DNA from: an uncultured Thermoplasmatales archaeon
GTDB taxonomy: Archaea; Thermoplasmatota; E2; UBA202; DSCA01
Assembly (NCBI GenBank): GCA_964514975.1
Contig: CAZESS010000018.1
Location: 1-48,853, forward strand
Length of the DNA stretch: 48,853 nt
Direction: 5' to 3'
This document shows, one piece after another, positions 1 to 48,853 of this stretch. Under the pieces are notes generated by a model, which did no database searches, had not been told where the DNA came from, and worked only from the letters and a program-made list of their open reading frames with translations. Every line of letters starts with the position of its first letter. Within the stretch, counting starts at the first letter, position 1. The position numbers and the translations under genes are program-made.

Positions 1-192
1 TTCGGCATCTCAGCATAGCGTTTCCGTTTGTTAAATGTTTTCAGGACAGTACAATAAATAAATAGTATACATGAAATTACAACCGGCGCGGGGTGCCGGG
101 TATCGTAAACTCCATATAACCATCCGCTTTACTATCATCACGCCGGGATGATAAGGATGCCGCCTGCGTCATCCCGGGCAGGATGATACCCC

Positions 193-1269
193 ATGAACAC
201 CAACGGGAGCCCGGAGCGCCTGACGCGCATCATGCTCGTCGACGACGACCCCTCTATTCTCGATGCGGCCAAGACAGCCATCGAGTCCTATGGCTACGAG
301 GTGGTGACCGCTGAATCGGGCGAGACATGCCTGGAACGCCTCGACGAGGCAGACCTGGTGTTCCTGGACATCAAGATGCCCGGCATGGACGGCATCGAAA
401 CCCTGAAAGAAATCAAGCAGTGCGACCCATCCATCCCCGTCATCATGATCACCGCATATGCGACGGTGGACAGCGCCATCGAGGCGATGAAGGAGGGCGC
501 CTTTGACTACATCCGGAAACCCTTCGACATGGACGACCTGGAGGGCAGCATCCTGGCGGCCATCGAAGAGATAAAATTCGAGCGGCTGAAAAAAATGGGG
601 CCCGAGAGCGGACACTACCTGGAAAAATTCCGGGAGCTGGCCGACAGGGCGCCCGGCATCTACATCGGCACCGACGTCGAACGCGTCGCCGGCATGGACG
701 TGGACACGATTTCGCTGGTCGCCGACTGGCAACCCCGCGAGTTACCGGCGGTGCAGGAGGACGTCGAGGCGGCGCTCGCCGACGGAGCGGTCATCGCGCT
801 CGCCGACCTGGCATATCTGCTCGGGGAGCATCCCTTCGGCGAGGTCCGCGACTTTTTGCGATGGCTGTACCGGATGGCGTCGCTGCACCACGGGCAGCTC
901 ATCCTGTCCACGGATTTCAGCCAGATCGACGACAAGATGGCCGAGGACATCCGGGAGGTCGTCGCCGACATCCGGCTGAGCCTGTTTTCGGATTCCATTT
1001 CCAACTACCTGCGCCGGCGGGTCATCCAGACGCTCTCCGACGGCGACACCTACAGCTTCACCACGATAGCGCAACTGCTGGGCATCAAGGACAACCCCAA
1101 GCTCAGCTTTCATCTGAAAAAGCTGAAAGATGACGGGGTCATCAAGCAGGACGAGGACAAGCGCTATTATCTCTCCAAGATGGGCATGGACATCGCCGGG
1201 GTCCTGGAGGGCATCCGCGAGCGGCGGGTGAGCGACCAGACGGATTTCCTGTGGATGCCGCAGCAGTAG
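193..1269 (+). CDS. Response regulator: REC + DUF835-like domain + C-terminal winged-HTH
   Basis: REC motifs LVDDD, FLDIKMPGMDG, MITAY, YIRKPF. The middle segment 'VIALADLAYLLGEHPFGEVRDFL...GQLILSTD' resembles DUF835. The C-terminus 'RRRVIQTL...SFTTIAQLLG...KLSFHLKKLKDDGVI...YYLSKMG' is an ArsR-like wHTH. Confidence 0.8.
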   Translation: MNTNGSPERLTRIMLVDDDPSILDAAKTAIESYGYEVVTAESGETCLERLDEADLVFLDIKMPGMDGIETLKEIKQCDPSIPVIMITAYATVDSAIEAMKEGAFDYIRKPFDMDDLEGSILAAIEEIKFERLKKMGPESGHYLEKFRELADRAPGIYIGTDVERVAGMDVDTISLVADWQPRELPAVQEDVEAALADGAVIALADLAYLLGEHPFGEVRDFLRWLYRMASLHHGQLILSTDFSQIDDKMAEDIREVVADIRLSLFSDSISNYLRRRVIQTLSDGDTYSFTTIAQLLGIKDNPKLSFHLKKLKDDGVIKQDEDKRYYLSKMGMDIAGVLEGIRERRVSDQTDFLWMPQQ

Positions 1270-1279
1270 CCCGGCGGGA

Positions 1280-1318
1280 GCTAAACCATATTTTAACGTC
1301 GTTCAAGCATGGTTTAGC
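1280..1318. promoter_or_regulatory. Perfect 10-bp inverted repeat GCTAAACCAT-N19-ATGGTTTAGC flanking a TATA-like box upstream of the luxE-like gene
   Basis: Arms at 1280-1289 and 1309-1318. The spacer contains ATTTTAAC and the ATG is at 1321. Confidence 0.5.
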
Positions 1319-1320
1319 GA

Positions 1321-2718
1321 ATGGTTTTATGCAGCCTGATGTTGTTCGTGGCCATGCGAGCGATAGCTGAGACCACGGGACGGCTGTGGAACAACCTGGT
1401 CGACCGGTTTTCTGTGCCCGAGAAGCAGTGGACGACCGTTGACTCGATGATCTATGGAATGGACTCATATTTTGACTACGACGAGGCAGGGGTCAGGGAA
1501 AAACGCACCAGGGCGCTCCGCGAGGCGTTCCTGCATCATTATTCCAACAACCTGTTCTACCACCGATACTGCAAGGACAACGACGTGCAGCCCGATGATA
1601 TAAAAGCGGAGGAGGACCTCCTGTCGATTCCGCTGGTTCCGGACACGTTTTTCAAGGACTACCCGGAGGAAAACCCCGGCAGCGTCTACGAGTGGCTATA
1701 CCGCGTATCCTCGGTGGACATCGGCGACTACGATTTCACGGGGAGCGACATGCAGGATTTTCTCCGCTGGGCGGAAAACCGCCTGCGCGGCATCGTCACC
1801 CATTCGTCGGGCACCACGGGCAACTTCAGCATCATGTTCAGAGATGAGCTGACAACCCGGCGGCTGTTCTACGCGTTTGACAAGACCCTCCTGTTCTCCA
1901 TCGTCCATCCAGACGACGACGCGCAGTTCGTGTACCCGGGCCCGGTGAAAACCTATCTCACCATGGGCCACTGGATATCCGAGGGAACCCGGATTTTCGA
2001 TAAAAGCCAGCGGCATTTTCTCACCGAGCGAGAGCTCACCATGGACATCGTCCGATTGATGTCCGGCCAGATACAGGGGTTCGCGGACAAGATGAAGCTC
2101 AAGCTGCTGCAGCGGGTCATGAAAAAAGGACAGCACAAGCTGATAAAGCTGCTACAGCAGCTCAACGAGAGCGGCAAACAGGCCATCATCCTGACGTTTC
2201 CCTTCCAGCTCTACGACCTCATGGAGATCATGCGGCAGGAAGATGTCAGCCTGTCGCTGGGCGACCAGAACAGCATCGTCATCACCGGCGGCGGATGGAA
2301 GATACACCAAAACAAAAAAGTGTCCCCGCAGACCTTCGCCGGCATGATCGAGGAAACGCTGGGTATCCCCCCGGAGCACTACAAGGACATCTACGGCATG
2401 TCCGAAATGAACGCGCTGGGCATGGACTGCGAGGGCCGCTACAAGCACCTGCATCCCTGGCTCTACCCGATGGTGCTCGACGAGGACAACCAGCCCATGG
2501 GCTACGGGGAGGATGGCCGCTTCGCGTTTCTCGACCCCGTGTCGAACAGCTATCCCGGGTTCATCATCACCGGCGACCGGGTGAGGCTGTATGAGCGCTG
2601 CCCTGCCTGCGGCCGCCCGGGCGTGGTCATGGATTCCGATATCAGCAGGATGGCCGGGGCGGAGGCGAAGGGATGCGGCAACCTGATGCGCGATCTTATC
2701 GCGGAGGAGCTGCGGTGA
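1321..2718 (+). CDS. LuxE-family acyl-protein synthetase (ANL adenylating superfamily)
   Basis: HSSGTTG loop, ITGGGWK, YGMSE, SYPGFIITGD, and C-terminal GAEAKGCG (acyl-accepting Cys position of LuxE). The start could be 1354. Confidence 0.8.
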   Translation: MVLCSLMLFVAMRAIAETTGRLWNNLVDRFSVPEKQWTTVDSMIYGMDSYFDYDEAGVREKRTRALREAFLHHYSNNLFYHRYCKDNDVQPDDIKAEEDLLSIPLVPDTFFKDYPEENPGSVYEWLYRVSSVDIGDYDFTGSDMQDFLRWAENRLRGIVTHSSGTTGNFSIMFRDELTTRRLFYAFDKTLLFSIVHPDDDAQFVYPGPVKTYLTMGHWISEGTRIFDKSQRHFLTERELTMDIVRLMSGQIQGFADKMKLKLLQRVMKKGQHKLIKLLQQLNESGKQAIILTFPFQLYDLMEIMRQEDVSLSLGDQNSIVITGGGWKIHQNKKVSPQTFAGMIEETLGIPPEHYKDIYGMSEMNALGMDCEGRYKHLHPWLYPMVLDEDNQPMGYGEDGRFAFLDPVSNSYPGFIITGDRVRLYERCPACGRPGVVMDSDISRMAGAEAKGCGNLMRDLIAEELR

Positions 2719-2722
2719 TATC

Positions 2723-3745
2723 ATGCTTGCACGACTGAGGGAGGAAATGGACAAGGGATTGTTCATCCCGCTGCCGATGCTGAAAAACTTTGCTAGATCC
2801 GTCGGCCCGCTGACCTACGTGATGGCGAAGCATCCCGGCTCGGTTATGGCGAACGTTCCGATGTGGATGAAACGCCTCCGGCAGTCCAGGCCGCCCTGGG
2901 CACATCTGGAAGAGGAGAGCAGATATGACTCCCGCCAGCTGCTGTCACCCAAAGATTATGAGGACATGCCGCCGGTCTACAGCAAAAAATATCTGCGGCC
3001 GACGCGCCTCTGTGAGAGCGACGCCCCCGAGATGCGGGCGATGGCCGTCAAGCTCGGCGCCCGCGAGAAAAGCGACCTCGCGTTTACGCGTGCGGTCTAC
3101 GAGTTCGTGAAAAACGAGAAAAAGCTGGTGTTCAAGCCGATGCGCGGCGCCCTTGGCACCTTTCGGAGCAAGGGAGGCGTCTGCCTTGATCAGCTCTCGC
3201 TGATGGCGGCGCTGCTCCGCGCCGGCGGGGTATCGGCCCGCTACCGGCTGTATGCGCTGTCTCCGACTGAGCAGTTCTATGACACGGTTATCAAGGACGA
3301 CCCGGTGCTGCGGGAAACGCTCGACATGCTCGGGTTTTTGGACTCATTGCACGGGGAGACCGAGGCGCTCGTGGACGGCAAATGGATACCGCTCGACTCG
3401 ACGTTTTCCGACGAGCTGGAGGCCGGGATGGGGCTGCCGATCACGTCGTTCGGCGAGGAGCCCATGTGGCGCGACCGGGTGCTGACCTCTGACATCCGGT
3501 TTGAGGGATTCCCGTTGATGTTCAGACACATGCTGGTCCCGGTGTTGTTTGCGCTTCGCAACACGGTCGACATGGTGAACGAGAAGCTGGACATGCTCAG
3601 GGTGCAGGGGCTGGAAATCATCGACCGGCTGGGCCGGGAGCAGTACAATGGCCAGCAGAGCTCGCATATCGAGCTGCCCTCGCTCGAAGAGGTCGAGGCC
3701 TTCCGGAACGGCGAGCCGATAACGGTGGACGCCGAGGCCGTGTAG
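2723..3745 (+). CDS. Transglutaminase-like (Cys-His-Asp) domain protein
   Basis: GGVCLDQ...AALLRAGGVSARY, SLHGETE, WIPLDST. It lies 4 nt downstream of the luxE-like stop. Confidence 0.8.
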   Translation: MLARLREEMDKGLFIPLPMLKNFARSVGPLTYVMAKHPGSVMANVPMWMKRLRQSRPPWAHLEEESRYDSRQLLSPKDYEDMPPVYSKKYLRPTRLCESDAPEMRAMAVKLGAREKSDLAFTRAVYEFVKNEKKLVFKPMRGALGTFRSKGGVCLDQLSLMAALLRAGGVSARYRLYALSPTEQFYDTVIKDDPVLRETLDMLGFLDSLHGETEALVDGKWIPLDSTFSDELEAGMGLPITSFGEEPMWRDRVLTSDIRFEGFPLMFRHMLVPVLFALRNTVDMVNEKLDMLRVQGLEIIDRLGREQYNGQQSSHIELPSLEEVEAFRNGEPITVDAEAV

Positions 3746-3780
3746 CTCTTTTGCATCAACCGCGGCGCCCGGTGTGCCGG

Positions 3781-4323
3781 TTACAGGAACCCGCGCTTGT
3801 CGAGCTCCTCGGTAATGACGTCTACGGCCCGTTCGACGTCCTCCCGCCGCTTGGCGCCGGTGCAGACGATTTTGCCCGAGCCGAAAAACAGGAACACCAC
3901 GTTGGGGTCCTTGAGGCGGTATACCATGCCGGGAAAGATTTCGGGCTCGTATTCAATGTTTTCGAGGCCGAGCGCCAGCGACAGCTCGAGCAGGTTGAGA
4001 TGGACGTGCAGGTCGACCGAGGCGACGATGTTCTGGATGTTGACCTCGGGCTTGATGACCTTGAAGCCGAGTTCCTTCATGCTGGGGTAGAGCTGGCCGA
4101 CCGCGGTTTCGATGTCCTCCTTGTTGCGCGCGCCGGTGCAGATGACCCTACCGCTTTTGAACAGGAGAAACGCGATTTTTGGTTCCTTGATGTGGTAGAC
4201 GAGCCCGGGGAACTGCTCGGGGTTGTACTTGGTGTCGTCCAGGTGCTCGTCAATCTTGTCCAGGTCCAGTTCCTCAGCTATCACGGTCGATGCGACCATA
4301 TTCTGTATCTTAATATCAGCCAT
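3781..4323 (-). CDS. tbp: TATA-box-binding protein
   Basis: Two direct repeats: IQNMVAS...YNPEQFPGLVY...LLFKSGRVICTGA and IQNIVAS...YEPEIFPGMVYR...FFGSGKIVCTGAK. Confidence 0.97.
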   Translation of the reverse strand: MADIKIQNMVASTVIAEELDLDKIDEHLDDTKYNPEQFPGLVYHIKEPKIAFLLFKSGRVICTGARNKEDIETAVGQLYPSMKELGFKVIKPEVNIQNIVASVDLHVHLNLLELSLALGLENIEYEPEIFPGMVYRLKDPNVVFLFFGSGKIVCTGAKRREDVERAVDVITEELDKRGFL

Positions 4324-4388
4324 TTTTACACCTTTTTATACCTTTTATATGCTTTTATATATGCGGCAGGGGACACATAAACTTTTTG
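4321..4388 (-). promoter_or_regulatory. tbp promoter/leader with BRE-TATA and four ~10-bp phased TATA-like units
   Basis: Minus strand reads AAAAAGTTTATGT (4388-4376), then ATATAAAAGC ATATAAAAGG TATAAAAAGG TGTAAAAATG ending in the start codon. Confidence 0.5.
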
Positions 4389-4402
4389 GCCTCCCGGAAG
4401 CG

Positions 4403-4804
4403 TTATCCGACTGGCTTGAACTTGTAGCCGTAATGGATGGCGCCCGCCTTGCCGTCCTGATAGATGCGGCGGAAGCAGGACTCGACATGCATGCCGATGG
4501 ACACCTCGTCCGGGCTGACGTCCACGATCTGGCCCGTCAGATAGGTATCCTCGTCCATCTTGATGAGCGCGATGACATAGGGCTCCTCGTGCTCGAAATG
4601 CGGCGGCGGGGCATAGATAACCGTGTAGCTCTCCACCACGCCGGACCCTTTCAACTGGTATTCTCCCATGTTGCCGACCGACGCACGGCGGCATTCGGGG
4701 CACATCGACCGCGGCGGAAAATACACCTGGCCGCAGGCCCCGCATTTCGTTCCGATGAGATTGTATCGCTGCGGTATCTCTCTCCAATAACGTGGTACAC
4801 CCAT
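4403..4804 (-). CDS. DUF35 Zn-ribbon/OB-fold protein (thiolase/HMGCS scaffold subunit)
   Basis: CGACG...FPPRSMCPEC zinc ribbon plus OB fold ending IHYGYKF. Directly downstream of the thiolase. Confidence 0.92.
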   Translation of the reverse strand: MGVPRYWREIPQRYNLIGTKCGACGQVYFPPRSMCPECRRASVGNMGEYQLKGSGVVESYTVIYAPPPHFEHEEPYVIALIKMDEDTYLTGQIVDVSPDEVSIGMHVESCFRRIYQDGKAGAIHYGYKFKPVG

Positions 4805-5971
4805 CTATATCGCCTCCAGTATGTGGATGACGGCTGTTCCACCCGAGCCGCCGACGTTGTGTGTCAGTCCCAGCGTGGCGTCATCAACCTGCCGTCTGTC
4901 GGCCTGGCCGCGCAGCTGGCGCATCAGCTCATGTATCTGCGCGATACCCGTCGCACCCACGGGATGCCCCTTCGACTTGAGGCCACCCGACGTGTTCACG
5001 GGCAGCTCGCCGTCCAGGGTCGTCAGCCCATCCTCCACGGCATGGCCGCCTTTGCCCTTGTCAACGAACCCGAGGTCCTCGATGGCCATGATCTCCGCGA
5101 TGGTGAAACAGTCATGCACCTCGGCGACGTCGATATCCGCGGGTGACACGCCAGCCCTGCTGTAGGCACGGCGCGACGCGGTCATCGCTGCAGGGATGCC
5201 GTCGAAGCGGCTGCGCTCGCTGAGCGAGATGCTGTCCGCTACTGTTTCCGAGGCAGCGATCCTGACCGGTTCGTCGGTGAACTCCTCCGCCCTTTCCATC
5301 GAGGATATGACGACGGCGCCGGCGCCGTCCGTGATGGGGCTGCAGTCCAGCAGATGCAGCGGGTCCGCGACCATCGTTGAACCGAGCACGTCCTCCACGG
5401 ATACCTCCCGCCGGTACTGCGCCTTCGGGTTCAACGTGCCGTTGTAATGGTTTTTCACCGCCACCTCGGCGAGCTGCTCCCGCGTCGTCCCATACTTGTG
5501 CATGTGATAGCGGGCCATCAGGGCATACAGGCCGGGGAACGTCGCGCCGAAAAAGGCCTCCCACTCGCGGTTCGCCGCCGACGCCAGGATGTTGGTCGCC
5601 TCGGTGCCCGCGACGTCGGTCATTTTCTCGGCGCCGCCGACCACCACGACGTCGTACATGCCCGACGCGACGGCCAGGTAGCCGTTGTGGAGCGCCAGGC
5701 TGCCCGACGCGCAGGCCGCCTCGACCCTCGTGGCAGGGATGTGCAGTTCACTCAGCCCGGACACCTCTGCGGCAAGCGAGCCGAGATGCTCCTGGCCGAC
5801 AAACCGGCCGGCTGACATCCCGCCGATGTACAATGCCTCGATGTCCTCGCCCTCGATGCCGGCGTCCATGATAGCGGTGATGCCGGCCTCGGCTACCAGG
5901 TCGGCCAGCGATTTCTCCCAGAGCTCACCGAACTGGGTGAGACCGCCGCCGATAAGCGCAACGTCTCTCAT
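4805..5971 (-). CDS. Acetoacetyl-CoA thiolase (archaeal type)
   Basis: VEAACASG catalytic Cys, [23 protein letters not shown]. Operon with HMGCS and DUF35. Confidence 0.95.
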
Positions 5972-6999
5972 GCAAACTCACCTCTGTGTTTCATGTACAG
6001 ACCATAGTCAAGGTATTCCCGGTTTTCCATCATTTTCCGGATGTTGTTCCGCTCGATATCCTCGATGGCGTCGGTGACCGTGATGTCAAACGAGTCGGAG
6101 CCCGCCCCGGAGCCATAGGAGGTCGCAAGGATGCGGTCGCCGGGATCAGCGACGTCGAGCACCGCCGACAGGCCCAGCGGCGTCGACCCGGAATAGGTGT
6201 TGCCGATATACGGGCAGAGCAGTCCATCCTCGATTTGCTCCTTGGTGAAACCGAGCTTCCGGGCCACCCGGGACGGAAACTTGCCGTTGGGCTGATGGAA
6301 CACCGCATAATCATAGTCATCCGGCGATGTTCCCATCTCCTCCATCATGCGCTCCGTCGCCGCTGTCACATGCCTGAAATAGGCAGGCTTGCCCGTGAAA
6401 CGCCCCCCATGGCCGGGGTAGGGCTCGCCCTCACGGCGCCAGAAATCAGGCGTATCCGTGGTAAACGACAGGGTATGGTTGACCTCGGCGATGAGATTGT
6501 CTCGGCCGAGGATGAATGCGGCGCCGCCAGCCGCTGCGGCGTATTCCAGCGCGTCGCCGGGGGCAGCCTGCGAGACATCGGCACCGATGGCCATGCCACA
6601 GGTGATCATGTCCGCCCTGACGAGGGCGAGGCAGTTCTGCATCGCCGCGGTGCCGGCCTTGCAGGCAAACTCGTAATCCGCCGCCGTCAGATCAGGCGTG
6701 GCCTGTATCGCTTCGGCGACGATGGTGGCCGTGGGCTTGACCGCATACGGATGCGACTCCGACCCGACATACAACGCGCCGATGTCCTGCGCGTCTATAC
6801 CCGACAGTCTGACGGCACGGCGCGCCGCCTCGACCGAGATGGTTGTGGTGTCCTCGTCGAGCCCGGGCACCGTTTTCTCGTAGACCATGAGGCCGGCAGC
6901 GATTGCTGCCCCGTCGCCGCGCCACATACGGGCGATTTCCTCTGTTTTAATTCTATATCTGGGGACATATGCCCCATACCCTACAATGCCAGCTTTCAT
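5968..6999 (-). CDS. Hydroxymethylglutaryl-CoA synthase (archaeal type)
   Basis: [50 protein letters not shown] at 6999 preferred over GTG at 7029. Confidence 0.96.
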
Positions 7000-7068
7000 A
7001 AGCTCGCCTCTGCCCTCACATGGCCTCATCGTATTTAAACATGACGCTCTCCGCTGCTATGTCGGACG

Positions 7069-7323
7069 TCATCGTTCGGCCTGCATCTCCTGGGGCGACA
7101 CCACGGTATGGGTCTTGGTGTCCGCGACACCCTCGATGGAACGAATGCGGTTGAGCACCACCCTGGCGAGCACGTCCTCGCTGTCCACCGCCACCTTCGC
7201 GATGATGTCATAGGGGCCGAACAGGGAATACAGCTCGGTTATCTCGTCGATTGACTGAAGTGAGCGCTGCACATCCTGCTCCCGTGTCGGCGCAACAGAG
7301 ATAAGCACATATCCGACGGTCAT
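7069..7323 (-). CDS. Stand-alone Lrp/AsnC ligand-binding (RAM) domain protein
   Basis: MTVGYVLI...LFGPYDIIAKV...IRSIEGVADTKT, with no HTH. Start taken at ATG 7323. Confidence 0.85.
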   Translation of the reverse strand: MTVGYVLISVAPTREQDVQRSLQSIDEITELYSLFGPYDIIAKVAVDSEDVLARVVLNRIRSIEGVADTKTHTVVSPQEMQAER

Positions 7324-7366
7324 GTTTATGATATACAACGTCGGGTTATATTGCTTGCCCCCTCCA

Positions 7367-7396
7367 GGGGCTAAACCGGGGCTAAACCTTTTAATA
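7367..7396 (+). promoter_or_regulatory. Tandem GGGGCTAAACC x2 directly upstream of TATA box TTTTAATA
   Basis: Copies at 7367-7377 and 7378-7388, TATA at 7389-7396, ATG at 7424. Confidence 0.45.
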
Positions 7397-7423
7397 TCCT
7401 GCCGGCATGGGCATACGATAGGC

Positions 7424-9292
7424 ATGGAGACACTGCGGCGGAAGTATCCCAAAAAGTTTGCCACCAACCTGGACAGGGTGTTCGAAACCATCCACGGCGG
7501 CGACAAGATATTCATCGGCACCGGCTGCGGCAAGCCGTCGCACCTGGTCAAGGAGCTGGCGGACTACGTCGAAAACAACCCCAAGGCGTTCGCCGACGCC
7601 GAAATCTTCCATGTCTGGACGCTCGGCGTCGCCCCCTATGTCAAGCCCAAGTTCGAGATGAACTTCCGCCACAACGCGTTTTTCATCGGTGACAACACCC
7701 GCGACGCGGTCAACCGTGGCATGGCCGACTACACCCCGATTTTTCTGTCAGAGGTGCCCGGCCTGTTCCACCGGGACGTCATCCCCGTCGACGTGGCGCT
7801 CATCCAGCTCTCGATGCCCGACGACCATGGCTACATGAGCTACGGCATCAGTGTCGACATCGTCAAATCCGCGGTCGAAAACGCCGACGTCGTCATCGCG
7901 CAGGTCAACGACAACATGCCGCGGGTGCTCGGGGAGAGCTTCATCCACATAGAGGACGTCGACTACGTCATCCCCCATGACGAGCCACTGCTGGAATACG
8001 AAACCGGCGAGCTCGATGAGACCACGGATGCCATCGGCAAAAACGTCGCCCGGCTCGTCGAGGACGGCGCCACCATCCAGGTCGGCTACGGCAACATCCC
8101 CGACGCGGTGGTCGCCAGCCTCGAAGGCAAGCGGGAACTGGGCGTCCACACCGAGCTGCTCACCGACGGCGTCGTCGAGCTCATGAAACAGGGCGTCGTC
8201 ACCAACGAAAAAAAATCGATACACAGGGGCAAGGCCGTCGCCTCCTTCTGCATGGGACACAGGGAGACCTATGACTACCTCGACAACAACCCCGAGTTCG
8301 AGTTCCGCCCCATCGAGTATACCAACCGCCCGACGGTCATCGCCCAGAACCACAAGATGACAGCCATCAACACCGCCCTCGAAATCGACCTCACCGGACA
8401 GGTCACCGCTGAATCGCTCGGCCACCAGCTCTACAGCGGCATCGGCGGCCAGGCCGACTTCATGCGCGGCGCCGCATTGAGCAAGGAAGGCAAAAACATC
8501 ATCGCGCTCCGCTCCACCGCCAAAAACGGCGAGGTCTCCCGCATCGTTCCCTTCCTCAAGGAGGGAGCAGGGGTCACGCTCACCCGCGGCGACGTTCACT
8601 ACGTCGTCACCGAATACGGCAGCGCCTACCTCCACGGCAAAAACATCCGGGAGCGCGCCGTCGCACTGATAAGCATCGCACACCCTCGATTCCGGGAGCA
8701 GCTCCTCGAAAAAGCCAAGGAATACAACATGGTCTACCAGGACCAGATAATGGTCACCGGGCAGGGCGGCATCTACCCCGTCGACCTGGAAAAACAGGTC
8801 CATCTGCCGGATGGAAAACGGGTGATGCTCCGCCCCATCAAGCCATCCGACGAGGAGCTCCTCAAGAACATGTTCTACGACCTCTCCAATGAGACCATCT
8901 ACAAGCGGTTCATGGGCGTCAAACACTATCTCCCCCGCGAGCAGCTCCACGAGCTCGCCAACGTCGACTACAGCAAAAACATGGCCATCGTCGCCGTCAC
9001 CGGCGAGGAGGAACGGGAGGAAATCGTCGGCGTCGGCCGCTGGGGGCTCGACATGGACACCAACAGCGCCGAGGTCGCCTTTGTCGTCCGGGACGACTGG
9101 CAGCAGCAGGGCGTCGGCACCGAGCTCCTCAAATATCTCACCCAGATAGCCAAGCGGCGCGGCCTCTACGGCTTCACCGCCGACGTGCTTGTCAACAACC
9201 AGGGCATGCTCAAACTGTTCGAAAAAATGGACTTCGAGATGGAAAAAGAGCTCCGCGACGGGGTCTACCATCTCCGGATGCACTTCGACTGA
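7424..9292 (+). CDS. Acetyl-CoA hydrolase/CoA-transferase fused to a C-terminal GNAT acetyltransferase
   Basis: YTPIFLSEVP, IQVGYGNIPDA, HTELL (catalytic Glu), SGIGGQADF, VVTEYG. GNAT part: LRPIKPSD...AEVAFVVRDDWQQQGVGTELL...N.GML.LF. Confidence 0.9.
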   Translation: METLRRKYPKKFATNLDRVFETIHGGDKIFIGTGCGKPSHLVKELADYVENNPKAFADAEIFHVWTLGVAPYVKPKFEMNFRHNAFFIGDNTRDAVNRGMADYTPIFLSEVPGLFHRDVIPVDVALIQLSMPDDHGYMSYGISVDIVKSAVENADVVIAQVNDNMPRVLGESFIHIEDVDYVIPHDEPLLEYETGELDETTDAIGKNVARLVEDGATIQVGYGNIPDAVVASLEGKRELGVHTELLTDGVVELMKQGVVTNEKKSIHRGKAVASFCMGHRETYDYLDNNPEFEFRPIEYTNRPTVIAQNHKMTAINTALEIDLTGQVTAESLGHQLYSGIGGQADFMRGAALSKEGKNIIALRSTAKNGEVSRIVPFLKEGAGVTLTRGDVHYVVTEYGSAYLHGKNIRERAVALISIAHPRFREQLLEKAKEYNMVYQDQIMVTGQGGIYPVDLEKQVHLPDGKRVMLRPIKPSDEELLKNMFYDLSNETIYKRFMGVKHYLPREQLHELANVDYSKNMAIVAVTGEEEREEIVGVGRWGLDMDTNSAEVAFVVRDDWQQQGVGTELLKYLTQIAKRRGLYGFTADVLVNNQGMLKLFEKMDFEMEKELRDGVYHLRMHFD

Positions 9293-9496
9293 CTAATGGA
9301 TTTTTTCCTCGAGCTTCCGTATCTTCCGCCGTATTTTTTCCTTTTTCCGCTCGTACTTGTTTTTCAGCCGGTCATATTTTTTCTCGGAGAGCTCCTTCCG
9401 CCGTTGCTTCAGCGAGCGCAGGTCGCCGTCGATGATGGCGCGCTGCTGGTTTAAATCCTCGATTTTTTCGACGTACTTCCGCCGTTTTTTGTCCAT
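9293..9496 (-). CDS. Small, very basic coiled-coil hypothetical protein
   Basis: 67-aa K/R/E-rich heptad pattern. Fills the gap between convergent genes, with an upstream TATA-like ATATATA near 9552-9559. Confidence 0.6.
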   Translation of the reverse strand: MDKKRRKYVEKIEDLNQQRAIIDGDLRSLKQRRKELSEKKYDRLKNKYERKKEKIRRKIRKLEEKIH

Positions 9497-9579
9497 ACAA
9501 CGGTATGCATCAGCGGGATAAAATCTTTCGCCTCGTGGTGGTCATAAATCCATATATATCCTGGGGTGTTTACCCGTCC

Positions 9580-10224
9580 ATGCAGGTATCAGCGATACCG
9601 GGCGCCGGATACGACGCCAACATCTTCCTGGCGAGCAATGAGCGGCACGTGCTCGTAGACGCGGGCACCGGATACAACAGCGAATACGTTTACAGAAAAA
9701 TCCAGGAAAACATTGCGCTGGAAAACGTCGACGTCATCGTGCTCACCCATGAACATTTCGACCACTGCGGCGCCGTCGCCGGGCTGCGCGAGCGCTGCGA
9801 TGCGGAGGTGTACATGCACGAGAACGGCGCGTCGGTAGTCGAGCGGGGGGAGGACTGGTCGGCCGGCTGGTTTGGCACCTCGCAGGAGCCCACCGGGGTT
9901 GACCGGCGGCTCCGGGATGGCGACATGATACCGCTCGGTGGCACATCGCTCAGGGTCATCCATACGCCGGGGCATTCCCCGGGCGGCATCTGTCTCTACG
10001 AGGCAGCGTCAAAGTCATTGTTTTCCGGCGACCTCATCTTTGCCAATGGCGGGGTCGGGCGCACCGATTTCAGGGGCGGCGACCCGGCAATGTTGGCCCG
10101 CTCAATCCATGCGCTGGACATGCCCGTCACCAACCTTTATCCGGGGCATGGGCCATACGTTGAGGGTGTCGGACAGCGCCATGTGGACATGGCCGCCCGC
10201 GCCGTGCAGGGATGGCTCGACTGA
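9580..10224 (+). CDS. MBL-fold metallo-hydrolase (glyoxalase II-like)
   Basis: VLVDAG, THEHFDHCG, HTPGHSPG, FSGD, PGHG. Confidence 0.92.
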   Translation: MQVSAIPGAGYDANIFLASNERHVLVDAGTGYNSEYVYRKIQENIALENVDVIVLTHEHFDHCGAVAGLRERCDAEVYMHENGASVVERGEDWSAGWFGTSQEPTGVDRRLRDGDMIPLGGTSLRVIHTPGHSPGGICLYEAASKSLFSGDLIFANGGVGRTDFRGGDPAMLARSIHALDMPVTNLYPGHGPYVEGVGQRHVDMAARAVQGWLD

Positions 10225-10272
10225 CGGTGTCGTGCACACAAAATTTATAATGGCGTCCTTCTTTCGCTCTCG

Positions 10273-12375
10273 GTGACATCGACCGACCTTGCTCCCCTGT
10301 TCAACCCTCGAAGCGTGGCCGTTATCGGTGCCTCACATGACGAGGGAAAGATAGGGCACACGGTGCTCAGAAACATCGTCGACTCGGGATATCGGGGCTC
10401 CATTTATCCGGTGAACCCGAAGGGCGGCGAGATTCTTGGGCATCGGGTCTATGAGAACCTCGGGGGCATCGACGCCGAGGTCGACCTCGCGCTGGTCGTC
10501 GTGCCGGCCAAAATAGCGGTCGACGTCATCCGTCAGTGCGCCGAGCACGGCGTAAAATTCGCCATCGTCATCACTTCCGGCTTCTCGGAGATCGGCAACA
10601 TCGAGGCGGAACGCGAAATGGTCAGGACGGCCAGGGAGCACGGCATGCGCATCCTTGGCCCCAACGTGTTCGGATTGTTTTCTGCGGCTGCGTCGATAAA
10701 CGCGACCTTTGGCCCCTCGGACATCCGGCCGGGGAACATCGCCGTGATCTCGCAGTCGGGCGCCCTGGGCATCGCCATGATCGGCAAGACGGCCGAGGAG
10801 AACATGGGGCTGTCGACGATCGTGTCGATTGGCAACAAGGCCGATATCACCGAGGCTGAGATTCTTTCATATGTTTTCAACGATGACATCACCGACGTCG
10901 TCTTCCTGTACATGGAGGGGCTGGACAACGGGCGGGAGTTCATGGACCTGGTGCAGCAGAAACCCGAGGGCATGAACGTCGTCGCCATCAAGGCTGGCCG
11001 TTCAGAGGTGGGCGCCCGGGCGGTTGCCTCGCATACGGGCTCGCTCGCCGGCGCCGACAAGATTTTTGATGCCGCTTTCAGACAGGCCGGCGTACTCCGT
11101 GCCGAGAGCCTTGAGGAGGGGTTCAACTGGGTGACGACGCTGTCCGCCTGCCCCAGGCCGGCGGGTGATAACGTGGTCATCGTGACCAACGGCGGCGGCA
11201 TCGGCGTACTGGCGGCAGATGCCTGCGAAAAATATGGCGTCTCGCTGCTCAGCGACATGGAACTCCTGGAGGACACGTTTGGCGACGTTTTGCCCGCGTT
11301 TGGCTCCTACCGCAACCCGGTCGACCTGACGGGGCAGGCCGGCGGCGACGAGTACCGTGAAGCGCTCGAGCGAGCATTGCAGCGGGACGACATCGACGCG
11401 GTCATCGCCCTGTACTGCCAGACGGGGCAGTCCCCGCTTGACCCCATCCGTGAAACGTTTCTTGACATCCAGGAAAAATACGGCGATGAAAAGCCCATCG
11501 TGTACTCGTTGTTCGGCGGCGATCAGACCGACGAGGTGCTCCGCGACCTGACGACCAACGGGCTGCCGGCCTTTGACGACGTCGAGGACGCGGTGTCGTC
11601 GCTCAACGCGCTCTACCGGGCATATACGCCCCGTGAGGCACAGGTGGCGGAGGACGTTTCGTTCGACGAAAAGCGTATCGCCGGGGTCATCGAACGTGTC
11701 GCCGGCGAAGGGCGCGGGCAGCTCCTGGGCACCGAGGCGAAGGAGATCATGGACGCCCTCGGCCTGCATGTCCCGCCGTTCCGGGTCGCCCGGACCATCG
11801 ACGAGGCCGTCGAGGCGGCGAACGACATCGGCTACCCGGTGGTCATGAAGGTGGTGTCGGAGGACATCGTGCATAAGACGGACAGCGGCGGCGTGCTCCT
11901 CGACCTTGAAAACGAGAGCGAGGTGGTGGAGGGCTACGAGGCTATCATCCGGAGCTGCCGGCAGCATGCCCCCGATGCGAACATCCGCGGCGTCGAGGTC
12001 GTGAAAATGGTGCCCGAGGGCGTGGAGACCATCATCGGCTCGACGACCGACCCGTCGTTTGACAAGACGTTGATGTTTGGGCTGGGCGGCATCTATGTCG
12101 AGGTGCTCAAGGACGTCGCGTTCCGGGTTGCGCCGGTCAGCAAAAAAGAGATAGCGAAAATGATACGGGAGATCAGTTCCTTCCCGTTGCTGCTCGGCGT
12201 TCGGGGCGAGGGACGGAAGGACATCCCGGCGGTCATCGACGCCATCTACCGGGTCGGCATGCTCGTCGACCGTTTCCCCGAGATATCTGAGCTTGACGTG
12301 AACCCCCTGATGGTCTACGAGGACGGGGCAAAAGTTATAGACGCACGTATAAATATAGAGGTGGAAGAAACATGA
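10273..12375 (+). CDS. ADP-forming acetate--CoA ligase, fused alpha/beta subunits
   Basis: PRSVAVIGAS CoA-binding fold, GPNVFG, SQSGA, SHTGSLAG phospho-His, TNGGG, NPVD, and ATP-grasp HKTDSGGV, GLGGIYVE, ELDVNPL. Confidence 0.93.
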   Translation: MTSTDLAPLFNPRSVAVIGASHDEGKIGHTVLRNIVDSGYRGSIYPVNPKGGEILGHRVYENLGGIDAEVDLALVVVPAKIAVDVIRQCAEHGVKFAIVITSGFSEIGNIEAEREMVRTAREHGMRILGPNVFGLFSAAASINATFGPSDIRPGNIAVISQSGALGIAMIGKTAEENMGLSTIVSIGNKADITEAEILSYVFNDDITDVVFLYMEGLDNGREFMDLVQQKPEGMNVVAIKAGRSEVGARAVASHTGSLAGADKIFDAAFRQAGVLRAESLEEGFNWVTTLSACPRPAGDNVVIVTNGGGIGVLAADACEKYGVSLLSDMELLEDTFGDVLPAFGSYRNPVDLTGQAGGDEYREALERALQRDDIDAVIALYCQTGQSPLDPIRETFLDIQEKYGDEKPIVYSLFGGDQTDEVLRDLTTNGLPAFDDVEDAVSSLNALYRAYTPREAQVAEDVSFDEKRIAGVIERVAGEGRGQLLGTEAKEIMDALGLHVPPFRVARTIDEAVEAANDIGYPVVMKVVSEDIVHKTDSGGVLLDLENESEVVEGYEAIIRSCRQHAPDANIRGVEVVKMVPEGVETIIGSTTDPSFDKTLMFGLGGIYVEVLKDVAFRVAPVSKKEIAKMIREISSFPLLLGVRGEGRKDIPAVIDAIYRVGMLVDRFPEISELDVNPLMVYEDGAKVIDARINIEVEET

Positions 12376-13397
12376 AGACAATAGTAACGGCATCGGTGTC
12401 CCCCAACGCAGGAAAGAGCACCGTCGCCCTTGGTATCGCGCAGCAGCTGAATGGTTCCATCGGCTACATGAAACCGCTGGGCGACAACCAGATATACAAA
12501 AAAAAGCGGCTGGTTGACTACGATGCGGCGCTGTTCAAAAAGGTGTTCGCCATGGACCAGCCGATAGAGGAGTTCACCGTCGGATTTCATTATTCCAAGA
12601 TAGCGCATGCCTTCCCGGACATTCCCGGGGAGCTGCGCCGCCGTGCTGACACGCTCTCGGAAGGACGCGACGTGTTCCTGGTGGAGGGCAGCTACGACCT
12701 GGTCCACGGCATCTCGCTCGGCCTGGACACGTTTTCGGTTGCACGGGAGCTCGACGGCGGCGTGGTGCTCGTGCTCACCGGCGAGGCCTCGGACATGCTG
12801 GACGACCTGGTCTTCGCACATCGCGCCGCGGTGCATGACGACGTCGACATCGTCGGCGCCGTGCTCAACCGCCCCAAGGAGGAGGACATGCATCATGTCG
12901 AGGAGGCGCTCGAGGAGCGCGGCATTCCATTGCTGGGTGTCATGCCCTATCTCGAGGAGCTCGACACTATGCAGGCCAGCTACCTGGCAGACAAGCTGTT
13001 CGCCAGGGTCGTCGCCGGCGCCGATGGCATGGACAATCCCATCCAGCACATCCTCATCGGCGCGCTGTCCGCAAGCCAGATACAGCGCCATCCCGATTTC
13101 AAGAAGAAAAAAAAGCTGATTATCACCGGCGGCGACCGGACCGACGTCATCGCCGCCTCGCTCAAGGACCCCAACACCTCCTGCGTTTTGCTGACCAACA
13201 ACATCGTCCCGCCCTCCAACCTGACGGCGCGGGCGGACAAAAAAAACGTGCCGTTGCTGTCGGTCAGGCTGGACACCTACACCGCCGCTCAGAAGGTCGA
13301 GCGCATCGAGTCAATCATTTTGCCGGATGAAACCGACAAGGTGGAAACAATCAAGGGAGCCGCGGGCCATCTCGACCTGTCGCCGCTCACCGGATAA
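12372..13397 (+). CDS. Phosphotransacetylase-N-terminus-like protein (BioD/AAA_26 + DRTGG), lacking the catalytic PTA domain
   Basis: AGKSTVALG, GYMKPLG, FLVEG, ITGGDRTD. Overlaps the ACD stop (ATGA). Confidence 0.85.
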   Translation: MKTIVTASVSPNAGKSTVALGIAQQLNGSIGYMKPLGDNQIYKKKRLVDYDAALFKKVFAMDQPIEEFTVGFHYSKIAHAFPDIPGELRRRADTLSEGRDVFLVEGSYDLVHGISLGLDTFSVARELDGGVVLVLTGEASDMLDDLVFAHRAAVHDDVDIVGAVLNRPKEEDMHHVEEALEERGIPLLGVMPYLEELDTMQASYLADKLFARVVAGADGMDNPIQHILIGALSASQIQRHPDFKKKKKLIITGGDRTDVIAASLKDPNTSCVLLTNNIVPPSNLTARADKKNVPLLSVRLDTYTAAQKVERIESIILPDETDKVETIKGAAGHLDLSPLTG

Positions 13398-13417
13398 AAT
13401 TTACGGATACAGCGGGG

Positions 13418-13870
13418 CTAGCTCTGCAGATGGTCGATGGCCATGCCGGCGAACTTTTTGAAGGATACGATGCGGTCGACGACCCGCTCTGCGCCGACGT
13501 CGCGGAGGCGGTCACCCCAATCGGTGTCGCTCCAGGCGGTGTAGCCCCATATCACGGCGCCGCCGTCGATGTCCAGGATTGTCTCGGCGGTTCTGACGCC
13601 GTCGAGCCGGTCGTCCTCCCCGCGGCGGTGTGCATCCACGATTTTTTGGTCGGCGTTGCTCCCTGACAGGTTGAGGTCCATGACGACCAGCGCCGGCGTG
13701 TCACCGCTTTCGGCGAGCTCCCGGTATGTTTCGATGGCTGCCTCGCCGCTCAGCGCGCTGACGACCTTGACGCCGTCGGTGCGCTCGAGGTATGCCTTCA
13801 GGATTTCCTGGATGTCGGGTTCGTCGTCGACCACCAAAACAGTTTTAATCATTTTTGGGTCATCCTCCAT
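13418..13870 (-). CDS. Stand-alone response regulator (REC only)
   Basis: VLVVDDEPD, VVMDLNL, DG...YTA. Downstream of the histidine kinase. Confidence 0.85.
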   Translation of the reverse strand: MEDDPKMIKTVLVVDDEPDIQEILKAYLERTDGVKVVSALSGEAAIETYRELAESGDTPALVVMDLNLSGSNADQKIVDAHRRGEDDRLDGVRTAETILDIDGGAVIWGYTAWSDTDWGDRLRDVGAERVVDRIVSFKKFAGMAIDHLQS

Positions 13871-13960
13871 GTTTTTTGCCGCCCCCGCTGCGGGGCTTCT
13901 TTCCCGGGTCTATAACATGTGTTGGCATATAAAATGTATGTGCACGTCTCGCTCCTGCGG

Positions 13961-16900
13961 TCAGCCCTGCTCCGCCCGGGGAAGCCGGATAACGAACACT
14001 GTGCCCTGTGGCTCGTTGTCCATGACGGAGACGGAGCCGCCGTAGCGCTCTATCGTCTGCCTGACGATGTACAGTCCCAGCCCGGAGCCGCCGGTGTTTC
14101 CGTGGCTGTACCGCTCGGTGAACACCTGCTCCTTGACGTTGTCGGGGATACCCGTTCCGTCGTCGGCGACGCGAAGCTCGACCATGTTATCGTGGCTGCT
14201 AATGCCGATGTGGATGCTGCTGGCGTCCGCGTGCTGGACCGCGTTTCGCACGAGGTTTTCCACCGCCGGGTATATGGCGTCGTCAGCGAGCGCCGTGCCT
14301 TTACCCTTGATTGAGCAGTCCAGCGGGCAGTCCGCTATGGCTTCCTCCGCTACCTCGTGCAGGTTGCAGGGCTGCAGCCTGCCGCTGGAGCCCACCAGTG
14401 ATTCCAGCTCTCGCATCCGCTTGATGAGCTGCATGCCCTTGCGGATGTGGCTGTGAGCCGTCTCATGAAATGACGGGTCGTTTTCCTGCACGAAGAGCTC
14501 GAGGGCGCTCTCGGTGATGCTGAGATGGTTGAGGATGTCGTGGCGCATGATCTTGTTGATGAGCCGGAGCGTGTCGTTGAGCCGGGCGACCTGTTCCTCC
14601 GCCTGTTTGCGCTCGGTGATGTCTTCGACGGTGCCCAGATAGTATTGCACCTCGCCGCTGTCATTTTGTATGGCCCTGGCGTTTTCCCTGACGTGGAGCG
14701 TGCTGCCATCCTGTTTTTTCCAGGAGGACTCGAGCCCGGATACCCTGCCCTTGCTCTCGATTTTTTGTTTGAAACGCTGCCGGTCGTAGGATGGCTCGAA
14801 TCCTTCCTCCTCGAGGTTTCGCTCCCTCAGCTCGTCGAACGTGTCGTAGCCCAGCATGTCGAGCATCGCCGGGTTGGCCATCAGGATGTGGCCGTCGGGC
14901 GTGGTCTTGTAGATGCCGACCATCGCGTGCTCAAAGATGGCCCGGAACCGCTCCTCGCTTTCCCGCAGCTTCTCCAGCAGCTTTCGTTGTTCCGTGACAT
15001 CCCGGCACACGAGCAGTATCTGCAGCTCGTTTCCATCCGGGGACTTCACGAGGTCGGCGGTCGCGTCGACGTGGTGCCACTGGCCGTCGACGTCGGGAAA
15101 CCGGAAGCTAACCCGTTCTGTGACACCCTTTCGGTACAGCCCGACGGCGTCGCGCAGCTTCATCTTCACATATTTCCTGAGCAGCGGCTGCAGCTTTTCC
15201 CGGTCGTCCGGATGTATCATGGAAAGACCCGACTTCCCGATGAGGTCCGCTGGCTCGTAGCCGAGCTGCCGATGCGACGGGCTGACATACTGGTATTTGC
15301 CCTTCCAGTTGACGATGGAGATGTAGTCGCTGGTGTTCTCCGCGATGAGCCTGAATTTTTTCTCGCTTCGCTGGAGCTCCTGCTCCGTCCGCTTTCGCTC
15401 GGTAATGTCGCGCACCACGCAGATGAGACCGCCGTCGTCGAGCATGGTCAGCGAGAGCTCCTGCGGAAACCTGTCGCCGTTTTTTTTCAGCCCGACGGCC
15501 TCGCCCCGCCATTTGCCCAGTTGATGGAGCGTCGGCATGATGTCCTCCTCGAACCGCTGTTGCTCCGCCCTGTCGTACAGCTTTTTCCATGATTCCCCGA
15601 TGAGCTCCCCGGGGTCGTCGTAGCCGTATATCCTGGCGTGGGCGTCGTTCACGTACACGTAGCGCTCCTCCTCGTCGAGGATGGCGATGCCGTCCATGGA
15701 GGCGGCGATGCCGGCGGAATGATGCCTGAGCTGTTCCTCTATCTCTTTCCGCCTGGTTTTATCGCGGATGACAGAGACCACGCTGCCGTCGCCGACGGGG
15801 ATCATCCGGGCCTCGAACCGCCGTGGTTCTCCCCGAACCGATAGCTCGTATTCGTAACGCTGCATCTCACCGGTGGCGAGCGCCCGTTCGATGTGGTACA
15901 TGGTCGTCTCGGCGAGCTCCTTTGGCACGACGTCGCGGATGTGTCTCCCCATGAACTCGTCGGGAGCCCGGTACAGGTCCGCGCGGGCGCCCCGGTATCC
16001 GACGATGACGCCGTCCCGGTCGAAATGGAACATGAGGTCGGGAATCGCGTCGAGCAGCGCCCGGCTGTGTGCCTCGCTCGCCTGGAGCGCCCGCTGTGCC
16101 AGTGTTCGTTCCACCACGGCGGCAGTCTGCTTGATGATGGCCTCGATGGCCTCTCGATGTCGGAGCGAGGCATGGGCGGGGAGCAGGATGATGGCGCCGC
16201 CGAACGGGGTGTGGTCGATGGCGAAGCCCATGGCGTAGATGGCGTCTATGTCAAGGAGGCGCTCAATCGCGGTGCAGACCGGTCGGGGTATCTTCCGGGT
16301 GGAGAGGGCGTGGAGCCCGCCGGGCATGTCGACCAGCCGGCCGGCGGTGAACAGCTCCCGCTCTCGTTCGGTCATGTCATCAACGGAGAACGACAGCCGC
16401 TCAGGGTTCATGCCGACCAGGCGGGTGAGCCGTTCGAGGTACGGTGAAAACCCGGCAGTGTACTGTATCCTGATGTCCCCGGATGGCTCATCGGGGGCGG
16501 TCACGATGACATATGCCTCGGGGTTGAATGCCATGATGGCGTCGCCCGTCAGGCCGCATACGTCCCGGATGGTGTCGCATTTGCTCAGCTTCATGGCCGT
16601 GTCGGATATGACCTGCATTTCCTCGGCTGATGTACGGGCCTGATGCTCTTTTCGTTTCTGTTCCGTGATGTCGCGGGCGAAGCCGAGGATTTTTCCGTCG
16701 GGAAGCCGCACCGCTTTTATCTGAGCGTATCTCGTGTCGCCGTCCTTTCCTTTGACGGCTATTACATAGGGCGGGACGTCGTCTCCCCGGCGGCGATGCT
16801 TGAAGTGCTGCAGCGCTTTTTCTTTGCTTTCCTCGCTGAGAAATGGCACCTCGCTGAAATGGCGGCCGATGAGATCCTCCTTTGCATGCCCGGTGACGGT

Positions 16901-17410
16901 GAGATGGTTGATCGTTTCGAACACGCCGTCTTCGTCGAGCAGGAACACCGTGTCGGGGGTGAGCTCGAAGAGCTGCCTGAACCGGGGTGTGCCGTTTTGG
17001 GCGTTTTCCCCGGCCCGCTGTTGGTGGGTGATGTCCAGCGTGATTGTGATTGCTCCGACGACCCGGCCGTTTTCGTCGTGGAGCGGTATTGCTCGCACCA
17101 GCCAGGTTTGCCCGTCCGCCGTCGCTATTTCATCCTGTCGGGGTTCATCGCTCTGCAATGCTGCCTCGACGGGGCATGATGGACATGGTGTTTTCCGGCG
17201 GGCCCAGATGCGGTGGCAGGGTTTTCCCCGTAGGTCATCGAGCTCGCTGTCGACGGAGCGGGCGGCCGCCCTGTTCGCCCAGAGTATCCTGTGCTCGGTG
17301 TCCTGGGCGACGATGGGCTCGGACAGCGTGTCCAGCAGCGGTTTTGCCTCCTCAAGCTGGTGCAGGTGATATGCCTCGTGCGGATGTGCGTTGCAGTCTG
17401 CATCTGGCAT
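13961..17410 (-). CDS. Cytoplasmic multi-PAS (plus GAF-like) sensor histidine kinase
   Basis: About six PAS/PAC repeats (…DITERK…), H-box RHDILNHL, ENLVRNAVQH, VADDGTGIP, GSGLGL, no obvious TM segment. Start at 17410 or 17443. Confidence 0.93.
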   Translation of the reverse strand: MPDADCNAHPHEAYHLHQLEEAKPLLDTLSEPIVAQDTEHRILWANRAAARSVDSELDDLRGKPCHRIWARRKTPCPSCPVEAALQSDEPRQDEIATADGQTWLVRAIPLHDENGRVVGAITITLDITHQQRAGENAQNGTPRFRQLFELTPDTVFLLDEDGVFETINHLTVTGHAKEDLIGRHFSEVPFLSEESKEKALQHFKHRRRGDDVPPYVIAVKGKDGDTRYAQIKAVRLPDGKILGFARDITEQKRKEHQARTSAEEMQVISDTAMKLSKCDTIRDVCGLTGDAIMAFNPEAYVIVTAPDEPSGDIRIQYTAGFSPYLERLTRLVGMNPERLSFSVDDMTERERELFTAGRLVDMPGGLHALSTRKIPRPVCTAIERLLDIDAIYAMGFAIDHTPFGGAIILLPAHASLRHREAIEAIIKQTAAVVERTLAQRALQASEAHSRALLDAIPDLMFHFDRDGVIVGYRGARADLYRAPDEFMGRHIRDVVPKELAETTMYHIERALATGEMQRYEYELSVRGEPRRFEARMIPVGDGSVVSVIRDKTRRKEIEEQLRHHSAGIAASMDGIAILDEEERYVYVNDAHARIYGYDDPGELIGESWKKLYDRAEQQRFEEDIMPTLHQLGKWRGEAVGLKKNGDRFPQELSLTMLDDGGLICVVRDITERKRTEQELQRSEKKFRLIAENTSDYISIVNWKGKYQYVSPSHRQLGYEPADLIGKSGLSMIHPDDREKLQPLLRKYVKMKLRDAVGLYRKGVTERVSFRFPDVDGQWHHVDATADLVKSPDGNELQILLVCRDVTEQRKLLEKLRESEERFRAIFEHAMVGIYKTTPDGHILMANPAMLDMLGYDTFDELRERNLEEEGFEPSYDRQRFKQKIESKGRVSGLESSWKKQDGSTLHVRENARAIQNDSGEVQYYLGTVEDITERKQAEEQVARLNDTLRLINKIMRHDILNHLSITESALELFVQENDPSFHETAHSHIRKGMQLIKRMRELESLVGSSGRLQPCNLHEVAEEAIADCPLDCSIKGKGTALADDAIYPAVENLVRNAVQHADASSIHIGISSHDNMVELRVADDGTGIPDNVKEQVFTERYSHGNTGGSGLGLYIVRQTIERYGGSVSVMDNEPQGTVFVIRLPRAEQG

Positions 17411-17553
17411 GGTTTTCCCGTGTCTCTCCCCACCCCGTCGCAATCAGTCCTGCTAATAACATGAGTTATGCTAATAAAATGTTTACGGTGTTAACGGATG
17501 CTCCGGGTGGAATGTTCCGTTAATTTTATTAGCGCTCCCGGCGTTATCCAGCC

Positions 17554-18831
17554 ATGCGGAAGCTCGCCGTCGTGCTCGTCCTCATGCTCCTCGCGCTGCC
17601 ATTGACCGGCTGCCTTGACAGCGGCGATGCAGAGCCATCGGTCGTTGCACGCCAGTGCTACCCGGAGATATACCGGCCGGCATGCGAGATATCCGACATC
17701 CAGCAGAACGGCCTCCCCGCGGTGGACATCCAGTATGAACATGCAGGCGACCGGATGGACAACGTCAGCGTCGGCGACATGGTGTTTCTCACCTACCAGG
17801 TGTTCCTGCACAACGCTCCATCGTTCGAGGGCACCGCCCACTGCCTGGTCGACGGGCGGGAGCTGTCGCCGCGCGACCGGCAGCACCGCTATCTCCCGAC
17901 CGACGGCGACCAAAACGAGGCGCTCGGCCTGCCCGCCCTCACCACCGAGCAGCGGACGGTCAACGAAGGCAGCGTCTACACGTTCCGGTGGCCCTACCGC
18001 TTCGCCAGCTACGGAGACCACAGCATCGAATGCTACATCGAAGATGGCAATGGCACCCGGCATGCAAACATCAGCCGCACCGTCTCCGTTGACTACGCAG
18101 CGACGGACGACGACAGATGGGGACTCATCATCGGCGCCGATCCCGTGGACAACGAGATAGCGGCATGGAAGGACGGCGTCATGGCCTTCGACACCCTGTA
18201 CACCCATTACGGCATTCCCCGGGACAACATCCTGTACCTGTCCAACGGCTGCGCCACCCGCAGCAACGTCACCGCGGCGATGGACTGGCTGGGCAGCCAC
18301 ACCGGCCAGGCGTCACGGCTCGTCTTCTGGATATCGGGACACGGCGGCATCGAATGGTGGGGCGACGACGACAGGGAGCCGCGCGACGGCACCATCCAAC
18401 TCTGGGACGGCGTGCTCTACGACGGCGACGTTGCCTCCTTTTTCGCCGACACAGGCTCCATGAACATCCTGTCCGTCGTCGACACCTGCTACTCGGGCGA
18501 GTTCGGCGGCCCCGACGACCTCGAAAGCGTAGCAAACCTGTTCAGCGACGACCCAAACATGGAAGAAGACGGCCGGGTGCTCGTCACCGCCTCGACCACC
18601 TTCAACAGGGCCATCGCGACAGAGGACGGCGGTATCCTCACCATGCTCATGGCCGGCGCCCTCCAGGGCATCACGGACCGCGGCGGCGACACGGCCGACT
18701 TCAATGACGACGGCGTCATCACCGCGGAGGAAGCCGCAACATGGGCCGTGCTGCACATCAATCTGCAGCTCAGGTACGGCTTCGCGCAGATGAACGACTG
18801 CCACCAGGGAGACCTCACCTTCGCACAATGA
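17554..18831 (+). CDS. Secreted/lipoprotein caspase-hemoglobinase-fold peptidase (C14/C13-like)
   Basis: Signal peptide with lipobox LTGC, dyad ISGHGG and VVDTCYSG, EF-hand-like DFNDDGVITAEE. Confidence 0.8.
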   Translation: MRKLAVVLVLMLLALPLTGCLDSGDAEPSVVARQCYPEIYRPACEISDIQQNGLPAVDIQYEHAGDRMDNVSVGDMVFLTYQVFLHNAPSFEGTAHCLVDGRELSPRDRQHRYLPTDGDQNEALGLPALTTEQRTVNEGSVYTFRWPYRFASYGDHSIECYIEDGNGTRHANISRTVSVDYAATDDDRWGLIIGADPVDNEIAAWKDGVMAFDTLYTHYGIPRDNILYLSNGCATRSNVTAAMDWLGSHTGQASRLVFWISGHGGIEWWGDDDREPRDGTIQLWDGVLYDGDVASFFADTGSMNILSVVDTCYSGEFGGPDDLESVANLFSDDPNMEEDGRVLVTASTTFNRAIATEDGGILTMLMAGALQGITDRGGDTADFNDDGVITAEEAATWAVLHINLQLRYGFAQMNDCHQGDLTFAQ

Positions 18832-19664
18832 AGATAACGCCGATAGCGGCGGAATCACTCGGCGTCCGCTCGATGGCCCTCATCGTATCCACCCCGGACG
18901 TCACCGTTTTCATCGACCCGGCGGCAGCGCTCGGCCCTCAGCGATACGGCCTGGAGCCACATCCACGGGAGCTCCAGGCACTCGACGACGCGGAGCAGCG
19001 CATCAGCCGCCACCTCGACAGATGTGACGTCGTCGCCATCACCCATTACCATTACGACCACGTCGCACGCGACGGCTCATGCTATGACCACGCGACGATA
19101 TATGCCAAGGACATCGACAGCCACATAAACAGGAGCCAGCAGAAACGGGCTGCCACGTTCGCCGGACAGCTCGACGAGACGCCCGTGTACTGCGACGGCC
19201 AGGCATATACCCATGGAGACACCACGCTGCGGTTCTCCCCGCCGATGCCCCATGGCCCGCCGGAAACAAGGCTCGGCTACGTGACCATGCTCACCGTCGA
19301 AGCAGATGGGCGGCGCCTGCTGTACACCTCCGACGTCCAGGGGCCCGTGGACGACAGCGCCGCCGAGTATATCATCGGGGAGCAGCCCGACCTCGTCGCC
19401 GCCGACGGGCCACCCACCTATCTGCTCGGCTTTCGCTTTTCCCGTGCAAACCTGGAGCGGGCGGAGGCAAACATGTGCCATATCATGGGCGAGACGGGCT
19501 GCCAGCTTTTGCTCGACCACCACCTGCTCCGCGAGCAGCGCTACCGGAAGCGGCTGCCCCGGCTGTATGATGCCTATGGCGAGCGCATCCAGACCTACGC
19601 GGAACATCTCGGCATGGACAACCGCCTGCTCGAGGCACACCGCCGTGAGCTCTGGCAGGAGTGA
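18828..19664 (+). CDS. UPF0282-type MBL-fold metallo-hydrolase
   Basis: AESLGVRSMA, IDP, THYHYDH, SDVQGP, DHHLLR...LEAHRRELW. Confidence 0.88.
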   Translation: MKITPIAAESLGVRSMALIVSTPDVTVFIDPAAALGPQRYGLEPHPRELQALDDAEQRISRHLDRCDVVAITHYHYDHVARDGSCYDHATIYAKDIDSHINRSQQKRAATFAGQLDETPVYCDGQAYTHGDTTLRFSPPMPHGPPETRLGYVTMLTVEADGRRLLYTSDVQGPVDDSAAEYIIGEQPDLVAADGPPTYLLGFRFSRANLERAEANMCHIMGETGCQLLLDHHLLREQRYRKRLPRLYDAYGERIQTYAEHLGMDNRLLEAHRRELWQE

Positions 19665-19702
19665 AGCGAAGATTATTTTTACCGCCAGCGGATGCACTAC
19701 CA

Positions 19703-22396
19703 ATGAAACACGTCGCCGCGTTCATCGTCGCCATTTTTGTGCTGTCCGGAGCCGCCGCGGCGCTCACCCCCATGGAGATGCGCGCCGGCGAGGGCGTTCC
19801 CATGATGTCGGACAGCGCCGTCCAGTACGGTCAGGGCTACCGGTACAACGCCCAGGGACTCATCTACGTCCACATCGAGGGCGACGCACTCGAACGGGGC
19901 CGGCAGCACGGCCACCTGCTCTACCCAGAGATCATGGACATGCTCTCCCGGTGGGCGAACACCATTCACAACGCCCCCGTGATGGGCAGCCTCCACGTCA
20001 ACCAGACGTCTGAGCGCTACCAGCAGATATCGCAACGCTGGTGGACGTTTTGCCGCAGCCGCTGCATGAACATCTTCTGGGAGCACTACCCGGTGGAATA
20101 CCAGCGGGAGGTCAAGGGCATCGCCCAGGGTGTCGCCAACCGCGGCGGGCGGCTGTATGGCGAGCCCGTCACCTATCAGGATATCCTGACGCTCAACGAG
20201 ATGTACGAGTTCATGTCGATGCTGGTGAACCCCATGAAAAGCATCCATCCACTCCGCAGCCTTTACTATGACCTGCTCGGCGTCGCGCCGGAGCTCGAGG
20301 AAAAACAGGCAGCGTTCATCACGTCCATGGTCAGCCAGCCGCCGGCGCATCACTGCAACGGCTTCATCGCCACGGGCGACGCGACCACCAATGGGCAGAT
20401 GGTCGCCGCCGATTCCGTCTGGTTCGGCAGCTGGTGGTACAGCTACTATATCGCGCAGCGATGGAACGTCATCATGGACATCGACCCGGCGAGGGGCAAC
20501 CGCGTCGTGATGGGCACCTCGCCCGGCCTCATCTGGAGCGACGAAGACTACTACCAGAACGACAGGGGATTGGTACTCATCGAGACCACCTGCCCGCAGG
20601 GGATCTGGAAAAAAAATGGGCTGCCCCTTGCTGTCCGGGCGCGAACGGCGATGCAGTATGGCAGCACCGTTGACGACGCCATCGAAGCATTGCGGGGGAA
20701 CAACAATGGTATCATGAACGCGGTCTGGCTCATCGGTGACGCCACCACGGGCGAAATCGCGCGCTTCGAGCTCGGGCTCTACGAGAGCGCGGTCTGGCGG
20801 ACAAAAAACGGGTTCTACTGGTCTGCCAACAATCCCATGGACGCGTCGGTGCGGCGCGAGCAGCTCCGGCTGGAGAGCGCCAAGGGTGTCCTGTTCCGGG
20901 CGTTCAACATCCTGTTCAACACCTCCGGCTATGAGTACTACACGTTGCAGTATCATCCATCGCCCCGGGATATCAGGTTCGAGGAGATGGGCAACGAGTA
21001 CTACGGGAACATCGATGCCGAGATCGTGAAAAAAATCATGTCGACGCCGCCCATGACCGATTTCACAAGCGACTGCAAGCTCACCGACAGCTATCTGCTC
21101 GAGGACAACGGCCTGTGGGCCTTCTGGGGCAACACGGGCGGCCGGGTCTGGAACACCTCGGCGCTGCAGCCAAACCTCCGCGGCATCGTCGACGTGCCCC
21201 CGGCGGGATGGGTCCGCATGTATGGCATGTCCGACGGTGCCTCCTTTGCATATCGGCCGGCCAACGCGACCGGCGGCGGTGTGCTTGCATGGGAGAGCAA
21301 CACCTCCACGCCCCGCTACGGAAGCCCCGCAGTCGCCGCCGACAACGGCACCGTCTACGTGGCAAGCGGCAGCATGATTGAGGCGCTCGATGCCGATAGC
21401 GGCGCTCGGCAGTGGAGCCACCGTGTCGGCATGCAGGCGGTTCGGCCATGCGTCCACGATGGCATCGCCTATGCCGGAAGTGCTTCAGGTCTTTTTGCCC
21501 TCGACGACGGCAGCGTGGTGTGGAGCCATGACGGCCAGGTGTGTTCCCAGCCGGTCTACCACGACGGCATGGTCATCGCGGGGGGGAACGGCACCGTGTC
21601 CTGCCATGCAGCAGCGGATGGCTCCCTGCGGTGGACGACACCGGTGAACGGTTCGGCCTCTGTCTCACAGGTGATGGACGACCATGTTTACGTGGCGGCG
21701 GGACGCACCTGCTATGCCCTCGACCTGGAGGATGGCTCCGCCGTGTGGACGTTCGCCGCCGGTGCGCCGGTGACCGCTGCACCGGCAGCGCGTGATGGCA
21801 CCGTCTATGTTGGAAGCTGGGACAACAATCTCTATGCGCTGGATGCAGCCGACGGCGAAATGGTATGGAAACGTGCGACTGGCTGGGGGGTGGACACCAC
21901 GCCGGCGGTCGACGACGACCGCGTCTATGCGGGCTCGATGGACAACGGCATGTACTGTTTCGACGCCGCATCGGGCGACCTCGTATGGATGCACAGCCAT
22001 GCCTCCGCCGTTCATTCCTCTCCCATGCTGTACGGCGACTACGTGATGTACGGCTGCGACGACGGCCATGTGTACGCGCTGAACAGGACGACGGGGGCCA
22101 TGGGATGGAGCTACGCCCCGGCGTATTCGATGCAGCGCGATGTCTACAACTTTGTGACTACGCCCATCCGCTCGACGCCTGCCCTGGACGGGCAGACCTG
22201 CTACATCGGCGCCGCCGGCCACGTGTATGCGCTGGATGCGCAGACGGAGCCATGGCCCGCTGACATCGGAACGGACGAGGAGGCAGGAGGCGCCGGCATT
22301 GTCTGGTGGACTGTTGCCATCATCATTGGCGCGGCAGCCGGCGCCACCGGATACCTCTGGTATCACCGCCGCCGGTCGGGTTCACCCAGCCAATAA
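19703..22396 (+). CDS. Membrane-anchored Ntn-hydrolase (C45/phospholipase-B-like) with PQQ-like beta-propeller
   Basis: Signal peptide, ERGRQHG, HH|CNGFIATG (N-terminal nucleophile Cys), ETT, repeated 'VYVGSWDNNLYALDAADG..W' blades, C-terminal TM followed by HRRR. Confidence 0.78.
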   Translation: MKHVAAFIVAIFVLSGAAAALTPMEMRAGEGVPMMSDSAVQYGQGYRYNAQGLIYVHIEGDALERGRQHGHLLYPEIMDMLSRWANTIHNAPVMGSLHVNQTSERYQQISQRWWTFCRSRCMNIFWEHYPVEYQREVKGIAQGVANRGGRLYGEPVTYQDILTLNEMYEFMSMLVNPMKSIHPLRSLYYDLLGVAPELEEKQAAFITSMVSQPPAHHCNGFIATGDATTNGQMVAADSVWFGSWWYSYYIAQRWNVIMDIDPARGNRVVMGTSPGLIWSDEDYYQNDRGLVLIETTCPQGIWKKNGLPLAVRARTAMQYGSTVDDAIEALRGNNNGIMNAVWLIGDATTGEIARFELGLYESAVWRTKNGFYWSANNPMDASVRREQLRLESAKGVLFRAFNILFNTSGYEYYTLQYHPSPRDIRFEEMGNEYYGNIDAEIVKKIMSTPPMTDFTSDCKLTDSYLLEDNGLWAFWGNTGGRVWNTSALQPNLRGIVDVPPAGWVRMYGMSDGASFAYRPANATGGGVLAWESNTSTPRYGSPAVAADNGTVYVASGSMIEALDADSGARQWSHRVGMQAVRPCVHDGIAYAGSASGLFALDDGSVVWSHDGQVCSQPVYHDGMVIAGGNGTVSCHAAADGSLRWTTPVNGSASVSQVMDDHVYVAAGRTCYALDLEDGSAVWTFAAGAPVTAAPAARDGTVYVGSWDNNLYALDAADGEMVWKRATGWGVDTTPAVDDDRVYAGSMDNGMYCFDAASGDLVWMHSHASAVHSSPMLYGDYVMYGCDDGHVYALNRTTGAMGWSYAPAYSMQRDVYNFVTTPIRSTPALDGQTCYIGAAGHVYALDAQTEPWPADIGTDEEAGGAGIVWWTVAIIIGAAAGATGYLWYHRRRSGSPSQ

Positions 22397-22463
22397 AATA
22401 TGGCCCGATGTTGGGTCTCCCGGCGCCACTTTTTTTGACCGTATACCAGCATTCCTGACGCGG

Positions 22464-22877
22464 TTACGGAGCCGCGACATAGATGTGGGCCTCGTCGACG
22501 CCCTTCAGCGCCTTGAGCCGGTAATAGGCGGTGCCGACATCCTGGATGTCCCCGGAAAACATGAGCACCTCGCAGCATGAACAGGCGGCGGCGTCGAAAT
22601 CCGAGTGCATGAAGCTCCGGAAGATGTCCATGTGCTGATGGCGGACCGCCGAGACCTGCCCGGCGGCGTCATGTTCGTAGAGCAGCGTGATGACGCCCTC
22701 GACGACGCCGCGGCGCTCGTCAAGACCGGCTTTTTCCCTGAGCAGCGCCCTGACGGCGTCGCGGACGAGCTCCGACCGGCTCCGGTAGCCCATTTCCGAT
22801 GCTGCGGCCCGGATGGCCTCGTCCATCTCCGCCGGGATGCTCATGGACACGACCCGGGCCTGGCCGTCAGCGGTCAT
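22464..22877 (-). CDS. NikR-family ribbon-helix-helix metalloregulator
   Basis: VVSMSIP...GYRSRSELVRDAVR RHH, GVITLLYEH, RHQH...MH...CCEV, ACT-like C-terminal domain. Last gene of the metal ABC operon. Confidence 0.85.
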   Translation of the reverse strand: MTADGQARVVSMSIPAEMDEAIRAAASEMGYRSRSELVRDAVRALLREKAGLDERRGVVEGVITLLYEHDAAGQVSAVRHQHMDIFRSFMHSDFDAAACSCCEVLMFSGDIQDVGTAYYRLKALKGVDEAHIYVAAP

Positions 22878-23698
22878 CCTGTCCTCCGGTACAGCGCCGC
22901 GAAGATGAACAGCGCGGCGGCGGTGAACACGATGACCCCGCTGGTCGCCACGTCGTAGACGGCCGACAGCGAGATGCCGAGGAACATGCTGAGCAGGCCG
23001 ACGCCCACGGCCGCCATCGTGGTCCGGCGAAACGAGAGATTGAACTGCAGCGCCGTCAGCCCGGGCAGCACTATCAATGCGACGACGAGGATGATGCCGA
23101 TAACCTTGATCGACAGCGTGACCGTCGTTGCGACCAGGATGTGGAAGCCCACCGACAGCGGGGTCACCGGGATGCCCATCAGCCGTGCTGCCTCCTCGTC
23201 GAACGTGATGGACAGCAGCTCCTTGTGGAACACGCCCAGGAACAGCGCCGCAGCGATGCTCAGCCCCGATACGATAACGAGATCGGTTTGGTCGATGGTG
23301 AGGATGGAGCCGAATAGGTAGCTGAACAGCTCGACGTTGAAACCGCCCGCAAGGCTGATGATGACCAGGCCGCCGGAAAACCCGAGGGCGAGCATCACGG
23401 CGATGGCCGCATCGGAATGCGCGATGCCCCTGCGTCGCATGAAGGCAATGCCCAGCACCGCCACCGTGGACACCACCCAGGCGGTGAGCAGCGGGTTGAC
23501 ATGCAGCAGCAGCCCCAGTGCGATGCCCCCGAAGGCGGTATGGGCGATACCGTCACCGATCATGGTCTCCCGCCGCAAAATCAAGAAAAAGCCGACCCAG
23601 GCGCAGGCAAGCGCGGTGAGCAGGCCGCCGAGCAGCGCATGCTGGAAAAACTGGTAGCCGAGCAGCCGGGGCAGGTCGAGCAGGGTCAGGCTACTCAT
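22874..23698 (-). CDS. Zn/Mn ABC transporter permease (ZnuB-like)
   Basis: IGDGIAHTAFGG, YLFGSILT, TFDEEAARLMG, VIGIILVVALIVLP. Confidence 0.93.
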   Translation of the reverse strand: MSSLTLLDLPRLLGYQFFQHALLGGLLTALACAWVGFFLILRRETMIGDGIAHTAFGGIALGLLLHVNPLLTAWVVSTVAVLGIAFMRRRGIAHSDAAIAVMLALGFSGGLVIISLAGGFNVELFSYLFGSILTIDQTDLVIVSGLSIAAALFLGVFHKELLSITFDEEAARLMGIPVTPLSVGFHILVATTVTLSIKVIGIILVVALIVLPGLTALQFNLSFRRTTMAAVGVGLLSMFLGISLSAVYDVATSGVIVFTAAALFIFAALYRRTG

Positions 23699-24467
23699 CG
23701 GCGAACACCCCCGTGCATTCATGGCGGTGGAACACGAAATGGAAATGGTCGCCGTAGACCTCCCGGAGTATCTCGTTGGGCTCCAGATCCTCCGTGATAT
23801 CCGCGCTGTAGACCTCCCGGTTGACGCACATCACCTTGGACATCCGGCAGAAGACGGCCGCCAGGTCATGCGACACGATGACGATGGTGAGATCCCGTGC
23901 CTCGTTCAGGTCGCTGAGCTTTTTGTAAAACCGCTCCTGCGTTTCCGCGTCGACGCCGGTGACGGGCTCGTCGAGCAGCAAAATCTCGGGGTCGCGGACG
24001 AGCGCCTTGGCGACGAACACCCGCTGTTTTTGCCCGCCGGAGAGACGGCCGATGTGCCGGTCCGCCAGGTCGTCCATCTCCATCAGCGCCAGGGTTTCGT
24101 CGACCGCGTGCCAGTCATCCCGGCTGAGCGGCCGGCCGAGCCTGCCCCGGGTGATGCGACCCAGCCCGGTGAGCTCCCGGACGGTGAGCGGAAACGACGC
24201 GTCGAAGCTGAGGGAGTCCTGCGCCACGTAGGCGATGCGCTCCCATTCCGAGAACGCCTGCTTGTCCCGGCCGAACAGCCGGACGGAGCCGCTCGCGGCG
24301 GGGATGACGCCGAGGAGCGCCTGCAGCAGCGTTGTTTTGCCGCCACCGTTCGGTCCGATCATGCCGACGTAGTCGCCGCGTTCGATGGTGAAGGATGCGT
24401 CGCTGATGACCGTGGCGCCCGAGCGGGTGACCGTGAGCGCTTCGGCCTCGACAGCCGGGGCGGTCAT
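23691..24467 (-). CDS. Zn/Mn ABC transporter ATPase (ZnuC-like)
   Basis: GPNGGGKT, LSGGQKQR, LLLDEP, VSHD, His/Cys-rich tail HFHFVFHRHEC. Confidence 0.94.
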   Translation of the reverse strand: MTAPAVEAEALTVTRSGATVISDASFTIERGDYVGMIGPNGGGKTTLLQALLGVIPAASGSVRLFGRDKQAFSEWERIAYVAQDSLSFDASFPLTVRELTGLGRITRGRLGRPLSRDDWHAVDETLALMEMDDLADRHIGRLSGGQKQRVFVAKALVRDPEILLLDEPVTGVDAETQERFYKKLSDLNEARDLTIVIVSHDLAAVFCRMSKVMCVNREVYSADITEDLEPNEILREVYGDHFHFVFHRHECTGVFADE

Positions 24468-25393
24468 GCGTCCAGCCCCTGTTTCAGGTTGTCGAGGTTG
24501 GTTTCCTGCTGGCCATGGTAGTCCAGGCCGTCGACGGGCCCGAGCATGAGATACAGCTCGAGCACCTCGGCGTCATGGTCCGTTTTAGCCTGGAGGGTGC
24601 GCTCCAGCATGCCGGCATAGGTGTCTGCGTAGACGGGGTCGACGTAGATGGTGTACACCTGTTCTTTTTCCATCCGGTCGACGAGGGCCGCGATGGCCGG
24701 GGTGCCGGGCTGCTCGTCCCCGGACAGCCCGATGACGCTCTGCTGCTCGAAGCCATATCGGTCGGCAAGGTAACCGTAGGCGGCATGGGTGACGAAGATG
24801 ACGTTTTTCTGCCGGTCGGCGAGCTCCTGCCGGTAACGGGTGTCGAGGTCGGTGAGCCGCTCTCTGAGCTGCTTCCAGTTGTCCGTGTAGCTGGAGGCAT
24901 TGGCCGGGTCACGTGTTGCGAGCGCCTGGTAGATGGCCTGCGCCTGCTGCCGCGCCGCGTAGGGGCTCACCCAGGTGTGCGGGTCGATGTCTCCGTTGGC
25001 GGTGCGCAGTGTGACGTTGGCAGTGGTTTCGACGACTGTTTTGCCCGTGGTGGAGAGTGCCGGGAGTATGTCGTCTTCGAACCAGTGGTCGAGATTGGCG
25101 CCGTTGTAGAGCAGCACATCGGCATCGTCGGCCTGGAGGATGTCGGCGGTGCCGGGCTGCCATGCGTGTATCTCGGTGTTGGATGGTACGAGCGTGTCGA
25201 CGGTGACGTGGTCGCCGCCGATTTCTTCGGCGAGGTAGGCGAGCGGGTAGAAGGTCGCCATGACCGTTGTCCTTTCGTCGCTGTCGTCGGGCTGCATCTG
25301 GATGACGGCGCCGATGATGACCGCTGCCGCAACGGCGATGGCGGCCACGAGCAGCAGGATTTTCATGCCTCGCTGTCTGGCTGACGGGTTCAT
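24464..25393 (-). CDS. Zn/Mn ABC transporter substrate-binding protein (ZnuA-like)
   Basis: N-terminal TM, ATFYPL, EIHAWQP, DPHTWVSP, THAAYGYLADRYG. Confidence 0.93.
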   Translation of the reverse strand: MNPSARQRGMKILLLVAAIAVAAAVIIGAVIQMQPDDSDERTTVMATFYPLAYLAEEIGGDHVTVDTLVPSNTEIHAWQPGTADILQADDADVLLYNGANLDHWFEDDILPALSTTGKTVVETTANVTLRTANGDIDPHTWVSPYAARQQAQAIYQALATRDPANASSYTDNWKQLRERLTDLDTRYRQELADRQKNVIFVTHAAYGYLADRYGFEQQSVIGLSGDEQPGTPAIAALVDRMEKEQVYTIYVDPVYADTYAGMLERTLQAKTDHDAEVLELYLMLGPVDGLDYHGQQETNLDNLKQGLDA

Positions 25394-25416
25394 ATCCTAT
25401 ACCATACCCGTGCTAT

Positions 25417-25446
25417 TTTATTAATTTTTCCCGATTTTTTAATAAA
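25417..25446. promoter_or_regulatory. AT-rich palindrome TTTATTAA-N14-TTAATAAA in the metal-ABC promoter (candidate NikR-like operator)
   Basis: Arms at 25417-25424 and 25439-25446, between the divergent znuA-like and M28 genes. Confidence 0.45.
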
Positions 25447-25496
25447 GCTGCCGGTCGGGGTTGTAACATTTATACACACATCGTCGTTACGCCACC

Positions 25497-26777
25497 ATGC
25501 ATACACACATCGGCCTGGCCGCAACCTTCTGCGTCCTCCTGCTGGCGACACCTGCATCTGTCGCGATTACATCCGTGGAGGCGGACGCCGACAGCGGAAC
25601 ACCCGACATCCTCGACATGCTCGAACAGGTCAACGAAACAATGGTCTTCCATTATCTCGACACGCTCATGTCGTTCGGGCCCCGATACACCGGCTCCGCG
25701 AACTGCTCCGCTGCCGCCCGATGGATACACGACGAGTTCACCGCCATGGGCTTCCCTGCCCGTTTCCATGAATGGCGCTATGCCGGTTTTAGCAGCCAGA
25801 ACGTCGTCGCCACCCTGAACGGCAGCGACAACACCGAAATCATCCTGTCTGCCCACTACGACTGCACCCCCGGGTCGCTGGGCGCCGACGACGACGGGTC
25901 AGGCATAGCGGCCATGATGGCCGCGGCAGAGATCATGAGCCAGCACACATTCAACCACACCGTCCGGTTCATCGCGTTCTCAGGCGAGGAAGTCGGTACC
26001 TACGGCAGCTTTTGCTATGCGCGGCAGGCCTACCGACGCGGCGATGACATCAGAGCCGTGGTCAACCTCGACATGGTCGGCTATGCCAACACCTCCCGCG
26101 GCGGCGACATGGTCCGGATGTTCAGCACGCCACGCACCCAATGGCTCGCCGATTTCTCGAGCACCGTTGCAGCACGCTATCCATCACTGGACATGTCCGT
26201 CGACGTCGTGCCCAACTACCGCGGCGCCGACCACCAGGCATTCCTCGACTACGGATACGACGCGGCATTCTACGCACACGTCGACGGCTACCCCTGGGCC
26301 AACTCGCCCGGGGACACGCCCGACCACCTCAACCACACCTACCAGGTCAAGGCCACCAAGTACTTCCTGGCGCTCACCGCCGAGCTCGCCGTGCAGTCCA
26401 TCCCGCTGCAGGTCGGGCTCACCGCGCCGCATGAGGGACAGCTCTACCTGGGCGATCTGCCATTGCTGGAAATCGCCGGCGGCCGACTCTGGCACAGCGG
26501 GCTTCGCGGCACCACGGTGCTGCTGGGGAGTGCCACCGCACGGGCAACGGTGTCACACATGCACGAGGTGGAGCGGGTTATCTTTTGCATCGACGACATC
26601 TTTATCTCCTGGGACAGCACCCCGCCCTACGAATGGCATATCCAGGGAAAACATGCACCGCCGCTTGGGCGGCATACGCTCCGGGTCATCGCCTACGACA
26701 GCATGGGCAATGTTGCCAGCGACGAGATGGACATCTTCATCGTGACCCTCGCCTACCAGTACGCGCCGTGGGCATGA
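25497..26777 (+). CDS. Secreted M28-family aminopeptidase with C-terminal Ig-like domain
   Basis: Signal peptide, SAHYD, GADDDGSG, FSGEEVG, NLDMVG, ADHQAF. Confidence 0.9.
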   Translation: MHTHIGLAATFCVLLLATPASVAITSVEADADSGTPDILDMLEQVNETMVFHYLDTLMSFGPRYTGSANCSAAARWIHDEFTAMGFPARFHEWRYAGFSSQNVVATLNGSDNTEIILSAHYDCTPGSLGADDDGSGIAAMMAAAEIMSQHTFNHTVRFIAFSGEEVGTYGSFCYARQAYRRGDDIRAVVNLDMVGYANTSRGGDMVRMFSTPRTQWLADFSSTVAARYPSLDMSVDVVPNYRGADHQAFLDYGYDAAFYAHVDGYPWANSPGDTPDHLNHTYQVKATKYFLALTAELAVQSIPLQVGLTAPHEGQLYLGDLPLLEIAGGRLWHSGLRGTTVLLGSATARATVSHMHEVERVIFCIDDIFISWDSTPPYEWHIQGKHAPPLGRHTLRVIAYDSMGNVASDEMDIFIVTLAYQYAPWA

Positions 26778-26824
26778 CCGGGCAGGGGCACAAGCTTTAT
26801 ATGCAAATATCCCATAATAATTAC

Positions 26825-27028
26825 ATGTCTGTTATAAAGAGCATCGAACTGGTGGGCAGCTCACCGGACACCTTCGAGGACGCGGTCAACACCGCCATCA
26901 GCGAGGCCAAAAAAACCATCCGCAACATCCGCCGGGTCAAGGTAGACGACATGGAAGTCCTCATAGAAAACGACGAAATCGTCTCCTACCAGGCAAAAAT
27001 CAAGCTCTACTTCATGGTAGAGCGCTAA
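26825..27028 (+). CDS. Dodecin-family protein
   Basis: MSVIKSIELVGSSPDTFEDAVNTAISEAKKTIRNI...YQAKIKLYF. Confidence 0.88.
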   Translation: MSVIKSIELVGSSPDTFEDAVNTAISEAKKTIRNIRRVKVDDMEVLIENDEIVSYQAKIKLYFMVER

Positions 27029-27041
27029 AAACGGAGGAACA

Positions 27042-27269
27042 ATGCCCGAATACAGCACCATCTCGATACCAAAGGACCTTCACCGGGAGATAGAGGAGCT
27101 CATAAAAGACAACCCCGGACTCGGCTACTCGAGCGTCGCCGAGCTCTGCAAGGAAGCCATCCGCCTCCGCCTCTCAGAGGTCCGCATGGAACAACGTGAG
27201 GGCATGCTCAGCGAGGTCGAGGTCGAAGAACTTCTCGAGACGCTCGAGCGAAGCCTGCGCGAAGAATAA
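27042..27269 (+). CDS. Ribbon-helix-helix (CopG-like) DNA-binding protein
   Basis: YSTISIPKDL...GYSSVAELCKEAIRLR, with SD GGAGG upstream. Confidence 0.8.
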   Translation: MPEYSTISIPKDLHREIEELIKDNPGLGYSSVAELCKEAIRLRLSEVRMEQREGMLSEVEVEELLETLERSLREE

Positions 27270-27273
27270 CCAC

Positions 27274-27882
27274 ATGCGCATCCTGGCAGCCGCGGACTTC
27301 CACGGAAAACCCTTCCGCTACCAGGCAGTCAGGGAAGCGGCGGCGGAGGTGCAGCCAGACATCGCCGTTCTGGCGGGCGACGTCAATGGCAGCGCCGACC
27401 TTTTCAGGCTGCTGAACAAGCTCGATCTGCCCACGCTCGTCGTCCACGGCAACATGGACAGCATCAGCATCCGGGAGCCCATCACGGACACCGGCGCCAT
27501 TTTTTTGCACAACCATGCCTATATTCACGACGACGTTTCCTTCATCGGCATCGGTGGTGCATCTCCGCAGACCGATGTTGTTACCATGCACGGAAGCAAC
27601 GAACAACAGCGGCTGGATAAAACGACATGCGACATCCTCGTCACCCATGTCCCGCCGAAGGGCGTCAAGGATGCAGCGATGCTCGGCCGGCACATCGGCA
27701 GCGACTGGGTCCGCACCTTCGTCATGGAACGGGAGCCACGCCTCGTCATCTGCGGGCATGTCCACGAGGACCGCGGGCACGCCTGGCTCAACAGGACAAT
27801 GGTCGTCAACTGCACCATCGGCAAAGGCGGCGCCTGCTCCATCATCGATATCAACAGGGATGTGTCCGTCCGGCATGTATAG
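27274..27882 (+). CDS. Calcineurin-like metallophosphoesterase
   Basis: ADFHG, AGD, HGNMD, THVPP, CGHVHE. Confidence 0.9.
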   Translation: MRILAAADFHGKPFRYQAVREAAAEVQPDIAVLAGDVNGSADLFRLLNKLDLPTLVVHGNMDSISIREPITDTGAIFLHNHAYIHDDVSFIGIGGASPQTDVVTMHGSNEQQRLDKTTCDILVTHVPPKGVKDAAMLGRHIGSDWVRTFVMEREPRLVICGHVHEDRGHAWLNRTMVVNCTIGKGGACSIIDINRDVSVRHV

Positions 27883-29649
27883 CTAGACGTGATGGCGGAC
27901 GTTGACCGCCTCACCTTTTTCGTTCTCCCGCATCTCGGCACCGTTCATCGCTGCCTCCCCAATGCCGCGGATGTCGCCGTCATGGAGCACGACGACCTCG
28001 TCACCACACCGGATACCCGGGTCGGCGTCAACCACCCCGACGGCGAACACCGAGCCCAGCGGCACAAAATCCTCGATTTCAACCCAGTAGCCGTCCAGGC
28101 CGGCGAGCCAGCAGGCGCCATCCAGCGTCAGCGAAAACAGGCCGCGCTCGGGTACAAACATGCCCATCTGGACATCGTTGTCAAACACCCGGAACCGGGG
28201 ATACCGTCCCCGCACCGTCATGCCATCGAGCAGCCCGGCGCTCCCAAACTGGTACCGGAGCAGCGCTCCCGTCCATTCACGTTTCCTCATCTGCCAGGAA
28301 ACACTGTCATACGGGGCAGTTTCCTGCCGGAGCATGTCGGTGAGCGCGTCCAGCGACCCACGCGAGGTCGGATGCCCCCGGCAGGTGTTCACGGCGTCGA
28401 TGTCCACAAAACTGGCAATGTCATTCGGGAGATGCTGTACGACCAGGTCATACTGGTTTTGCTCCAGGAATTGCTCGAGCATCCCCGATACCATGGCCTG
28501 CTCGTCATGGCTCCATCTGCCCGTCACCGAGACGTCATAATGTGCCGCCGGGTACACCGCGTCGAGCTCGATTGGTACGATCCCCAGCGGTGAGGTCACC
28601 ACGACACGGTGCACCGCATATGGGTTCCCGCACGCCCCGACGGCCTCATGGAACCGGTGATGGGAACGCGACCTGGAATAGGGCTTCCCCATCGAGCAGG
28701 GCAGCAGCAGCAACATCGATGCCGACGACGGCTTCCGATACCGGGCGAGCACGCGACGGCGGAAGCGCTCCACGTCCGGCCGCGACAGCGACAGCGGCGT
28801 CGCCGCGAAGCTGCCTGCCTGCACCGGGAATCGTGTCTCCTGAAATCTGCCATGCTCGGCGTCGAGCAGACGCAGCACCGATAGATGATGCGGCGACACC
28901 TGGCAGCGCCGTTCGACGAGCGACCGGAACACGCCGGTGGCGATGGCATGCCGTATCATCCGTATCTCCGCCATGGCAGCGTTGTAGTTATGCTGCAGCA
29001 GGCCGTCGAAGCCCTCGCTGTCAATGCAGCCGGGACAGCGGCAGGGCAGCGCCTCGTATGCACCGGCAGGCATGGCGCCATCGATGGACAGAAACATGCC
29101 CCGCCGTGCGCTCTCGACGAGCGGCAGCGAGTCAACGAGGTCGACGGTACAGTATGCCAGCACTGCCAGGTCGGCGGGCCGACCGAGCCCCGGCGTGTAC
29201 AGCACTGCCTGGGAGCCAATGGTCTCCCGGACAGCGACGATGGCTTCGACGAAACGACGGGGATGAGAAAACAGTTCACGGGCATTCGCCAGCACATATA
29301 TCGACGCGTCGCCAACATCGTCGAGGGCCTTCGCCGAAACGACATGGATGTCCCCGGCCTGCCGACGGTTCCACTCGGCGGCATGTTCATGCAGCCCGGC
29401 GGGCAGCACGTCGGGATACACGAACGACGGCGGGATACATGGCTCCTGCTGCGACAGCGGCCGGAAAAAGCTCCCGGCATGCGACAGCGACCTATCGCCG
29501 TCCTGGGAGAGCAGCCATGCAGCATCATCCGGCGGGTCGATACGATTCGAGGTATACCACAGGATGCCCGGCGTGTGTATGCTCCGCTCGTTCAGGCGCA
29601 GCACGCCGGTCCGGGTGGTGGCGTCATGGTGGAGCGCTTCGAATTCCAC
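27883..29649 (-). CDS. arcS: Archaeosine synthase subunit alpha (TgtA2, with PUA domain)
   Basis: Degenerate TGT barrel with CRCPGC, LLLPCSMGKPYSRSRSH, TSPLGIVPIELD..YPAAHYD..VTG.W, C-terminal PUA domain. Confidence 0.88.
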   Translation of the reverse strand: MEFEALHHDATTRTGVLRLNERSIHTPGILWYTSNRIDPPDDAAWLLSQDGDRSLSHAGSFFRPLSQQEPCIPPSFVYPDVLPAGLHEHAAEWNRRQAGDIHVVSAKALDDVGDASIYVLANARELFSHPRRFVEAIVAVRETIGSQAVLYTPGLGRPADLAVLAYCTVDLVDSLPLVESARRGMFLSIDGAMPAGAYEALPCRCPGCIDSEGFDGLLQHNYNAAMAEIRMIRHAIATGVFRSLVERRCQVSPHHLSVLRLLDAEHGRFQETRFPVQAGSFAATPLSLSRPDVERFRRRVLARYRKPSSASMLLLLPCSMGKPYSRSRSHHRFHEAVGACGNPYAVHRVVVTSPLGIVPIELDAVYPAAHYDVSVTGRWSHDEQAMVSGMLEQFLEQNQYDLVVQHLPNDIASFVDIDAVNTCRGHPTSRGSLDALTDMLRQETAPYDSVSWQMRKREWTGALLRYQFGSAGLLDGMTVRGRYPRFRVFDNDVQMGMFVPERGLFSLTLDGACWLAGLDGYWVEIEDFVPLGSVFAVGVVDADPGIRCGDEVVVLHDGDIRGIGEAAMNGAEMRENEKGEAVNVRHHV

Positions 29650-29760
29650 GCATCAGGATTGCCGGGCGGGTTAAAGAGTTTATCGGCTGCAACGTGCCCG
29701 GCATCGCCGCCGTGTCGCCTATAAAAAAACATAAAAAGAGGAGCGATATTACTGCCTGTT

Positions 29761-29850
29761 CCCGCCTTAGCTCAGACTGGCCGGAGCGGCCGGCTGTAGA
29801 CCCAATGGGCAGCTACCGGCAGGTCCCCGGTTCAAATCCGGGAGGCGGGA
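29761..29850 (+). tRNA. tRNA-Tyr(GTA) with 15-nt intron at 37/38 (29800-29814)
   Basis: Acceptor CCCGCCT/AGGCGGG with A73 (C1:G72). Anticodon GTA at 29796-29798, T-arm CCCGG-TTCAAAT-CCGGG. Bulge-helix-bulge: CTGT/GCAG helix with AG|A and CT|A bulges. Confidence 0.95.
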
Positions 29851-29995
29851 CTCCTTTTCATACGCTTGATATCCTGCTGTTTAGTCTTCGCATAGAGAAT
29901 TGACTGTTGCCGATGAGCGCCAGCGAGCCCGGCTCCATGAAGTATTTGGACAGTGGGAGGGATGTGGAGAAAAAAGAGGGAGAGGCAGGCCGGTT

Positions 29996-30217
29996 TTAGG
30001 TCCATCCGGGACCGTCAGATACGCCGTCACCCGAGTTTGGCGCCGGTGCTCCGTATCCGGGTCCTTCAACGCCTTCGCCGTTTGGCTTTGGGTCAAGTCC
30101 GCTGCCGTCAGATACGCCGTCACCCGCGTTGGGTGCTGGCCCGTCGCCTGCCAGGGCGTTTCCGGCGATGGCGATGAGCCCTATTGCCAGACAGGCAACC
30201 AGTACTATTTTCTTCAT
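29996..30217 (-). CDS. Small secreted protein with duplicated PAPNxGDGVSDG motif
   Basis: Signal peptide MKKIVLVACLAIGLIAIAGNALA, strong SD AAGGTGA, TATA TTATATA near 30282-30288, T-rich tract downstream. Confidence 0.8.
   Translation of the reverse strand: MKKIVLVACLAIGLIAIAGNALAGDGPAPNAGDGVSDGSGLDPKPNGEGVEGPGYGAPAPNSGDGVSDGPGWT
30012..30126. repeat. Perfect 22-bp direct repeat CCGTCAGATACGCCGTCACCCG (2 copies, 93 bp apart)
   Basis: Copies at 30012-30033 and 30105-30126, encoding GDGVSDG twice. Confidence 0.85.
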
Positions 30218-30233
30218 TTTTGATCACCTTTGT

Positions 30234-30261
30234 GTAACACGCGATATCTAACGCATGTTAC
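30234..30261. promoter_or_regulatory. Inverted repeat GTAACACGCG-N8-CGCATGTTAC between the TATA and SD of the small secreted protein gene
   Basis: 10-bp arms with one mismatch. Confidence 0.45.
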
Positions 30262-30676
30262 CCAGTATAGCGCCGGGGTAGTATATAATGTTTGTACCAA
30301 ATCATGCCCTAATCCCTATCCCGGAACCATGAAGAATATACCGTCGCTGCTATCGGCCCGGGTCCGCCGCTGCTTGTTGCTGACAGCCACGGCGACCGCC
30401 GGCGTACGACATCCCGGCCGGTCCCTCAACCTTTATCAAGCAAGCGTCGTTAACGCGACGGGGGCGGACAGAAGGGTAAAACCCGGCCGCTCGATGGCCA
30501 TTTATGGGTTTCGTCACCTGCCCGCCTCCTGTTTTTCATTGCAGGGGATGGTAGCACCGCTGGTATGGGACCTGGGGAGCCGTGCACCGCCCGGGGACAT
30601 GGAAGAAGAATCGTTCTGTGCTTTCCCGCTGGAAAATGGCCGCCGGGTTCCTGCTCCGGGAGAACGGTTGCTGCCG

Positions 30677-32059
30677 TCAGCAGGGCGGGAACAGAAGGTC
30701 TATGAGCCAGTCGAGGATTCGCTCGAGGAACATCTGGCGGGTATAGGGCATGGAGACAGGGAGCGTCGACCAAGCGCTTTCCCTGTCCTCGATGTCTTTT
30801 GCCTGCACCGTTATCGTGTAGTCACCCCTTCGGAGCCACCAGTGGGTGAGCTCGATTTCTTCGCCGGATGCGACGGGGCCAACCCAGCCGCTGTCTGACC
30901 CGTCGCCCCAGTCCACGAACAGGGAGACGTCGTCGCCCTGGGGGTCGATTGCGGACACCGTGTAGGTATACCGGGTGCGGGCTTTTCCGCTGCTCGGGCC
31001 GGCTATCGAGGGAGCCTCCGGGGCTTCCATATCGGTTTTGAAGGTGACATTCAGGGTTTCTGCGCCGAATGCGTAGTAGTTTGAATACTGGCAGTCGTAG
31101 TTCATGTGCATGTCGACACGGAACAGGCCCTGGGGCCGGCCGTCGGTGGTTCCCCAGCTGTTCAGCATGATCCAGTAGTCGTTGCTGTCCGTTTCCTCGT
31201 CGTCATGGTAGCCGACGCAGAGCACCGCATGACCCGCTGCCTCCTCCTCGACCCATTCATGGCCGCAGTAGTAGTCGAGGTCGTAGACGTAGTCGCTGTC
31301 TCTGTTGCTCCAGAACTCGTTGAAGTTCCGCAGGTCTGCTGCATCGGGATAAAAAATCGAGAAATAGACGCCCCTGTCCTGGTGCAGCACGTTTTTGATG
31401 TTGTTGATGACCGTTTCCTCCGGGAGGTTGTGGATGTCTATCGTCCGGGCGCGGATGCCGGAGATGGGATAGTTCGGTGACTTCGCGATGCTGTCACAGG
31501 GGGTGTTGCATCGTATGAGCCCGCCGTCATGCCAGTCGGCGTTCCTGTTCGACCAGGGTATCGCCCGCTCGGTGGCCCGGTAAAACGCTGTGAACATGTT
31601 AATGTTGCCGCCCTCGCAGCATTCGATCCGGGGATACAGGTTGTATTCCTCCCCGCAGGTGTTGATGTACTGGACGGACAGCCGGTCCCGTATCCCCTGC
31701 TGGACGTTGAGCGCGATGCCGAGAATCCCGGTGGCGGGCCATGCCCAGCAGTTGGGACAGTAGCCCTGGTTGCGCTCCTCGGGCACATATTCCAGCAGGT
31801 CGAGGATGCTGAAGTCTTCGGTGGCCTGTATCTCGGCTGCGAGCCCTGGCTCGATGGAGACCCGTTCCGCCTGGCTGTATTCCTGTTCCCATCGCTGTTT
31901 TGTCTCGGCGTCGAGCCGCATAACCGAGTCATACAGGGAGTCATCGACGACGGATATCTCGTTGACAGTGGTGGTATGCACGCCTGCCGTGGAATAGCTT
32001 ACCACGGCAAACATCAAAACGACACATGCCGCTACAAGCTTGTTATGCATTGTTCCCAA
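30677..32059 (-). CDS. Secreted papain-like (C1A) cysteine peptidase with PKD-like domain
   Basis: RNQGYCPNCWAW, LSVQY, GHAVLCVGY, WIMLNSWG, C-terminal VDWGDG PKD-like module. Confidence 0.88.
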   Translation of the reverse strand: MGTMHNKLVAACVVLMFAVVSYSTAGVHTTTVNEISVVDDSLYDSVMRLDAETKQRWEQEYSQAERVSIEPGLAAEIQATEDFSILDLLEYVPEERNQGYCPNCWAWPATGILGIALNVQQGIRDRLSVQYINTCGEEYNLYPRIECCEGGNINMFTAFYRATERAIPWSNRNADWHDGGLIRCNTPCDSIAKSPNYPISGIRARTIDIHNLPEETVINNIKNVLHQDRGVYFSIFYPDAADLRNFNEFWSNRDSDYVYDLDYYCGHEWVEEEAAGHAVLCVGYHDDEETDSNDYWIMLNSWGTTDGRPQGLFRVDMHMNYDCQYSNYYAFGAETLNVTFKTDMEAPEAPSIAGPSSGKARTRYTYTVSAIDPQGDDVSLFVDWGDGSDSGWVGPVASGEEIELTHWWLRRGDYTITVQAKDIEDRESAWSTLPVSMPYTRQMFLERILDWLIDLLFPPC

Positions 32060-32188
32060 CCATGTATACAGCGCCTATAAAATATATAACATTTGCGGCG
32101 CAGCCATATCCCGGGTATGCCATGGCGCTGGCATACAATGTGCCCGGCAGACGGTAAAAAACCGGAAAAAGAAAAAAAGATGGGGAGG

Positions 32189-32506
32189 CTACCGCGGCTG
32201 CTGGGGTTCCTGTCCCGACGGGCGGACGATAAGCCAGATGATGAGCCCGATGATACCCAGCACCAGGCCGATGATGAGCCACAGGACACCGTTCTTCCCC
32301 CGTTTCTCAGCATCCTTGTACATCCAGACGCCGATGCCGATCCAGATGATAAGCATGACCACCCAGACCAGGCAAAACGCGCCTGCGAAGAGACCGCCGA
32401 GCCATGCGCCGTTGCCGTCGCTCTGCGCCAGCGCCGTCCCGGTCAGCATGCCGGCCATCAGGAGCACTGTAAGGCCAGCGCTCACAAACTTGGCACAATA
32501 TTTCAT
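32189..32506 (-). CDS. Small membrane protein (PLDc_N-like hairpin)
   Basis: Signal/TM segments and 'WMYKDAEKRGKNGVLWLIIGLVLGIIGLIIWLIVRP'. Confidence 0.75.
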   Translation of the reverse strand: MKYCAKFVSAGLTVLLMAGMLTGTALAQSDGNGAWLGGLFAGAFCLVWVVMLIIWIGIGVWMYKDAEKRGKNGVLWLIIGLVLGIIGLIIWLIVRPSGQEPQQPR

Positions 32507-32530
32507 GCGACACAATCATGGTTATTTTAA

Positions 32531-33157
32531 TCCTTTCTGAGCGAGAAATCCCCACCCTTTAGGGAGGGGATGAATCGCTCTCATCGGTAAAGAACCCTTT
32601 TTTTACTGCTCATATGTTCTAGGTTTGGACAGGCGCGCCCGCTAGGGCGGGCGCTTAAGTGTACCTGTCTGGAGCGAGAAAAATGGAATTGGTTAGTGGT
32701 AGCCATCGTGTTGGCCAGAGTGTGTACCATTTGGAGTGGTGTCCCAAGTACAGGTACAAGATGTTTAACAAGGAAAAGAATAAAAAGCTTTGTGAGGTCA
32801 TCCTCGGCGAGGTGGCTGAACGGCATGGTATCAGGATCGTCGAGATGGCTGTGATGCCGGATCATCTGCATCTCATCGTGGAGATACCACCTACGATGAG
32901 CATATCAAGGGCATTCCAGCTCTTGAAGGGTGCGTCGGCGTATGAGCTGTTCAGACGGCAGCCGAAGTTTCGGCTGCGGTACCCACGAGGTCATTTTTGG
33001 AGCCCCGGGAAGTTCTATCGGACCGTCGGTGATGCCGACGCTGAGACCACTATCAATTACGTGAAGAAGCACAAAATCCATCAAACCACATTGGGCACCT
33101 TCCGCCAGCCCTCCGCCGCGTAGGAAGCCCCGCCATTCATGGCGGGGAGTACGTCAC
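32531..33157 (+). mobile_element. IS200/IS605-family element, tnpA only (~627 bp)
   Basis: Left hairpin CCCCACCC-TTTA-GGGAGGGG (32550-32569) lies 19 nt after TTAA. Right hairpin CCCCGCCAT-TC-ATGGCGGGG (33128-33147) is preceded by GAAG and followed by TCAC (33154-33157). Y1 transposase inside, no tnpB. Confidence 0.88.
32683..33123 (+). CDS. tnpA: IS200/IS605 Y1 (HUH) transposase
   Basis: YHLEWCPKYR, MPDHLHL (HUH), LKGAS, FWSPGKF, catalytic Tyr in TINYV. Confidence 0.95.
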   Translation: MELVSGSHRVGQSVYHLEWCPKYRYKMFNKEKNKKLCEVILGEVAERHGIRIVEMAVMPDHLHLIVEIPPTMSISRAFQLLKGASAYELFRRQPKFRLRYPRGHFWSPGKFYRTVGDADAETTINYVKKHKIHQTTLGTFRQPSAA

Positions 33158-33278
33158 ATATAGTTTTCGATTTTTTCTGCCTTCTGATAGCAATATGAGA
33201 GATACCGCCCATGGGATGCATGTTTTTCTCGAATTGTTTTTATAAAATAAGATGATAGTCTGGTGCTACAGGGAAACG

Positions 33279-34067
33279 ATGCTGGAAAACATCGGTGAAA
33301 TCGTTGTGCTGCTCGCCGCCGGGTTCGGTGCAGGGTTGTTCGTCGGCACCGCGTCGGGGACAGCCGGCAGCATCCTGATTCCCAGCCTGACGCTTCTCCT
33401 CGGCTATGCGACATCGGATGCCATCGGGACGAGCCTGACAGTCGACTGCATCATCGGGATGGTCGCGGGCGCCATTTATCTGAAAAACCAGCACGTCGAT
33501 GTGCGGCCCGCTCTGCTGCTCGTAGCCGCCGGGCTTGCCGGGACGCTGCTGGGAAGCAGGTTTACCATGTATACGCCCGAGGCCGGCCTCCATGTCATCC
33601 TGGGCTGCTTCCTTGTCGTTGTCGGCGTCACGCTCATCCGGAACGGAGCGCGCAAAAGCATCCATGCACTTTCCAGCAGGTTACAGTCTCGGTTTTTCCG
33701 TGGGCATAAAACAGCCGTGTACATCGCGCTCGGCTTCGCCGTCGGCCTGCTCAGCGGGTTCATCGGCATGGGCGGCGGCCGGATGCTGGCGCTCATCCTG
33801 ATATTTGTGCTGGGTTACCAGATACATACGGCCATCGGGACGTCGCTCATCCTGATGTTTTTCATCGCCGGTACCGGGGCTGCCAGCCATGCCTACAACG
33901 GGGACATCGTGCCCGGGGCGGTCGTGGTGCTCGGCGCGGCGGCCGGGATGGGCGCGCTGCTGAGCTCGACGTTTGCCAACCGGATAGAGGAGGACACACT
34001 GGCCCGGGTGGTCGGCGCCGTCGTGCTCGTGCTCGGCGTGTTCCTTCTTGTGAACCTGCTCATGTAA
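33279..34067 (+). CDS. TauE/SafE-family (sulfite exporter-like) membrane protein
   Basis: Duplicated TM halves with AIGTSL motifs, and GLLSGFIGMGGG. Confidence 0.88.
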   Translation: MLENIGEIVVLLAAGFGAGLFVGTASGTAGSILIPSLTLLLGYATSDAIGTSLTVDCIIGMVAGAIYLKNQHVDVRPALLLVAAGLAGTLLGSRFTMYTPEAGLHVILGCFLVVVGVTLIRNGARKSIHALSSRLQSRFFRGHKTAVYIALGFAVGLLSGFIGMGGGRMLALILIFVLGYQIHTAIGTSLILMFFIAGTGAASHAYNGDIVPGAVVVLGAAAGMGALLSSTFANRIEEDTLARVVGAVVLVLGVFLLVNLLM

Positions 34068-34070
34068 TGT

Positions 34071-35066
34071 TTAGTCGTAGCCGAACATGGCACGGTACCG
34101 GGCGAACCGTTTTTGGATGTAGCCCTCCAGCCTGGCGATATCGCGGGACAGCGACAGGTCCCGCGGGTTGATATACGCGGTGAACCGCTCGACATCGATG
34201 TTTTTCATGTCCAGATGGTCGAAGACGGCCTGCATCGTGTTTTCCGTGGCATGGCACAGGTCCTCGTACCGGATGTTCACGTAGTCATCGTCGTCCAGCC
34301 GGTCGATGTTGTCCAAAAAATAGCGGGTGTAGGCCGCCCGGTGCTCGACCACGATGGCCAGCCCGAGCGGAAAACCGGGATGCAGCAGCGTTTTGCCCAC
34401 CAGGGACAGCACCGGGTTGTTGACGGCGTCGCGAGCCAATGGCGATATCATTTCGGAGTAGACGGTGTCCTCGCTGACGAGCACGCGAAGCGCCCGGATG
34501 GAGGAGTTGATGACCGCGAGCGGGTTGCGATGGATGAAAACGAACTGTGCCCGGGGCAGCCGTTTTTTGATGAACATGAAGTTGGCGAAATCCCAGGGGT
34601 TTTTGAGCAGCAACGGCTTCGCGGAGTCGCCGATGTACTGGATTTTTTTGCAGAGCTCCACGAACACGTCGATGTTGTCCCGGGTGAGCTGGTTGAACAG
34701 ATAGTTTTTTCCCAGCAGGAAGGCGTATTCCAGCGGCAGGTCTGCCTCCATGGTGAGATTGTCGATGCCCCTGTCCTGATGGTTTTCCTGCCGGAGCAGC
34801 TCGTTGAGCTCCTGCTTCGCCTGGCGTTGCCGTTCCTCTATGTGGTTGCGGAGCAGCTCGTTGTAATGCGTGATATGGTAGGTGGTGACGCCGTTGAAGC
34901 GACCGGTGGAGCGCATCATCTTGTAGAGGATGGACGTCCCGGAGCGATGCAATCCAAGGATGAAGACGGGCGTGAAGTCCACGTCCCGGAGGCGGTCGAG
35001 ATAGGGGTTGTCCGGGCCATCATCCAGGCGAAATCCTCCCTGCTCGGCGGGCATCTGCTCTGACAT
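34071..35066 (-). CDS. PAPS-dependent sulfotransferase family protein
   Basis: 5'-PSB motif FILGLHRSGTS, LLKNP, 3'-PB motif IHRNPLAVINS, IRYEDL. Confidence 0.85.
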   Translation of the reverse strand: MSEQMPAEQGGFRLDDGPDNPYLDRLRDVDFTPVFILGLHRSGTSILYKMMRSTGRFNGVTTYHITHYNELLRNHIEERQRQAKQELNELLRQENHQDRGIDNLTMEADLPLEYAFLLGKNYLFNQLTRDNIDVFVELCKKIQYIGDSAKPLLLKNPWDFANFMFIKKRLPRAQFVFIHRNPLAVINSSIRALRVLVSEDTVYSEMISPLARDAVNNPVLSLVGKTLLHPGFPLGLAIVVEHRAAYTRYFLDNIDRLDDDDYVNIRYEDLCHATENTMQAVFDHLDMKNIDVERFTAYINPRDLSLSRDIARLEGYIQKRFARYRAMFGYD

Positions 35067-35147
35067 CTCCAGGGTTTATCTGGCTGTGCTATAAAACAAT
35101 TATCCGAACATACAAAAGAGGAGGGAGAGGAGGAGGGCGAGAGGTGT

Positions 35148-36824
35148 CTAGCCGTAGGTTACGAAGCATGCATCCGCGCTGTAATCATCGCGCTGCTCCC
35201 AGGTCTGACCTCCATCGCCCGAGGTATAGAATGTGCCCCCGGGATATGGGTCGTCGCCGCCGACCGCCCAGCCGGTGCCCCAGCCGGGCATGTCGCTGCC
35301 GTAGACGATGTAATATTTTTTGCCCGGGGTGACCTCGATGTCGGGCAGGTCGAAGCCAGTCCATATGGTCTCCCAGCCCTCGCCGCTGATGGTCCGCTCG
35401 ACCGATGTCAGGTCGGGGCCGTCCAGCGTTTCCCGTATCGATACCGTGATGGTTCGGTCTGGCTGCGAGGCCATCGCGCCCAGTTCGACCTTGGCGAGGC
35501 TGCTGATCTCCGGGGTGAAGGACTGCGCGCACCAGCGTGTGTCGTTGACCAAAAAGCCCCACCATTCCTCGACCTGCCGCTGGTCGACCGTGTGCCCCGC
35601 GGCCATCGTCACGGTGAGCGTCGGCGAGCGGTTGCTTCGGGCGCCCCGTTCGTCCTCCGCCTGGATGGAGATACGGTAGGTGCCCTCGCGGTTCCATGTA
35701 TGCTCCAGGGTCACCGGCTCGCCCGACGGTCGCAGCCTCGTCGTCTCCGTGGTGCCGTCGCCCCAGTCGACATGGTAGCGTATCTCGTGTCCCTCGGGGT
35801 CGGATGCCACGGTGGTGTATCGGTAGCCGGTGGAGACGTTGCCAACTACGGTGCCATCTGGCTGCTCAGGCGCCGAGGGAGGCATTTCGACCTCTGTGAG
35901 CATGAGCTCGCCCGGGTAGTCGTCGAACATCTGGGGGTCCATCCCGGTTTCCCGCTCGATGATGTCCTCCGCATAGTAGAAGGCCTCCTCCAGCGAAACC
36001 ATGCCATCGCTGTCGCTGTCGGCGTAGCCCTTCATCCCCTCGATGAGATAGTGGGCAAAGTAGGAGCCATAGGAGGTGTCCTCCTCGGGCACCGACGTCA
36101 CGACGATGCGGTTGCCGCCGCGGAGCTCGCCGGCGAACTCGGATGCCATGTCAACGCTGCGGGGATGCCGCGCAATCGAAAAGTTGTCGTCGAAGCCGCC
36201 GGAATGGCAGCTGTCCACGATGACGCCGAGCCCCTTGGATTCAAGGCGGTTGAACATGACGTTGAACATGTCATCGGTCATGATGGCAAACGGATTGGCG
36301 AGCGGCTCCCAGCTCCACGGGTTCTCGAAGGGCAGGAAGCCCCGGTAGGTGGCCAGCGCCTCGTCCATGCCGTCTTCCTCGTCGAACGGGGGCAGATCCC
36401 AGAGAATCGGGAAGCCATGGGTGGTCAGGTACACCAGGCAGACGTCGTCCTCGTCCTCCTTCTCGTCGAGCCACTGGAAGCCCCTGATGATGTTGGGAAC
36501 GGTCGCGTTTTCCCTGGTGATAACCCTGAGATGGTCCTCGCTCCAGTGCTCGGAGACGGGCAGCATCTCCCGGAAGCGGGCGACCTCCTCGAGCATGCTG
36601 GGCCGGTTCATGTCGGGATTGTTCTGGTAGACGCCGACGGCGACCATGAGCGCCCAGTACTCGGTGTCGTCATCGCCTGAAGTGTCGCCACCTGCGCCGT
36701 CCATGCCCTTGCCGGTTTGCCCTGCTGCACATTCGCCGTCGGGCTGCTGCAGCCCGGTCTGCACGGGCACGGCGAGCACCATCACCACGGCAATGCACAA
36801 AAGAAATGTGAGCTGTTTTTTCAT
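35148..36824 (-). CDS. Secreted caspase-like (C14) peptidase with PKD-like and C-terminal beta domains
   Basis: Signal peptide, YWALMVAVGVY, dyad YLTTHG and IVDSCHSGGF, DSDSDGMVSLEE, VDWGDG. Confidence 0.83.
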   Translation of the reverse strand: MKKQLTFLLCIAVVMVLAVPVQTGLQQPDGECAAGQTGKGMDGAGGDTSGDDDTEYWALMVAVGVYQNNPDMNRPSMLEEVARFREMLPVSEHWSEDHLRVITRENATVPNIIRGFQWLDEKEDEDDVCLVYLTTHGFPILWDLPPFDEEDGMDEALATYRGFLPFENPWSWEPLANPFAIMTDDMFNVMFNRLESKGLGVIVDSCHSGGFDDNFSIARHPRSVDMASEFAGELRGGNRIVVTSVPEEDTSYGSYFAHYLIEGMKGYADSDSDGMVSLEEAFYYAEDIIERETGMDPQMFDDYPGELMLTEVEMPPSAPEQPDGTVVGNVSTGYRYTTVASDPEGHEIRYHVDWGDGTTETTRLRPSGEPVTLEHTWNREGTYRISIQAEDERGARSNRSPTLTVTMAAGHTVDQRQVEEWWGFLVNDTRWCAQSFTPEISSLAKVELGAMASQPDRTITVSIRETLDGPDLTSVERTISGEGWETIWTGFDLPDIEVTPGKKYYIVYGSDMPGWGTGWAVGGDDPYPGGTFYTSGDGGQTWEQRDDYSADACFVTYG

Positions 36825-36919
36825 ACCATCACCATCCGGCAAACGAAGGCTCATTTATGAGGTTTCTGGTGAAGCAGGCTGCCGCGTAAACGTTATGAAA
36901 CAACGGGTGTTGCACGGCC

Positions 36920-37323
36920 ATGGACAGAGCGGTGCTCCACCAGCTCAGCTACGGCATGTACATCGTCGCCTCGAGGAAAGCCGGTGTTCAGCGTCTCCAT
37001 CCTCATGCAGGAGACACCCATGCGGTTCATCGGCCGCTTCGGCTACCGCTCCGGCAGAGACATCGACAAGTTCGACGGCGTCGAGCATCGCACCGGGACG
37101 ACGGGGCCGCCCGTGGTCACGGAGCACGCGCTGGGCTACCTCGAGGCAAGGGTCGTCGACAGCATGGATGTCGGAAGGCACACCCTGTATGTCGGACGGC
37201 TCACCGATGCTGCCATGCTGGCGCGCGGGGGGGGGGAGCACCCCGATGACCTATGCCTACTACCGTCACGTCAAGGGCGGCAAATCACCCGAGATGGCGC
37301 CGACCTATCTCCCCGAAAAATGA
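36920..37323 (+). pseudogene. Flavin reductase-like gene broken into three frames
   Basis: Frame 1 MDRAVLHQLSYGMYIVASRK, frame 2 VFSVSIL...FGYRSGRDIDKF...GRHTLYVG, frame 3 PMTYAYYRHVKGGKSPEMAPTY. An internal segment appears deleted near 36980 and a G10 run lies at 37227-37236. Confidence 0.8.
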
Positions 37324-37372
37324 CCTCCAGGAGGAGAGATAAACTTTTAATAACCCGTCCGATAACTGATAT

Positions 37373-37858
37373 ATGACCCAGATAAAGGACATGCTTGAGA
37401 TAGCCATGAAGGCGGAGATAGACGCAGCCGGCAACTACGGCAGCGCCGCAGAGCAGACCGACCTGTTCCTGCTGAAGGATAAGTTCCGGCTGCTCCAAAA
37501 CGAGGAAAAAGGCCACCGCCGCGTTCTGGAGAAACTCTACGCCCAAAAATTCCCCGAGGAGGAACCGGAGCTCCCCGCCAGCGACGACATGCCCTTCCAG
37601 GAATTCGGCGAATATGCGGTCAAGCCGACGATGCAGCCCTCCGAGATCATCGAGGAGGCCATGGCCGGCGAACAGCGCGCCCGCGACTTCTACCTCGACA
37701 TGGAGGACGAGATGGAGACGGACAAGGAAAAAGCCATGATGCGCTACCTCGCCAGCATGGAGGAAAGCCATTACCATCTGCTGAAAAGCGAGCTGGAGAT
37801 GGCGCAGAACTTCGAGCTCTACGACGAAGTCCACGAGATGATGCACGTCGGGCCCTGA
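37373..37858 (+). CDS. Ferritin-like/rubrerythrin-family diiron protein
   Basis: AMKAE...Y...EEKGH and AMAGE...FY...MEESH (E..ExxH twice). Confidence 0.9.
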   Translation: MTQIKDMLEIAMKAEIDAAGNYGSAAEQTDLFLLKDKFRLLQNEEKGHRRVLEKLYAQKFPEEEPELPASDDMPFQEFGEYAVKPTMQPSEIIEEAMAGEQRARDFYLDMEDEMETDKEKAMMRYLASMEESHYHLLKSELEMAQNFELYDEVHEMMHVGP

Positions 37859-37930
37859 TCCTGGGCATCTCTCCCTTTTTCGATATCTGCCGGAACACAT
37901 GTTTATATAAGGATATGCCATTTGCAGCCG

Positions 37931-38797
37931 ATGGACGACACCGACCTGCTCGCCGTTCTCGCCATGGGCGGGCTTTTCCTGGCAGCGCAGTTCATCGCAC
38001 TCGCGGTTATCCATCCCTTCGAGGCGGCCGGAGTGCAGTTGTTCGAAAACCCGGATGACCCGGTCAACATCCTGCAGATCGTGCTCGTCGTCGTCGTGTT
38101 CACCGCCATAATATTGTTTATCGCCCGATATCGGAAGGACGCCGTCCGGTACCTTATCCTGTTCGTGTTTTTCTTTTCCCTGTTCTACATCTTCGAGGCA
38201 TTCCTGTACATCGCGGCGGGGCATGCGCTGGCATCGGCGCTCGGCGGGTTCGCCATCGCGCTTGGAGCCGTCGCCCTACTCGTCGTCCATCCCGAATGGT
38301 ATATCGTGGATGCCATCGGGGTGCTCATGGCGGGGGGCATCATCGCTATTTTTGGGACGTCGTTGTCCATCCCGCTCATCCTCGGATTGCTCGTCATCCT
38401 GGCCGTCTATGACGCCATCTCTGTGTACAAGACCAGGCACATGCTCAGCCTTGCGGACACCGTGGTCGGCGAGCACCTGCCCCTGCTCATGGTCGTTCCC
38501 AAGACCCGTGGCTACTCTTTTCTGGAGCAGGCGGAGCTCGATAAAAAGCGGGATGCATTGTTCATGGGTCTCGGCGACGCCATCATCCCGGGCATTTTGG
38601 GTGCAGCGGCGTTTCTCGAGGCCGGGCTGGCTGTCGCCCTTGTTACCATTCTTGGCGCCCTCGTCGGCTACTTTTTTCTCATGCGGGTTGCTGCATCGGG
38701 CAATCCACAGGCCGGGCTGCCATGTCTCAACGGCGGCGCCATCGCCGGATACATTGTCGCGAGTCTTGCCGTGCATGGCTCCATCATCGGGCTGTAG
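37931..38797 (+). CDS. Presenilin-family intramembrane aspartyl protease (PSH, A22)
   Basis: AVYDAISVYKTRHM, MGLGD, PQAGLPCLNGG. Confidence 0.93.
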   Translation: MDDTDLLAVLAMGGLFLAAQFIALAVIHPFEAAGVQLFENPDDPVNILQIVLVVVVFTAIILFIARYRKDAVRYLILFVFFFSLFYIFEAFLYIAAGHALASALGGFAIALGAVALLVVHPEWYIVDAIGVLMAGGIIAIFGTSLSIPLILGLLVILAVYDAISVYKTRHMLSLADTVVGEHLPLLMVVPKTRGYSFLEQAELDKKRDALFMGLGDAIIPGILGAAAFLEAGLAVALVTILGALVGYFFLMRVAASGNPQAGLPCLNGGAIAGYIVASLAVHGSIIGL

Positions 38798-38812
38798 CCC
38801 CTGCCGCAATGG

Positions 38813-39739
38813 CTAGGGATGCCAGCCGCAGCGCCGGCAGACGATGCGGTTGTGGTGGACGAGCGTGCCGCCGCATTCAGGGCATTCCAGCTCTCGGAGC
38901 AACGTCGACAGCCATGCCTCCTGTACCTCGGGCTCGTCGGCCGTCCGGACCCGTTTGAGCACCTCGCGCTCCCGGTCCGTGGTGACGATGGATGCGAGGC
39001 GCTCGAGCGGCAGCCGCTTCGTCGTAATATCGGGAGGCTTGCCTATCAGCACGGCCAAAAAAATCCCGGAGACAAGGCCGCCGATGTGAGCGAGATGGGC
39101 GACGCCGTCTGCGATGCCGCTGAACACGTAGAGCGTCTCCATACCGGCGAACACGAGCGTGGCGACGATGACCGGCATCCGGATGAACAGGACGATGAAG
39201 ACGGGCAAGGGCATGACCACCTGGTCTCGTGGATATAGGGCAGCGAAGCTTCCCAGGATGCCGAAAATCGCGCCGGATGCACCGACCAACATCTTGGTAC
39301 TCTCTATGCCTACCATTGGATCAAACACAGTGAAGAACAGGGCGCCGATGATGCCGGTGGCCACGTAGAGCACGAAAAACCGGGTGCTGCCGATGCGCTG
39401 CTCAAACGGGACGCCGACGAGGAGGAACACAATCATGTTCATCAGGATGTGGACGAAGTTGGCGTGGACGAACATCGAGGTGAACAGGGTGTAGAGCTGC
39501 GGTATGTCCTGCAGGTAGGACGGCTGAAATGCGAGCTCCTTGAACACCGTGGACTGCGCCGTTGAGAACGACAGCGTCGGCGAGGTCAGCATGAGCAGGA
39601 AAAAGATGACGAAGTTGACGACGATGATGGCCTGCGACATCAGGATGCGCTGCTTCGCCGCATAGGCCAGCCCGCCGATGATGATGAGAAACGCGATGAG
39701 CGACCCGTCGACGATGTGGCTGACCAGGATGTCAAGCAT
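38813..39739 (-). CDS. Rhomboid intramembrane serine protease with C-terminal Zn ribbon
   Basis: TSMFVH...HILMNM, GASGAIFG, AHLAHIGG, CPECG...CRRCG. Confidence 0.92.
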   Translation of the reverse strand: MLDILVSHIVDGSLIAFLIIIGGLAYAAKQRILMSQAIIVVNFVIFFLLMLTSPTLSFSTAQSTVFKELAFQPSYLQDIPQLYTLFTSMFVHANFVHILMNMIVFLLVGVPFEQRIGSTRFFVLYVATGIIGALFFTVFDPMVGIESTKMLVGASGAIFGILGSFAALYPRDQVVMPLPVFIVLFIRMPVIVATLVFAGMETLYVFSGIADGVAHLAHIGGLVSGIFLAVLIGKPPDITTKRLPLERLASIVTTDREREVLKRVRTADEPEVQEAWLSTLLRELECPECGGTLVHHNRIVCRRCGWHP

Positions 39740-39741
39740 GG

Positions 39742-41877
39742 CTAGCTCCTCCAGTGACGGACGAGGATGCCGACGGCGGATGTCCAGACCATGATGACGG
39801 CGACCAGTTTGACATGTCCATAGTGTATCACCTGCGGGTGCTCCTCCTCTTCTCCAGCAAGATGCCAGTCGTGGTTAAATAACTTTGCGAAATATGTTGC
39901 CACCTCCCGGTTTTCGACGATGATGCCTATCTCCCGGTTGTGGCAGACCGCATTTTCATTCCAGTTTATCGAGGATATCAGGGTGGCGTTGTCCACGACG
40001 GCTCCCTTGGTGTGCACGTTGACCAGCGGCGACCGGTTGGTGTACAAAAAACGGGTTGAAATGTTCCTCGCTTCGAGATATGCACGGGTTGCATTGTTGT
40101 CCCGGCAGGAGGTGGTGTAGGAGGGATGCTGGTTGAGCAGCACCCTTATGTCGCTGCAGGTATCTCGCCGTTCGGCTACGGCGGCGAGCAGCGGGTTGCA
40201 TCCCTCGCTCCACCAGGGCTCGATGGATGCCTGCTCGACGAGGATGCGCCGCTGCGCCCCCGAAAGCATTGTCGTGATGGCCCGCTCGGCGTTATCGGGC
40301 GCTACAATCAGGGTGCAGGTAAATGTGCCGTGGATGGTGCGCGCCGCATAGCGGGCCTGGTAGTCTCCCTCTGGCGGCCACCGGGGCGGCAGATACAGCG
40401 ACGGTGGTGCTCCATAGGTCGCGTTGGAGGCGTTGAAGGACACGACATCCCGCCCCGTGTGGTCGTTCAGGAGCAGCCAGCGGGCGAAGCCGGCCAGGGT
40501 GTCGTTGTGGAGCATGATGCCCCATTCCCGGTTGCCGTATCCCGGCGTGGGCGGCATGCCGGTCGTACCCCAGTTTGCGGAGGCGACCAGGAGGGTGTGG
40601 TTGTCCACGACGGCGTATTTTGCATGGTTGTAATGGTAGCGCCGTTTGCCATCGCCCTCGTATATGTACCGGACGGTTCCGCCCGCCCCGGCGACCCGTG
40701 CGGCCATGTGTCGCTGTTTCATGCTCAGCCCGCCGACCGGCTGCCCCTCGAGCAGCAGGGTGACGGAGACGTTGCGCGCCAGTGCGTTGCAGAGGGCGTC
40801 GCAGAGCCAGGGGCTGGTGAACGTGTACAGGTTGAGGTAGATGCTCTCCGAGGCACGGTCGATTGCCTCTCGCACCGTGGAAAACGCGTTGTCCGGCGAT
40901 GCGAAGACGGTGACGTTTCCCGTAAATGTTACCCGGCGGGGCTGCCATGACGAGGCGCCCAGGGGATGGCGGTGCCAGTCGGTGCTGTCGTTGCTGTCCA
41001 GTGTCCGGGGATGCCGGGCCAGGACAACGCCCGCATCTGGAGCTTCCAGCGGCGGGCCATGCCAGCCCGTGCAGTTTTGCGCATCGCCGTAGACGACGGT
41101 GTCGATGGTGTGATTGTAGCCATCTTTGAGGCAGAGCCTGGCGCCGTCATTGGAGAGAATGAACCATCCATGTTCCTCCAGAGATGGAACGTTGCTGCCG
41201 TCGCCGTATACGTAGTCTGCCGTGATGCCGGTGGCAGCATGGTAGGCCGTGGCGTTTTGCGTGATGTGGAGCGTTGCATGCGGGTCCAGATGGATGTTCG
41301 GGAAGACCACCCGGGTTTGTTCGTCCGGCCGTTGCTGCGGCGTGGTGGTCAGCCGCCAGTTGTACAGGTTGACTGCCGTATCGCTTGGATTGTGGATGCA
41401 GACATGCTCAGTCTGCTCATTTGGCCAGGGATGCGGATACAGCCGGGATATCAGCAGCCGTTGCTCCGGAGGTCGTGGCCGTGCAGGGCGGACATGCACC
41501 TCGGTCATGGCGACGTTGTTGCTCTGGTTGTCATCCATCATGTCTACACGGGCAAGGAGGGTATGGGTGCCCGTGACACCGGTTGTATCCCATGTGATGC
41601 TGGGCCGCCTGTACACGTTGACGGTGTCATAGCAGCATCGTCCGATACGGGATGCCGGGTCGACGCTGTCGAGGTAAAAGGAAACAGTGACGTTCGACAC
41701 CATGCTGGCCCCCGGATTGTTCACCCTGGCGGAGACGGTGGGCATCGCTCCCTCCCTGACCGAGCAGGGTGCCCGTATCCATGCCATTTCAAGGTCGACG
41801 GCGTCGCCGTCCGCCGACGGCACGAGTGGGAGCAGGAGGAGCAGGACGATGACGACGCATGTGGCGTTCCATTTCAT
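39742..41877 (-). CDS. Membrane-anchored phospholipase D-family protein (CARDB + lamin-tail-like + 2 HKD)
   Basis: Signal peptide, HAKYAVVD, HTKGAVVD, SANW/SINW, NRE.G, C-terminal TM. Confidence 0.87.
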   Translation of the reverse strand: MKWNATCVVIVLLLLLPLVPSADGDAVDLEMAWIRAPCSVREGAMPTVSARVNNPGASMVSNVTVSFYLDSVDPASRIGRCCYDTVNVYRRPSITWDTTGVTGTHTLLARVDMMDDNQSNNVAMTEVHVRPARPRPPEQRLLISRLYPHPWPNEQTEHVCIHNPSDTAVNLYNWRLTTTPQQRPDEQTRVVFPNIHLDPHATLHITQNATAYHAATGITADYVYGDGSNVPSLEEHGWFILSNDGARLCLKDGYNHTIDTVVYGDAQNCTGWHGPPLEAPDAGVVLARHPRTLDSNDSTDWHRHPLGASSWQPRRVTFTGNVTVFASPDNAFSTVREAIDRASESIYLNLYTFTSPWLCDALCNALARNVSVTLLLEGQPVGGLSMKQRHMAARVAGAGGTVRYIYEGDGKRRYHYNHAKYAVVDNHTLLVASANWGTTGMPPTPGYGNREWGIMLHNDTLAGFARWLLLNDHTGRDVVSFNASNATYGAPPSLYLPPRWPPEGDYQARYAARTIHGTFTCTLIVAPDNAERAITTMLSGAQRRILVEQASIEPWWSEGCNPLLAAVAERRDTCSDIRVLLNQHPSYTTSCRDNNATRAYLEARNISTRFLYTNRSPLVNVHTKGAVVDNATLISSINWNENAVCHNREIGIIVENREVATYFAKLFNHDWHLAGEEEEHPQVIHYGHVKLVAVIMVWTSAVGILVRHWRS

Positions 41878-41893
41878 CGTACCGCGAGGGATG

Positions 41894-41968
41894 CGGGCCC
41901 GAGGGGATTCGAACCCCTGTTCTACAGCTTAGGAGGCTGTCGCCCTGTCCAGGCTGGGCCACGAGCCC
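41894..41968 (-). tRNA. tRNA-Arg(CCT)
   Basis: Reverse complement: GGGCTCG acceptor, ACAGC-CT-CCT-AA-GCTGT anticodon arm, AGGGG-TTCGAAT-CCCCT T-arm, CGGGCCC-G 3' end. Confidence 0.93.
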
Positions 41969-42067
41969 ACGGGCGATATAATAGCCGTGAATTATTAAGT
42001 GTTGCCAAAACAGTCACATCTGACGTATCCCGTCGTCCCCGATATCCGCCCGTGTCAGCCCGGCATG

Positions 42068-42508
42068 CTATTCCCGGACGACCATTACGGGGCCGTCGGC
42101 GTGATGCATGACCTTTTCCGACACGGAGCCGATGAGAATGCGGTCCAGGGCGGTCATGCCCTTGCTGCCCATCACGATGAGGTCGTCGCCGTCGGCGAGC
42201 TCGATAATCTCATGGTCGGGGATGCCCTCAACCATTTTTTTCTCGACCGTCACGTTTTCCTCCAGGGCCATACTCTCTATCTCGTCGAGCGCCGCCAGTC
42301 CTTCTTTTTCCAGGAAGGCGTCGATGTCAAACGAGCCGAGCTCCTCAGGCGAGGGAATCTTGGCGATGAGCGAGGAGTCAACGACGTAGAGCGCGACCAC
42401 CGGCACCCCGAGATGTTTTGCGAGATAGATGGCGGTCCGCGCCGCTTTTTTCGCCCCCTCCGAGCCGTCGATGGGCGCGATGATCCGCTTGAATACTTGT
42501 GCCATCAT
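42068..42508 (-). CDS. Universal stress protein (UspA family)
   Basis: FKRIIAPIDGS, DLIVMGSKG...IGSVSEKVMHHADGPVMVV. Confidence 0.93.
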   Translation of the reverse strand: MMAQVFKRIIAPIDGSEGAKKAARTAIYLAKHLGVPVVALYVVDSSLIAKIPSPEELGSFDIDAFLEKEGLAALDEIESMALEENVTVEKKMVEGIPDHEIIELADGDDLIVMGSKGMTALDRILIGSVSEKVMHHADGPVMVVRE

Positions 42509-42542
42509 AGGATAAATGGCCGGCGGCATTTAAATGTATGCG

Positions 42543-43697
42543 CTACAGCCCTGCCTCGTCGCGGAGCACCGGCGCCAGGTCGGTTTTCTCCCAGGTAAAA
42601 TCGGGGTCGCTGCGGCCGAAATGCCCGTAGTTGCTCGTCTTCCGGTAGATGGGGCGCAGGAGGTCGAGCTGCTCGATGATGCCCTTCGGCGTGGTCTCGA
42701 AATGCTCGTCCACCAGGTCGAGGATGTGTTCGGTGGGGATGCGCCCGGTGTCGAAGGTGTCGATCATCAGGGAGAGTGGCTCCGTGATGCCGATGACGTA
42801 GGAGAGCTGCACCTCGCACTTGTCGCAGATGCCTCCGGCAACGAGGTTCTTGGCGATGTAGCGTGCCATATATGCCGCGGACTTGTCGACCTTGGTGGGG
42901 TCCTTGCCGGAGAACGCGCCGCCGCCATGTCCTGCGACGCCGCCATAGGTGTCAGCGATGATTTTCCGCCCGGTCATGCCCACGTCCGCAACGGGGCCTC
43001 CCTTGACGAACCGGCCGGTGTTGTTGATATAAAAGCTCGTATCTTCGGTGAGCCAGTCGGCGCAGACGGGTTCGATGACCTCCCGCTGGATGTCCTCCCG
43101 GAGCCTGTTCAGCCCGACGCCGTCATCGTGCTGCGCCGCCACGACCACCGAGGTCAGATATTCCGGCTGGCCGTTTTCATAGCTGGCGGTCACCTGGGTC
43201 TTGCCGTCGGGCCGCAGATATGGCAGCACGCCCTCCTTTCGGACCTGTTCGAGGCGCCGGGCGAGCTTGTGCGCCATCATGATGGTCAGCGGCATGTATT
43301 CATCCGTCTCCGTGGTGGCATAGCCCGACATCATGCCCTGGTCGCCGGCGCCGATGTCATCCTGCCTGTTGACGCCCTGCGCGATGTCCTCCGACTGGCT
43401 GTGGATGCTGGTGAGCACCCCGACCGTGTTGTAGTCAAACCCGTAGGAGGGCTTGTCGTAGCCGACGTCGGCGATGACGTTCCGCACGATTTCGGGAATC
43501 TCAACATATGCCTCCGTGGTTATCTCGCCGCTGACGATAACGAAGCCCATCCCCGCCATGGTCTCGCAGGCCACCCTTGCATCGGTGTCCTGCTCGAGTA
43601 TCTCGTCGAGCACCGTGTCGCTTATCTTGTCACATACCTTGTCCGGATGCCCCGCCGCCATGGACTCTGAGGTAAACAGAAAGTTTCCCTTCTTCAT
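42543..43697 (-). CDS. metK: Methionine adenosyltransferase, bacterial/eukaryotic type
   Basis: [59 protein letters not shown]. Confidence 0.95.
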
Positions 43698-43782
43698 GAC
43701 CCGGAATAAAGCGCGGCAATATTAATGTAATGGTACGGGGCTAGATGCGCTCCTCCCGTCTGGTCAGGTAATAGCGCTGGAG

Positions 43783-44312
43783 ATGCGGGGGAAAATCCCG
43801 GTGGGGGACCTGAAGTTCTACCTGGACTTCCTTGAAGGCAAATCCGTCAGAGTCTACTGCGGTCCGCGGGGGGAGCGCTCCGAGATGGCCGTCAGGTTTC
43901 TCAGGGAGAACGGCATCGACGCATCGGGGGTACCGCCCGATGAGCTGGACGAGTACGAGATGGAGGGTGAGCCCATGGTGGTGGCTATCAACTATCTCTC
44001 CGTCAAGCCGGGACACGAAGAGGAATCCGAGGAACAGGTGGGGGACCTGTGCATGGACACCATGGACAAGGAGGGCTTCATCGGCACCAAGGTCGTCCGG
44101 GCCACCGATATCTCATTCGGCGGCTCCATACTCCACGGCGACTACCATGAAATCGAAATCAAGCCGGCCAAGTATATTATGCTGACCTACTGGAAAAGCC
44201 GGGAGGCGCATGAGACGTTCCATGAACACGATGACATCATGCAGGCTTCAAGGAGATGATGCCGCATATCGCCGTGATGCCCTACGAGGAGTTCGCGGAA
44301 ATCCTGCATTAG
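43783..44312 (+). pseudogene. Rhodanese-like + sulfur oxygenase reductase (SOR)-like/ABM-fold fusion, 1-nt frameshift near 44245
   Basis: VYCGPRGERS rhodanese loop, then VVAIN, LCMDT...GFIG, TYWKSREAHETFH. The C-terminus FKEMMPHIAVMPYEEFAEILH* continues in the shifted frame (44247-44312). Confidence 0.65.
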
Positions 44313-44379
44313 CGGCAGTCGCTGCTGCCGCCGCGGGCATACCACACACCAGTAACCCTATATAGAAAACAGCGATAGA

Positions 44380-45381
44380 ATGGCGATGGAATCCCGCTGT
44401 ATAGCGGTGCCCCGGCAGGAGGCAGAGGCCGTCAGGCAGCAGCTGATCGAGCAGGGCGTGCTGCGCACCGATCTTGACATACAGAGCGACGACAGATACG
44501 TCTACCTGCCCGTCTCTGCACCGGTGGATATTTTCCCCGGGGAGATGCAGCATAGAAATTTCGAGAAACGGGAACGAACGCCCGACCTCCAGGACCTGCT
44601 CGCCGACAGGCTGCCGCAGGACGTGTCGCTGTCCTCCTTCGACGTCATCGGCGACATTGCCATCGTCCGCATCCCCGACGAGGCGCTGCCATATACCGAG
44701 CAAATCGGCGAGGCAATTCTGGCGACGCATTCCAGCATCAACGTGGTCTGCCGCGACCGGGGGGTCAAAGACGAATACCGGGTTCGGGATGTCGAGGTCA
44801 TCGCCGGGGAGCAGCGCACCGAGACCATCCATGTGGAATACGGGACCGAGCTTGCCGTTGATGTCGCCATGGTCTATTTTTCGCCGCGGCTGGCCACGGA
44901 ACGGAAACGCGTCGCCGACCAGGTCATGCCGGGTGACGTGGTCATCGACATGTTCGCCGGCGTCGCACCGTTTTCCATCCTTGCCGCACGGCTGGCGCAG
45001 CCTTCGCATGTCTACGCCATCGACGTCAACCCCGCTGCTGCAGCATACGCCCGGCGCAACGTGCAGCGGAACAACGTCGCCGATGTCGTGGAGGTCATCC
45101 AGGGTGACGCGGCAGTAGTTGTCCCCCATCTTGGCCATGCAAATCACGTCATCATGAACCTGCCACATCGCGCCGACGAGTTTTTTTCGCTGGCGGTCAA
45201 CGCCGGGGACATCGTGCATTACTACGACATCGTCGAAAAAGATAGGGTGAAGCGATGTCTGGACTGGCTTGTCGAGAGGGCTGCCGGAGAAGATAAAAAA
45301 GCCGTGGTGCAGAGCTGGCGACAGATCGGCACCTACTCGCCGGTGCAGATAAAAATCGGCGTCGACCTGGCTATCGAGTGA
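44380..45381 (+). CDS. Trm5/Tyw2-family tRNA methyltransferase (class I SAM-dependent)
   Basis: SFDVIGDIAIV, ETIHVEYG, VYFSPRLATER, DMFAGVAPF, IDVNP, IMNLP. Confidence 0.9.
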   Translation: MAMESRCIAVPRQEAEAVRQQLIEQGVLRTDLDIQSDDRYVYLPVSAPVDIFPGEMQHRNFEKRERTPDLQDLLADRLPQDVSLSSFDVIGDIAIVRIPDEALPYTEQIGEAILATHSSINVVCRDRGVKDEYRVRDVEVIAGEQRTETIHVEYGTELAVDVAMVYFSPRLATERKRVADQVMPGDVVIDMFAGVAPFSILAARLAQPSHVYAIDVNPAAAAYARRNVQRNNVADVVEVIQGDAAVVVPHLGHANHVIMNLPHRADEFFSLAVNAGDIVHYYDIVEKDRVKRCLDWLVERAAGEDKKAVVQSWRQIGTYSPVQIKIGVDLAIE

Positions 45382-46423
45382 AATACCGGTGGGCGCGCTC
45401 CGCAGCGACGGCGATGAGACGGGCGCCGCGCTCCAGATCCGTGAGGTCGATGACCTCGACGCCGGAATGCATGTAGCGGGTGGGAACGCCGATGACGCCG
45501 CTGGGGATGCCCGCCCGGGCGAGATGGATGGCCGTCGCATCGGTGGTGCCGCCGGCTGACACGTCGAGCTGGATGTCAATGTTGCTGTCCCTGGCCGTGT
45601 CTTCTATCCAGGACAGCACGGGTGACGGTGTTATCAGGCCGCGGCCGGATGCATCGGTGACCGTCACCGCGGGACCCTCGCCGAGCTGGAGCGCCGACTC
45701 CTTTTTCTCGATACCGGGATGATCGCCGGCGAGCGCCGTTTCGCTGACCAGCGCCACGTCGGGATCCAGGCCATATGCGGAGGTTTTCGCTCCCTTGAGC
45801 CCGACTTCCTCCTGGACGGTGCCGACGGCGTAGAGTGTCGCATCGCCGGTATAGCACCGCACAGCCTCGATCATCATGGCCATGCCCGCGCGGTCGTCGA
45901 GCGCCTTGCCGGTCAGCCTGCCGTTTTGGAGCAGGTGGAAGCGCGGCTGCAGCGTGATAGGGGTGCCGGGGCGGACGCCGAGTGCTTCGACGGCCTCCCG
46001 GCCATCGGCGCCGATGTCGATGAACATGTCTTTTGCCTTGATGGTTTTTTCCTGCTCCTCTTTTTCCATGAGATGTGGGGGCTTGGAGCCGATGACGCCG
46101 TGGATGTCGCCCTTCTTTGTATGGAGGGTGACGCTGTTGTTGAGCAGCGTCTGGTCGAACCAGCCGCCGAAGGTGACGAAGCGGATGAAGCCATCGTCGT
46201 CGATGTACTTGGCCATCAGCCCGATTTCGTCCATGTGGGCCGCTAGCATTACTGCGGGGCTGCCACCGTTTTTGACGGCGATGAGATTGCCCATCCGGTC
46301 GTAGCGTATCTCGTCGACCATGTTCTCCAGTGCTGCATGTGCGGCCTCGCGCACCCTGTCCTCGTACCCGGAAATGCCCGGTGCGTTGGAGAGCGAGGCG
46401 AGTAGTTCTACACGTTCGTCCAT
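45371..46423 (-). CDS. M42 (TET) aminopeptidase
   Basis: GISGYE, AAHMDEIG, KALDDRAG, VQEEVGLKGA, GGTTDA, RYMHS. Confidence 0.94.
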   Translation of the reverse strand: MDERVELLASLSNAPGISGYEDRVREAAHAALENMVDEIRYDRMGNLIAVKNGGSPAVMLAAHMDEIGLMAKYIDDDGFIRFVTFGGWFDQTLLNNSVTLHTKKGDIHGVIGSKPPHLMEKEEQEKTIKAKDMFIDIGADGREAVEALGVRPGTPITLQPRFHLLQNGRLTGKALDDRAGMAMMIEAVRCYTGDATLYAVGTVQEEVGLKGAKTSAYGLDPDVALVSETALAGDHPGIEKKESALQLGEGPAVTVTDASGRGLITPSPVLSWIEDTARDSNIDIQLDVSAGGTTDATAIHLARAGIPSGVIGVPTRYMHSGVEVIDLTDLERGARLIAVAAERAHRYFTR

Positions 46424-46554
46424 GAGAGGCAAAGCCACAGAGCGTATTTAAATGTTTAAGCGTCTGCTCTGTGGCGCCACCAGGCACGGGAAAGCACAAA
46501 CTTTTTATATACCGCGGACATACACTCTTTCCGGACGGTTTTCGAGGTGTCCCT

Positions 46555-46752
46555 GTGGAGTATACACGGCTAGAAAAAGCACGCATTATCGGCGCACGAG
46601 CCCTTCAGATATCGATGGGTGCACCCCTGCTCATCAAGCAGCCCGAGGAAAAATTCACGTCTGTCGACCTGGCGTTACGGGAGCTTGAACAGGGCGTCAT
46701 TCCCATGACGGTAAAACGAAAAGGAAAAATTATAAAAGGTCCGGTCGTATAG
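46555..46752 (+). CDS. rpoK: DNA-directed RNA polymerase subunit K (Rpo6)
   Basis: YTRLEKARIIGARALQISMGAP...IPMTVKR. GTG start after SD GAGGTG. Confidence 0.95.
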   Translation: MEYTRLEKARIIGARALQISMGAPLLIKQPEEKFTSVDLALRELEQGVIPMTVKRKGKIIKGPVV

Positions 46753-46762
46753 GGGCGATTAC

Positions 46763-47392
46763 ATGGCTGAAACCATCGACGAAACCGAAACCGAAGACAA
46801 CGGCATGCTCGTATCCGAGGAAATGTACATCTCATCAGGTGCCGAGATCGGCACCCAGCAAAAAACAGCTTTTATGAAACCCTTTATCTCAAAGGTCAGA
46901 AACGACGGCCTGTATCTCATCGACATCGCCGAAACAGACCGGCGTATCAAGCAGGCAGCCCAGATGCTTGCACAGTATGACCCCAACCATGTCCTGGCGG
47001 TGGCGGTGCGGCAGTATGCCCATAAGCCGCTTTCAATGCTGGCGGAGGTCACCGGCATCAAGGCGCAGCCCGGCCGCTTCCTGCCCGGGACTCTCACCAA
47101 TCCAGATTCGGACACCTACCTGGAGCCCGACATCATCCTGCTGACAGACCCCATCGGCGACCATCAGACGCTCAAGGAAGCCGTGACCGCAGGCATCCCC
47201 GTTATTGCGCTCTGCGACACCAACAACATCACCAAGTATGTCGACCTGATCGTCCCGGTGAACAACAAGGGACGGAAATCGCTGGCGCTGACATACTGGC
47301 TGCTCGCCAGGGAGATTTTGAAGGCACGTGGCGTAATTGAGAGCAACGACGAGTTCGAGCTCCAGCCAGAGGACATGGAAGCCGAGCTGTAA
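46763..47392 (+). CDS. rps2: 30S ribosomal protein S2 (uS2)
   Basis: IGTQQKT, RNDGLY, GRFLPGTLTNP, ALCDTNN, PVNNKGRKSLAL.YWLLARE. Confidence 0.96.
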   Translation: MAETIDETETEDNGMLVSEEMYISSGAEIGTQQKTAFMKPFISKVRNDGLYLIDIAETDRRIKQAAQMLAQYDPNHVLAVAVRQYAHKPLSMLAEVTGIKAQPGRFLPGTLTNPDSDTYLEPDIILLTDPIGDHQTLKEAVTAGIPVIALCDTNNITKYVDLIVPVNNKGRKSLALTYWLLAREILKARGVIESNDEFELQPEDMEAEL

Positions 47393-47453
47393 TCGTTTTC
47401 GCGGCTCGCAGATGGCCCACATATTTATATAGGAAGTCCATATTCACCGTGCT

Positions 47454-47876
47454 ATGGCGCGGATGCATTCACGTAAAAAGGGCACCTCTTCGTCGACGCA
47501 TCCAGTCGAACGAACCCATCCCGAATGGTCGATGAACGCCACGGACATCGAAAAACGCATCGTGGAGCTCGCCCGCGAGGGACAGCCACCGGCACAAATC
47601 GGCATCACGCTCAGAGATAGCTATGGCGTCCCCGACGTTAGAGCGGCGCTCGGCAAAAAAATGAGCGACGTGCTCGCCGAGCACGACCTGCAGGGCGACA
47701 TGCCCGAGGACCTCGAAAACCTGATGGTGAAACGGGAAAACCTCCGGGAGCATCTCGCCGAAAACCGCCGCGACATCGAAAACCGCCGCAACCTCTACCT
47801 GATAGATGCGAAAATCAGGCGGCTGCTGAAATACTACAAGCGTGAGGGCGTCATCTCGCCGGACTTCCGCCTGTAA
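47454..47876 (+). CDS. rps15: 30S ribosomal protein S15 (uS15/S13e)
   Basis: MARMHSRKKG.S.S, IG..LRD.YGVPDV, PEDLENL, IRRLLKYYK. Confidence 0.96.
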   Translation: MARMHSRKKGTSSSTHPVERTHPEWSMNATDIEKRIVELAREGQPPAQIGITLRDSYGVPDVRAALGKKMSDVLAEHDLQGDMPEDLENLMVKRENLREHLAENRRDIENRRNLYLIDAKIRRLLKYYKREGVISPDFRL

Positions 47877-47878
47877 CA

Positions 47879-48616
47879 CTATTTTTTCCGCTGTCTGTCT
47901 ATCGCATCTTTCATGCCAATTTTTCCCTGGAGCACCTGCTTCGCCAGCGCCCTGGAAATGGTGACATCCTGGCTAGCTATCCGGCTGCGCCGCTGCACAT
48001 CCCGTATCTCGCCGTCCTTCGGCTCAACCGAGAGCCACCGTTCGACGGGTTTCCCCGGGGTCAGCGCGATGGCGGTAGCGGCCTGGATGTCGTCATGGGT
48101 GTTCGGCGGCGTCGTCGACGTTTCATCCACGATCTCGATTGAGGTGTCCATATCGCGGAGCATGTTGATCATCCGGTTCCTGACCAGCCGGGCACCATGG
48201 CCAACCCGGATGGTGATGTCCCGCTCGCCCCATTTTTCGACGAACGAGCGGATAAGGGAAACCGCCTCGACGGGCGACGCAGCGGTACACCGGCGGAGCG
48301 CGTTTCCCTCGTCGAAGATAGCGACGCCAGGCGTCGCACCCGGGTCCACGCCGATGACGATCTCCGCATCGGCGCTTTTCCGGTGCAATGCGACCAGTGC
48401 CCGGTCGATGAGGGTGTCCATGTCCTGCCCCGGTCGGCGGCATATCACCGTCTCGAACGGGATGGCATGCCGTTCCTGCTCGGTTGTGACGATCGCCTCG
48501 ACCGACGGAGGGATGGGCTCGTCGAAGCTGAGGGAGACAAATGGCACGTTCCGGCGATGGAGTGCCTGTAAAAGGTCATGGTAGAGGACAAAATCCGCGG
48601 TGAGCACCCCTATCAT
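47879..48616 (-). CDS. Archaeal hypothetical protein with RNase H-fold (YqgF-like) domain
   Basis: IVIGVDPGATPGVA, IRVGHG, IVDETSTT, DDIQAATAIAL. Confidence 0.7.
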   Translation of the reverse strand: MIGVLTADFVLYHDLLQALHRRNVPFVSLSFDEPIPPSVEAIVTTEQERHAIPFETVICRRPGQDMDTLIDRALVALHRKSADAEIVIGVDPGATPGVAIFDEGNALRRCTAASPVEAVSLIRSFVEKWGERDITIRVGHGARLVRNRMINMLRDMDTSIEIVDETSTTPPNTHDDIQAATAIALTPGKPVERWLSVEPKDGEIRDVQRRSRIASQDVTISRALAKQVLQGKIGMKDAIDRQRKK

Positions 48617-48803
48617 CGGCTTTTTAACATCGCCCGTTATTTAAGGTTACGGATGGCATACGGCGTGCAACGCCATCGAGAACCGGCGGGTACCGTCCCG
48701 GGCACGGCAAAGGATACCCTCTGGAAAAAACACAAAGCATATAAACCGGGATGGCTATACCGCTTCAAGGGCAAGGAGGAAAACCCTTTTTTAATTTTAT
48801 TAT

Positions 48804-48853
48804 CCTCAATCTAGCGAGAAAACCCTTGCCTTTAGGCAAGGGATGAATCGCTC
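48804..48853 (+). mobile_element. Left end of a second IS200/IS605-family element, truncated by the window edge
   Basis: AGCGAGAAAA-CCCTTGCC-TTTA-GGCAAGGG-ATGAATCGCTC matches the left end at 32540-32580. Confidence 0.8.

Follow-up and report, generated by a model that had tools for sequence, protein, structure and literature searches.

Features of the locus

The window, by which we mean the whole analysed stretch of 48,853 nucleotides, contains an open reading frame of 158 aa at 43783..44259 on the plus strand. A preliminary description had read this frame as a short rhodanese segment fused to a domain resembling sulfur oxygenase reductase (SOR), and the sequence, coordinates and codon positions that it quoted are borne out by translation of the frame and by codon arithmetic. 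The features at the locus are these:

43741..43808 (minus strand): orphaned 3' tail of a gene for a 166-aa membrane protein, comprising the last ~19 codons (stop 43741-43743); its translation ends ...RDFPPHLQRYYLTRREERI before the stop, and contig C2 of this genome carries the head of the gene
43791..43808 (no strand): rearrangement breakpoint, an 18-nt stretch common to both ancestral loci, containing ATCCCGGTGGGGGA at 43795-43808
43783..43971 (plus strand): rhodanese-domain remnant and linker, equivalent to residues ~23-82 of the 195-aa protein when intact; its apparent start, ATG 43783, is a chance one in foreign DNA left of the breakpoint
43858-43860 (plus strand): codon of the rhodanese active-site Cys, inside the loop C-G-P-R-G-E-R-S
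43972..44243 (plus strand): first part of the SOR-like ABM domain, with Cys 44050-44052, His 44209-44211 and His 44221-44223
44244..44245 (plus strand): site of a 1-nt deletion, GG as against GGG in relatives; the frame is lost and stops at 44257-44259
44244..44312 (plus strand): remainder of the ABM domain, shifted out of frame (...GFKEMMPHIAVMPYEEFAEILH and the stop codon 44310-44312), with Glu 44286-44288, which aligns with SOR Glu114

The out-of-frame piece matches positions 172-195 of the family profile (E 2.6e-6), and the rhodanese piece of the window has no match to the Pfam rhodanese model, even at E ≤ 10. The short rhodanese segment of the preliminary description is a truncation at 43791 and not a minimal domain, for intact members carry a rhodanese domain of ~70 residues.

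Death of the window copy

The family profile finds four matches in the genome that contains the window: an intact 195-aa paralog at C2:17095-17679 (376 bits), the window copy in each of its two frames, and a piece at C2:63442-63528 that covers only profile positions 1-29. This last fragment reads MDMIIDVKTREEYYMNHIKGALNIP and continues into the antisense of another gene; the first ~26 codons of the window gene are thus found on C2, another contig of the same genome. Homology to the intact-gene locus of two orthologs of the window copy (L016 and L017) begins at 43791, and homology to the membrane-protein/metK locus stops at 43808. The window-type gene is still whole in these relatives, and L016 is colinear over the break (4356-5910 corresponds to L003 3085->1512, and 5900-10764 to window 43791-48652 at 82% identity), as is L017 in the same manner. 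Contigs from related populations in sequencing runs X2 and X3 likewise match from 43791 on, and the 5' part of the intact gene is a loose end there. The whole membrane-protein gene adjoins metK in same-genus genomes (L109 440-1951 corresponds to L003 9-1522, and L109 1934-3447 to window 43808->42294), and because the two are contiguous in three such genomes the reciprocal junction is proven.

The frame is broken by the absence of one G from the run at 44244-44245, close to where the preliminary description had proposed adding a nucleotide: the window reads CAGG, as against CAGGG in L016, L017 and the intact paralog (L001). Contigs of related populations carry the base, recorded as a G put in behind 44243 in two contigs of run X2 (depth 21.9/26.2) and in one contig of run X3 (depth 6.85/6.85); in run X1 the same change stands at depth 0/16.6. 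A programmed frameshift and an alternative genetic code were each rejected as causes of the frame break, since relatives simply carry one more G. Conserved sites of the window copy have also changed, with Gly in place of Trp27 (kept in 35 of 36 database proteins), Ser in place of Phe101 (Phe21 of A3), and Gly in place of the Glu before the Cys, and these extra substitutions fit decay.

Might the gene be intact in the organism, its break the product of a chimeric assembly or of a homopolymer sequencing error? The genome is a bin of 66 contigs with 2.9% estimated contamination, and the missing base does fall within a G run. However, two contigs carry both assembled products of the reciprocal junction, the shared stretch (just 18 nt, with mismatches) should be too short to fool the usual assemblers, and the extra substitutions at conserved sites fit decay. 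Further, an independent assembly of X1 made with a second assembler reproduces both the junction and the deletion, matching window 43679-44600 with 0 differences at depth 16.6, although X1 is possibly the very source sample of the window, so that the evidence for both the rearrangement and the frameshift may come from assemblies of a single sample. Together, these observations make an artefact very improbable.

Less credible still, to the point of being nearly negligible, is that the window ORF works as it stands, either as a truncated protein from ATG 43783 or by read-through with a programmed -1 shift. It is ATG-started, is 158 aa long and retains both Cys and both His, but ~22 residues are gone from the start of its rhodanese fold, along with any Pfam rhodanese match, and strand 4, which bears the Glu, is not in frame. 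The orthologs of relatives have the extra G, and the arrangement recurs in no other member: of 74 copies extracted, 69 have their full length in a single frame, while the other five are broken in another way, lie at contig ends or are masked.

We conclude with high confidence that the window copy is a dead, recently inactivated copy of a conserved archaeal gene of 195 aa. The preliminary description had seen in it a "half-SOR"; it is no working copy but a relic whose 5' end was lost to rearrangement and which then suffered a frameshift. A reciprocal exchange, which would fit an inversion between inverted look-alike stretches of ~14-18 nt, divided the gene after codon ~26, leaving the promoter and first codons on C2 and placing the remainder beside metK. 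The 1-nt deletion broke the frame afterwards, and several conserved residues have been altered. For the window itself, then, the more modest result is a well-documented gene death by microhomology-mediated rearrangement followed by frameshift; the genome retains its intact paralog.

Conservation and distribution of the intact family

Intact members of the rhodanese-ABM family are 195 aa long and consist of the small rhodanese domain and one ABM-fold domain of ~115 residues, a fusion that is conserved across the family. Across 69 full-length genomic homologs, whose identity goes down to 39%, 21 of the 195 columns show no variation, including Cys45 of the rhodanese domain and the four SOR-type residues to which the preliminary description had drawn attention (Cys109, His162, His166 and Glu188). 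The same four are kept in 35 of 36 database proteins, the exception being P0016, with Arg at the first His; the ABM-domain Cys is present in all 36. Trp156, like His166, is found in 69/69 full-length homologs and Asn89 in 68/69. The intact paralog passes the Pfam rhodanese model PF00581 (28.6 bits, cut-off 22.2). The rhodanese active-site loop is one residue longer (C-G-P-R-G-x-R) in 33 of the 69 members, the window's clade included; phosphatase or arsenate-reductase-type rhodanese folds typically have a loop of that length.

A profile search of 1.84 billion representatives returned mostly rhodanese-domain matches (1184 at E ≤ 0.001), together with two divergent full-length members (P0038 and P0039), two rhodanese-ABM fusions without the catalytic set (P0049 and P0070) and a stand-alone SOR-like ABM protein of 126 aa (P0181) that passes the Pfam SOR cut-off at 28.2 bits. 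Several chimeric-looking fragments were also among the results of that search. Word-based searches returned only the self-match for P0181 and only three SOR fragments as short relatives of the N-terminal half of canonical SOR, and neither result is a measure of how rare stand-alone half-SORs are. The ESM Atlas (scores ≤ 0.87, leads only) contains an actinobacterial cluster of 122 aa, 53% of whose members match Pfam ABM and 38% Pfam SOR.

Public records name members of the family only as "antibiotic biosynthesis monooxygenase" or "rhodanese-like domain-containing protein", and full-text literature searches, covering main texts, found no description of a rhodanese-ABM or SOR-like protein of this kind. 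Intact copies are common in oxygen-avoiding archaea, and methanogens, Bathyarchaeia and Syntrophaceae are named among the record titles. The 98.9%-complete genome of the window yielded neither a heme-copper nor a bd oxidase. The hosts of the family look anaerobic.

Relationship to SOR

When the window ORF was compared by phmmer with 177,635 distinct PDB sequences, 10 of the 15 matches at E ≤ 10 were SORs (best 9rdn_A, E 8.3e-6), a resemblance that exceeds chance. The family profile gave 34 PDB matches at E ≤ 10, of which 11 are SORs (E 8.2e-7 to 1.1e-4) and 22 cover the rhodanese part only; the sole generic ABM protein, 1iuj, stands at E 0.82. An hhalign comparison of 43 ABM parts with four canonical SORs of the same phylum gave a probability of 94.9 and an E of 4.3e-8 over SOR residues 161-257, and the N-terminal half of SOR was matched with a probability of 87.7 and an E of 3.4e-6 over 107 columns.

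The residue pairs in these alignments (ABM part/same-phylum SOR numbering) are Cys29/Cys31, His82/His85, His86/His89 and Glu108/Glu113, so that the Cys, the His-x3-His and the Glu of the family align with SOR Cys31, His86, His90 and Glu114, the counterparts that the preliminary description had proposed. Alanine mutants show that each of these four SOR residues is essential (PMC7398979). No family Cys aligns by hhalign with the SOR Cys101/Cys104 pair and none is conserved in that segment, and the second half of SOR is absent from the family in hhalign, the single domain aligning with either SOR half; both absences had been anticipated. The SOR-like character of the domain is thus SOR-specific at the level of sequence and profile. 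The host lineage had been taken to be one not known for canonical SOR, which does not hold at the level of the phylum: 5 of 301 sampled genomes have it, all in one other family.

Pfam places the ABM parts in both families. All 43 match ABM and all 43 match SOR at E ≤ 0.01 (best 8.9e-10), with the ABM score the higher for the window and for members. Against ABM (PF03992, cut-off 23.1) the window scores 39.6 bits and members 39.6 to 46.5; against SOR (PF07682, gathering cut-off 25) the window copy and the intact paralog of its own genome fall short, at 20.1 and 20.6 bits. Scores against the NCBIfam SOR equivalog NF047630 are 12.5 to 31.3 bits, as against a cut-off of 400.

Predicted structures were searched as well. 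The AF2 model is of moderate quality (pLDDT 77.8, with residues 128-145 below 50), and the order of secondary structure in the predicted domain is that of a ferredoxin-like beta-alpha-beta-beta-alpha-beta fold. Its ABM part superposes on 3gz7_B with a Z of 15.5 and an rmsd of 1.7 over 97 residues, and its rhodanese part on 3hix_C with a Z of 13.5 and an rmsd of 1.6 over 80 residues. The closest folds are generic ABM proteins, including SnoaB, LsrG, MhuD (Foldseek rank 34) and IsdI (rank 43); SOR is not among the best 50 entries listed by Foldseek and VIA-align (of Foldseek's best 1000 chains) and may rank lower. Structural comparison therefore points to generic ABM proteins first, against the expectation of the preliminary description, while the sequence signal is still specific to SOR. 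The ABM part probably forms a homodimeric barrel, as modelled: homodimer prediction gave 0.57 (best control 0.00), contacts agreed by at least 85% between runs and the partner pLDDT was at least 81. Of 30 solved pairs of one chain, 20 came up to the mark for a homodimer, as did 1 of 23 single chains, and this pass may come from the memory of the model, since ABM dimers have already been solved.

These structural results raise the possibility that the protein is an enzyme of the ABM fold that resembles SOR through shared ancestry only: a cofactor-free monooxygenase or a heme-degrading enzyme of the IsdG/MhuD kind, acting on a non-sulfur substrate, with the rhodanese domain serving regulation or redox control. 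The higher Pfam ABM scores would agree with this, as would a weak match of L063 to NCBIfam HmuQ (E 0.0039; 17.4 bits, cut-off 130) and the conserved Asn89, Trp156 and His166, which resemble what we take to be the Asn/Trp/His triad of IsdG-type enzymes. However, no IsdG, MhuD or other generic ABM protein appears below E 0.8 in the PDB profile search, where 11 SORs do, and IsdG, MhuD and HmuQ are not among the PDB sequence matches at E ≤ 10. Moreover, the helix-1 Cys, the first His and the strand-4 Glu, which set SOR apart from generic ABM proteins, are invariant, and the invariant rhodanese catalytic Cys, together with the neighbours described below, points to sulfur. We regard this explanation as unlikely. 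Because the significant profile matches to the ABM part in solved structures are SORs only, the rhodanese-ABM family is, on sequence evidence, quite probably a homolog of SOR.

Genomic neighbours and possible function

Of 18 loci examined, 7 have half-genes of Sulf_transp (YeeE/TsuA-like) no more than 3.2 kb away, and the intact paralog adjoins split genes of this thiosulfate-transporter-like type. Transporters of the YeeE/TsuA type normally work with a small sulfur-carrier partner. Genes for rubrerythrin, desulfoferrodoxin, ferritin, peroxiredoxin, flavodiiron-like proteins and nitroreductase are the neighbours in 3 of the 18 loci, and ferredoxin-thioredoxin-reductase-like genes also occur near family members. 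Six of the 18 (L016, L017, L049, L053, L070 and L079) have neither Sulf_transp nor an oxidative-stress gene nearby. The gene thus has oxygen-defence genes around it in some lineages and thiosulfate-transporter-like genes beside it in others. The oxidative-stress and iron-storage neighbours would also fit the handling of heme or iron by a generic ABM enzyme.

Because intact copies keep the iron-binding and sulfur-binding residues of SOR, the family may be an undescribed sulfur enzyme. We tentatively propose, at somewhat less than an even chance, that the rhodanese-ABM protein is an iron-dependent enzyme whose persulfide substrate comes from its own rhodanese domain. The rhodanese Cys would take up sulfane sulfur, whose source might be polysulfide or thiosulfate imported by the neighbouring YeeE/TsuA-like transporter, and pass it to the ABM-domain Cys beside a putative mononuclear iron, for which His162, His166 and Glu188 would be the ligands. 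At this site O2 might oxidise the persulfide, or the persulfide might be disproportionated, with sulfite or thiosulfate as the product. Since the hosts look anaerobic, O2-dependent chemistry is disfavoured as the main role, and in mostly anaerobic hosts the protein would serve to remove O2 and reactive sulfane sulfur and not to yield energy.

The same neighbours could instead accompany a carrier of sulfur, and perhaps of iron, with no oxygenase activity, in which a relay from Cys45 to Cys109 served thiosulfate assimilation, cofactor synthesis or post-oxidative Fe-S repair and a metal on His/His/Glu had a part in structure, sensing or donation. Both Cys are invariant, the hosts look anaerobic, and the YeeE/TsuA-type transporter-like, ferritin, rubrerythrin and ferredoxin-thioredoxin-reductase-like genes are what such a carrier might have beside it. 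But a full 2-His-1-carboxylate set, positioned as the catalytic iron site of SOR and invariant down to 39% identity, exceeds what a carrier needs, and our literature searches found no precedent for an ABM-fold sulfur carrier. Such a carrier seems improbable, if slightly less so than a generic ABM enzyme. Taken jointly, the dead window copy, a family homologous to SOR and a rhodanese-fed iron persulfide mechanism form the best explanation, which we hold at about even odds.

A bolder reading, which we offer as speculation and think doubtful, is that the intact family is a free-standing homodimeric module from which two-domain SOR arose by duplication. In strict anaerobes (methanogens, Bathyarchaeia, syntrophs and halophilic Thermoplasmatota) it would then be a new sulfur enzyme, whose rhodanese-fed iron site burned traces of O2 with sulfane sulfur or disproportionated sulfane sulfur without O2. 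Either activity, if real, would tie sulfur chemistry to oxygen defence.

SOR is, to our knowledge, the sole enzyme that both oxidises and reduces elemental sulfur, and the form known so far is large, with two domains and 24 subunits, and belongs to aerobic sulfur oxidisers. A single-domain relative, compact and with all the essential SOR residues, would offer a minimal system for dissecting SOR chemistry and, because the family resembles both SOR halves, a concrete candidate for the evolution of SOR. It would also give an unassigned sulfur/oxygen activity to seek in methanogens and other anaerobes.

Comparison with known systems

Of the solved families, only SOR (PF07682; 2cb2, 6m35, 9rdn) resembles the ABM part significantly in sequence. 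SOR and the family have in common the helix-1 Cys, the His-x3-His and the strand-4 Glu, as well as an AxN start of strand 1 and a loop motif, GF(L/V)G ... (G)(I/V)S..GS, as in the second half of SOR. They differ in that SOR has two ferredoxin-like domains in ~308 residues, whereas the family has one of ~115 residues, lacks the Cys101/Cys104 pair and is fused to a rhodanese domain. SOR forms a hollow 24-mer sphere and disproportionates elemental sulfur with O2, whereas the family is predicted to be a dimer (a homodimer was the only assembly modelled), and SOR hosts are aerobic thermoacidophiles, whereas those of the family are apparent anaerobes, many of them halophiles. Most family members tested also fall below the curated cut-offs of both SOR models.

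Generic ABM proteins (PF03992; 3gz7, 2omo, SnoaB 3kg0, LsrG 2gff) share the fold and size of the ABM part (Z 15.5 to 12.2 over ~95 residues), and the family passes the Pfam ABM cut-off and, like them, is predicted to form homodimers. Unlike the family, generic ABM proteins are without the Cys/His/His/Glu set, those listed have no rhodanese fusion, and their best HMMER match has an E of 0.82.

Single-domain rhodaneses (PspE 2jtq, Alr3790 3hix) have the same fold as the N-terminal ~70 residues of the family (Z 13.4-13.5, rmsd 1.5-1.6 over 80 residues), although the family domain is shorter than usual. PspE models give weak matches to the family, in which the catalytic Cys is invariant.

The same logic is followed by the fusions of persulfide dioxygenase to rhodanese (ETHE1/PDO-type; 3r2u, 3tp9), in which a mononuclear non-heme iron site that oxidises sulfane sulfur is joined to a rhodanese domain. 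Rhodanese domains of this type are among the PDB matches of the family (3r2u, E 4.2e-4; 3tp9, E 6.6e-4). The catalytic fold of these fusions is, however, that of a metallo-beta-lactamase and not of an ABM protein, and their rhodanese domain is C-terminal, whereas that of the family is N-terminal.

Structure and decay of the window copy

The gene sits among the following features of the window:

42068..42529, minus strand, universal stress protein
42543..43697, minus strand, S-adenosylmethionine synthetase
43783..44259, plus strand, ORF of 158 aa
43791-43808, breakpoint, an 18-nt stretch with ATCCCGG[T/C]GGGGGA in both ancestral loci
44380..45381, plus strand, Trm5/Tyw2-type methyltransferase
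45371..46438, minus strand, M42 peptidase

The 43783..44259 ORF encodes a rhodanese-type loop (VYCGPRGERS) followed by an ABM-like domain, PMVVAINYLSVKPGHEE ... DLCMDT ... LTYWKSREAHETFH, and the shifted frame after it reads on as GFKEMMPHIAVMPYEEFAEILH to a stop at 44310-44312. Translation of the window reproduced the protein quoted in the preliminary description, whose codon positions were right in all five cases by arithmetic on coordinates. Alignment with orthologous loci of related genomes (L016, L017) and with an intact paralog of the same genome (L001) reveals that one G is absent from a GGG run at 44244-44245. Family members that are intact have 195 aa and begin MDLIIDVKTREEYYMNHIKGALNIPVWDL...; in the window, family homology starts only at ...IPVGDL, with an in-frame stop upstream. 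The absent head is found elsewhere in the same genome: profile positions 1-29 match C2:63442-63528 on another contig, where an ATG and 25 family codons are followed by the antisense of another gene.

This head locus (L003 3085->1512) aligns colinearly with L016 4356-5910, and window 43791-48652 is colinear with L016 5900-10764 at 82% identity; L017 gives the same pattern for both arms. A 166-aa membrane-protein gene lies intact beside metK in three same-genus genomes; at the same-genus locus L109, 440-1951 corresponds to L003 9-1522 and 1934-3447 to window 43808->42294. The colinearity of the L016/L017 and L109 arms shows that two ancestral loci swapped arms at the 18-nt stretch, and the orientation of the arms fits an inversion between inverted look-alike stretches. 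The 166-aa gene, which has no Pfam family, is also split in the window's genome, with its last ~19 codons at 43741-43808 (-) and its head on C2 (L003 1072-1522, +), a second victim of the same rearrangement.

A second assembly of a sequencing run that is possibly the window's source sample (X1) contains a 1819-nt contig spanning 43679-44600 with 0 differences, which therefore carries both junction and deletion. Contigs from two salt-lake or hypersaline runs (X2, X3), 90-99% identical, match from 43791 onward only, include the normal 5' gene part as a loose end, and have the extra G. Three conserved positions are altered in the window copy (Trp27->Gly, Phe101->Ser, and Glu->Gly before Cys), and the relic shares 83% identity with the L016 ortholog and 65% with the intact paralog of its own genome (C2:17095-17679). 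We are thus highly confident that the window copy is a dead remnant (pseudogene). As a working protein, the 'half-SOR' (SOR, sulfur oxygenase reductase) proposed for the window does not survive the frameshift at 44244-44245, the head on C2 and the decayed positions; the central idea behind it is largely upheld for the family.

Distribution of the family

A word-indexed protein search returned 37 proteins, one being the window's own gene call (P0001); 30 of the 36 others are 195 aa long, and the source names are solely 'antibiotic biosynthesis monooxygenase' or 'rhodanese-like domain-containing protein'. Full-text literature searches turned up no description of the family. A scan of one genome per species yielded 258 encoding stretches, of which the best 80 were kept and 74 homologs extracted (L016-L089), with L090-L095 omitted as partial or rhodanese-only matches. 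Sixty-nine of the 74 are full-length in a single frame. The five excluded comprise two with an early break (L059, L088), a shortened copy (L081), one that runs off its contig (L087) and one with masked sequence (L061). Record titles among the best 80 of 258 include, for Thermoplasmatota, many soda-lake and salt-lake bins, Ca. Saliniplasma and Ca. Natronoplasma; for other archaea, Ca. Methanohalarchaeum thermophilum, Bathyarchaeia, Hermodarchaeota and Methanomassiliicoccales; and for bacteria, Syntrophaceae/Smithellaceae, one Desulfobacteraceae bin and one Aminicenantes bin.

Close genomes hold a full-length copy in 12 of 41 cases and partial or split copies in four more. Copies in other genomes are broken or short too (L059, L081, L088, G029:C95:4651-5227 and G006:C21:8588-9067); the defects are an early stop, a missing C-terminal part, a frame that breaks after 35 aa and a gene lying in two pieces on one contig. 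Gene loss may therefore be recurrent. Six copies (L020, L023, L033, L036, L037, L045) come from bins labelled Hadarchaeota, Aenigmatarchaeota, Nealsonbacteria or Thermococci and are 70-78% identical to halophilic Thermoplasmatota copies, which points to errors in binning or labelling, or to recent transfer. In five short proteins (P0045, P0052, P0053, P0055, P0057), the last ~55 residues of the family follow an unrelated N-terminal part, which in P0053 is the beginning of a Sulf_transp-like membrane protein; they resemble chimeras of gene calling or assembly, or additional rearranged relics.

Sequence relationship to SOR

The window ORF matched 15 distinct PDB sequences at E<=10, 10 of them SOR (best 9rdn_A, E 8.3e-6). 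The family profile matched 34, comprising 11 SORs (E 8.2e-7 to 1.1e-4), 22 reached via the rhodanese part only, and a lone generic ABM, 1iuj (E 0.82). ABM structures are plentiful in the PDB (161 Foldseek matches at E<=0.001 for the family model), so a profile that matches SORs and leaves many ABMs unmatched carries an SOR-specific sequence signal.

We then compared 43 non-redundant ABM parts (alignment A3) with four canonical SORs, 306-315 aa long, encoded by other genomes within the phylum. A3 matched the second half of SOR with a probability of 94.9 (E 4.3e-8) and the first half with a probability of 87.7 (E 3.4e-6, 107 columns), the latter alignment pairing the family's AxN, Cys, Trp, His-x3-His and P-x-E with SOR residues that include the equivalents of Cys31, His86, His90 and Glu114. 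According to PMC7398979, the SOR mutants H86A, H90A, E114A and C31A each lose both activities, and C101A and C104A are down about tenfold. Invariance across the 69 full-length homologs (identity down to 39%) is limited to 21 columns. These include the rhodanese Cys and the four SOR-equivalent residues, which are kept in 36, 36, 35, 36 and 36 of 36 database proteins; the exception, P0016, has Arg at the first His. Profile alignment and invariance in 69/69 homologs thus bear out the counterparts of Cys31, His86, His90 and Glu114 named in the preliminary description.

At E<=0.01, each of the 43 ABM parts matches Pfam ABM as well as Pfam SOR, with ABM scoring higher; the window and own-genome intact copies fall under the Pfam SOR gathering cut-off, and the family is far below that of the NCBIfam SOR equivalog model. 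Of 301 genomes sampled from the phylum, 5 were found to encode canonical SOR, and these 5 belong to a single other family. We consider it probable that the family is homologous to SOR and has retained a metal/Cys site.

A further ferredoxin-like family, PF22087 (CT0912-like C-terminal domain, which takes its name from a Chlorobium protein), is also matched by 11 of the 43 parts, at best with E 3.8e-7. The stand-alone ABM protein P0181 (126 aa) has the Cys, the His-x3-His and a GPYEPFYEVL end, and clears the Pfam SOR cut-off (28.2 bits); a word-based search found no relatives of it. P0049 and P0070 are rhodanese-ABM fusions lacking the catalytic set.

Predicted structure

The AF2 model of the intact member P0002 (mean pLDDT 77.8; residues 128-145 <50) places a small rhodanese domain before a beta-alpha-beta-beta-alpha-beta domain. 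By structure, the first domain comes closest to small rhodaneses (3hix_C, Z 13.5; PspE 2jtq, Z 13.4) and the second to ordinary ABM proteins (3gz7_B, with Z 15.5 and an rmsd of 1.7 over 97 residues). SOR is absent among the matches listed by Foldseek and a second structural alignment, and this check, proposed in the preliminary description, counts against the SOR idea, with generic ABMs ranking best. A 115-residue domain is expected to fit single-domain ABMs better than the 308-residue, long-insertion SOR chain.

The ABM part is predicted to form a homodimer (score 0.57 versus 0.00 for the best control; at least 85% contact agreement between runs; pLDDT at least 81). The score mark it passed is one that 20 of 30 solved pairs of one chain reach, against 1 of 23 single chains; because ABM dimers are well represented among solved structures, this pass may reflect model memory. 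The predicted interface includes the Cys, both His and the Glu-bearing strand.

In 33 of 69 members, the window's clade among them, the rhodanese active-site loop (window 43858-43881) is one residue longer (C-G-P-R-G-x-R); the other 36 have the usual six-residue loop. Loops of the longer kind are typical of rhodanese folds of the phosphatase or arsenate-reductase type, and the bound anion might be different.

Gene neighbourhoods and hosts

Among 18 loci surveyed (143 neighbouring ORFs within 3.2 kb), sulfur-transport and oxygen-defence neighbourhoods recur. One or two Sulf_transp half-genes lie near seven (L018, L022, L030, L033, L035, L046, L048), on the same strand in an operon-like row in L030 and L035, and the own-genome intact copy adjoins two such halves with weak matches to thiosulfate-transporter TsuA/YeeE models. 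Three others (L063, L085, L089) lie within gene clusters for rubrerythrin, desulfoferrodoxin, ferritin, peroxiredoxin, flavodiiron-like protein and nitroreductase. Single neighbours are MsrB (L071), OsmC (L052) and a PMSR-domain (peptide methionine sulfoxide reductase) gene (L035). Six loci (L016, L017, L049, L053, L070, L079), the window-copy orthologs L016 and L017 among them, have none of these neighbours within 3.2 kb.

Four halophilic Thermoplasmatota loci encode a conserved 234-aa membrane protein immediately upstream of the family gene:

L030 5235-5936, 234-aa membrane protein
L033 5228-5929, 234-aa membrane protein
L035 5222-5923, 234-aa membrane protein
L046 5237-5938, 234-aa membrane protein

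Its ZIP metal-transporter matches are weak and below cut-off; it could supply metal to the predicted iron site, or do something else. One Thermoplasmata bin carries a heliorhodopsin gene (L035 2799-3575, E 3.3e-102) 2.4 kb upstream of the family gene. Searches of the window's genome (98.9% complete) found no heme-copper or bd oxidase; each control search was positive in 9 of 14 known genomes.

Proposed role and comparison with known systems

The domain make-up, the invariance of five residues, their alignment with SOR's essential residues and the recurrence of the two kinds of neighbourhood are direct observations. In the mechanism we propose, the His/His/Glu set would hold a mononuclear iron, the rhodanese Cys would take up sulfane sulfur and pass it to the ABM-domain Cys, and the persulfide bound there would be oxygenated or disproportionated. 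The specific oxygenase-type mechanism is tentative, and we would sooner bet against it than for it. Because the hosts look anaerobic, we favour a role in removing O2 and reactive sulfur over one in energy gain.

Bacterial persulfide dioxygenase-rhodanese fusions offer a parallel by analogy only. Our best guess is that the family operates like the first half of SOR, and its chemistry would parallel that proposed for SOR. Unlike curated SOR, the family is a single domain without the CxxC, scores below model cut-offs and has a different architecture, and it is outside SOR as curated. It is a member of the ABM superfamily that additionally bears a true rhodanese domain.
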